A stretch of 64,000 bases of DNA from Macrostomum lignano (GCA_002269645.1 NIVC01000212.1:612850-676849), one strand, 5' to 3'; shown: positions 1 through 64,000, numbered from the stretch's first letter. Notes: generated by a model not told the origin, from the sequence alone. Program-made: numbers and translations.

Positions 1-43
1 GGACAGATCACTAAAGACAGGTAAGGATAGATCGGCAACTTAC

Positions 44-194
44 CAGCTCCAAGTACTAGCAGAGCATAAATGCACAGGTAAATCCAGAACAATGCATCCT
101 CTGGTTTAGCCTTGTGATCGGCAAGGTGATACTGGGTGCCGTTGCACAGCAGGTCATTCTCAGATAAAATCAAACAGTTGATGAAGTCCGACAT
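44..194 (-). CDS. Exon 1 of a second DUF21/CNNM-type gene (paralog of 23420-29710); the gene continues beyond the left edge
   Basis: The minus strand reads [51 protein letters not shown] followed by a gtaagt donor. It has the same length (151 nt) and phase as exon 23420-23570 and nearly the same peptide. Not in the ORF track. Confidence 0.85.
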
Positions 195-1295
195 ACTCTT
201 GCTCAGTGCTTCGCTTTTGTGTACAATACAGGTTAACCAACAAATCGATGGCCTCTATAGCAATTGTATCAGCAGTCTATAAATGTCTCGAGAACCAGAT
301 CAGGGTCAGAAATATCTTGTTATAAAATAACAATTAGGCTGCTTCATAAATGCGACCGTTAATTTATACAGAAAACTTACTTCTCAGATTATCAGGAACA
401 TTATAGCTTCCCTGTACATGTAGAACATAGAGATATACTCTGCCACCAGTGAACTGGACATCTTACACAGGGTGATAGTCATGACCTATATTTTATCAAC
501 ACAACAAGTGATCGATAGGTTAACTCTTTATACTCAATTATTGTCTCTGTAATCTACACAGTTACAGGTCATTTTAGCTACCTGGTTTATACATACAACT
601 TTTCAGATTCTTATCGCGATCATATATATCAGGCTTGCCAAATCCGGTGTTTCTTAGATTATTATGTGTAGCGAGTATTTATCACACAGATTACTACGCT
701 ATAATATAGGACCCTATAGGGGTTATCGCAGTGCGTGTTTATATAGGACAATGCCGTAAACAACTGTTATATATATGCACGCGGTTCACGTGTGACGGAA
801 GTTTCATAAGGCCTAGAGATCGGCTTAATCTGGCTTAAGTTGCAGAAGAAGAATTAAAAATAAAATAATCGCTATGTCAGTCTAAAAGAAGAGTCCTGTA
901 ATACATAAAGAAGTGTCATGTCAGACATAAAAGAAATGTAATGTAAACAAGGAAGAAGCGTTATGTAAAACATAAATAAAGCGTCACATTAAGCTCTGCT
1001 GCAATTTTTGGTTAGAATTTTAAGATGGCAAAGCTTATGGGATTATGAGGGTAATTAGTGAGATGTCAAGGCTTACGGGGGAAATCGCTAGCTGGGATGT
1101 CAAGGCTTCACGGGCTAAATTGCTGAGATTTCAGCCTTTGGGGGAATTTATTAAATGTCATGGCTATGGTCAAAAGCTACACGAGCGTTCATGTAGTTTA
1201 TTCAAAAAAATTAATTAAAATTTGAAATTTGAAAAGGAATAATGGCACTAGATAAGAAAGGAGTTATTGCACTAGCTGAGGAAATTGTTGCACTA

Positions 1296-1475
1296 TCTTG
1301 CTGGGGGGGGTGCTTTCTAAGCGGGATGCTTGCTTTCGGGGGGATGTTTGCTATCGGGGGATGTCTGCTATCGGTGGGATGCTTGCTATCAGGGGGATGC
1401 TTGCTATCGGGGGATGCTTGCTATCGGGGGATGCTTGCTATCGGGGGATCGATGCTTGCTATCGGGGGGATGCTA
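1296..1475 (+). repeat. Degenerate 17-18 bp minisatellite (tgctatcgggggatgct)
   Basis: Visible tandem units. They explain ORFs 1242..1496 and 1298..1552. Confidence 0.85.
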
Positions 1476-3246
1476 GGAGGTATCTGGGGTTGCTAAATTG
1501 CTATATTGGGGAAAGGCTTTGGGTAGAATTTTTGAGATGCCAAGGCTTATAGGGTAATTGCTGAGATATCAAGGCTTGGGGGAATTGCTGATCAGATTTC
1601 AAGGCTTGGGGGGAATTGCTAAAGATATAAAGGCTGAGGTTATAGAAGCTACGTGTAGTTTATTTAAAATCTTTCATTACATTCTTTGTTTGCTCCCCAA
1701 CTGGGGGCGTCGCGTACGTATAAGATTGCTAGTTGCAATCTAAATTGTTTATGCGTACTTTGTTACGTTTCTTATGTTCTTATGTTCACTGAAGCATGCT
1801 GAACTTGCAAGTTAAAGTGGATCAGCACATGTACATGTATGTTTGTCAATATACAGTATGAGTTTTATTTACAAGCGGATGTGTAAAAGCACCTTTGCAC
1901 TTTGTTCTTCATGCTATCAGTATAGCTGATAGCATATGTTATAGCTCTGAATCAGTTTAATTAAGGAATACTGCAGTACATGAATTGCAGTTAGTGCAAA
2001 GAATTGGCAGATCTTGATATTGGATAATTTTTTTGTTTGATCAGCCCTGCATCTCTGTCCTGCAGGTCCTCGATCTAGCTCTGTAGGCATGCAGGCCCGG
2101 CCGCGGCCTGCATGCCCAATAATGCGATCAATGTCATGCAGTCCCGAACCGTGCGTCCGTTGCTACTATATACGTGTACTACGTCATGACATGTACACAT
2201 GTACCAGCCACGTGCAAAATATTACCTTGTTAGCAGCAGGTTAGCTCAAAGCTTCTTCTGGTCAGAAATCCGATTTCAAGACAGCAGCTGGTTTGGTGAG
2301 CCGGCTAGTTCGCACGGGTTGATTGTAGTTGGAGTACCATAAAGCGACGTCGACGAAGATAATCATCTCCGGATACATTGTATAGCTACATGCATATAAT
2401 ATCTTTCAGCTCGAGTTTTCCATTCTGTCTCTCGCAGTCTTTCTCTTATAGCTACATGTATAGGACCTATAGCTGCTCGTCACATCTATATGCTATCCTG
2501 GGGCCCATCCGACAGAAGTAAAAGGCCATTTTAAGTGACTAATTTTCTATATTGTTTCTATATGGAAAAGCTCTTAAAATTATAGCATCACGTTATGAAA
2601 ACGTCAGTGTAGTGGGCAGTTATAAAAGGGCAGTGCAAAAGTACGATTGGTAAAAAAGTACAATTGGAAATACACATTTTCTAACGAAGTCGATAGACGT
2701 CAGCTGGTAACGTCGTCCGACGTTGCCGACGTCGGATTGATGAACTAGGTGTTGTGCATGTACTCTTGTATTATAGTCCTATTTATACTCGTAGTACCGC
2801 AGCAAAGTTTCAAAACATTGCTGTGTCGCACTGTATCAACGAAAAAAAAGATAAAGAAAGCAGAGGCTTGCTATGAACGCAATCTAAATTTACACTGGCG
2901 AGCGCTTTGCGATCACAGGGTTTATTTCATTTTAATGACTAATATTGCCTTTATGTTTTTCTATTTACCTATCATAGAAATATTTAAGTCGAAGTTATAT
3001 TTAGTACTATATTTTTACCCAAGTTGAAATATTTTGAGCAGTAGCTTTTATTTTGCTATATAAAACAGCTTCTGACAAAGCCTAATTTGTTAATCTATAC
3101 TATTACTCAGGGCGTACGAACATTCAATCAAAGATTCAAAGAAATCGTTAAAAAATACAAAAAACAATATAAATAAAACTTGTAACACATTTGTATTTTT
3201 ATTTCTAAAATACTTGTACTGCTGTTTGTTTCGTAAGAGCTCTATA

Positions 3247-6200
3247 ATGTTTTCCAAACAGGCAAACTACAGCAAACTTAAGACAAATTTGCGATTGGTA
3301 ATCAATCGCCTAAAGTTATTGGAGAAGAAAAAAACGGAGCTTGCACTGAAGGCTAGAAAAGAAATTTCGGATTACATCCAGGCTGGTAAGGATGATCGAG
3401 CACGAATCCGAGTCGAACATATCATTCGTGAAGACTATCTTGTCGAGGCCATGGAAATTATTGAGATGTACTGTGACCTACTACTTGCACGTTTTGGACT
3501 AATCAGCAGTCAAAAGTAAGCTACCTCACCTGTCTAGTTACTTGTAACAAATAGGCCTATGCTATTAGTCTAATTGAACTTATTATTAGCCATCTTAGAC
3601 ATTATGAATGAATAGCCCCCCATAGCTATCAAAATATTAAAATGTATGTATGGCCTATGGCTATAGTAGGAATAGGCTGTGGTCTAGGCTAGGCCTATTG
3701 TATTATAATTTCATAGGTCATTTTTGGTAATCTTTTACTTTTACACATTTTATATTTCTTAGAAATTTGTAGTTTCTGTCCAGTTTAAGGATGTATACTA
3801 TAACAGATTCAATAAAAAGATTGATAAGTTTTAATTGATAGATTGTCAACTATCAACTTGATAAAATTGTAAAATTGAAAAATATCAAGTAAAAATGATA
3901 AATAGATAGTCCTAAATTAAAAAATAATATAATTTATGCCTACTCCTAAATCTTAGGACTATATATATGCTATACTCTAAATCACATAGTATATGCCCAA
4001 AAATTTGGGCATGTATTGGCCTTGTATTCCAAAGGTAGGCATACACACAGTTGGTATACATCATTCTTAAGAAAATAGTATGCATGCACACCTGGCATAC
4101 ACTTTCTAGAATCATATGGAAGAGTTATTATAAGATAGAAAAAAAGTGGAAAATGTTCATTTTAGGCATAAATTTCAAGCTTTCCATTTTTAAGCTCATA
4201 ATAAAGTATTTAACCAAATCTTTGCATGTATTAATTTTCTATTGTAAATAGCATTGCCAAAAAGCAGAAAAATTAACAAAATTGTAGGAAAAGTCTTTTT
4301 AAAATATTATGCATGTTTCCATTTTAAATAAACTTAAACTATACCTACAGAAATAATGATGCAAAATAGATGCTCTTAGCAATAATTTATACTTATTTTA
4401 TTTATTGTTAATTTTAAAGAAGCAAAGCCAAAGTGTATTGCAGACTTTTTAGACTATACAAATTTTCCTTTACTTTATGGTAAAAAATGTTAATTTACAT
4501 TACAATTTTCATGCATGGCATGAATTTATTTACCAAAACTTGTATGCCAAAAGAAGTATGTGTGGTTGTGTTACTTGTGTATGCCAATAGTTTATGCCAA
4601 CAAAGTGCGCCAAGGGTTGTGTATGCCAAAGACTTAGGGTTGCCATTTTGTATGCCAGAAAGGTTCAGAACCTGGTAACATGTGTAACCATCCGCAACCT
4701 GGCACTAGTGTAGAAGTGGTTTTTGTTTCTAAGAAATACTAGTTTTAAAATGTTACGCAAAAATTCTATTTTTGTTTCACTTTGCAAAATATTCTCAAAT
4801 ATTCTATGTTTGTTTAAATATACACAAAAGAAATAGTATAAATAGGAGTGAAGTTTAGGGAAGTAGGATTCAATTTGCTCTCATGAATTAAATCGTTTAT
4901 AGCTTGTTCAATACTTATTCTCAGATCATTGCTCATTTTAAAAGTATTAGAAGTCAGAATTGGGAATTCATGCAAAGAGAACACTAAGAGTAATCGCTGT
5001 GACCCTCTAATCTCGGTAATGCCCAGACTGGAGAAAGATAGAGAAAGTACATATACCAGTAAGACTGCTCAGGCCATATATTAAGAATGCTACCAGACCA
5101 CATACTAAGAATGCTACCAGACCATATACTAAGAATGCTACCAGAACACTACCAAGAATGCTACCTAGACAATTTATGAGAAACAGTTAGAAACATTAAG
5201 GCAAAATTTAATAGGAATTTAATAAAGGGAAATTAAAAAGCCCTAGGACAACTTGGTGGCAGCTTTAGATATTTAATAACAGAAATAAAAAAGTAGCCCT
5301 GTAATAGCTGGTGTCAGCGGTTGAGGTCTAAATAGATAAGCACAACCCCTGTTACAGCTGGTGGCTTAACGGTGGGATTATAAAAGAAGAAGAAATACAC
5401 CTGTCACAGCTGGTGGCATTTAGTGGGATTAAAATTGATAAAGTAGGAGGCAAAACACCTGTCACACTAGCATAGTTTTGAGAATGGGCATGCACTCAAT
5501 TTTTTTCAGCGTGCATTTGTAACCATTAATTTTTGTTTGGGTATGCACCCAGCATGATCTGGACTACGGTATATATGCTGGAAAATTCTGGCATACAACA
5601 GACATCAAAAAATTATTGGCATAAAGTATTTAATATAAAGCATTGTTTTATAATAGTTTGCATATAGAATAATCTGCTGGAACGTACATGTGCAACAGAC
5701 AGCCAAGTTGGCCAATCTGGCCAACCAATTTGGCGGCCAACCAAGGTAAGTCACAAAAATGCCCACCCCAAAGAATACAGACGTAGTACTAATTAGATGA
5801 CAAGGCATTTAGCCCTCATAAGACAGTTATAGTTACTCCTACCGTTTACCCACAATTGCATTAATTTTGCTTTAAGGTTTCTTTCACAGGTAAGTCACAT
5901 TTTTGGCCAAAAACTGTCGTATTTTTGTTAAAACTAAGTTGCATGGCTGACCAAATTTTGGAGGTTGCGCATGTATGTGCTGGAAAATTATACTATTAAG
6001 CTAATATATAGTGTAGCTATTGGCTTACAAAAGACCAAAATGTTGTAATGCAAAAAGGTCCTTTATTGTTACAACATATAAAAGTCCTTTATTGTTGCAA
6101 TGCCTTTTTGATAATTTCCAACAAATATATCATAAGTAAATTTGTTTTTTTCTAGCATAAACTTGAATTTATAATGTAAAGTGTCACTTTTTGGCATACT

Positions 6201-9200
6201 GTGCAATAGATTTAAGAGTGTGGCTATATACCAATGAGTCTTACTTCTTTTATCCAAAGTATCATCAATGTATATATTAGCCTAAGTCAATAGGTACTTG
6301 GTATAATTGAGCATAGTGCTAGGAAGTTTGTCATAATTCCTATTGCTAACTGTATTGCTATAATGCTATTACCATTGATTCATTGTCATATTCTCCCTGG
6401 CACATGTGTAATCATTAATGGATGGCAAACATACGCTCGTACATGCGCAACCCCCCTGATTTACACTGGCCATGCGACTTACTTTTTGACCAAAAATGCG
6501 ACTTACCTGTAAAAGAAACCATAGCAACATTAATGCAGTTTTGGGTAAACGGCAGGAGTAACTATGACTCTCTCATAAGGGCCTAATGCCTCGTCATCTA
6601 ATTAGTACTATTTTTTGCGACTTACCCCTGGTCCACCACAATTTATGGTGGCCAGATTGGCCAGAAGTTGCACACGTATGATTGACAAATATATATGCAG
6701 AGCTTTAGAATCATGATGTTGTTAACCATTAGCTTGTATTTGTTAATTCTCAAGGTCTAACTGTATAAACAAACCTCATCAAATAGACATAGATACACTA
6801 TAAGGCAAAGTTCCAAGCTATGCATGGTATGAATCAAGCCCTGTTTGATTCATACCATGTTTTTTGTGCACTAAGTATTATATATTAATTGCCACCTTCA
6901 TATCAGTATCTTCAAATACTATATATTATATTATATTATACTATATATAATACTATATACTATATATCTATTATCTATATAATATATATTTTATTATATA
7001 GATAATAGATCAGTATCTATTTTATCTTATAATAGATAAAATTATCTTCTAACTAGTTACTTAGGAAGGTGGCAATTAAATAAATAGAAACTAAATATTT
7101 AACTTTTTATTAAATAACATTAACAAGTAATAAAATATATAATTTCTTGTTAATATTATTTAATAAAAAAGTTAAATATTTAGTTTCTATTTATATTAAT
7201 TGCCACCTTCCTAACTAGTTACTTATTGTTAATATTTTTTAACAAGATATAGTATATTATAATTATATAGTCTATTAATAGCCAATAACAAACTACTTAG
7301 GCTTGGCTAAAAAATCTAAGCTTTTTTGGATTCTAGTCTATTGTATTCAATTAAAAAGCTTTTTATGTAAAACCAAATGTTATTATAATAAAAATTTCAA
7401 TGATAATAGTACCTGTCTGGTCTATATTATAATATTGCTATGGCTATAAATATGTTCTAAAGATAGTCTTATATGCTCTATGATCTATATTGTATAAGAA
7501 ATCTAGATTTCCTTATATTTAAATTCTTAAAATTTAATTGGAGTTTAATTTTACTCAATAATTGTTTCTAATTATTGAATTTTTGTAGCTATAATTCATT
7601 TTTGTTATGGTAACTATTGTAGTAACCATAATGTAATTGGCTTACAAAGCATAAAAAATTATAATCTGATCTTTCCTAGAACCAATAGAAATGGCTAGGT
7701 GAATCCCTAGGTTGCACCTAAGCATGAACAGCCCAGGCTCAATTCCAAGTGCACTTGCATTAATTTGGTACTATAAGCATAGATTAAAATTTTGGCTTGG
7801 GTTTATTTGAAAGCCAACCTAAGACATAATGAAGTGTATGTGCCTAACAGTTATAGCTGCCATTTACAACTGTATCAGTGTGTGCCTATGCATATGACTG
7901 CATACATATCTGCACACTTGTGTGCCTGCTCAAAGCAGTTGGGAAAAGGCACCCATAATAGTGCCACTGGCTGGTTTTGAAATAATATAAATTATGTAAG
8001 GTTAAAAGGTAATTTATAATAATACATAGGCCTTAATTTGCATAGAAACTGTTTAATGTATAACTAGCATATTAGAAATTCGGGGTGTGAGCATGTGTTC
8101 TCAGGAGTCAGAGGAATGGGAATAGCTGCCTCACTGTTAATAACTGTTGCTATAGTCTCACTGTGTCTATAGCAGTGAGTAGGGGTTGTAGCCTAGTGGT
8201 TTGAGCATCAGACTCACGACTTGAATCCTCGTGCTTGAGCAGGACACTTAACTCTCTGCATTGCTTCAGTTCACCCAGCTGTAAAATGGGTGCCAGCATT
8301 AGCTGGGATAATTGATGGTGTGTGTGGCGACCCCCCAGTCCTTGGACTGAACAGCCGTACGCAGCCTTCAGATGCGCTATGCAATAAAGTCTCACAAAGG
8401 CTTAAATTCCCCACCTGGCAGGGAGCTGGACCCGGGCCTAGAAGAGGCCGTGGCAACGTTAATCTGGGTGACACCCCGTCTGCAGGCCGACATAGCGGAA
8501 TTCAAATCTGTGGCTGAGCAGCTCACTTTGAAGTACAGCAAAGAATTCGCCCAAGCCTGCCTATCTAACGAGATGAACAATGTCAGCGAGAAGGTCATGC
8601 ACAAGCTTGGCGTGCAGGCCCCGCCGAAACTGCTAGTTGAACGCTACCTAATTGAGATCGCTAAATCCTTTAACGTGCCGTTCACTCCCGATCCGGACGT
8701 GATGCGCGAGGAAGAAGAGGGCGCCTCGAATCTTATTGATATCGATCAGGGATTTGATAGTCGCAAGGGAGGCGGCAGCGGTGGCGGGGGCGGCGGCGGG
8801 GGTGGCGGCTTGCCTTCAGTACCGGCGACTCCCTACCCGATGCAGCCGGGCTTCCCGCAGCCGGCTGCCTTTCCGGCTGGTAGCGCCGCCGCTTCTGTCG
8901 GTGGCGCGGTTGGTGGCGGCGCCGCTTCTAGTGGCTCGGCGCCAGCGGGTCCTGAAGGTCAGTTTTTATCGATTTTTTAGTGCTAATCATGTACATCAAA
9001 TCTTTGAATCTTCGAACGCTTAAATTTTCTATTTATTCAGCGGTTGTTGTCTCTGTGCTATGTGCTTTGGAACGTGGAATTAGTCAATTATACATTCCCA
9101 CTTTCTTATACTTTATCTTTTCATCCTTATCTGATCTCCGCACCTCTCCTCTGATCTTCCCTTTACTTCTCTCTAATCTCCCTTTTCTCCCGTTTAATCT

Positions 9201-10300
9201 CCTCTTTCTCCCCTGTCTAATCTCCTCTGTCTCCCTTCTCTAAACTCCTCTGTCTCCCTTCTCTAATCTCCTCTGTCTCCCTTCTCTAATCTCCTCTGTC
9301 TCCCTTTTCTAATCTCCTCTGTCTCCCTTCTCTAATCTCCTCTGTCTCCCTTCTCTAATCTCCTCTGTCTCCCCTCTCTAATCTCCTCTGTCTCCCCTCT
9401 CTAATCTCCTCTGTCTCCCCTCTCTATTCTCCTCTGTCTCCCTTCTCTAATCTCCTCTGTCTCCCTTCTCTAATCTCTCTTTCTCCCTTTTCTAATCTCC
9501 TCTGTCTCCCCTCTATAATCTCCTCTTTCTCCTCTCTCTATTCTTCCATTCCTTCCCTCTCTTATCCCCTCTAATCTCTCCTTTATCCCCTCTTTGATTT
9601 CGCCTTTCTAACCTCATCTAATGTCTAATCCCTTATTTTCTCCTCTCCGATCTCTCCTTTCCTCCTTTCCGCTCTCCTATCTAATCGATACAGTGAATGC
9701 ACTTTATTGCATCAATAAAACTTTACGGTTCAATAAATAATTAATCGAAAAACATTTGCAGCATTTGCTCCTGGTGACATGTGTAAGTTATTTACTGCAG
9801 GTTTTTAGCGTACGATATGATAATTTAATAATGACCTGTGTCTCTTCGGTGGTTTATTGACAGCCTTCCTAATTGGAGTTGATTCGTGAAAATTGATTTT
9901 ATTTGTATATTTTATCATTTGTTTTATCACACTAAAATTAGAATACATACCTGACCATTAGAAAGTCAAATAGCCGCTGTACGCCCTGTGTGAGCGTGTG
10001 TATTAGTGCATGTGCCCCTGCTCTGCTTTCTCAGGTGCGCAGCCGCCGCCCTATCAGTACCAGCCGCCACCGCCTGCCCAGCAGCAGCAGCAACAGCAGC
10101 AGATGATTAACGACAAGTCGGGCCCCCCTCCAGGCGGACTGGCTCTGCCTGACCTCCCAGGCGTGCCAAACAGTCCAGCGAACAGCTACCAGCCGCCGCA
10201 GCAGCCTCCAGGCGGAAGCGGTGGAGCCGGCGGTGCCAGCGAAAATGTGGACTTTGACGATCTTACCAGACGATTCGAAGAGCTGAAGAAGCGAAAATAA
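3247..10300 (+). CDS. IST1: IST1 homolog (ESCRT-III-associated factor), 3 coding exons
   Basis: Exons 3247-3515, 8422-8957 and 10035-10300, with GT-AG introns in consistent phases (2, 1). The peptide includes YSKLKTNLRLVINRLKLLEKKKTELALKARKEISDYI, IIREDYLVEAMEIIEMYCDLLLARFG, ELDPGLEEAVATLIW, APPKLLVERYLIEIAK and a C-terminal MIM-like NVDFDDLTRRFEELKKRK, all characteristic of IST1. Confidence 0.95.
5683..5977 (-). mobile_element. hAT-type MITE copy A carrying a 28S rRNA fragment (5788-5851)
   Basis: Termini are cgtacatgtgcaac and gttgcgcatgtatg (about 14-bp TIR). A perfect 8-bp direct repeat tgctggaa lies at 5675-5682 and 5978-5985. The interior is the reverse complement of copies B and C. 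Confidence 0.85.
6430..6680 (+). mobile_element. hAT-type MITE copy B carrying a 28S rRNA fragment (6543-6606)
   Basis: Reads catac..tacatgcgcaac to gttgcacacgtatg, with near identity to 10478-10751. The flanking 8-mers atggcaaa and attgacaa match at only 5/8. Confidence 0.8.
7063..7212. mobile_element. AT-rich fold-back element (about 65-bp inverted arms) flanked by a 12-bp direct repeat
   Basis: aggaaggtggcaattaaataaatagaaac... is mirrored by ...gtttctatttatattaattgccaccttcct. The sequence aactagttactt lies at 7051-7062 and 7213-7224. Confidence 0.7.
8181..8400 (+). mobile_element. tRNA-derived SINE with a CORE-like central domain
   Basis: A tRNA A-box-like head ggggttgtagcctagtggtttgagcatcagactc, a degenerate B box (acttgaatcc), then cttgagcaggacacttaactctctgcattgcttcagttcacccagctgtaaaatgggt, which resembles the CORE/MIR-type motif (gggcaagtcacttaacctctctg...ctgtaaaatggg). 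Confidence 0.7.
9150..9540 (+). repeat. 23-bp pyrimidine-rich minisatellite (tctaatctcctctgtctcccttc) in IST1 intron 2
   Basis: Visible tandem units. Confidence 0.9.
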
Positions 10301-10419
10301 TCTGCTGGAGTCCAATGATGAAAATAACTGACAGACAATTTGTTGCGGATAATTTAACTCATAACCCATGCTATTGTTATTGCTTTGTTATGATAAAATT
10401 AAGGGGAACTTCAATTTCT

Positions 10420-10990
10420 GACACTTGGTGACACTTAGTGACCCTAGCGACTCTTGTGACTTTTTAACGACTCAAAACATACTCGTATATGCGCAACCCC
10501 CCTGATTTACACTGGCCATGCGACTTACTTTTTGACCAAAAATGCGACTTACCTGTGAAAGAAACCCTAGAGCAACATTAATGCAGTTTTGGGTAAACGG
10601 CAGGAGTAACTATGACTCTCTTATAAGGACTAAATGCCTCGTCATCTAATTAGTACTACGTCTGTATTCTTTGGGGTGGGCATTTTTGCGACTTACCCCT
10701 GGTCCACCACAATTTACAGTGGCCAGATCGGCCAGCAGTTGCGCATGTATGGCTCAAAACGACTGTAATGCGACGGAGAGGCGACAGTCGTGAAAAAAAG
10801 TCGTCCAAGAATCGTTGTGTTAGCGCTTAACTTTCTACTAACTCGAGTAGGCTAAACAGCGACTCTGGCACGTCTCATGTACGAATCTGCGGCCTCAGAG
10901 TCGTAGACAAAAATGCCTCTAATTGACTTGGGTGATTTTTACCCTGACGTATAATCGTTTTAGAGTTGTCTTAGAGTCACTACCTTTGTT
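10420..10990 (+). repeat. Dispersed repeat family (gactc/gagtc-rich), here interrupted by MITE copy C
   Basis: Shares gtgactttttaacgactcaaa..cgactgt and gttgtgttagcgcttaactttctactaactc with about 37550-37635, and aaaaaagtc.tccaa.aatcgttgt.ttagcgcttaac with about 51950-52165. Confidence 0.7.
10478..10751 (+). mobile_element. hAT-type MITE copy C carrying a 28S rRNA fragment (about 10591-10656)
   Basis: TIR-like ends catac..tatatgcgcaac and gttgcgcatgtatg. The flanking 8-mers actcaaaa and gctcaaaa match at 7/8. Confidence 0.85.
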
Positions 10991-11064
10991 ACCTGCAAAT
11001 ACTTTTCGATGCTTCTTAAGGTTGACTGACTGACAGAACTGCAGATTTAGTTTGAGTTTAATTA

Positions 11065-11287
11065 TCGGCAAACTTTTTGGGAGAAAGGAGAGAAGGAAGA
11101 GGAGAGGGGAGATGTGGGGAGAGAGGTGAGATGAGAGACGAGAGGGTAGATGAGGGGATAGAGGAGCGGAGAGAGGACACCTGAGATGGGTTAAACCTTG
11201 AGTCGGCCTGATTGCTATTGTGAAGTTTCATGGACCCCCGAGGGCCGAATAGTGAGGGCTTTGCGGGCCGTAGTTTGCCGACCCCTG
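11065..11287. mobile_element. Remnant of a second hAT-like MITE
   Basis: The right end gcgggccgtagtttgccgacccctg is a common hAT MITE terminus. The left partner is reduced to tcggcaaac. Confidence 0.45.
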
Positions 11288-11869
11288 ATCTAGCTGTGAT
11301 AAATTGTTACATTGTGGGGGCATATATACTCGTTGCAAATTTATTTAATCAATTATTACTGAAATCTAGTAGCTTAAATTAATTCCTAAGCTACTTCAGA
11401 TTACTAAGAGAAACGTAATCCTGCTATAATCCCTTCTTAATGATTATTTTTGCAACTTTTCATTTCTATTCAGAGATTTTTTTCTATCTAAGAAAAACAA
11501 CAATTTTTCTTTTATTGCTACTTGTTTATTCTGTGAGTAGTGCGAAACGTTTCTTATAACAATATTTTAGTGTCAAACTAAAGAAACAACTATAAAAAAC
11601 GTTGAATAAATTAACAATTTCAAAATATTTCTCGCTGAGTAATTGTTTTGATTATGTTTAAAATGCTTGTACATCCGTGCGTTGATTGTAAGAAATTATC
11701 TATGCCTGCAAAATATACGGATTTTCCGTTGGCCTACATATTAAATTATATTCAGAAAAGTCTTATGTAAAACAGAAATGTTTTGTGGCACAATTTTGAG
11801 TAAAACTATTTTCTTTTCCATTTAAAAATTTTCATATCTTTAATCTGGTATATCTTTGTTTTAATTTCT

Positions 11870-12468
11870 ACCCTACACTGTAATCCCATTCCATTCTACC
11901 CTACACTGCAATCCCATTCCATTCTACTCGTACCCTACACTGCAATCCCATTCCACTCTACCCTACACTGCAATCCCATTCCATTCTACTCGTACCCTAC
12001 ACTGCAATCCCATTCCATTCTACCCTACACTGTAATCCCATTCCATTCTACCCTACACTGCAATCCTATTCCATTCTACCCTACACTGCAATCCCGTTCC
12101 ATTCTACCCTACATTGCAATCCCGTTCCATTCTACCCTACATTGCAACCCCATTCCATTCTACCCTACACTGCAATCCTATTCCATTCTACCCTACACTG
12201 CAATCCCGTTCCATTCTACCCTACATTGCAACCCCATTCCATTCTACCCTACATTGCAACCCCATTCCATTCTAAACTACACTGCAACCCCATTCCATTC
12301 TAAACTACACTGCAACCCCATTCCATTCTAAACTACACTGCAACCCCATTCCATTCTAAACTACACTGCAACCCCATTCCATTCTAAACTACACTGCAAC
12401 CCCATTCCATTCTAAACTACACTGCAACCCCATTCCATTCTAAACTACACTGCAATCCCATTCCATTC
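11870..12468 (+). repeat. 28-bp minisatellite (ctacactgcaatcccattccattctacc)
   Basis: Period of 28 read directly. Confidence 0.9.
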
Positions 12469-12788
12469 GCATGAAATAGTAGGCATATATGGTTCCACAG
12501 TCAGTTCCTGTGCACTCAACCAGATCCTGAATTATCCAATTCATCTCGATAAGACAAGGCCCAGCAGAACCAGGAAACTAGAAAAAGCAAATATATATTT
12601 GCACACCCTTTACCTTTTTTTAACTCTCTCGGAAGTTGGGACCGGGGTCAGGCAAGGGGCGCACAATGCTTTAACTTCCCGTATGGATTGGGTTAATGCC
12701 GCGGCCATTGTCCGTGTGTTGACAATTGAATTAGCCTGGCTTAGTGGATCGAAGATGGGAGAGAGCGTAAAGTGTTCTGTTTATTGCA

Positions 12789-12802
12789 GTTTCCATGGTT
12801 AC
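12789..12802 (-). promoter_or_regulatory. Candidate X-box (RFX site)
   Basis: The reverse complement GTAACCATGGAAAC fits the GTHNYYATRRNAAC consensus. It lies 145 bp upstream of the ATG at 12947. Confidence 0.4.
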
Positions 12803-12946
12803 TAACTCGCTCTTTTTGTGTGCTTTCCGCTGTTTCCACTTGGCCTGCAAAATCTGTGCCTTGTCTGTGTATAAAATATTAGCATCGTGCGGGCTTCACT
12901 TTGAAGCAGAGATCCTGGACTTTCTAAGCCTAGAGAGACTGAGAAA

Positions 12947-22032
<9,086 letters not shown>

Positions 22033-22141
22033 CTAGTTGACATTTTATCGTTCATTTATTAACAAAATTAAGGTTTACTGCCCTCAGTTTAGCTGGTAAT
22101 TTTTAATAGAAATGCGATGTACCTCTTTCTTGCGATGTATG

Positions 22142-22583
22142 CTTTGATTGGCTTTATTGTCTATGGCCGAGTGCATCTCTGTGGCAGTGGCTTTGATTGG
22201 CTTTATTGTCTATGGCCGAGTGCAGTTCTGTGGCAGTGGCTTTGATTGGCTTTATTGTCTATGGCCGAGTGCAGTTCTGTGGCAGTGGCTTTGATTGGCT
22301 TTATTGTCTATGGCCGAGTGCATCTCTGTGGCAGTGGCTTTGATTGGCTTTATTGTCTATGGCCGAGTGCAGTTCTGTGGCAGTGGCTTTGATTGGCTTT
22401 ATTGTCTATGGCCGAGTGCAGCTATGTGGCAGTGGCTTTGATTGGCTTTATTGTCTATGGCCGAGTGCAGTTCTGTGGCAGTGGCTTTGATTGGCTTTAT
22501 TGTCTATGGCCGATTGCAGTTCTGTGGCAGTGGCTTTGATTGGCTTTATTGTCTATGGCCGAGTGCAGTTTTGTGGCAGTGGC
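22142..22583 (+). repeat. 49-bp minisatellite, about 9 copies
   Basis: Same unit and orientation as 13229-13425. Confidence 0.9.
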
Positions 22584-23419
22584 TCAATCTTTTGGGAAAT
22601 TTTATAAATTTAGCACCATTTTAAAATTGAACGGAGCAATCTCTGGCACGATGTACTTTTTATCATGGGCAAAGAGTTTCAAGACCAGAGCAATACTTAG
22701 TTTACGTTGACTTAAGACACAATCTACGTACAGGTTAACTATCTACTAAAATTTTTGAGTGTCAGATTTAGACAATTCTATGCACTCCTTTAATTTCTCG
22801 AACCTAATCATTTTAGCACACGTGACTTAATTTTGTTTATCTTCTTCTCTCGCAAGTACAACGGTTACCCTCGTAAGTAGAAACAAACAATTGTCAAACT
22901 TTCCAGCGTATTTTTAAAATGTCGATAAGAACTCGAAAATCTGGTTTTTTTCTTAGTTTTTTCATCAGTTTAAGTAGCTAAAAGATATAGCAAGCGAGCC
23001 TCTATAGGTAAAGAGACATTCTACAAGAGATTTCTGGCAGAAAAGATTTACCTACAGCTAGCTACCACCCCCTATCCATTGCGCAGTGCGACGTAACTCT
23101 TGCTGTATATAGGAGTAGTTGACAATAATTTTAGGTGAAAAAGACACACCTTCTTCTGTGCAGGCTGGTCAATTTATTACCTGCACCTACAGAGACCTGT
23201 CTATAAAACATGTAGCCATCTTTCTGTAGTCTCTCCTAGTTTGGCAGCAAGTATTCGCATTCCACTCGCCTCAAACGACCCTGCAACTTATAGAATTCGC
23301 ATTTGATCTTTTCTGATAAGAGAATACACGTGTGCAACACTTCAGGTAGAGTTATTGGGCTTATATAGACTCCTGATACACAGAATTTCCTGCTTTGCAT
23401 TGCCTGTACTGTCGGGACT

Positions 23420-26400
23420 ATGTCGGACTTCATCAACTGTTTGATCGTATCTGAGGAGGATTTGCTGTGCAACGGCACCGAGTATCACCTTGCGGATCAC
23501 AAGGCCACGCCAGAGGATGCATTGTTCTGGATTTACTTGGCCATTTATGCTCTGCTGGTGCTCGGAGCTGGTAAGTTCCGAGTCTGATTGAGTCTGTTTC
23601 GTTTTTCATTTTTTCAGTTTCTCTATAGAAGTATTGTACTCGTATAATATGCGTCTACGTCATATAATGAGATACTGATTGACCTTCGAGCATCTGACCT
23701 AACCTATCTTTGAGCATCTGACCTAACCTGTCTTTTAGCATCTGACCTAACCTGTCTTTGAGCATCTGACCTAACCTGTCTTTGAGCATCTGACCTAACC
23801 TATCTTTGAGCATCTGACCTAACCTGTCTTTGAGCATCTGACCTAACCTGTCTTTGAGCATCTGACCTAACCTGTCTTTGAGCATCTGACCTAACCTGTC
23901 TTTCAGCATCTGACCTAACCTGTCTTTGAGCATCTGACCTAACCTGTCTTTCAGCATCTGACCTAACCTGTCTTTGAGCATCTGACCTAACCTGTCTTTC
24001 AGCATCTGACCTAACCTGTATTTAAGCATCTGACCTAACCTGTCTTTTAGCATCTGACCTAACCTGTCTTTGAGCATCTGACCTAACCTGTCTTTGAGCA
24101 TCTGACCTAACCTATCTTTGAGCATCTGACCTAACCTGTCTTTGAGCATCTGACCTAACCTGTCTTTGAGCATCTGACCTAACCTGTCTTTGAGCATCTG
24201 ACCTAACCTGTCTTTCAGCATCTGACCTAACCTGTCTTTCAGCATCTGACCTAACCTGTCTTTGAGCATCTGACCTAACCTGTCTTTCAGCATCTGACCT
24301 AACCTGTCTTTGAGCATCTGACCTAACCTGTCTTTGAGCATCTGACCTAACCTGTATTTAAGCATCTGACCTAACCTGTCTTTCAGCATCTGACCTAACC
24401 TGTCTTTCAGCATCTGACCTAACCTGTCTTTGAGCATCTGACCTAACCTGTCTTTGAGCATCTGACCTAACCTGTCTTTGAGCATCTGACCTAACCTGTC
24501 TTTGAGCATCTGACCTAACCTGTCTTTCAGCATCTGACCTAACCTGTCTTTGAGCATCTGACTTAACCTGTCTTTGAGCATCTGACCTAACCTGTCTTTG
24601 AGCATCTGACCTAACCTATCTTTGAGCATCTGACCTAACCTGTCTTTGAGCATCTGACCTAACCTGTATTTAAGCATCTGACCTAACCTGTCTCTTAGCA
24701 TCTGACCTAACCTGTATTTGAGCATCTGACCTAACCTGTCTTTCAGCATCTGACCTAACCTGTCTTTGAGCATCTGACCTAACCTGTCTTTGAGCATCTG
24801 ACCTAACCTGTCTTTCAGCATCTGACCTAACCTGTCTTTGAGCATCTGACCTAACCTGTCTTTGAGCATCTGACCTAACCTGTCTTTGAGCATCTGACCT
24901 AACCTGTCTTTGAGCATCTGACCTAACCTGTCTTTGAGCATCTGACCTAACCTGTCTTTCAGCATCTGACCTAACCTGTCTTTGAGCATCTGACCTAACC
25001 TGTCTTTCAGCATCTGACCTAACCTGTATTTAAGCATCTGACCTAACCTGTCTTTGAGCATCTGACCTAACCTGTCTTTCAGCATCTGGCCTAACCTGTC
25101 TTTGAGCATCTGACCTAACCTGTCTTTGAGCATCTGACCTAACCTGTCTTTGAGCATCTGACCTAACCTGTCTTTGAGCATCTGACCTAACCTGTCTTTG
25201 AGCATCTGACTTAACCTGTCTTTGAGCATCTGACCTAACCTGTCTTTGAGCATCTGACCTAACCTGTCTTTCAGCATCTGACCTAACCTGTCTTTGAGCA
25301 TCTGACCTAACCTGTCTTTGAGCATCTGACCTAACCTGTCTTTGAGCATCTGACCTAACCTGTCTTTGAGCATCTGACCTAACCTGTCTTTGAGCATCTG
25401 ACCTAACCTGTATTTAAGCATCTGACCTAACCTGTCTCTTAGCATCTGACCTAACCTGTATTTGAGCATCTGACCTAACCTGTCTCTTAGCATCTGACCT
25501 AACCTGTCTTTGAGCATCTGACCCAAACTGTCTTTGAGCATCTGAAATAACCTGTCCTTGAGCATCTGACCTAACCTGTCTTTGAGCATCTGACCTGTTT
25601 TTGCTCATTCTAGCTATCTTAGAACATGTGCCTAAACTTATCTTTGAGTATTTCACCACTTGTCATGAACTGTCTTTGAGCGTTTGAACTACGCCAAGTA
25701 CATAAAGCGCTCTCGACTCTGAAACAAGGAAGAGGTCTCTTAGTACTCTCACTGGTAACCCATATGCTTTTGCAACTCTCTTACCTGCAACCGAACACCC
25801 AAACACAGGCCTAATGAGCGGCCTAACCATAGGCCTGTTGAGTCTCGACCTGCTCAGCTTAAAAGTGCTCAGCGATTCTGGCACAGGCGAGACGAAACGT
25901 TTTGCCAAGCGTCTGTTCCCCATCATCAGACAGCATCACTGGCTGCTGGTGACTCTGTTGCTAGGCAACGCGGCTTGCGTTGAAGCAATGCCGATATTTT
26001 TAGATCGGGTTTCCGATCCAGTGACCGCCATCCTTGTCTCCGTTACGGCTGTACTGTTTTTTGGAGAGTGAGTTTCGCTTTCTATTTTTGCTACTGCCAG
26101 TAGTTATATATTGTTAAAATATCAAAGCGTAGGAAATTTGTCGACTTTTTCAGAGTCATTCCGCAAGCTCTGTGCACCAGATACGGATTGAAGATCGGGT
26201 ACTATTGCTCTCCGTGAGTTGAACGTGTCTATGCGCTTGCCTTTTACACTCTGCATGTGACAGCCAGGTACATGTAGTGTTTTTTGACACTTTTGCACAA
26301 AGATTTTCATAAAACTTGTACATTCGCAGGCCATGAAGGGCCAATCCCAAAAGCAACGGATGTGTTCATGTCTGACGATCTTAAAGTCAAGGTTAGGGTT

Positions 26401-26527
26401 AGGGGTTAAATAAATCTTCATCATCAGGGCATGCCACAATCGTCACAACAAACCATATATTTATAACAAAAATCAGAATCAAGGCGATAGACAAATGGCA
26501 TTAATAAGTAAGTGTATAATATAATAA

Positions 26528-26582
<55 letters not shown>

Positions 26583-29500
26583 TGCCAGCTCACAGCACTC
26601 TGAGTTGGTGTTCCACTCAGCAAGCTGCACATTCAAATTACTGTTCGAAGCTTAATAATTCCATCCAACCATCCAACCAACCGTCCATTCATCCAACCAG
26701 CCATCCAACCATCCATTCATCCAACCAGCCATCCATCCAACCATCCATCCAACCATCCATCCAACCATCCATCCAACCATCCATTCATCCAACCATCCAT
26801 CCAACCATCCATCCAACCATCCATTCATCCAACCAGCCATCCATCCAACCATCCATCCAGCCATCCATCTAACCATCCATTCATCCAACCAGCCATCCAT
26901 CCAACCATCCATCCAACCATCCACCCAACCATCCATCCAACCATCCATTCATCCAACCATCCATCCAACCATCAATCCAACCATCCATTCATCCAACCAG
27001 CCATCCATCCAGCCATCCATCCAACCATCCATCCAGCCATCCATCTAACCATCCATCCAACCATCCAACCATCCATCTAACCATCCATCCAACCATCCAT
27101 CCAACCTTGCGTCCAACCATCCATCCAACCATACATCCAACTATCTGTTTAACACCTTGAACAGCTGCATCGTGTTGTTGTCACAACACGCAGTGCAATC
27201 TAACAAGCAGGGGCTCTCTTTGCTCTTGTGTGCAGGTGTCGCTTAGTTTTTCCTATGTAGGAAACGCTCTGATCAACAGAGCAACGGAATTCGTGAGCCA
27301 TCTAACGTAATAGTTCAACGAATACTAAAACCTGCTCAAAAACCGTCTCACCCTCCAGCATAGTGTACGTCTGCATGGCTGTGATGTCCCCAATTGCGTT
27401 TCCCATATCCAAACTGCTCGACTGCATTCTGGGTACCGACCACGAGACCGTGTTCAAACGCGAAGAGCTCAAATCTCTGGTCAGTTTCCATGGCCCGGAG
27501 ACTCGCAGACAGCCGCTTAGCGGCCGGATGTCTGCGCGGTCTCGGACGAGCTCGCTGGTGTCCAACGCGACTGCAGGGGCCGGCGAGTTGACATCGGCGG
27601 GCAGCGGTGACAACCGGAGTGACCAGCACAGACGGTCGGTGCTGACAAGAGACGAGGTCAGTATTGTTTAGCACCTCTGAATACAATGTATCGTCAGTGT
27701 CAAAGCAATAAGTAAGTTGCAATTTTCAAAAGACCATCAGGACAAGCCAATTGAACTGCTTCTTATTGATTGGCTTTCTACATTGAGTTTCTTACCAGGA
27801 AACTGTTATCCGGCCATTATTTTGCTACCAAAGCAAAAACTCGCACAAAAGTCAACGATTTTGCAATAGAGGTCCTCCGACGTTCCCATTCCCCATTTAC
27901 ACACACGAGGCGTGAATGTAGATAACAATTGCAGTAAAAATCTCACAGACAACTATTTTTCACAGACAACTTCTTACGTGTTTTGGCCTTAGATCAGGTG
28001 ACTTTTACTTGGCTGTACGAGTACGACCTTATCCGAGCATTATTTGCACAATCTGTCAGTGGCGTATGCAGGAATTTTAATTAAAAGGGCCGCTAACCCC
28101 AAAGAAGCCCAAATATTTGGTTTATTGGTGAGGGCGCTTCTGTCTCTTGGTGAGTGCCCACTGTCTCTTTGGTTGGCGCCTTTACCCCTGTCTCTTGGTT
28201 GGCGCCTGTCTCTTGGTGAGCGCCCACTGTCTCTTTGGTTGGCGCCTTTACCCCTGTCTCTTGGTTGGCGCCTGTCTCTTGGTGAGCGCCCACTGTCTCT
28301 TTGGTTGGCGCCTTCACCCCTGTCTCTTGGTTGGCGCCTTCACCCCTGTCTCTTGGTTGGCGCCTTCACCCCTGTCTCTTGGTTGGCGCCTTCACCCCTG
28401 TCTCTTGGTTGGCGCCTTCACCCCTGTCTCTTGGTTGGCGCCTTCAACCCTGTCTCTTGAGCCGGTGGACGCGGCGGCCAAGAGGTGGCAAAAGTCGAGC
28501 TCCGGTCATTCGTCGAGTTTTGCGTGGTCACCTTTTTTGTTTAGTTTTTGCAAGAGCGTAATTTTGTGAGGACGATTGCGGGGAGTCACGGCTCGTTGCC
28601 CCCCCCTCTGCGTACGCCACTGCAATCTGACATTTGTCCTGCTCTAGAATTGAATGCATAGTTAGCTCGCATGCATGACTGTACATGTGCGCAGTGCAGT
28701 ACACTATAAGTGTGTGTGTGTGTCTACGTACGCATCCATACTCAGAGGGACAGTGGAATGAGCTTAGCTGCTTTGCCTCCTCGCTAAATACAGTTCGACT
28801 CGTTTTTCCTTGATTTGCCTCGGCATCTGAAAGCCCCATTGCGACTAAAATTCTACGAGTACACTCTCCAATTTTTCTGCATGGCTTTAAACATTCGATT
28901 CTCCAACTCCCCAAGGTAACCATCATCCGGGGCGCTCTGGAACTCACCAGCGTCACAGCTGGAGACGCCTGCACTCCTATCGAGAAGGTGTTCATGCTGT
29001 CTGATGAGCTCACATTGGACTCAAGCACTCGACAGCGGATTATGCAGAGTGCTCACTCTAGAGTGCCAGTTTATCACGGAGAAAATCGCGGCGACATTCG
29101 CGGTCACCTGCTGGTGAAGATGCTGCTGCTGTTTGAGTCGCCCGCCAGCCCATCGGTGCAGGAGCTCATGACCAACAGGAAGTGTTTCCGGGAGATGCCG
29201 TTCGTGAAGAGCAGCGCCCAGCTATACGATTTGTTGAGAATTTTTCAACTAGGAAAGAGTTGAGTACCTGTGAATTTCGGCATTTTCTTTAATTTGTTGT
29301 GATTTTAGGCGATGAGAACCAGTTTAGTAATTCGAATCTTTCCTAATCCTATTTAACTAGGTCACATGGCTGTCGTCCTTGACAACAACTCGTCCTCGCC
29401 AGGTGGCGTTCGAGGCATCATCACGCTAGAGAACGTGCTCGAAAAACTTCTACTCGATGCTATTCAAGACGAAGCTGACAATCTTCGAGAGGAGTTCAGC

Positions 29501-29710
29501 CAAAGCGAGGGTCACGTGACACTACTCAATTCGCAGCGACAGATTTATAGCAATGGTTTCCAAGTGAACCGCGAGGTTAACAGCCTTTCGGTTGCTAGGC
29601 CTGTTGCTAGGGCGTCGGAAGCAGACGGAAGCGACTCTGTGCAAGTGGAGGTGATGACGACTAGAGACACGGAGCGAACTCCCCTGCTGATGGGTCGGAA
29701 AATTTCCTGA
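23420..29710 (+). CDS. DUF21 (CNNM TM) plus CBS-pair metal transporter-like protein (short Mam3/plant-type CNNM family)
   Basis: Exons 23420-23570, 25809-26067, 26154-26213, 27359-27656, 28916-29258 and 29361-29710, with consistent phases. Motifs: [112 protein letters not shown]. Confidence 0.9.
23689..25597 (+). repeat. 24-bp minisatellite (agcatctgacctaacctgtctttg), roughly 79 copies
   Basis: Head-to-tail units with no spacers. Produces the spurious 644-aa ORF. Confidence 0.95.
26532..27140 (+). repeat. (GA)n run and (CCAT/CCAA)-type compound microsatellite
   Basis: Visible directly. Confidence 0.9.
28130..28457 (+). repeat. 26-bp minisatellite (cacccctgtctcttggttggcgcctt)
   Basis: Period of 26 read directly. 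Confidence 0.9.
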
Positions 29711-32023
29711 TCTATCGGTTTCACAACATTCTGAATAAGTACGTCATGCATAGATGCATGTGCATATTCGTGTTATCAGCTACAGCTAGCTCATTAACAT
29801 TATGCTGAACTACTGTATTGCTGATTATAACAATTTAAGAAACGATTTCATTTACAGTGGTCCCGTGTAGTCTATATTTCAAAGACCCTGTCACGTGTAC
29901 ATGTGCATGTTCAGTGTGCACCATGCGTATGCTTAAAAAGAACGAAAAAAGCTTAGAATGACTTAATCTTCATACATGTATTACTTTTTGGCTATAGCTA
30001 TTGCTCATTGATGTTACAAAAATACAAGTACGCGTTGAAGTGCGTTTGAAAGGCATTAATTGAGTTTTACACAGTCTGAAGTAATTATATATACATGTAC
30101 ATTTACGCTCGTTCACAACGTAATATGCAGCGCTTGTTCACTGGAACACAAAAATATTTATGCATACATTATAATGGTGTAAAGGTTATTTTCGGCTACA
30201 TCGATCAGTAACGCAAAAGTTTAAACCTGAATGAACACTTTTCGAACCTCTTAGTGCGCAATTCACATTTCGCATGTACATGCATGCGTTATATATGTAC
30301 ATGTACATGTGATTCACCAGTTTCTACATACACTATACACGCTTCTACTACATTACGTAGATGTTTAGGAGTAAGCGCGGGAATGGTAAGAATTGCATTG
30401 CATGGTTGTGGGATTGGGAACATATGTGGCCGAGCTACAATAGGCCTTTCAACAGCAGAGTGCGTGGCTCGATGGGCAAAATTGTTGCATTTATTATTTT
30501 ATTCTTACGTTGTGTTAATTAAACTGTTAATTACGTCTGCAACAGATCGAGAACGCTGATAAGTAGGCAGCTTTAACATAAATATTGCTTCTCTTTAAAG
30601 CCGTATATTTTAAACCTTCATGGACCATCTAGTACATGTAAACTATACTAACATTTCTCATGTACATTACATGTACATACGTACAAAACCTATACATAAG
30701 TCAAATGTATTTCATTTAACTTTCCGGTCACCTATAAATTTTTTAGCCACTTTTAATTGGATTGTGCACGAATTCACTTCACTTGAATCGAAAGGCGCGT
30801 AAATTTGAGTGATCGCTACGGCGATGCTCGATGCTTCGGAATGCTAGAACCACTAGTATGATAAAATAGACTTTATGTATTGTCTATATTTTCAGCGATA
30901 TAAAGATCTTTTGAAAAAAAATTTATGCTTTAAAATTTATTTTGATAATCAATAATATAGCTGTTGCTTCTTTACGCAAGCGTTACTTTTAATGTGCCCC
31001 TTTCTTTGAAAATCGCGCTAATTCAAAAACCCACAGGGAAATTGGACGGCTCACTCTTCTAGTGTAGTTTTTAGACTCAAGGATGTGCTCGAATTTACAT
31101 TTATTGTATATATTTTTGTTATAAAAATAAAAATCTCCCAAAGACTTTAAATTGCTTCAATTTTCTCATTGATGACTTTGATATTAATAACTTTCTTGTT
31201 GGCTTGAACAAGAGAGCATATTTATGTTGCTCATATGTACATTCTCCAATTATTGATTGCACCACTTTTACTCTTTTCTAATTGCCCTATCCCATATTGT
31301 ACTCACTTGTATATTGTATGCTTTCACTCAATTCATAAATATATCAACCCAGAGCATCTTGCTCAAATGCTTTTCCATTTTTCATTGTTTCTATAGTGCA
31401 TCTGCATCATAGTTTGTCTTTCATCTCTAGTTACTCAAACAACTATAATGTAAAAAACACATAAATACACATTAAAAATATTGAAAAAATCGCTAATGGG
31501 TAAAGGGTTTTTTTCCAAGGTATAGGGGCCATATGAAAAGAACATGGATAGATCAAGATGAGATCTAAGTGATAGAAATTTCCTGCATTACTAGGCCCCC
31601 CCTATATAATATATCTCAAAAATTGTCCCATGTTAACTAGGCCTACTATTTGCTAAGGGACACTTTGTAGCCACACTAAGTGCAACATGCCAAGAACCAG
31701 TTTGTATCAGTGTAGCCATGGGATTTTATTTCATATATAAATTATTTTTTGAAAAATATAGGCTACCTGCCTACCATGGCATAGGTCCAAGAAATAAGTA
31801 CTATTTCTTTTTAAATTAACATACACATAAATGTTTGTGGGCCTTATCAAATAAAAGATAAGTTTTTCCACTTTTGGATCACTAAATTTTGGACACCACT
31901 CATCCTTTTTATTTATTTTAGCACTTGATCTAAAGAAGGAAAATATGATTTTTTAATAAACATTTATGGTTTATGTATAAATTTTATACTTTACTATGGC
32001 CCATTGCAGTCATTAAGCTCTGG

Positions 32024-34807
32024 ATGTCTTTACCAAGAGGCACTGACTTCTATGACTTTCATTTGGATAATAGAGTACAATATCATGGATTCCTGTTGAA
32101 GCGATCACATTTGAGCAACAAATGGCAGAGACGGTAGGCCAACTAAATCCTTTTGATGTTTGTAATAGCAATAACCCCCATTATTTTTAGTACTTTTAAT
32201 CTATTGATAATTCTTTGATTAAAATATTTATAATTTTTAGATTTTGCATCATTAAAGAAGGCTTTCTGCTTGTGTTCAAAGAACAAGAGGCTGACAGAAT
32301 TAAGAGATCATCATTTTACAATGTTAAAGTGAATGTAAGTAAACTAGTAGTATATTTAGATTTTTTGATGTGTTTCTTTATTAAAATGATAGATCAGGTA
32401 ATAATGTATGCAGTAAACTAGATATCATTTTTCCTTAAGATTGTGTCCTAGGTAAGATAAGATAATTGGATCCTGGGAATTAAGGCTGGTGATGTCTCAG
32501 ATTTTAGTTTAAAAAGGCTTTTTAGAAAGAATAAGTGGAACTCGACATGCAGATCATTACTTAGAGATGCCCAAATCTGTACCAATCGCGAGTTGCGCAA
32601 TTCGTCATATCTATTACGGGGTAAGCAGCAGTTGCGTCCAACGGATTTTCACCTTCCGTAGAAATCTCTAGCACTCGCAACAACTCTTGAACCTGTTCAT
32701 AAGTAGTCCACCTCGATTTGTAGCCAAAATAAGCATAAATTTTGTCAGCAAGTTGCTCTGATTGATCGCCCAGTTTGTCGCAAGCAGTCCGAACTGTGTT
32801 GGCTACATGAGGAAGGCTGCATGATTTCATTTCAACCAGATAAAAAACAGCTCGCTGATCTTTGCATGGAATCCATTTGACAAAATGCTCATGCACTACT
32901 TCAAAACACTTGATAACTTCAAAGAAAATGATGATGCTAAGGACTTTTCTTGATCCTTGCATCTCATGAAATATCCCATTCCGCTTTTCAAGTCTTGAAT
33001 GATTTCCTTTCTTTGAGTTGACGCAATCATCTTCTGGCGCTGGCTGCCAAACTTTGCAGCCACTTCACTATCAGGGAGCATTTCCTTGAACACAGATGGG
33101 TTTGAAATGCACAGTGGTGCTTTAATCTGGTGAATGACGTAGCGAATTTTGGCTCGCATTACATTTCATCAAGCTTAGACTTCGCTAAAGCCGCCGAAGC
33201 CGAAAAATTGTCTAATAGACCTCGAATTCTTTGCCTCTTGGAGATTCTCCATGTGCGATTTTCTTTTTGCATGATGCTCGATTGCAGAAAATCCACTTGA
33301 TTCCTACAACAATGGACTTACAGCATGCACGACAGAAAGCTGCGTAGAGCATTCTTAGCTCTTAACTAGCGCGGGTTGGCTTCTCCCCGTCCGTGCCTCT
33401 TGAGCACGTGTCCGAGGAGTCTTTGTCTTTTCTGTCTGAGGATGTCGCTTAGCGTTGAGATGCCGGTTTTTGCTATCAGAGCGCGGTTGGAAAGAGTGCA
33501 CGGGTAGCGGATGTTTGAGCGAGAAGCTCTGTAGGCTGCATTCAAGACTTCCTCCCGACTTGCAGTGATGGGCACAGCCTCAAGGCCTTAGAGGAAGATG
33601 GGCTCGACCGCAGCTCGGATGATGCGGAGTTTGAGCTGGTCGTCCATCGATGAGACAAAAACAGGGCTGAGCTGACCTCCAGGCTTGACCACGCCGGTCC
33701 GCAATGATTTCATCTGGAGAGGCGACAAGAGAGCCAAGGTAGCGGAAGTCCCAGCACTCTACAATCGTGTCACGCCGTTAGGGAGAATCAGAGCAGGGGC
33801 GTCCGCGATGCTGACGTGTAGGACCTTCTCGGGCCAACTCGCTCGCCTTCTTGACAGAGGCGGGTAAGGGTGCGCTGAGCAGCTTCCGGGTCTCGGCAAA
33901 AGAGGGCGATGTCTTCCGGCTCCTGCGGCATGTGACAACAAAAACCGTCTTCTTTCTCAAACGTGCGGCGAAGGACGTAATCGAGCACAACGATGAAGAT
34001 AAATGGGTCGAGGGTGTTCCCTTGCAGGACGCAAGAGCTGGTGGCGAAGTCATCTGTGCGATCCTCGCGGAGCTGGACAATAGCTTTGGTGTTACTATAT
34101 AGGTCCATTACCACGCAGATACTCATAAAATACTCATTTATTGTAAAAAAAATGAACTACAGGCGGCAATCCCGCTGGGTGATTGCGTCATCAACTTAGT
34201 ATCGGACGCCACCGTACAGTGCGGTATCGAGATTAACATATTTGTTCCGTCGGTAAGAAAGTATTTTAATAGATTATTTTCATACTGACTCTATTGTCAG
34301 TAGTTAAATTGCGCACTATCGCTATTATATTTCAGGTTAGATTTCTATTCTCGTGCGAGAACCGTTCTATCCAGCAAGATTGGTATTCCGCTCTCAGCGA
34401 TGCGTCAAGAATGTTAGTTCGACGTTTTCTGTGTCTTTGCTACTCATGCTACTTGTAGTAAAAAGTTGCAAATAATAATCATCTCTTATTTTACACCATC
34501 AGAACGCACGCAAATTTTCAAATCTCTGACAAATTAATTGCCACACTGGAGAGTCAAGGAATGGAGAAGGTGACTCAATCGGAGCGTTATAGAAGTGAGT
34601 ATTTTATGAAAGTTCTTGTTTAAAAATAATTACATTGATAACTTAAAATTAGGCAATTGGTAAATTAACTTTTAAAAATATTTCTTTTGCAGAAATGCTT
34701 GAAGAAGAAGTGGAACTGCGACACAATGAATCAGAGAAGGCTTCGGTAAGTTAAGTAAGATCTTTAGGTTAATGATAAGATGTTCCTTTAGATAGCAGGG
34801 TGGATAA

Positions 34808-34864
<57 letters not shown>

Positions 34865-34925
34865 ATGACAGACACACAGACAGACAGAAAGACAGACAGA
34901 CAGAGAGACAGACACACAGACAGAC

Positions 34926-34960
<35 letters not shown>

Positions 34961-37443
34961 GAGACAGACAGACAGATAGACAGACAGAGAGACAGACGAT
35001 ATAAGTCCGGCCTGACTAATTCCTCTCAATGAATCCAACCCCAGCGGCTGGAGGCGCAGCAGACGGAGCTGCAGCAGGAGAAAGAATACGCCGAGCTTGC
35101 CATGCGCGAGCTCGAATCCGAACTGGCCGCGCTGCGATCTGAGATGACGGACGCTCAGACTACGCTGGAACGGACTCGGGAAGAGAAAGCCGCTTTAGAA
35201 AAGCGGGCAAAGCAACTGCTGGAGCAGGAGAAGCAGAGAGCTGGAGACGAGGAAAGCCAAGACAACAGTGGAGAAGAGTTGGCTAAGCTGAGGCGCGAAG
35301 TTGAAGAAAAAATTCGAGAGAAATCGGCGCTCGCTTCCGCGCTGGAGGGCGAGAGGAGCGCCTTTGATCAGCAGGTGAGACTTGAGTTTCATCTGAGCCT
35401 GAGGGTAGCTAGTAGACACCTGAAGTGTCATAATCTGAGGGTAGCTAGTAGACACCTGAAGTGTCATAATCTGAGGGTAGCTAGTAGACACCTGAAGCAT
35501 CATCTGAGGGTAGCTAGTAGACATCTGAAGTCTCATCTAAGGGTAGCTAGTAGACACCTGAAGCATCATCTAAGGGTAGCTAGTAGACACCTGAAGCATC
35601 ATCTAAGGGTAGCTAGTAGACACCTGAAGCATCATCTAAGGGTAGCTAGTAGACACCTGAAGCATCATCTAAGGGTAGCTAGTAGACACCTGAAGCATCA
35701 TATAAGGGTAGCTAGTAGACACCTGAAGCATCATCTAAGGGTAGCTAGTAGACACCTGAAGTCTCATCTGAGGGTAGCTAGTAGACACCTGAAGCATCAT
35801 CTAAGGGTAGCTAGTAGACACCTGAAGTGTCATAATCTGAGGGTAGCTAGTAGACACCTGAAGCATCATATAAGGGTAGCTAGTAGACATCTGAAGTCTC
35901 ATCTAAGGGTAGCTAGTAGACACCTGAAGCATCATCTAAGGGTAGCTAGTAGACACCTGAAGCATCATCTAAGGGTAGCTAGTAGACATCTGAAGTCTCA
36001 TCTGAGGGTAGCTAGTAGACACCTGAAGCATCATCTAAGGGTAGCTAGTAGACACCTGAAGCATCATATAAGGGTAGCTAGTAGACACCTGAAGTCTCAT
36101 CTGAGGGTAGCTAGTAGAGCTAGGGTGGCTACACCTGTATTACACAAGATGCAGCATGCATTATACTCGACTAAATTCAACTATTCGATATTCGAAGGCC
36201 CAAGAGCTCAGCAATGCGGTCCGGCAATTGAGCGAGCAGCGCGCTCGAGCCAGCGCCGAACTGGCCGCGGAGCAGCGGGCGCGCCAACTCGCCGAGGCGC
36301 GACTGCGCGAGGCGGAGAACAGCCTGGCCAGGCTTCATGCCAGCGTTAGCGAAGAGAGAAGCGTCTACACGCCCGAGCAGAAAGAGGAGATGAAGGCTGA
36401 TGTTGGACAGCTAAAGGCCTATTTTGAGGTTGGATTCCTGTCAGTTTTTGTATAACATGATTATCGTTTTATATGCATGCAGTCTAGGAATCGCCCCCGC
36501 GTCAATTTACCTATAATTGGAAATCGCCCTCACCTCTAATTATACCTGTAATTAGCAATCGCCCCCACCTCTAATTAGGCAAATTAGGAATCGCCCCGAC
36601 CTTTAATTAGGCTAATTAAGAATCGCCCCCACCTCTAATTAGGCAAATTAGGAATCGCCCTCACCTCTAATTAGGCTAATTAAGAATCGCCCCATCTCTA
36701 ATTAGGAATCGCCCCTACTTCTAATTAGGAATCGCCCCACCTCTAATTAGGAATCGCCCCCATCTCTAATTAGGAATCGCCCCCATCTCTAATTAGGAAT
36801 CGCCCCATCTCTAATTAGGAATCGCCCACATCTCTAATTAGGAATTGCCCCCACCTCTAATTAGGAATCGCCCCCACCTCTAATTAGGCTAATTAAGAAT
36901 CGCCCCCATCTCTAATTAGGAATCACCCCTACTTCTAATTAGGAATCGCCCCATCTCTAATTAGAGATCACCCCTACTTCTAATTAGGAATCGCCCCATC
37001 TCTAATTAGGAATCGCCGCACCTCTAATTAGGAATCGCCCCACCTCTAATTAGGAATCGCCCCATCTCTAATTAGGAATCGCCCCTGCTTCTAATTAGGA
37101 ATCGTCCCACCTCTAATTAGAAATCGCCCCATCTCTAATTAGGAATCGCCCTGTTAAGTTATTTAAGAATCGCCCTTCCACCAAAGCCATTCCGGACCTG
37201 TCTCCATTCTCTCAGAACCTCATCGCCAGCAAGTCGACAGACTCAGGCGCTGTAAAGCTGCGTCGCTCAAGTCGTCTACAGCAGCAGCAGCAGCAGGTTC
37301 TGCAACAACCGGAACAACAGCAGCAGCCGTTTTTGGTTCGGGCCAGGTCGCAGCGGCTCCGCGAGAGGCACAGGTCGAGGCTAAGCTGCATGCATTCGCC
37401 AGCTGTGTGTAAGTCAAACAATTACCATGACTCCCGTGTGTGA
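32024..37443 (+). CDS. PLEKHD1: PLEKHD1-like PH-domain/coiled-coil protein, 9 coding exons
   Basis: Exons 32024-32133, 32241-32334, 34163-34252, 34336-34412, 34503-34594, 34693-34745, 35045-35374, 36198-36428 and 37216-37443. The last exon's end is uncertain because of a possible donor at 37409. PH motifs VQYHGFLLKR..KWQRRFCIIKEGFLL, AIPLGDC and QDWYSAL, and the C-terminal LREAENSL..EEMKADVGQLKAYFE, recall PLEKHD1. Confidence 0.75.
32561..33345 (-). pseudogene. Degenerate hAT-family transposase (intron 2 of the PLEKHD1-like gene)
   Basis: Frameshifted pieces: AFCRACCK..GFSAIEHHAKRKSH (BED-like zinc finger), MLPDSEVAAKFGSQRQK, and CSLPHVANTVRTACDKL..KIYAYF, all typical of hAT transposases. 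Confidence 0.65.
33364..34125 (-). mobile_element. 5'-truncated degenerate non-LTR retrotransposon (RT C-terminal half)
   Basis: CVLQGNTLDPFIFIVVLDYVLR (like GVLQGDTLAPFLF), DIALF (YADD region), and SNRALIAKTGISTLSDILRQKRQRLLGHVLKR (LINE C-terminus). Multiple frameshifts. Confidence 0.75.
34800..35017 (+). repeat. (GATA)n/(GACA)n microsatellite
   Basis: Visible directly. Confidence 0.9.
35390..36120 (+). repeat. 33-bp (30-36) minisatellite (ctaagggtagctagtagacacctgaagcatcat), intronic
   Basis: Lies between the donor at 35375 and the acceptor at 36197. Confidence 0.9.
36485..37175 (+). repeat. About 21-23 bp minisatellite (aattaggaatcgcccccacctct)
   Basis: Visible tandem units filling the intron. 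Confidence 0.9.
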
Positions 37444-38094
37444 ATCTTCACTAATGCATAAACCAGGTGAGCTCTGATTTAAAGCTCGAATATTCTTATA
37501 ACAACTGTAATTTTTTAACTCCGTTGAAGACGTTACCTTGGCAACCAACTCACTAGTGATCCTAACAACTCTGGGGCTTATTGTGACTTTTTAACAACTC
37601 AAACGACTGTTGAGTTGTGTTAGCGCTTAACTTTCTACTAACTCAAGTAGGTAGACCTGGGTACTGTTTTCTTTGTTAATAAATCGTATTCTAACAAATA
37701 TCTTGGCTGTGCTATATAATCACTATTTTCAGTAGGTGAACATTTATTTAATTGTTTTATTATACAAGTTCTGAAAAATTATTGCCCCCCCCTAGCCTGG
37801 CAGGTCAGAGCATTTTTATTTTCAAACATTTTCCATTGTATTGCACTGTTTTAGTATAGTGGAGTTTTTTGTGTACTGATTTTTTACCAGCCATTCTATA
37901 TTACTATTAGTAGTTCACCATTGATTTCTTTCCGCTTAACTTAAATTATCAAGTAGTTTTAGTGCCTCAACTTTTATTTTAGATTTTGCACCTTAAAGGC
38001 GATTATCTGGGCGTAATAAGTTTCAGTCATTAGGAGTTTCCGTCATTGGTCATAAAACATCTTTTAAGTTTAAATACTTTGTTATAGACAGATA

Positions 38095-38305
38095 GTCATA
38101 GAAGTTTTGTTTATTGACAGTTGAGATCATATACAGTTGAGGTCATAGACATTTGAGGTCATAGACAGGTGAGGTCATACACAGTTGAGGTCATAGACAG
38201 TAGAGATCATACACAATCGAGGTCATAGACAGTTGAAGTCATAGACAGTTGAGGTCATACACACTTGAGGTCATAGACAGTTGAGGTCATACACACTTGA
38301 GGTCA
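38095..38305 (+). repeat. 16-bp minisatellite (gaggtcatagacagtt)
   Basis: Visible tandem units. Confidence 0.85.
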
Positions 38306-38865
38306 TATGGTATCATAGGCAATGATGCATAAACACTGATAAATAAATGTCCAGAGCTTCAGTAATTTCTGCGAGCAAAAAATTATATTTATTTTATTTT
38401 CCAAATGGCTTTTTAAAGTTGATCAAATATTAATCTTTTCAGCACTTTTGGAGCTAAGTACAGTATTTATTCTGTAATGCTACAGACGTATTTTTTACAC
38501 AATCATTTTTGTTCATCGTACTGATCATTTGCCAAAGTTAATGCTATGTAGAACTAATAATTTTATCAATTTATCGGGGGCCAACATGTTACAATTGTTT
38601 GTTAATTCCGATGTGCACATTTTATTGTTTATGTTTACTGCTGTTTCATTGTGCTATTTGTTTGTGTTTGTTTTTAGGCAGTTGAAACCTGTTTTTGACA
38701 GAATAAATGTCGTTTTTAGACTGGATATCAAGCAGGTGTCTTGTTGCCGGCTGAGTTTATAAATACTTCTGGGAAGAGAAGGTTAGGAAATTTTACGAGA
38801 GTATCGTATATTGCCTTGAGACTTGCATTTGTATTGATTTATTTATCAGTTCACTCCTTTGCTAC

Positions 38866-39425
38866 TCCAGCCTCCCAGAGTGTCAGTTGCTGGGCCAGCC
38901 TCCGAGTGTCATTTGCTGGGCCTCCAGCCTCCCAGAGTGTCAGTTGCTGGGCCAGCCTCCCAAGAGTGTCAGTTGGTAGGCCTCCAGTCTCCCAGAGTGT
39001 CAGTTGCTGGGCCACCAGCCTCCCAGAGTGTCAGTTTCTGGGCCAGCCTCCCAGAGTGTCAGTTGCTGGGCCAGCCTCCCAGAGTGTCAGTTGCTGGGCC
39101 AGCCTCCCAGAGTGTCAGTTGCTGGGCCAGCCTCCCAGATCCTCAGTTGCTGGGCCAGCCTCCCAGATCCTCAGTTGCTGGGCCAGCCTCCCAGAGTGTC
39201 AGTTGGTGGGCCTCCAGTCTCCCAGAGTGTCAGTTGCTGGGCCAGCCTCCCAGAGTGTCAGTTGCTGGGCCAGCCTCCGAGTGTCAGTTGCTGGGCCTCC
39301 AGCCTCCCAGAGTGTCAGTTGCTGGGCCAGCCTCCCAAGAGTGTCAGTTGGTAGGCCTCCAGTCTCCCAGAGTGTCAGTTGCTGGGCCACCAGCCTCCCA
39401 GAGTGTCAGTTGCTGGGGCAGCCTC
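38866..39425 (+). repeat. About 28-bp minisatellite (cagcctcccagagtgtcagttgctgggc)
   Basis: Visible tandem units. Explains ORFs 38741-39566. Confidence 0.9.
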
Positions 39426-39834
39426 ACAGATCCTCACTTTCTGAGCCACCAGAAGCCACCGCCAACCGCTCAGATGCTTCAGTTCATTTTACATGCTGCC
39501 CGTAACAGTTTCACAAGAGCTGACTGTAAGCTAAAGTGGAATAGGGACGGCTTTTGCCTTGATTAGCTAACTGTGTGTAAGAAGCGTGCTGCATTCAATC
39601 TGAGTCTTGTTTTACTTACCTGCAAGATTTATGCGCATAATTTAGCATAAATTTTTATGAAAATCGTTTGACCACTTAGCAGAAATTGGTCCGAATTATT
39701 CAAGAATTTTATATTGTTGTTGATGTTGATGTTGGAGAGCATTCTGGTATTTGAGCATTCGAAACATTTAGGATATGTCTGTAGGCTACCATGCATGGCT
39801 GGAAGGGATCTGGGTCGGGAGAGGGGAGGAAATG

Positions 39835-40470
39835 GGAGTGGAAAAGATGAAAGGGGGAGAGATGGAAGAGAAGAAGAAAGAGATGAGAGGAGGGAAGAGA
39901 GAGAAATGGGAGGAGGGAAGAGAGATGGGAGGAGGGAGGAGGGAAGAAAGATGGGAGGAGGGAAGAAAGATGGGAGGAGGGAAGAAAGATGGGAGGAGGG
40001 AAGAGAGATGGGAGGAGGGAAGAAAGAGAGATGGGAGGAGGTGAGAGAGATGGGAGGAGGGAAGAGAGATGGGAGGAGGTGAGGGAAATGGGAGGAGGGA
40101 AGAGACATGGGAGGAGAAAGAGAGATGGGAGGAGGTGAGAGGGATGGGAGGAGGGAAGAGAGATGGGAGGAGGTGAGAGGGATGGGAGGAGGTGAGAGGG
40201 ATGGGAGGAGGGAAGAGAGATGGGAGGGGGTGAGAGGGATGGGAGGAGGGAAGAGAGATGGGAGGAGGTGAGAGAGATGGGAGGAGGTGAGAGAGATGGG
40301 AGGAGGGAAGAGAGATGGGAGGAGGTGAGAGGGATGGGAGGAGGGAAGAGAGATGGGAGGAGGTGAGAGGGATGGGAGGAGGTGAGAGGGATGGGAGGGG
40401 GTGAGAGGGATGGGAGGAGGGAAGAGGGATGGGAGGAGGGAATAGAGATGGGAGGAGCGGAGAGTGAGGC
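39835..40470 (+). repeat. 19-21 bp purine-rich minisatellite (gatgggaggagggaagaga)
   Basis: Visible directly. Confidence 0.9.
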
Positions 40471-41428
40471 AGAGACGGGAAGTAGTGGGGTGCTGGTAGT
40501 GTACAGCGATCTCGTGTTTCGATCTCAAGGCAATAAAACACGTACATGAATATATGTTATAATATATTGTACTGATGTAACCACGCTCTGGTCGCGGGAT
40601 AGGGCATGGGAACTTTTTCGAAAGTGCCTCCTATCCCGTGCACCCTCTGCACAGAGCTGTCGAGACTCGGCCAGGTCTCCGACCAGGCCTGGAGACTCCC
40701 GTTCTGCTGCACCCCTCCTGCTGCCTTGGTTCCGTCTCCCCTGCCGCCACACCTGCCTTTCCGGAAGCTCCCTACCCCTCTCTGTACCTCCCCCTCTACC
40801 CTATCTCTTCTGTTTTTCGCCCTATTCTTCCTGTACTTTCCCTATCCCCCCTCTTTTCGTCTCCCTCTGCACTCTTTTCCTGCGCTGTCCCCCTTTCCCT
40901 GTGTCTACTTACAGTATTTTGTGTGCTCACCGTCTCCCCATCCCCTCTCAAACTCCCAAACGGTGACGCAAGTCGTGTGACCCCTTCTCCCCCTCGGTGA
41001 CTCATCGATGACTCATCCCCCTCTCTTGCGCAACCTTTTCTCACGCTATTGTTCTCCTTCCCAAATTTCTCATGCGACACCCACCCCACCTCCGCTTCTA
41101 TTGTTCTCGTTTTTGATTCTTTTGTTCTCTCGACCCCACCAATTATCACATTATCCCCGATTTTCTCTTTCTTTTGTTCTCGTTTTCGCACCTAATTATC
41201 ACCTTTTCCCCAATGTTTACTTTTCCATTGTTCTCAGTTCTCCCCAATTATCCCCGATTTCCAATTCCTTTGTTCTCGACCCCAGCCCTATTGTTCTCAA
41301 TGTTTGCTTGCGCAACACTTTCGCGACCACCCGCTGCGCCAATTATCCCCCCCCCACCTCCGGATTGCGCAATTTCCCGATTTCTCATGTTGCTATGCCG
41401 GTCTCATGCTTCTCATCATGACTCATTC

Positions 41429-41512
41429 TGACGTCATTCTGCCGGCAGCCAATCAGAGAGAGGGAGCCATGGTAACGACCTTGAGGAGGCGGCAGTGAGG
41501 TCTATAAAAGGA
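41429..41512 (+). promoter_or_regulatory. Candidate Pol II promoter cluster (CRE, CCAAT, TATA)
   Basis: tgacgtca at 41429, gccaatcag at about 41447 and tataaaagg at about 41503, in canonical order. A strong donor G|gtaagt follows at 41841. Confidence 0.45.
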
Positions 41513-43239
41513 AGCGATTTCGGCATGAGAATACTCAACTGAGTTTATCTCTGTTCCTCTCCTCGTCCTTCTTTGGACTTGCTGTCAGATTGAGTTCTGA
41601 CCCATTCGTCTATAAGACGAATCCCTGCCGGTCCGCGGTCTGTTACCGCCAAGTTATCCTTAGCTCCCCAAGTGAGCTCGCCTATCGGCCAGCGGTCTGA
41701 TACCGCCCAGCATCATCAGCATCGCCTGATCTACATCAGCGCCTCGTTGCTTCAGCGCATCGCCGCTTCACCGTCTGCCTGACTGCAGCCTACAGCCGCC
41801 CTCGGTCACTCCGCCGCTCTCTCTCTCTGTGCAGCTGCCGGTAAGTTCCTGTTACTAATTTGTGCTCTAATTACCTTTGCTTATCCGGGGTTTGCCTATT
41901 TTCCATTGTCTGATTAGAGAGCTGAGCCAATTGTGATACCGTACTTTTTGCTGTATTTTACTCAATAGTGAAGCCGCCTAATTGCCTGATTATTTGCCTA
42001 AGGGCCTAATTATTAACTATTAATTAATCCCATCATTATTCACTCTTTCACCATCATTTCACTCATGGCTTGCTAAGCCTTTCTCCCGGGGTGGCAAAGC
42101 ATAAGGAAGTTTTGGTAAGCTAATGGCCTCTCCCCGTGCACAGCCCGCCTGTGAGTGCGTGCTGCGGGGCCGCGTGTGCGTGCAGTAGAGGGATTAGCGA
42201 GTCTTGGCACAGAATGGCAGTAGGAAGGTTGCAACCCCATGCTGACGCGTCCCTTCGCCTTGAGCAATCTAAACTATAGACAGTACATGTTCGTCTCATA
42301 CTACTCTTAGTAATCGAAGTCGCAAGTTAGCCTCGCTCACAGCCACAAAGGATCCCCTGCTGAGAAATCCTCCTGATTGAGCCCAGAGTTCCCGATCATG
42401 CCCCAAGCAGAGTCCCTGTACTCGGCTGCATGTGTTTCCCCTGTTAGCCTAAATCTCCTGGTAACCATCCCAGGCGGGGCTCTAGCCTCGAGAGGTCTGG
42501 TAGAAAGATCCAGGTGCGCCAGGTCACATAGAGTGGTGGCAGCCACTCGGTCATACGATGACCGAGTGACCAACTATTGCACCTTGGCTACAGGTGGGGT
42601 CCATGTGGGTCCTTGGCCCTCTGGTCACAAAGCGCTACCAAAGCTATCAATCATGTGGGCGGGACAGTCTGGTGCTGGAGGTCCGTCAGGCCATTGCCCG
42701 GTCATAGGCAGCCTACGGTCATTGCCCCCTCTAGTCATGCGTTCGTCTCTCTACGGAGCGGACAGGCGACAAGGGCGGTTACATCAGTACCTTTTTTCAG
42801 CTATAGCCCTCAGCCCCACTGCGGCAGGCCCAAAGAAATTGACCTGACGAGTTTCGCGCCTTGACCGTGCGGGCGGATTTTATGGCCCCCATACAGTGCG
42901 TCTAAGATGGCTTTCGTGTATAATAAATGCATTAGTCTGGACATGGGGATGGCATGCAGTATTACCTGCCTCCTTACTGTGACAGCTCATATTGATTTTT
43001 TCTAGGCTACATCCAGCTGCTTTAGAACTGCTCTGCGACTTTAAGACCCTCCCTGCTCACTACCTCCCATGTAGTGAGCGGAGATAATCAGTAGCGTAAC
43101 TCCGCTACCATAGACAAAGACATCCGTGCCATACATGGCTAGCGGAGATAAGGCCTTATATTCGGGTCGCACATGCATGCCGTGGATTACATACAAAGAA
43201 TCGCCTGATACGAAGAGATATCAGGCGATTCTTGTTTAT

Positions 43240-44770
43240 CTCTCCCCACTGCTCCCATCTCTACCCCACTGCTCCCATCTCTCCCCACTGTCTCCCATCT
43301 CTCCCCCACTGCTCCCATCTCTCCCCACTGCTCCCATCTCTCCCCACTGTCTCCCATCTCTACCCCACTGCTCCCATCTCTCCCCACTGTCTCCCATCTC
43401 TCCCCCACTGCTCCCATCTCTCCCCACTGTCTCCCATCTCTCCCCCACTGCTCCCATCTCTACCCCACTGCTCCCATCTCTCCCCACTGTCTCCCATCTC
43501 TCCCCCACTGCTCCCATCTCTCCCCACTGTCTCCCATCTCTCCCCCACTGCTCCCATCTCTCCCCACTGCTCCCATCTCTCCCCACTGTCTCCCATCTCT
43601 ACCCCACTGCTCCCATCTCTCCCCACTGTCTCCCATCTCTCCCCCACTGCTCCCATCTCTCCCCACTGTCTCCCATCTCTCCCCCACTGCTCCCATCTCT
43701 ACCCCACTGCTCCCATCTCTCCCCACTGTCTCCCATCTCTCCCCCACTGCTCCCATCTCTCCCCCACTGCTCCCATCTCTCCCCCACTGCTCCCATCTCT
43801 CCCCACTGCTCCCATCTCTCCCCACTGCTCCCATCTCCCCCCACTGTTCCCATCTCTCCCCACTGCTCCCATCTCTCCCCACTGCTCCCATCTCTCCCCA
43901 CTGTCTCCCATCTCTCCCCCACTGCTCCCATCTCTCCCCACTGCTCCCATCTCTCCCCCACTGCCTCCCGTCTCTCCCCCACTCCCTCCCATCTCCCCCA
44001 CTGCCTCCCATCTCTCCCCACTGCTCCCATCTCTCCCCCACTGCTTTCATCTCTACCCCACTGCTCCCATCTCTCCCCACTGTCTCCCATCTCTCCCCAC
44101 TGCTCCCATCTCCCCCACTGCCTCCCGTCTCTCCCCCACTGCCTCTCATCTCTCCCCCACTGCTCCCATCTCTCCCCCACTGCCTCCCATCTCCCCCACT
44201 GCCTCCCATCTCTCCCCACTGCTCCCATCTCTACCCCCACTGCTCCCATCTCTACCCCACTGCTCCCATCTCTCCCCACTGTCTCCCATCTCTCCCCCAC
44301 TGCTCCCATCTCTCCCCCCACTCCCTCTCATCTCTCCCCCACTGCCTCCCGTCTCTCCCCCCACTCCCTCCCGTCTCTCCCCCACTGCCTCCCGTCTCTC
44401 CCCCACTCCCTCCCGTCTCTCCCCCACTGCCTCCCGTCTCTCCCCCACTCCCTCTCATCTCTCCCCCACTGCCTCCCATCTCTCCCCCACTGCCTCCCGT
44501 CTCTCCCCTACTGCCTCTCATCTCTCCCCAGTGCTCCCATCTCTTCCACTGCCTCCCATCTCTCCCCACTGTCTCCCATCTCTCCCCCACTGCTCCCATC
44601 TCTTTCCCACTGCTCCCATCTGTCCCACACTGCCTCCCATATCTCCCTACTACCTCCCATTTCTCCCCCACTGCCTCCCGTCTGTCCCCCACTGCCTCTC
44701 ATCTCTCCCCCACTGCTTCCCGTCTCTCCCCCACTCCCTCTCCTCTCCCCACTGCCTCCCATCTCTCTCC
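43240..44770 (+). repeat. 19-20 bp C-rich minisatellite (ctcccatctctccccactg)
   Basis: Visible directly. Explains all ORFs in 43126-44826. Confidence 0.95.
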
Positions 44771-45293
44771 ACTCGTTTACCCCAACTGAAATTCGCCCAT
44801 TAGCAACTATTTACAAAAGCCACTAGTGGCCAAGAGGTCACGGATCGACTTTACAAAAAAACTCTCTCCACACTCAACACTGTTTCTCTCAACACTGCGT
44901 GTGCGGGCGCATCCTGCACACCAAACAGACAACTGACAATTTATATTGCAATAATGAATGAATGCTGAACAACCCCATCATCTGTGCCAGAACAGTTCTG
45001 CCACTGCCTGCGCTTAACTTTAAGTGCCCCGCGCAATTTGCTTTCAAGCTAATGGATGCTTTTTGATGGGGTTTGATGGCTCCGGCTGCGCTGCCAGGGA
45101 CCTCTGAGCCAATTCAACACAAAGTAGCCTAAAGTGTCCTTTACTTGGCTTCCAATCCAGTTTGCTAGTATAGTTTTAAGTAGTCCCTCGAGCGCCATCG
45201 GTCATAAACATTTTCGGACATTTTCGGACGTTTTGATGGACAATAAAATGTTTAAATTGGGAATCCTTAATGACAGGCCACTGCGCGCATGGC

Positions 45294-45700
45294 TCACCAT
45301 GACCATGTCTCACCCTCTAGACCCTCATGACCATGTCTCACCCTCTAGACCCTCATGACCATGTCTCACCCTCTAGACCCTCATGACCATGTCTCACCCT
45401 CTAAACCGTCATGACCATGTCTCACCCTCTAAACCGTCACCATGACCATGTCTCACCCTCTAAACCGTCACCATGACCATGTCTCACCCTCTAAACCCTC
45501 ATGACCATGTCTCACCCTCTAAACCGTCACCATGACCATGTCTCACCCTCTAAACCGTCACCATGACCATGTCTCACCCTCTAAACCGTCATGACCATGT
45601 CTCACCCTCTAAACCGTCACCATGACCATGTCTCACCCTCTAAACCGTCACCATGGCCATGTCTCACCCACTCAACCGTCACCATGGCCATGTCTTACCC
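45294..45700 (+). repeat. 27/30-bp minisatellite (catgaccatgtctcaccctctaaaccgtcac)
   Basis: Visible tandem units. Confidence 0.9.
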
Positions 45701-46399
45701 ACTAAACTATCACTAATCACCGACCATATCCCACCCTAATAACGGCGAATTATTTCTTTTATGAGTACATTTTGCTTTTACTTTTGCTTTGCACATAGCA
45801 CATAATTTTTGGTAGCGAAATATTATTCGGTGTTACAATATGTACTTTTTCTACACAAAGTGCCTATCATCAGAGTTCGTGTCCTCTGCTGCCCCTCAAA
45901 TCTTGCACCCACACAGAGAGAGATGAAAATGCATGTAGAAGTTAACTTTGGCTACAGATAAAGAATGTAAGGGAGGGAAAGCCAGCATCAGTATAGCGGC
46001 ATCAAATTCGGAAGAATTCGCTTCCTGCCAAAGTGATGCTCGGGTATAGATTAGGCCATTTTCATTTCAGCCACAGCCAGCAACTGGCAATGATGGATGG
46101 CGTGTTGCATACAAGCGGTTTGCAATAATTCAGCCTTATCATAAAGAACTGTCTCTAATATTTTGCAGACGACTAATTCAAGACATGATGTCAATAATTT
46201 GGCAACTATCAAGCGGTGTGGGCGGTGTTGGTGTGGCTTCTGACTTGATGATAAAGCACGTTTTTCGAATATTCTGCCTCTTAAACATAATGTTTCATAA
46301 GTTTTTTGCCGGGTTACACAAGTTCAAGCAGCCTTGACTTTTTCGGATTGGAAAAAGATTGAATACCGATTTAAGCGCCAATCGATTTTTAGTGCTTTT

Positions 46400-47400
46400 A
46401 TCAACCGATATTTGGAGCTTATTTATATCAATCGATATTTTGAGCTTTTATCAATCGATATTTGGAGCTTATATCAAACGATATTTTGAGCTTTTATCAA
46501 TCGATATTTGGAGCTTATATCAAACGATATTTTGGCTTTTATCAATCGATATTTGGAGCTTATATCAATAGATTTTTTGAGCTTTTATCAATCGATATTT
46601 GCAGCTTTTATCAATCAATTTTTGTAGCTTTTATCAATCGATATTTGGAGCTTTTATCAATCAATTTTTGTAGCTTTTATCAATCGATATTTTGAGCTTT
46701 TATGAATCGATATTTTGAGCTTTTATGAATCGATATTTTGAGCTTTTATGAATCGATATTTTGAGCTTTTATCAATCGATATTTGGAGCTTTTATCAATC
46801 GATATTTGGAGCTTTTATCAATCGATATTTGGAGCTTTTATCAATCGATATTTGGAGCTTTTATCAATCGATATTTTGAGCTTTAATCAATCGATATTTT
46901 GAGCTTTTATCAATCGATATTTGGAGCTTTTATCAATCGATATTTGGAGCTTTTATGAATCGATATTTGGAGCTTTTATCAATCGATATTTGGAGCTTTT
47001 ATCAATCGATATTTGGAGCTTTTATCAATCGATATTTTGAGCTTTTATGAATCGATATTTGGAGCTTTTATCAATCGATATTTTGAGCTTTTATCAATCG
47101 ATATTTGGAGCTTTTATCAATCGATATTTTGAGCTTTTATGAATCGATATTTGGAGCTTTTATCAATCGATATTTGGAGCTTTTATGAATCGATATTTTG
47201 AGCTTTTATCAATCGATATTTGGAGCTTTTATCAATCGATATTTTGAGCTTTTATCAATCAATTTTTGGAGCTTTTATCAATCAATTTTTGCAGCTTTAA
47301 TCAATCGATATTTTGAGCTTTTGTCAATCAATATTTGGAGCTTTTATCAATAGATATTTGGATCTTATGTCAATCGATATTTGGCGCTTTAATCAAACGT
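46400..47400 (+). repeat. 23-bp minisatellite (ttttatcaatcgatatttggagc)
   Basis: Period of 23 read directly. Confidence 0.9.
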
Positions 47401-47969
47401 TTTTTGGGCGCTTTAATCTCGATTTTTGGCGCTTATATTAATTGATTTTTTGCGCTCTACTGTATTAACCGGTTTCTGGCGCTTTTATGAAGCAGTTTTG
47501 GGCGCTTGTAGCAAATTATTTTAACCATCAATCTCGTTTTGGAGGTAAGCAGTTCGTTGGTGCCCAACTGTCTGCATGATCCATAATGCTCGTATTCATC
47601 TGTCCAACTAAATTGGATTTAAGAGTTTGCTGCCCTAATTTCCCTAGAAATCAGATTGCAATAGGAGCGTATAACTTATCTTGCTCGTGGTTATTAGCAT
47701 CTCTAGCCACTCCGACTGGCTGGTCATAGCTGATTAACTCAGTGATGTATCTCTTTCTGCGATTAACGCTTGATGGCTTTGTATATAATTCAGAAACCTG
47801 CTTTCCTGCTTAAGAAACCTGCCCATTAAGTCTTCTTAATCCCAATAGCTTATCCAATGCTGCGTTAGCTTCGCTTGATTGCATTTAATCGATTCTAATG
47901 CATTTTTATTGGACTACCTTCTCTGGTCGCTAATGATTTTCTTGTCCATCTATTCATGTCTGCTCCCCA

Positions 47970-48310
47970 CCTGCTGTCTACTGTCTACTGTCTACTGTCT
48001 TTTGTCTACTATCTATCTACTATACTATTTACTGTCTTCTATCTACTGTCTACTGTCTACTCTCTAATGTCTACTGTCTACTATCTACTATCTACTCTCT
48101 ACCATCTACTGTCTACTGTCTACTCTCTAATGTCTACTGTCTACTATCTACTATCTACTCTCTACTCTTTACTCTCTACTGTCTACTAGCTACTGTCTAC
48201 TATCTACTTTCTTTCTATCTACTGTCTACTGTCTACTCTCTAATGTCTACTGTCTACTATCTACTGTCTACTATCTACTCTACTCTCTAACGTCTACTGA
48301 CTATACTGTC
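47970..48310 (+). repeat. ctactgt/ctactat short-period repeat
   Basis: Visible directly. Confidence 0.85.
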
Positions 48311-49004
48311 TACTTTCTTATCAACCCTCATGCAGCAATTTGATGTAATTCTATTACCCTATTACGAACCTATTTTGGAGCAAATGCTTCGCGTGTTGAG
48401 AAAATCAACTGAAGGAGCAGAGCCTCACGCCCCCCAAAATACAATGAATTACTTTTTATTTATGGGCGTTAGGGGAAAACGGGGCGTGCGATGCTCTTAA
48501 TGCTATAAGCCCCCTCCCTGGCTTGTGCCGGCAAAGAATTCTCATTTCCTCTTTTCTCCCATTTCTCCCCCCCCTCGACGTCCCTCGCTCTCCTCCTTCC
48601 TTCTACCCATTCTGCGCTCCGCGGCGGCCCCTGAACAGTAATTTCCTACTCTCCCTAAGTCTATAAAAACAGGCCGTGGCCATATTTGGTCCGGCTCAGC
48701 CAATCGGGCGGCCCCCTGCTGCAGGTCCAGTGTACAAGCGCAGCGTCATAGCTCGTGTTTAGCCTTGCAACCCTATGAGTGTACGCGCGCAGCTCTTTAA
48801 CAAGACGTCGATGACAATCGGCTCTTGGCCAACTCCTCTCCCTGCATGTCTGTCTGTCTGTCCGCTTCTCTCCCCCTCCCTCACCGCGCTCACTTCCTGG
48901 ACTGGTTAACCCTTAATATACAGCATTGCTAGTGAGCCAGTTTGGCTTGGGAGTAGCCAACTCCTTTTGTTCGATATTTGAGCAGCATCCTTACGGACAC
49001 AGAA

Positions 49005-51581
49005 ATGCAACTTCTATCATTGCTGCCACTACTGCAGCTGTTTCTGCTTAATCAGCTCACCAGTGGCTTTGCTGACCAACCGGGGGTGACATGCGTTTGC
49101 CAGACTCGACCGAGTGCTCAAGCAGCTCGAGAGTTGTCCTGTCACAACTGGAGTCCGGCTTTGAACTTCGGCCTCGGCCAGCAGCAGCAGCAGCAGCAGC
49201 TGACGGGGCCGACCTTCGTCTGTCGGGGCTACGAGCTGTCCGCGCCAGGTTTCAACATCGAAGCCATCGAAGGTGAACTCGGCCTCGGCTTGAAAATCGG
49301 ACCGGCGCTGATGAAGCTGGACCTCAGCTCCAACCAGTTGTCCCTGCTCGACCAGCCTCACTTTGCCTCGCTGCCGAACCTGCACCGGCTTGAGCTGGGC
49401 TCCAACCAGATCAGGTTGATCTCGCACCGGCTGTTTGACGGTCTCAAGCAGCTCATCTTTCTGGACTTGGACAACAACCAGCTGCCTGAAGTTACTCAGG
49501 CCACATTCGGGTCTCAGCGAGTGTTCAGCCCTGGCAACCAGTGCAACCTGCGCTCCCTGCTCTACCTCTACTTGGCTAACAATCGTATCGAACGCGTCGA
49601 TCCCAACAGTTTTGATTGCATGTCGCGGCTCAAAGTGCTCAACTTGCAGCGCAATCTAATTAAGGTGCTGCCGGAATCCACCTTCTCCGGTCTCAGCTCC
49701 ATCACTAGCCTGAAACTGTATGCTAACCGCATTGACACGGTGCGGGACTCCGCATTCAGCCAGTGCTGCCGGGAGCTGAGATACCTCAGCTTAGTTGACA
49801 ATCGAATCTCCCATCTGTCGCGTACAATTTTCAACTTCATGGGCAATTTGACTTCGCTCTACCTAGACCGGAACCAATTCGTCCAGGTGCCAACCTACCT
49901 GCTGGCCTACGCAGCCGGCCTCGGGCCAGCCAGCCTCTCCGACGTCCATATTCAGCGCAACCACATCGTGCGCATCCGGAAGAACGACTTCCGGGACGCT
50001 GGAAAGATCGACGCTCTGAACTTGTTCGATAACAGCATCCAGCGCATCGAGGACTACAGCTTCGCCAGCCTGTCCTGGACAAGAAGCCTCATCCTACAGA
50101 AGAACGAACTTCGCACAATTAACAACCGAACGCTAGCTGGCTTGTCCAACCTTCGCTATCTGGTACTCACGCAGAATCACATCGAATTCGTGGAAGACTA
50201 CGCGTTCACTCCGCTGGTCCGCTTGGACACTCTTTCAATAGCGTCGAATCGTCTTACGGAAGTTCGTCAGCTAATGTTCGTCGGACTAAATCACACCTTC
50301 TCGTTGAACCTGGCGTCCAACTATATCCAATCGCTGCGCGGGGACGAGTTCCAGCTGTTGCCGAGCCTGCGCTATCTGTACCTGGAGAAAAATCAGCTGA
50401 TGCGAATCAGGCGCGGCTACTTTTCGGGTCTCACCGGTCTGCGCAAGTTGGACCTCAGCGACAATCGCTTGAACGAGCTGGAGACTCAAGCCTTTGCCGA
50501 TCTCGATGAGCTAGCCTTTCTTGACCTCAGTGGAAACAACTTGGAGACCATTTGCTCCGCCAGTCTTCAGGGCCTACGGAGCCTGCAGTCTTTGTTCCTA
50601 TCGAAGAACCGTATCGATGCACTGGACCCAACACTGCTAGCCAGTCTTCCCGCGTTGAGCGTGCTCGACCTTCGAGACAACCGCCTGGCCGAATTCTCCA
50701 TCAACTGGCCGCTGCCATCCGCCGCAGTGGCCAAAGCTCGTCCTGGCCAGGCGCTGACCCACCTCGACCTCGGCGGGAACAGACTTCGTCTGACCGACAC
50801 CGACGGTTGCGGCTTCTGCGGCCTCGACTCGGTCCGTTTCGCCAGCCTGGGCGTCGAGCTGAGCAGCGTCGCTCAGCTGACTGCCGACAGTCTGCGTGGC
50901 CTCGGTGGGCCCGGGCTCGACCTCATCATCAACGAGAAACAGTGGCCACCGGCAGCAACGGCCGCTGCGGCCTCCACGGCAGCCGAGTGTCGAGTCGCTT
51001 GCAAATCGCGGCAGCAGCTGCAGCAGCTACCGAAGGAGCTGACCGACAGAGCCTGCCGGTCTAGACTCAGCCAAGGTCGAAGCAACGTCGCTGGCGCCGC
51101 GGACGCCACCTTCGGCACCGCAGCTGCAGGCGGCGGCAGCTTCGCTCGCCTGATGCTCTACGTGTCTCTGCCGGCCCTGCTGCTGCTGATCCTGGCCGTG
51201 GCCTCCGTCAGCGGATTCTATCTGATGGCACGTCGTCGTCGACGTCAGCGAAGCGCCGCCGCAACAAGAGCAGCGGCAGCGGCGTCTGGTGGTTACCATG
51301 TCGACCAGCAGCAGTTGCAGCATCTGGGCATGCAGAGCGTGCTGGGCCAGCAGCAGCAACAGCTTGCTGGGCCTCCACTGTTGCCGCAGTCTCAGTCGCA
51401 GCAGCACCTGCAGATGCGAAATCACGGTCATCACCAGCATCACCATCGTCAGCAGCAGCCGCAGCCTGGAATGTCAGCCTACGACACTGAGCCAAGCCTA
51501 CTGGAGATGAGCATGGAGCTGACGCCATCAAATTCCGACGTGAAGTTCAATAGCAAAGTGTATGGCAATTTGCTTTCGTGA
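49005..51581 (+). CDS. Intronless type-I membrane leucine-rich-repeat protein (about 19-20 LRRs, no TIR), 858 aa from the first ATG
   Basis: Signal peptide MQLLSLLPLLQLFLL, a Cys-containing N-cap, tandem LxxLxLxxNxL repeats, TM LMLYVSLPALLLLILAVASVSGFYLMA followed by RRRRR, and a Gln/His-rich tail. Confidence 0.92.
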   Translation: MQLLSLLPLLQLFLLNQLTSGFADQPGVTCVCQTRPSAQAARELSCHNWSPALNFGLGQQQQQQQLTGPTFVCRGYELSAPGFNIEAIEGELGLGLKIGPALMKLDLSSNQLSLLDQPHFASLPNLHRLELGSNQIRLISHRLFDGLKQLIFLDLDNNQLPEVTQATFGSQRVFSPGNQCNLRSLLYLYLANNRIERVDPNSFDCMSRLKVLNLQRNLIKVLPESTFSGLSSITSLKLYANRIDTVRDSAFSQCCRELRYLSLVDNRISHLSRTIFNFMGNLTSLYLDRNQFVQVPTYLLAYAAGLGPASLSDVHIQRNHIVRIRKNDFRDAGKIDALNLFDNSIQRIEDYSFASLSWTRSLILQKNELRTINNRTLAGLSNLRYLVLTQNHIEFVEDYAFTPLVRLDTLSIASNRLTEVRQLMFVGLNHTFSLNLASNYIQSLRGDEFQLLPSLRYLYLEKNQLMRIRRGYFSGLTGLRKLDLSDNRLNELETQAFADLDELAFLDLSGNNLETICSASLQGLRSLQSLFLSKNRIDALDPTLLASLPALSVLDLRDNRLAEFSINWPLPSAAVAKARPGQALTHLDLGGNRLRLTDTDGCGFCGLDSVRFASLGVELSSVAQLTADSLRGLGGPGLDLIINEKQWPPAATAAAASTAAECRVACKSRQQLQQLPKELTDRACRSRLSQGRSNVAGAADATFGTAAAGGGSFARLMLYVSLPALLLLILAVASVSGFYLMARRRRRQRSAAATRAAAAASGGYHVDQQQLQHLGMQSVLGQQQQQLAGPPLLPQSQSQQHLQMRNHGHHQHHHRQQQPQPGMSAYDTEPSLLEMSMELTPSNSDVKFNSKVYGNLLS

Positions 51582-53081
51582 AATAGTTTGATTTCTTCGT
51601 GTCAAATAAGTGAAATTTGGCAAAAACTGCTTCGTACTTTTACTTTTTAATCCAATCCAATGCTAAATTATTGTAATTAGCATCTTGCATCTTCTCTTCT
51701 CTTGCCACTAAGTTTGATCTAACTTGTTTCTCTCACGACACACAGTTGTTTTTTATTTTACGCAAAATAGTTCAGCAAAACCTGCTTCACCCGTTGAAAA
51801 TGGTACCGTGACAAAAACCACTGGAGTCTCATCGCAATTACAACTTGCTAGCGTCTCTAGGACGACTCTTGTGACTCGAGCGTCTCTGCAATGGGACGGG
51901 GAGGCGGCTGTTGAATCACGAGCGCATCAAGTGAGTTGCAGAATCGTAAAAGAGTTGCGAAAAAAGTCATCCAAAAATCGTTGTTTTAGCGCTTAACCTT
52001 CTACTAATTTAAGTAGACTAAATGGATATAACCCCAGAGTCACTTACGTCGCTTCAGAGAAGAAAATAAGACGCCTCAAATTTACTCTTGGGCGACTCTT
52101 GAACGACTTTTTGGCGACTTGTGCCGTGAAATCTCATCGGTTTAGAGTCGTCTAGAGAGTCACTTCTTTCCTGTTTCTATTGTGTCCTTGGGTCAAGACG
52201 TGACACTTGAAAAAGCATTAGCGAGATAGAAAATCAAGCATTTTTAAGCACTTAATGAAGGATTTCTAATATGTGGATCACAAAAAGGATGTTTAACCTA
52301 CCCACCAATGTCAAAGGCATAACATTGTAGCTTAGCTTAAGCTCTAAGCACCCTTTTCTTATTTGATTTTTCTAAACATGTTTCTTATCGTCATAAGATC
52401 ATGTTAAAGACCCAGTTGATGTAATCTGCTTCTTTTTTTAAGAAAAAGTCCGTTTCAGAATGCGCCCTCCTCCTGCTTTTGCCTGCTTGCTGGCAGGATA
52501 CGTCCCAATGCACTGCATCTTCTATTGGTCCTCTTGCTGGCCTAATTGACAGGGTTGGTAAAGAAATCAAGGACTTATTACCTCACCAGAACCAATCATC
52601 TTTCCAGTTGGAAAGTCTGCAAGCCTAATTATTATTTAATAAGACTCATTAATTTCGTCTGCCAGTTTGGTTTTTCACCATTACTTGCTGTACAATTGTG
52701 ATTTTTTTGTTAAAATGGCTTTATTCTGCATAAATTACATGTACCGTATAACACACGATTGACCCCTGTCTATTTGTAAAAGTTATACAATGCCTACATA
52801 TACTGCCTAATCATTTTCCCCCATATTTTGGAATAAGTATGCAAAAAGCAATGCTTAACTATATAAATGCTGTTCGTTGAAATCCTGTGTAAATTTTTTT
52901 TTGTTATTTAATTATTGTTAAAGAAATAATCAAGTCTAATTGATCTGAGGGTTAGACTTTAACAAAAAAACAGGTAAATGAGCCCTGTGGCTAAATTATT
53001 GCATATATATTAAATTAAATCGATGTTCTCTCTCTCCAACTCTCTAACTCATCAACGCCTCACGCACATCAACCCCACCCC

Positions 53082-54115
53082 AACACGTCCGATCCTGTCT
53101 CCCATCGCAGCCCGAGGACTTTTGACGATACGCCATCTTCGCCCAAGGAGGCGGCTGAATAGCTGGAGGGGTCCTCCGTGATGTCCTTTGTCACCGCCGA
53201 CAACGCCGGAGCAAGAACATCACTGTCTAGTGTGCTGGCGCGAACCGCTTTCAATACATTCTTGCTGTTGGACTGCCAGTGTCGCAGATTCATTCCAGCC
53301 TGTTGGAATATGTGCCGGGATTTTTGGATGAGATCCAGGGCCTGCTGTTCATCCACGCACCCAGAGATCAGGTTGTCCACATAGATTTCTTTGGACACCT
53401 TATCCACGAACTCTGCATGCTGGCCTCGGTGAGATGCCAAGTGGTGTTGAATGACAGTCTCCAGGACGGCAGGTGAGCAGGTGAGTCCGAACACCAGAGC
53501 AGCGTAGCGCAGAACAACGAGAGGTGAATCAGCTTGACTGGGATCCCGTGGCCAGAGGAATCGTAGAGCATCGCGATCGTCTTCTGCAATTCGGATCTGC
53601 AAAAAAGCCTTCTCAATATCGGCAGTCAAGGCGATCGGATGAAGTCGAAAGGCCTGAAGCAGTCGCGGAATCTCGGCCAACGAACAGGTTCCTGTTTCCA
53701 GACAGTCATTCAGCGATGGACTGCACTGATCTCGCTTGGCACTCGCGTCGAAAACCACTCGAACTTTGGTCGATTCAGCTTCAGGACGGATTACGGCTCG
53801 GTGGGGTAGGTAGTGGATGAGATCGCTGGTCCCATCTGGAGCTTCTTCGACTACGCCAGCTTCCTTCTGACTGGTCAGAATGCGGTGGTACTCCTGAAGT
53901 AGCGCAGGCTCACGACGCAGCCTCGTCAGATTGGTCTTTAGTCTCTTGAACGCTACCTCGAAGTTGTCGGGCAATCTTAATTCCTTTTTGGGAATCTTCC
54001 ACGGCAGCTGAACTGAGTAGCGACCCTCTTGGAACTGGGCATTCAGAGTCAGTGGACGCTGATCAGGCTCGGCTGCACTTCTGATGCCGAGACCTTCTAA
54101 AGTCCAGAACGCCTC
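53082..54115 (-). CDS. BEL/Pao pol fragment: reverse transcriptase (inverted)
   Basis: EAFWTLEGLG..GRYSVQLPWK..LPDNF, HYLPHRAVIRPEAESTKVRVVFDASA, DIEKAFLQI, FGLTCSP, YVDNL, KVLGLRW are BEL/Pao RT motifs. Confidence 0.92.
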
Positions 54116-56486
54116 GTGTTCGTGCTGCAGTTTTCTCCGCCAGAAGATTTGCTCAAGGCGTCGCCCTCCAAGCGTGTCGTGCTACAGCTGCTGGCCCGTG
54201 TCTACGATCCTCTGGGCTTCCTGGTTCCGCTGCTTACGTTGCCGAAATCGATGTTCCAGAAGCTGTGCGTTGAAAAGATCGCTTGGGACTGCCCGCTAAA
54301 GGAGCCGATTAAGCAGCAGTGGCTGAAGTGGTTGCAGGAGATGCTGGCAGGTCGATTTCAAGTTCCAAGGTTGGTGCTTTCGGCGACGAAGGAGGTCGAG
54401 GAGATACAGCTGCATGGGTTCTGTGATGCGTCAATCAAATGCTATGCGGCGTGTCTTTACCTGCGAGTGCAGTACACCGATAGTTCCGTCAGCTGCAACC
54501 TGGTGGCCGCCAAGGCGAGAGTGGCTCCACTGTCGGTTCTTTCAATTCCTCGGCTCGAACTCCTGGGTGCCTTGATACTCGCCAGACTGTTGACATCATC
54601 CATGAGTCAGTATCCTCATGTTCGCCAGGTGTTTTGCTGGACAGACAGTGCCGACACGCTCTACTGGATCCGGCAGCACAGACCCTGGAAGCTCTTTGTT
54701 CATAATCGGGTGACGGAGATCCGCCGCCTGGTGCCAGAGGATGCCTGGAGACATGTCCCAGGCGAGGAGAATCCGGCGGACGTTGCATCTCGAGGAACAT
54801 CAGCGAGCAAGTTGAAGGCGGACGACAGCTGGTGGCACGGTCCAGACTGGCTGGCACGACCTCCTGACGATTGGCCCGACCAATCCTTTCTCAGCTTACC
54901 GACAGCGGCAGTTGCCGAGGAGCAAAAGACACAAGTGAACCGTCCAGTTGTTCTGCTAACTGAAGCCGGTCCTGACATCAGTCTACAGGAAGTTCTCAAT
55001 GACACGAACTTCTCATCCTGGATCAAGCTGATTCGGGTGACAGCCTATGTCCTACGCTTCGTCAGAAACCTGCAAGCTAGAACTTCTGCAGCGGGGGAGG
55101 AGCGAGTGGGACCACTGGCTGCAGCAGAAGTCCTTGAAGCTGAAGAGCGCTGGCTGCGAGAAGTGCAGAAACGGAGTTTTCAAGCCGAAATTGCTCACAT
55201 TCAGGAGTCAGCGGCCAGTACAGATCTCAGCAGGCAGTTGAATCTTTTTCTCGACAACAAGAGTATTCTCCGAAGCCAAGGTCGATTGAAGGAGTCCAAC
55301 GCCTCTGCCGAGGTTGACTGTCCGATTCTGATCCGAGCAAGTCACACCTGGAGCTTCTTCTCATCTGGGACGCTCACGCCAAGGTTCTGCACGGGGAGTG
55401 CCCAGCACTCTTTGTAAGCTGCGAGAGAGATTCTGGCTAATCAGAGGAAGACAGCGAGTCAAGTCGATCCTGAGAAGTTGCTTTGTCTGCAGACGTCTTC
55501 AAGGACTACCATATGCAGTGAAGCAAATCCCAGCCTTACCTGAAGCACGCGTGAAGTCTGGGAGAGCCTTTGAGTGGTGCGGACTCGACTACTGCGGACC
55601 TGTCAAACTGATGGAGGACACAGAGATCGAGAAAGGCTATATCCTGGTTTTCACCTGTGCGGCCACGCGAGCCCTTCACCTGGAACTGGTGAGCGACTTG
55701 ACGACCGAGACCTTCCTGCGAGCCCTCCGACGGTTCTGTGCTCGGAGAGGAATTCCCAATCTCATCAGTGACAACGCCAAGACATTCACCAAGGCTGCCA
55801 AAATACTTCAGGCGTCGGAGAGTCGACAAGTTCAAGACTTCTGCGCCACCAGGAAAATCACCTGGCAATTCATCGTCGAACGCGCACCGTGGCAAGGAGG
55901 CTTCTGGGAGCGACTGATGAGGGACATCAAGCTGGCTTTGCGCAAGACCATCCTCAACGCAACCCTGACGCTGGACGAACTGCGGACAGTGCTAATGGAG
56001 GTGGAAGCGGTGCTCAACAGTCGGCCTCTACTCTACGTGGATGCCGAAACCAACGGAGAAGTCCTGACGCCGGCGCACTTTCTGGTCCTGCAACGGCTGA
56101 CGGCGGAGCCAACTTCTAGCGGTACGCCCGAGCTCCTGCTGCCGTTGCCAACACTGCTGAGGCGAATGCGCGCCAGACTGCAAGCCTTCTGGGACTGCTG
56201 GGAGCGACAGTATCTGACCAGCCTGCGAGAACATAATCTAAGTCCCAAGCATGGCGTAACTCGAGAAGCGACGGCCGGCGACATCGTCCTGGTGAAAGGT
56301 GAGGCCGGGCAGCCGAGGCTTACCTGGTGTACCGGTGTCATCGAGTCGGTGCATCCTGGCCGAGACGGGGCGGTGAGATCTGCAACGGTTCGAGTCGCGC
56401 CCAGACCTGGCCGCGGTCCCAGGAGATGCTTGATTCGCCGACCGGTGGAGAACCTGATTTTGCTGGAAGCTGTGAAAACTGAATGA
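54116..56486 (+). CDS. BEL/Pao pol fragment: RNase H (Pao peptidase A17 region) plus integrase, with two apparent 1-nt deletions near 55343-55390
   Basis: SKRVVLQLLARVYDPLG, LHGFCDAS, AKARVAPL..IPRLELLGA, WTDS, NPADVASRG, the zinc-binding H..H..CFVC motif, GLDYCGP, SDNAKTF, PWQGGFWERL, LNSRPL, LTPAHFL. Confidence 0.92.
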
Positions 56487-57444
56487 ACTTAAGTAACTGA
56501 CTTTCAATGACTGTTCTAATCGTTGTTTCGAGTTTCTGTTTAGTTTTAGTTCGCAGTAATTTTCACTCCCTTTCAATCTTACCTTTTGAGCTCCTTAGCG
56601 CTGATTGGATTTTTTTGAGTTTCGTTTTCCCTTTGTTCCTACTTTTTCGTTAACTCAGTACTCTGGTGATGGTGTGTCACATTTTTAGTCATCAAGTCTG
56701 TTGTAATGTTGGAGCGTTTTTTGTTGTTCATTTGTTTTTTGCTATTCGTTTCGTTTAATTTCATTTAAGTTAATAGCGAGTTTCTTTTTCGAATATCAAT
56801 GTTAAGTACTGTAATGATGAAGCATCATTAGGGGGAGTGTATTGGATTTGGAGTGCCTGCGTACCGACCCTCTGCTATGTGTAGCGTCGCCAGTGTACAC
56901 TTGGCGGTCCCCGTCTCAGAGTGTGTTGGGGTGGGGTTGATGTGCGTGAGGCGTTGATGAGTTAGAGAGTTGGAGAGAGAGAACATCGATTTAATTTAAT
57001 ATATAAGCAATAATTTAGCCACAGGGCTCATTTACCTGTTTTTTTGTTAAAGTCTAACCCTCAGATTTATTAGACTTAATTATTTCTTTAACAATTATTA
57101 ATCACGATTCTATTCGCCATTGAGATGCCAATTAAAGTACATAAAAATTCATTGAATTGGGTGAATTTAAATTTTGAGATTGGTCTTGCTTTCTGCTTTT
57201 TTATGTCAAAAAGCTGACTGGTTGTTTGAGTTCAATTGCAACTACGAATTAAAAAACATTTTTGAGTATTTTGCAATGCATTCTACTATTAAAGAACTGA
57301 TTCAGTAAGAATGTCTGAACCAAAAAAGCAAAAGAAATAAAAAGCCGGTTAGTATGCGACACTCACTCTTGACGCTTTTGCAAAAGCCCCGGAAAGCAGT
57401 TTGGACAAACTGAAAGCGTTTCTGACAACTGGTGGAACTTTGGT

Positions 57445-58255
57445 CGAACCGGAAGCAAGTTGGTGGAACCGGAAGCAAGTTGGTGGAACCGGAAGCAAGT
57501 TGGTTTGGAACCGGAAGCAAGTTAGTTTGGAACCGGAAGCAAGTTGGTAGAACCGGAAGCAAGTTGGTAGAACCGGAAGCAAGTTGGTAGAACCGGAAGC
57601 AAGTTGGTAGAACCGGAAGCAAGTTGGTAGAACCGGAAGCAAGTTGGTTTGGAACCGGAAGCAAGTTGATTTGGAACCGGAAGCAAGTTGGTAGAACCGG
57701 AAGCAAGTTGGTTTGGAACCGGAAGCAAGTTGGTTTGGAACCGGAAGCAAGTTGATTTGGAACCGGAAGCAAGTTGGTAGAACCGGAAGCAAGTTGGTGG
57801 AACCGGAAGCAAGTTGGTGGAACCGGAAGCAAGTTGGTGGAACCGGAAGCAAGTTGGTGAAACTGGAAGCAAGTTGGTGGAACCGGAAGCAAGTTGGTGG
57901 AACCGGAAGCAAGTTGGTGGAACCGGAAGCAAGTTGGTGGAACCGGAAGCAAGTTGGTGGAACCGGAAGCAAGTTGGTGGAACCGGAAGCAAGTTGGTTT
58001 GGAACCGGAAGCAAGTTAGTTTGGAACCGGAAGCAAGTTGGTAGAACCGGAAGCAAGTTGGTAGAACCGGAAGCAAGTTGGTAGAACCGGAAGCAAGTTG
58101 GTAGAACCGGAAGCAAGTTGGTAGAACCGGAAGCAAGTTGGTTTGGAACCGGAAGCAAGTTGATTTGGAACCGGAAGCAAGTTGGTAGAACCGGAAGCAA
58201 GTTGGTAGAACCGGAAGCAAGTTGGCCAAACCGGAAGTTAGCTGAACCGGAACCG
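57445..58255 (+). repeat. 20/22-bp minisatellite (gaaccggaagcaagttggtg)
   Basis: Visible tandem units. Confidence 0.95.
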
Positions 58256-58749
58256 GAAGGGGGCCTCTGTCACCCTCAATGTAAAGAGGACTTCTTGGTT
58301 TTTTACATAAAGTTTCTTTCTTAAGCGAATACCGGACCTTGCGCTTCATCAAAGCAACAAATGAAAGTTTATTACTAAGAGCTATTCGAGCTTTTATTTA
58401 ATGAGAATTATTCGTTATAAAAATATTTATTTCTCATTCGGCAACTATCTGCTAAAAACAAAATTTCAATTGAATTCTTTAAAGAATTAAATCCTAAACA
58501 GCATATTATATACTACTGCTGGGACACACGGCCTTGCTGAAATTTCCTGCAGTGATCATTTGAGCAAGAGCGAGTAAGTTACCTTTATAATCTAGTATTT
58601 AAAAAATGAAAATCTTATACTACATGTAAAAATGGTTTTTCGGTAGGTATATGATCGATTTCAGAAAAAATGGCTCAACCGATTTTCTTCAAGCTTGCAC
58701 CATTCGATCAGAAACTCTTGTTTCGCTATATAACTCATAGTTTATCTTC

Positions 58750-59045
58750 CATGGCTCATATAGTTATCCTTTTTGACTCATGAACATTCTCAGCTATGGC
58801 TCATAATAATCTTTTATGACGATCATAATCCTCTATGACTCCAAATTATCTTTTATGACTCATAATCTTTCTCTATGACTCACAATTGTATTTTATGACG
58901 ATCATAATCATTCTCTATGACTATAAATTATCATTTATGACTCATAAATATACTCTATGACTCACAATGATCTTTTATGACTCATAATCAATCTCTATGA
59001 CTCACAATTATCTCAATGACTCACAACCGTTCTTTATGACCCACA
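58750..59045 (+). repeat. Degenerate about 20-bp repeat containing tgactca
   Basis: Recurring (c/t)tatgactca(c/t)aa. Confidence 0.7.
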
Positions 59046-59199
59046 CAACTATCCATAATTTTAAGCCATACCCCTTTGCTAAATAAGGAGCTCAAGAGAC
59101 AGTAACAACAGAGTAAGCATTTATCTGAATATTATCGAACTTCAAATTGTTCGGCCACGAATTCCAGTAGTTATGCAACTCATAAATCCATTTGTCCAA

Positions 59200-60737
<1,538 letters not shown>

Positions 60738-62416
60738 GGTTAATTAAGAGTAATAATGGGGGGGGGTCGATCTGTGCAGTGCATATGTTATTATTCAGTA
60801 ATTCGTTCAGTGATGCTTTTTAATTACAGTTTAAATGTGAGGCCTTATAGTGATGCTTTGTTTATTACATGACTGTATTTGAAGTTGTACGGTCGTAAGT
60901 CTCTTACCAATGCATATAAATAAAATAATATCACTACCACCCTTGCGCATTGCACTACGCAAAATAAATACATGCATTTATATATATATCAGCTATAATG
61001 AATTTACATGTATTTAAATGTGACTGATAATGTTACAGCACATGTATCACTTGTATCTTGATACACATATCGTCGTCATGCATATCTAGAAATGCACATG
61101 CAAAATTAGATCAGTAGAATAGATAAAAAGATGCACTGTGTTTGCATATTGTATACAGCAGGTGGATTCTACGCGCATGGAACACATATATGTACATGTA
61201 GTAATGTAGGTGCAGGAAGCAGATAGACAGATTCAAAGACTCGTCTCGTCCCTCGAATGATCAATGGGAGAGACGAGTTATACTGTACAGCGGAAAAGCG
61301 CGCGGATAAGTAACAACATCAAAATTCACAGCCCGCTGTAGTACATAAGTCTGTGGAGACAGTGTCAGCTGGTGCGCCCAGCAGCTGATATGCACGTGTC
61401 TCCCGGTCCTCCTTTGATCCCGCGTCCGAACGTTCAGCTTATGTGGTTCTCAAGGGCATTAATTGCATGAATAGGTCACCCTGGCCGCGAAATTTAGCCC
61501 CAAATCAATGCACTGACTGATCGTTCATATTCATTGATATACACTATTCGTAAGCAGGTGTTGTATATTTACATGTACATTTTAAATTTCCGTACTACAT
61601 GTATTTACAAAAGCATTATTCAAGTTTCAGTATTTTCGATAAAAAAGAATTGATTAATGTACCGGAAGCAGACCAGGGAAAACACGTACATGTAAAAATT
61701 ATCATTGGCAGTACAAATTTTTGCATGTTACTCGAAAAAAAATGTTAGTATCTTTGATAAAAAAATTAAACTAATTCTTATAAATTTAGATGCGCTAGCT
61801 AGTACGCATGCATACGTTACTTAAATACATGGATAACAATATAGGGGGCCCATTGAGCTTACTCTGGATTGGGTTGCTTGATGCAGGAAGCACAATCAAT
61901 TAAACACATTCTATTCTTGTTGCATGAATAAATTGATGTAGTTTAGATATATATGTGTATAGTTTTCTGCATTTACTGTTTTATTTGATAATAATTAATA
62001 GAGAATTAGAACGAAAACAGAATTTTTCATTCATGTTCAGGAAATCGAACAATTTCATCTTATAGAATTTTATCGAACAGTTAATCTTAAGTAGCTACGG
62101 ATTTTTCCGCAATACCAGTCGACTCATGATCATAACATTATAATAATTATTCCACTTGACGAACGTGTACGGTGACGGTTGTCTAAACATTAAAACAAAA
62201 CTTTATAGATATTACAGTCTAGTTTATAAACAAATGTAAACCATTTTAAAACAAACGTGCTTTTTATACAGAAACAATAATTAGATAAGAATAGTTCATA
62301 CAATTAAAAGCATCCGGTTTAAAAAGAATGCTATCTTTTTCAACTTAGTCTGATCTGCTAATTTTTTGTTCTGTTGACACGAAAGTTATACATTTCGCGA
62401 TAATAGTAGATTTTTA

Positions 62417-63645
62417 ATGGATCCACTATTTCAAGCTTTGAGCCTTTTTCGCCGAAGAAAATATGAAAAATGCATTGAAAAATGCACAGAAATACTAGAC
62501 AAGAATTCGTATGATGAGGTAATTAGTACAAATTGATCTTTTTCACTAAAAGTTTCTTCCAATTCCATTGAGGTAGTTCGTCAATTCTGAGAAATGCACA
62601 ATTTTTTTATTAACTGTGAGTATGATGCAAATTTTGCGTGTTGCTGTTATTGATTAAAATGCATGCTTTAGTTATAATTTAAAACCATATGATTTTACAC
62701 CATTGTAACAAAAATATTAAAAAGTGGCATCTAGAATTTATTGCTTTTTGTAGACAAATGATACAGAATATATACAAGTTAATTTACTCTTTTAATTCAA
62801 AATTATTTGTATAAAACAGGATAAAGTATACACAAAATATTTTTATTAATTTAAGGTCTTAATATTGCATTATATCAGACTGCTATTTACCTTCTATTAT
62901 AAAATTGGCAAAAAATGCAATTTTAATTTTGTCTAAATTGATAATAAAATAACCTCCATAATCTATTTTCTTTCTCATTCTTTTCTACAGAAAACCACTA
63001 TAGTTTTAAACTTGTTAATAAAGATTCACATATACAATGACGTACACTTCCAGTAGTATAGAGCGCATTTTAAAAAAAGAGAATTTCATTGCATAAATTT
63101 AAAACAGGCCGCTTGGCTTCTGAAGATGCAGGCCCTCACCGAGCAGGTCTACGTTGACGATATTGAAAATGACGAGGACGGCATGGCCGAGGGCCTCCTG
63201 GACGACTCCGCCATCGCTTCTGTGGCCCGGCCGGGCACCTCACTGAGGTTGCCACCGCTGGCGGCGGCTCTGGAGGCCTGCAGCAGGCGATGCGGCCGTC
63301 CACTCAGTCTGGCCGGCCCGTCACCGGCTTCGTCAGGCCCGGCACGCAGGGCTCCGGGGCCGGCTCGCTGGAACAGGTCTGCCTGTGTCTGCCTGTGTGT
63401 CTGCCTGTGTGTCTGCCTGTGTGTCTGCCTGTGTGTCTGCCTTTGTGTCTGCCCGTGTGTCTGCCTGTGTGTCTGCCTGTGTGTCTGCCTTTGTGTCTGC
63501 CTTTGTGTCTGCCTGTGTGTCTGCCTGTGTGTCTGCCTGTGTGTCTACCTGTGTGTCTGCCTGTGTGTCTGCCTGTCTGTCTGTCTGCCTGTCTGTTTTA
63601 GTGTCTGTCTGTCTGTCTGTCTGTCTGTCTGCCTGTCTGTCTTAG

Positions 63646-63682
<37 letters not shown>

Positions 63683-64000
63683 GCCTGTCTGCCTGTCTGC
63701 CTGTCTGACTGACTGTCTGTCTTAGTGTCTGTCTGTCTGTCTGTCTTAGTGTCTGTCTTAGTGTCTGTCTGTCTGTGTGTCTGTCTGTCTGTCTGTCTGT
63801 CTGTCTGCCTGTCTGCCTGTCTGCCTGTCTGTGTTATTAGCCTGTCCATAAGCCTGTGCCCGCACTTCACTCATGAATACCCTAACCCTTCCCCATCAAA
63901 CCCTCTCTCAGGCTCTGAAGACGCCTCGAACCGCGTCGAACGCTCGCCCAGTGACGTCATCATCTGGCCGGCTGGTCCGTCTTGGCACAGCCTCCATGCT
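62417..64000 (+). CDS. TTC8: TTC8/BBS8 BBSome subunit, 5' part (continues past the window)
   Basis: Exons 62417-62518 (MDPLFQALSLFRRRKYEKC..YDE), 63108-63376 (AAWLLK..ALTEQVYVDDIE..RPGTSLRLP; RPSTQSGRPVTGFVRPGTQ; 269 nt, so 1 nt is missing at about 63252) and 63912-64000 (ALKTPRTASNARPVTSSSGRLVRLGTASM). Confidence 0.93.
63377..63835 (+). repeat. (GTCT)n/(gtctgcctgtgt)n repeat starting at the BBS8 splice donor
   Basis: Visible directly. Confidence 0.9.

What the first reader, a model, noticed from the sequence alone, without database searches (positions are those of the whole stretch)
52916..57093. BEL/Pao element with two identical-type LTR ends and an inverted RT half, inserted with a clean 5-bp TSD (a twin-priming-like LTR product)
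Seen: the order is reverse complement of the last 171 bp of the LTR, reverse complement of RT, then RNase H-integrase, PPT and a full 256-bp LTR. The unit has TG and CA ends and ATTAT on both sides. The inverted RT piece ends exactly where the forward piece begins (native ..TGSDV|FVLQF..). Gag, protease, PBS and the U3-side terminus are absent. Established: BEL/Pao integrases make about 5-bp TSDs, and 5' inversion by twin priming is described for L1, whereas normal proviruses have direct LTRs. Inference: two minus-strand cDNAs were made, one extending normally from the 3' LTR and one switching to an internal pol site. They were then joined into a linear DNA with two 3'(U5)-type ends that integrase still accepted. 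This would show an LTR element converted into a TIR-flanked unit, and that two U5 ends suffice for integration.
Basis: partly seen in the sequence, partly recalled or inferred. Interest (0 to 1): 0.88.

Follow-up and report, generated by a model that had tools for sequence, protein, structure and literature searches.

The report
Rearranged retrotransposon with two inverted ends
A dead BEL/Pao retrotransposon copy in a flatworm gene intron has its reverse-transcriptase half flipped and the same (U5-type) LTR terminus at both ends, yet carries a clean 5-bp target duplication, so it looks like one integrase-made insertion of a botched reverse-transcription product: a rare curiosity seen once and not yet checked in reads.

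Summary
The unit 52916-57093 consists of:
- an inverted partial LTR (last 171 of 256 bp);
- an inverted pol segment (post-protease linker plus RT, 343 open codons);
- a forward pol segment (RNase H-like PF05380, integrase, DUF5641);
- a 3' UTR, a PPT (AGGGGGAG) and a full LTR.

It has TG/CA ends and ATTAT on both sides (chance about 0.002). Gag, protease and PBS are absent.

Alignment to nine BEL/Pao pols shows that the inverted piece ends in the column just before the one where the forward piece starts. This is the geometry of an L1 5' inversion.

New here: the first five bases of the forward piece (GTGTT) equal LTR positions 86-90, where the left arm begins. That gives a 5-nt microhomology at the pol-to-LTR junction.

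The best reading is two minus-strand cDNAs made on one RNA, one of them mis-transferred to an internal pol site. This yielded DNA with two U5 ends that integrase inserted in one event.

The host is a Macrostomum flatworm, and the site is an intron of a chaoptin-like LRR gene.

Not testable here: read support, an empty site, the family's native sequence, and the U3/R boundary. None of 56 other BEL/Pao loci showed the rearrangement.

It is a new variant of known defective retroelement products, of moderate interest.

The parts
52911..52915 (.). Left copy of the 5-bp target-site duplication (ATTAT)
   Evidence: Read directly. The chance of a 5-mer match in these flanks is about 0.002.
52916..53086 (-). 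Inverted partial LTR: positions 86-256 of the 256-bp LTR, with the U5-type terminus (reads TG on the + strand) facing outward
   Evidence: Inverted repeat with 56923-57093, 167 of 171 identical.
53087..54115 (-). Inverted pol segment: post-protease linker plus reverse transcriptase up to the RT/RNase H connection. 343 codons, no stops, no frameshifts.
   Evidence: RVT_1 hit. Aligns to P0149 residues about 665-1008 at 56% identity. End alignments. Break counts.
54116..56486 (+). Forward pol segment: RNase H-like region (Pfam PF05380), integrase (H2C2, rve) and DUF5641, through the stop codon. Broken by two frameshifts, no in-frame stops.
   Evidence: Pfam hits. P0149 about 1009-1804 at 54-66% identity. 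Break counts. The first five bases, GTGTT, equal LTR 86-90.
56487..56829 (+). 3' untranslated region between the pol stop and the PPT
   Evidence: No ORF or homology. Contains a small 18-bp repeat.
56830..56837 (+). Polypurine tract AGGGGGAG
   Evidence: Read directly. The same GGGGGAG|TGTA.TGGA motif precedes the LTR in the related contig L001.
56838..57093 (+). Complete 256-bp LTR (TGT...ACA)
   Evidence: Start inferred from the PPT and TG and from conservation in L001. End defined by the inverted repeat and the TSD.
57094..57098 (.). Right copy of the target-site duplication (ATTAT)
   Evidence: Read directly.
49038..51161 (+). Context: upstream exon of the host chaoptin-like LRR gene. The next matching exon starts near 57428, so the unit lies in an intron.
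   Evidence: tblastn of P0121: 98% identity over residues 1-708, with later residues matching 57428-58259, 59236-59610 and 63108 onward. LRR_8 Pfam hits.

Best explanation
This is a dead-on-arrival derivative of a BEL/Pao LTR retrotransposon, made in one round of faulty reverse transcription and inserted once by the element's DDE integrase.

Shown:
- The unit has the same LTR terminus (the one next to which a PBS would normally sit, i.e. the U5 end) in inverted orientation at both ends.
- It is bounded by a 5-bp duplication.
- Its pol is split at one point. The upstream 1029 bp lie on the opposite strand, fused directly to LTR position 86. The downstream part continues normally into the PPT and a full LTR.
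- The pol-to-LTR fusion sits in a 5-nt microhomology (GTGTT).

Inferred mechanism:
1. Two tRNA-primed minus-strand DNAs were made in one particle.
2. cDNA A transferred normally to the 3' end of the RNA and copied LTR, PPT, IN and RNase H.
3. cDNA B had been copied as far as LTR position 86. This is either the end of strong-stop DNA, if 86 is the RNA 5' end, or a point in U3 after a normal first jump. Its 3' end annealed to GUGUU inside pol on the same RNA, and it copied the RT region.
This is why the two pieces abut.
5. The two 3' ends were then joined head to head. Either each cDNA copied the other, or host end-joining did it. The result was a duplex whose two termini are both U5 ends.
6. 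Integrase inserted this duplex with the usual staggered cut.

The product lacks gag, protease, PBS and a U3-side terminus, and both LTR pieces point outward. It cannot go through another LTR-type replication cycle. Its only likely effects are as an intronic insertion with outward-facing LTR sequences.
For: - Inverted arms and termini.
- TSD with chance about 0.002.
- Domain content and strands.
- Codon-level abutment against nine relatives: and tblastn.
- No filler at the head-to-head junction. The minus-strand reading begins two residues before the conserved FW motif, and the residue before that does not fit the family pattern.
- GTGTT at 54116-54120 equals LTR 86-90.
- The coding sequence is almost intact (0 stops, 2 frameshifts in the forward part, none in the inverted part), so the rearrangement is not the debris of long decay.
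- No PBS, gag or protease anywhere in the window.
- 0 of 56 other BEL/Pao loci holding both RT and IN have them on opposite strands, so this is not a normal family architecture.
- Precedents for the component errors: HIV-1 proviruses with deletions running from upstream sequence into U3/R of the 3' LTR, and proviruses with inversions (PMC9278108); integrase complexes that bind two U5 ends (PMC3623958).
Against: - Only one copy exists in the data, and no sequencing reads could be inspected.
- No empty allele or homeolog could be retrieved.
- No same-family full-length copy was found. The best relative is 56% identical at protein level. The native breakpoints are therefore known only to the codon, and the microhomology reading rests on the best relatives.
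- The U3/R boundary of this LTR is unknown. A TCAG Inr-like motif lies at LTR 79-82, but a TATA-like TATATAAG lies further downstream at 164-171.
- The two arms differ at 4 of 171 positions. This requires either post-insertion change or two non-identical source RNAs.
- Whether a BEL/Pao integrase accepts two U5 ends in vivo has not been shown independently.
Confidence: 0.6

Rival explanations
1. Same aberrant cDNAs, but joined after integration. Two separate incomplete cDNA molecules each contributed one U5 end to a single concerted (bimolecular) integration at ATTAT. Host end-joining then ligated their free internal ends, creating the head-to-head junction at 54115/54116.
For: It gives the same final structure and TSD. 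The head-to-head junction shows no recognisable retained microhomology, as blunt end-joining would give. From my own knowledge, not from a paper read here: two-donor products are the usual outcome of concerted integration assays in vitro.
Against: It still needs the two-cDNAs-on-one-RNA step to explain the exact abutment. It also requires that a chromosome break with two dangling cDNAs be repaired without any loss or filler. Nothing in the sequence separates it from the main model.
Confidence: 0.2
2. Assembly artefact: a chimeric join of reads from different copies of the family in a highly repetitive, partly polyploid genome.
For: The window is crowded with minisatellites and repeats. The host genome type (Macrostomum) is notoriously repeat-rich. 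No reads were available.
Against: - The structure is not a simple fold-back palindrome. Only 171 bp are duplicated, and they are 3.8 kb apart.
- The arms differ at 4 sites.
- A chimera of two loci would not give matching ATTAT flanks at exact LTR termini.
- The same-point split of pol, with a microhomology at the second junction, is not what overlap-based mis-joins produce.
- There is no other copy of the family in the window to be confused with.
Confidence: 0.08
3. Two independent insertions in opposite orientation, one of them internally deleted, later fused by a deletion. Alternatively, a post-integration inversion or deletion within one normal provirus.
For: Nested and adjacent TE insertions with later deletions are very common. 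One metagenome contig (L049) shows gag and RT of BEL/Pao elements head to head.
Against: - It needs three deletions.
- It needs one truncation point to coincide, to the codon, with the deletion endpoint of the other copy (roughly 1 in 1000).
- It needs unrelated flanks to carry the same 5-mer at exact termini (about 0.002).
- A rearrangement inside a normal provirus cannot place the U5 terminus of the LTR exactly against the left duplication.
- The near-intact coding sequence argues against a long history of decay.
Confidence: 0.07

Closest known systems
5'-inverted L1 insertions made by twin priming (non-LTR retrotransposons; Ostertag and Kazazian 2001, cited from my own knowledge)
   Same: The 5' segment is inverted relative to the 3' segment. 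The native 3' end of the inverted piece abuts the native 5' end of the forward piece. This is explained by two cDNAs primed on one RNA and joined at their 3' ends.
   Different: In L1 the primers are the two nicked target-DNA strands (target-primed reverse transcription), with a poly(A) tail and a variable 7-20 bp duplication. Here the second primer would be a tRNA-primed minus-strand DNA that carries LTR sequence. The ends are LTR termini (TG/CA), the duplication is 5 bp, and insertion is by a DDE integrase.
Defective retroviral proviruses with strand-transfer or template-switch errors (HIV-1 asymmetric LTRs and inversions, PMC9278108; mis-aligned strong-stop transfer in retroviral vectors, Pulsinelli and Temin 1991, cited from my own knowledge)
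   Same: A deletion junction joins internal sequence to a point inside U3/R of the LTR. Short homology is used for the switch. Internal inversions occur at a low rate.
   Different: Those proviruses keep two direct LTRs, with one U3 end and one U5 end. Here the U3-side terminus is missing and is replaced by a second, inverted U5 end.
Integrase complexes and concerted integration with two U5 ends in vitro (e.g. PMC3623958)
   Same: Two copies of the same (U5) viral DNA end are engaged by one integrase complex, and a staggered cut gives a short duplication.
   Different: Those are purified-protein systems with oligonucleotide ends. This would be a natural genomic record for a BEL/Pao element in an animal germ line.
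DIRS-type retrotransposons with inverted LTRs (PMC7192593, PMC3950715)
   Same: A retroelement flanked by inverted terminal repeats.
   Different: DIRS elements encode a tyrosine recombinase, make no target duplication, and have inverted repeats as their normal, functional architecture. This unit encodes a DDE integrase (rve), has a TSD, and its inverted ends are an accident that splits pol.
Canonical BEL/Pao elements (e.g. the gag-pol P0149 on contig L001; five BEL/Pao families reported in M. lignano, PMC12801592)
   Same: Pol domains (RVT_1, PF05380, rve, DUF5641), the PPT/LTR-start motif, a short LTR of about 260 bp, and TG..CA ends.
   Different: No gag, protease, PBS or 5' LTR. RT lies on the opposite strand. 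The ends are inverted, not direct.

Membership tests
BEL/Pao LTR retrotransposon (by descent) | Pol with RT followed by the PF05380 region and a DDE integrase, homologous to BEL/Pao polyproteins | tested here: met
   Pfam RVT_1, PF05380 (1.5e-47), rve, Integrase_H2C2 and DUF5641. 54-66% identity to the gag-pol P0149, which carries DUF1759/RVT_1/PF05380/rve/DUF5641.
BEL/Pao LTR retrotransposon (intact architecture) | Two direct LTRs, with a PBS after the 5' LTR and a PPT before the 3' LTR | tested here: not met
   The PPT and the 3' LTR are present. There is no 5' LTR. The other end is an inverted 171-bp LTR piece. No PBS is present.
BEL/Pao LTR retrotransposon (intact architecture) | Gag and aspartic protease upstream of RT, all on one strand | tested here: not met
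   No homology to residues 1 to about 660 of P0149 anywhere in the window. RT is on the minus strand and RNase H-IN on the plus strand.
BEL/Pao LTR retrotransposon | Short (4-6 bp) target-site duplication at TG..CA termini | tested here: met
   ATTAT on both sides of TG...CA, chance about 0.002. The expected length for the superfamily comes from my own knowledge (Wicker et al. 2007). A check on metagenome loci was inconclusive.
L1-type twin-priming 5' inversion | An inverted 5' segment whose native 3' end abuts the native 5' end of the forward segment | tested here: met
   Adjacent alignment columns against nine relatives. tblastn coordinates agree.
L1-type twin-priming 5' inversion | Hallmarks of target-primed reverse transcription: a 3' poly(A), a long variable TSD, an endonuclease-type target, and a non-LTR RT | tested here: not met
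   The ends are LTR termini with no poly(A). The TSD is 5 bp. The RT is of BEL/Pao type. So it works like twin priming but is not a member.
DIRS-like elements (inverted LTRs) | A tyrosine recombinase instead of a DDE integrase, and no TSD | tested here: not met
   The rve integrase core and H2C2 zinc domain are found. A TSD is present.
Minus-strand strong-stop mis-transfer product | The LTR portion fused to internal sequence equals exactly R-U5, so the junction lies at the transcription start | not testable with these tools
   The junction is at LTR 86. An Inr-like TCAG lies at 79-82 and a TATA-like motif at 164-171. No transcript 5'-end data are available for this family.

The most novel reading that the evidence does not exclude
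This would be a natural germ-line record that an LTR-retrotransposon integrase carried out a normal concerted integration on a DNA whose two termini are both U5 ends. That DNA would have been produced by a twin-priming-like event in which a second tRNA-primed minus-strand DNA mis-annealed inside pol. If so, 'U5-U5 inverted-end insertions' may be a general class of LTR-element products that standard LTR finders cannot see, because they require direct repeats.
Probability: 0.45. Interest if true: 0.65.

Novelty: new variant of a known kind. Interest (0 to 1): 0.55.

Why it matters
If real, this one locus records three things in a natural genome:
- Two minus-strand cDNAs in one particle can be resolved head to head. 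This is an LTR-element counterpart of L1 twin priming.
- A 5-nt match can misdirect a minus-strand transfer into pol.
- The U3 end is dispensable for a clean integrase-type insertion when a second U5 end is available.

There is also a practical consequence. Annotation pipelines that define LTR elements by direct repeats will misread such insertions as two fragments or as TIR elements, so their frequency is unknown.

For the host it is simply an intronic, non-autonomous insertion with outward-facing LTR sequence in a chaoptin-like gene.

Tried and rejected
Searches that did not give what was needed:
- Other copies of the family in the window: none. The flanks have no paralogous empty site either.
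- Close family members to map the breakpoints at nucleotide level: the word-indexed protein search gave at most 40% identity, the exhaustive representative search at most 56%, and the metagenome contig scan at most 48%. Only codon-level mapping was possible.
- Empty allele or homeolog through the host gene: the 98%-identical protein P0121 has no gene on record.
- TSD length in related full elements from metagenome contigs: the LTR pairs found had unclear boundaries and no clean duplications.
- Rfam found nothing in the window. The bacterial-type promoter/terminator scan of the LTR is irrelevant to a eukaryotic LTR and found nothing useful.
- Literature searches for integrase-type LTR elements with inverted LTRs returned only DIRS elements. 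A search for strong-stop, aberrant and inverted provirus returned nothing. The supplements of the M. lignano LTR paper are not held.

Mechanisms considered and rejected on geometry:
- Autointegration would put an LTR terminus, not LTR position 86, next to the pol breakpoint.
- Recombination between inverted copies gives colinear elements.
- A fold-back inverted duplication would duplicate adjacent sequence, not only the LTR piece.
- An inversion inside a normal provirus cannot place a U5 terminus against the left duplication.

An alternative reading of the junction, with the forward piece starting six bases earlier, was dropped. The closest relatives fit a start at 54116.


Full report
**1. 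What is there**

- **Inverted repeat.** The repeat finder reports one long inverted repeat in 52000-58000, with arms 52908-53086 and 56923-57101 (179 nt, 97%).
  - Read base by base, 171 nt of each arm lie inside a unit that begins TG at 52916 and ends CA at 57093.
  - The arms differ at 4 of these 171 positions.
  - The 8 further bases that the tool adds are flank. The AT-rich target is nearly its own reverse complement (7 of 8).
- **Duplication.** Immediately outside the unit, ATTAT occurs at 52911-52915 and at 57094-57098. With the base composition of these flanks, a 5-mer match at two fixed positions has a probability of 0.0016. Among all pairs of flank 5-mers the match rate is 0.0021.
- **Copy number.** No other copy of any part of the unit exists in the window.

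**2. Coding content**

- **Inverted segment.** The minus strand of 53087-54115 is one open frame of 343 codons. It hits Pfam RVT_1.
- **Forward segment.** The plus strand from 54116 to the stop at 56486 hits PF05380 ('Pao retrotransposon peptidase', 1.5e-47), Integrase_H2C2, rve and DUF5641. From my own knowledge, PF05380 is the region between RT and integrase that corresponds to RNase H.
- **State of the genes.** The forward pol part has two frameshifts and no in-frame stops. The inverted part has neither.
- **3' end.** After the stop come 343 bp without coding signal, then the polypurine tract AGGGGGAG (56830-56837), then TGTATTGG....
- **Closest relative.** An exhaustive profile-free search found P0149, an 1804-residue gag-pol. 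It is 56% identical over the RT piece and 54-66% over the rest.
  - Its contig, L001, shows GGGGGAG followed by TGTAGTGGA. It has an LTR of about 265 bp, followed by a PBS (TGGCGCCCGAACA) and then gag.
  - This supports the inferred LTR start at 56838 and the length of 256 bp.
- **Missing parts.** L001's PBS sequence has no match in the window even with two mismatches. Nothing in the window matches residues 1 to about 660 (gag, protease) of P0149 or of four other gag-pols.

**3. The geometry of the split**

- **tblastn mapping.**
  - With distant pols (P0025, P0006, P0062 and others), the minus-strand piece ends at the same residue, within two or three, where the plus-strand piece starts.
  - With the closer relatives the mapping is sharper. 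P0154 residue 970 falls on the last codon of the inverted piece (53087-53089), and residue 972 falls on 54119.
- **Multiple alignment.** Nine relatives were aligned with the two window pieces entered as separate rows. The inverted piece ends in the column immediately before the first column of the piece that starts at 54116.
- **Other end of the inverted piece.** The minus-strand reading from 54115 starts two residues before the conserved FW.LE..GI motif that follows the protease. The residue before that, which is encoded by the reverse complement of the forward piece, does not fit the family pattern.
- **Resulting order on the + strand.** The order is reverse complement of LTR 86-256, reverse complement of pol segment [a..b], pol from b+1 to the stop, UTR, PPT and LTR 1-256. 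There is no filler at either internal junction.
- This is the arrangement of a 5'-inverted L1 insertion, with an LTR piece attached to the b end of the inverted segment.

**4.

- The first five bases of the forward piece (GTGTT, 54116-54120) are identical to LTR positions 86-90. These are the innermost bases of the left arm, next to its junction with pol.
- The pol-to-LTR junction therefore sits in a 5-nt microhomology. A nascent minus-strand DNA that had been copied down to LTR position 86 ends in the complement of GTGTT, so it could anneal to that pentamer in pol RNA.
- This reading depends on placing the start of the forward piece at 54116, which the closest relatives support.

**5. Mechanism**

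*Shown:*
- One insertion site with a duplication.
- Two identical-type termini.
- One split point in pol.
- A microhomology at the second junction.
- Almost undecayed coding sequence.

*Inferred:*
- Two tRNA-primed minus-strand DNAs were made in one particle, which normally carries two RNAs, each with its own primer.
- One transferred normally and copied LTR, PPT, integrase and RNase H.
- The other mis-annealed through the pentamer inside pol of the same RNA and copied the RT region.
This explains the abutment.
- The two 3' ends were then joined head to head. The resulting duplex has a U5 terminus at each end, and integrase inserted it with its usual stagger.

*Open points:*
- I cannot tell whether LTR 86 is the transcription start. 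If it is, the left arm is strong-stop DNA. Otherwise it is a point in U3 reached after a normal first jump. An Inr-like TCAG lies at LTR 79-82 and a TATA-like TATATAAG at 164-171.
- I cannot tell whether the head-to-head joint was made before integration, by each cDNA copying the other. The alternative is joining afterwards: two molecules each give one U5 end to a bimolecular concerted integration, and host end-joining closes the middle.
- The two arms would descend from two different strong-stop DNAs, so they need not have been identical at insertion. Their 2.3% difference is therefore not a reliable clock.

**6. Rivals**

- **Two independent opposite insertions fused by deletions.** This needs three deletions, a codon-level coincidence of breakpoints and a chance duplication. 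Together this is of the order of 1e-5 or less.
- **Rearrangement of a normal provirus.** This cannot place a U5 terminus exactly against the left duplication. Autointegration, recombination between inverted copies, and fold-back duplication each predict different junctions.
- **Mis-assembly.** This cannot be excluded without reads. However, the structure is not a fold-back, the arms differ at four sites, the flanks carry a duplication, and there is no second copy nearby to be confused with.

**7. Rarity and precedents**

- Of 81 BEL/Pao loci fetched (80 metagenome contigs plus L001), 56 hold both RT and integrase. In none of these are the two on opposite strands.
- Full-text searches found no integrase-type LTR element with inverted LTRs. 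Only DIRS elements came up, and they use a tyrosine recombinase and make no duplication.
- The component errors are known from retroviruses:
  - HIV-1 proviruses have deletions running from upstream sequence into U3/R of the 3' LTR, and inversions occur in about 1-2% of proviruses (PMC9278108).
  - Integrase complexes bind two U5 DNA ends (PMC3623958).
- L1 twin priming and the mis-aligned strong-stop transfers described by Pulsinelli and Temin are cited from my own knowledge.

**8. Host and context**

- The 867-codon ORF upstream (48978-51581) is an LRR_8-rich, chaoptin-like protein.
  - It is 98% identical to an unnamed database protein, P0121.
  - It is 49-54% identical to Macrostomum lignano proteins.
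  - The window is therefore from a Macrostomum flatworm, most likely M. lignano. That species is reported to have five BEL/Pao families (PMC12801592).
- P0121 maps to 49038-51161, then 57428-58259, 59236-59610 and 63108 onward. The unit therefore lies in an intron, with its forward half in the gene's orientation.

**9. Verdict**

It remains an inference from one assembled copy.
- It is a new variant of known kinds of defective reverse-transcription products, not a new kind of element. Nothing suggests that it is mobile.
- Interest is moderate. It is a neat natural record for retroelement specialists and a reminder that direct-repeat-based LTR finders would miss such insertions.

Noticed in passing
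window 49038-51161, 57428-58259, 59236-59610, 63108-63998: A chaoptin-like LRR gene on the + strand, 98% identical to the unnamed protein P0121 and 49-54% to Macrostomum lignano proteins. The retroelement unit sits in its roughly 6.3-kb intron.
   Followed up: partly
window 57440-58237: A 20-bp minisatellite (about 39 copies, unit TTGGTGGAACCGGAAGCAAG) starts 350 bp to the right of the insertion. Its translation matches residues about 680-850 of P0121 at about 50% identity. Either it is a repeat-encoding exon, or the gene model reads through a minisatellite.
   Followed up: no
window 9170-48318 (many arrays), 16060-18774, 23684-25596, 43238-44767, 59680-60286, 63384-63834: The window is packed with minisatellite and microsatellite arrays with units of 4-139 bp. 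These include 2.7 kb of (TATC)n and 1.9 kb of a 24-mer. They explain the extreme GC-skew stretches and most of the long 'ORFs', including the spurious Pfam hits of 23655-25589.
   Followed up: partly
window 8372-8980: An ORF with an Ist1 domain (regulator of Vps4, 2e-24), probably an exon of a second host gene.
   Followed up: no
L001 1-95 and about 5853-5948; L001 181-460: The ends of the metagenome contig that encodes the closest gag-pol (P0149) overlap, so the contig is circularly permuted. This probably reflects LTR collapse in assembly, a tandem, or a 1-LTR circle. Its PBS, TGGCGCCCGAACA, lies within 2 nt of the LTR end, and gag starts only about 25 nt further on.
   Followed up: partly
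L049 59-1282 (-) and 2081-3337 (+): This is the only one of 81 BEL/Pao loci with hits on both strands: gag-protease on the minus strand and RT-RNase H on the plus strand, head to head and about 800 bp apart. The breakpoints do not abut, so it is probably two elements or a chimeric contig.
   Followed up: no
window 57006 / 53003: One of the four differences between the two LTR arms falls in the TATA-like motif: TATATAAG in the full LTR and TATATATG in the inverted arm. Two others are an adjacent dinucleotide change near the terminus.
   Followed up: no
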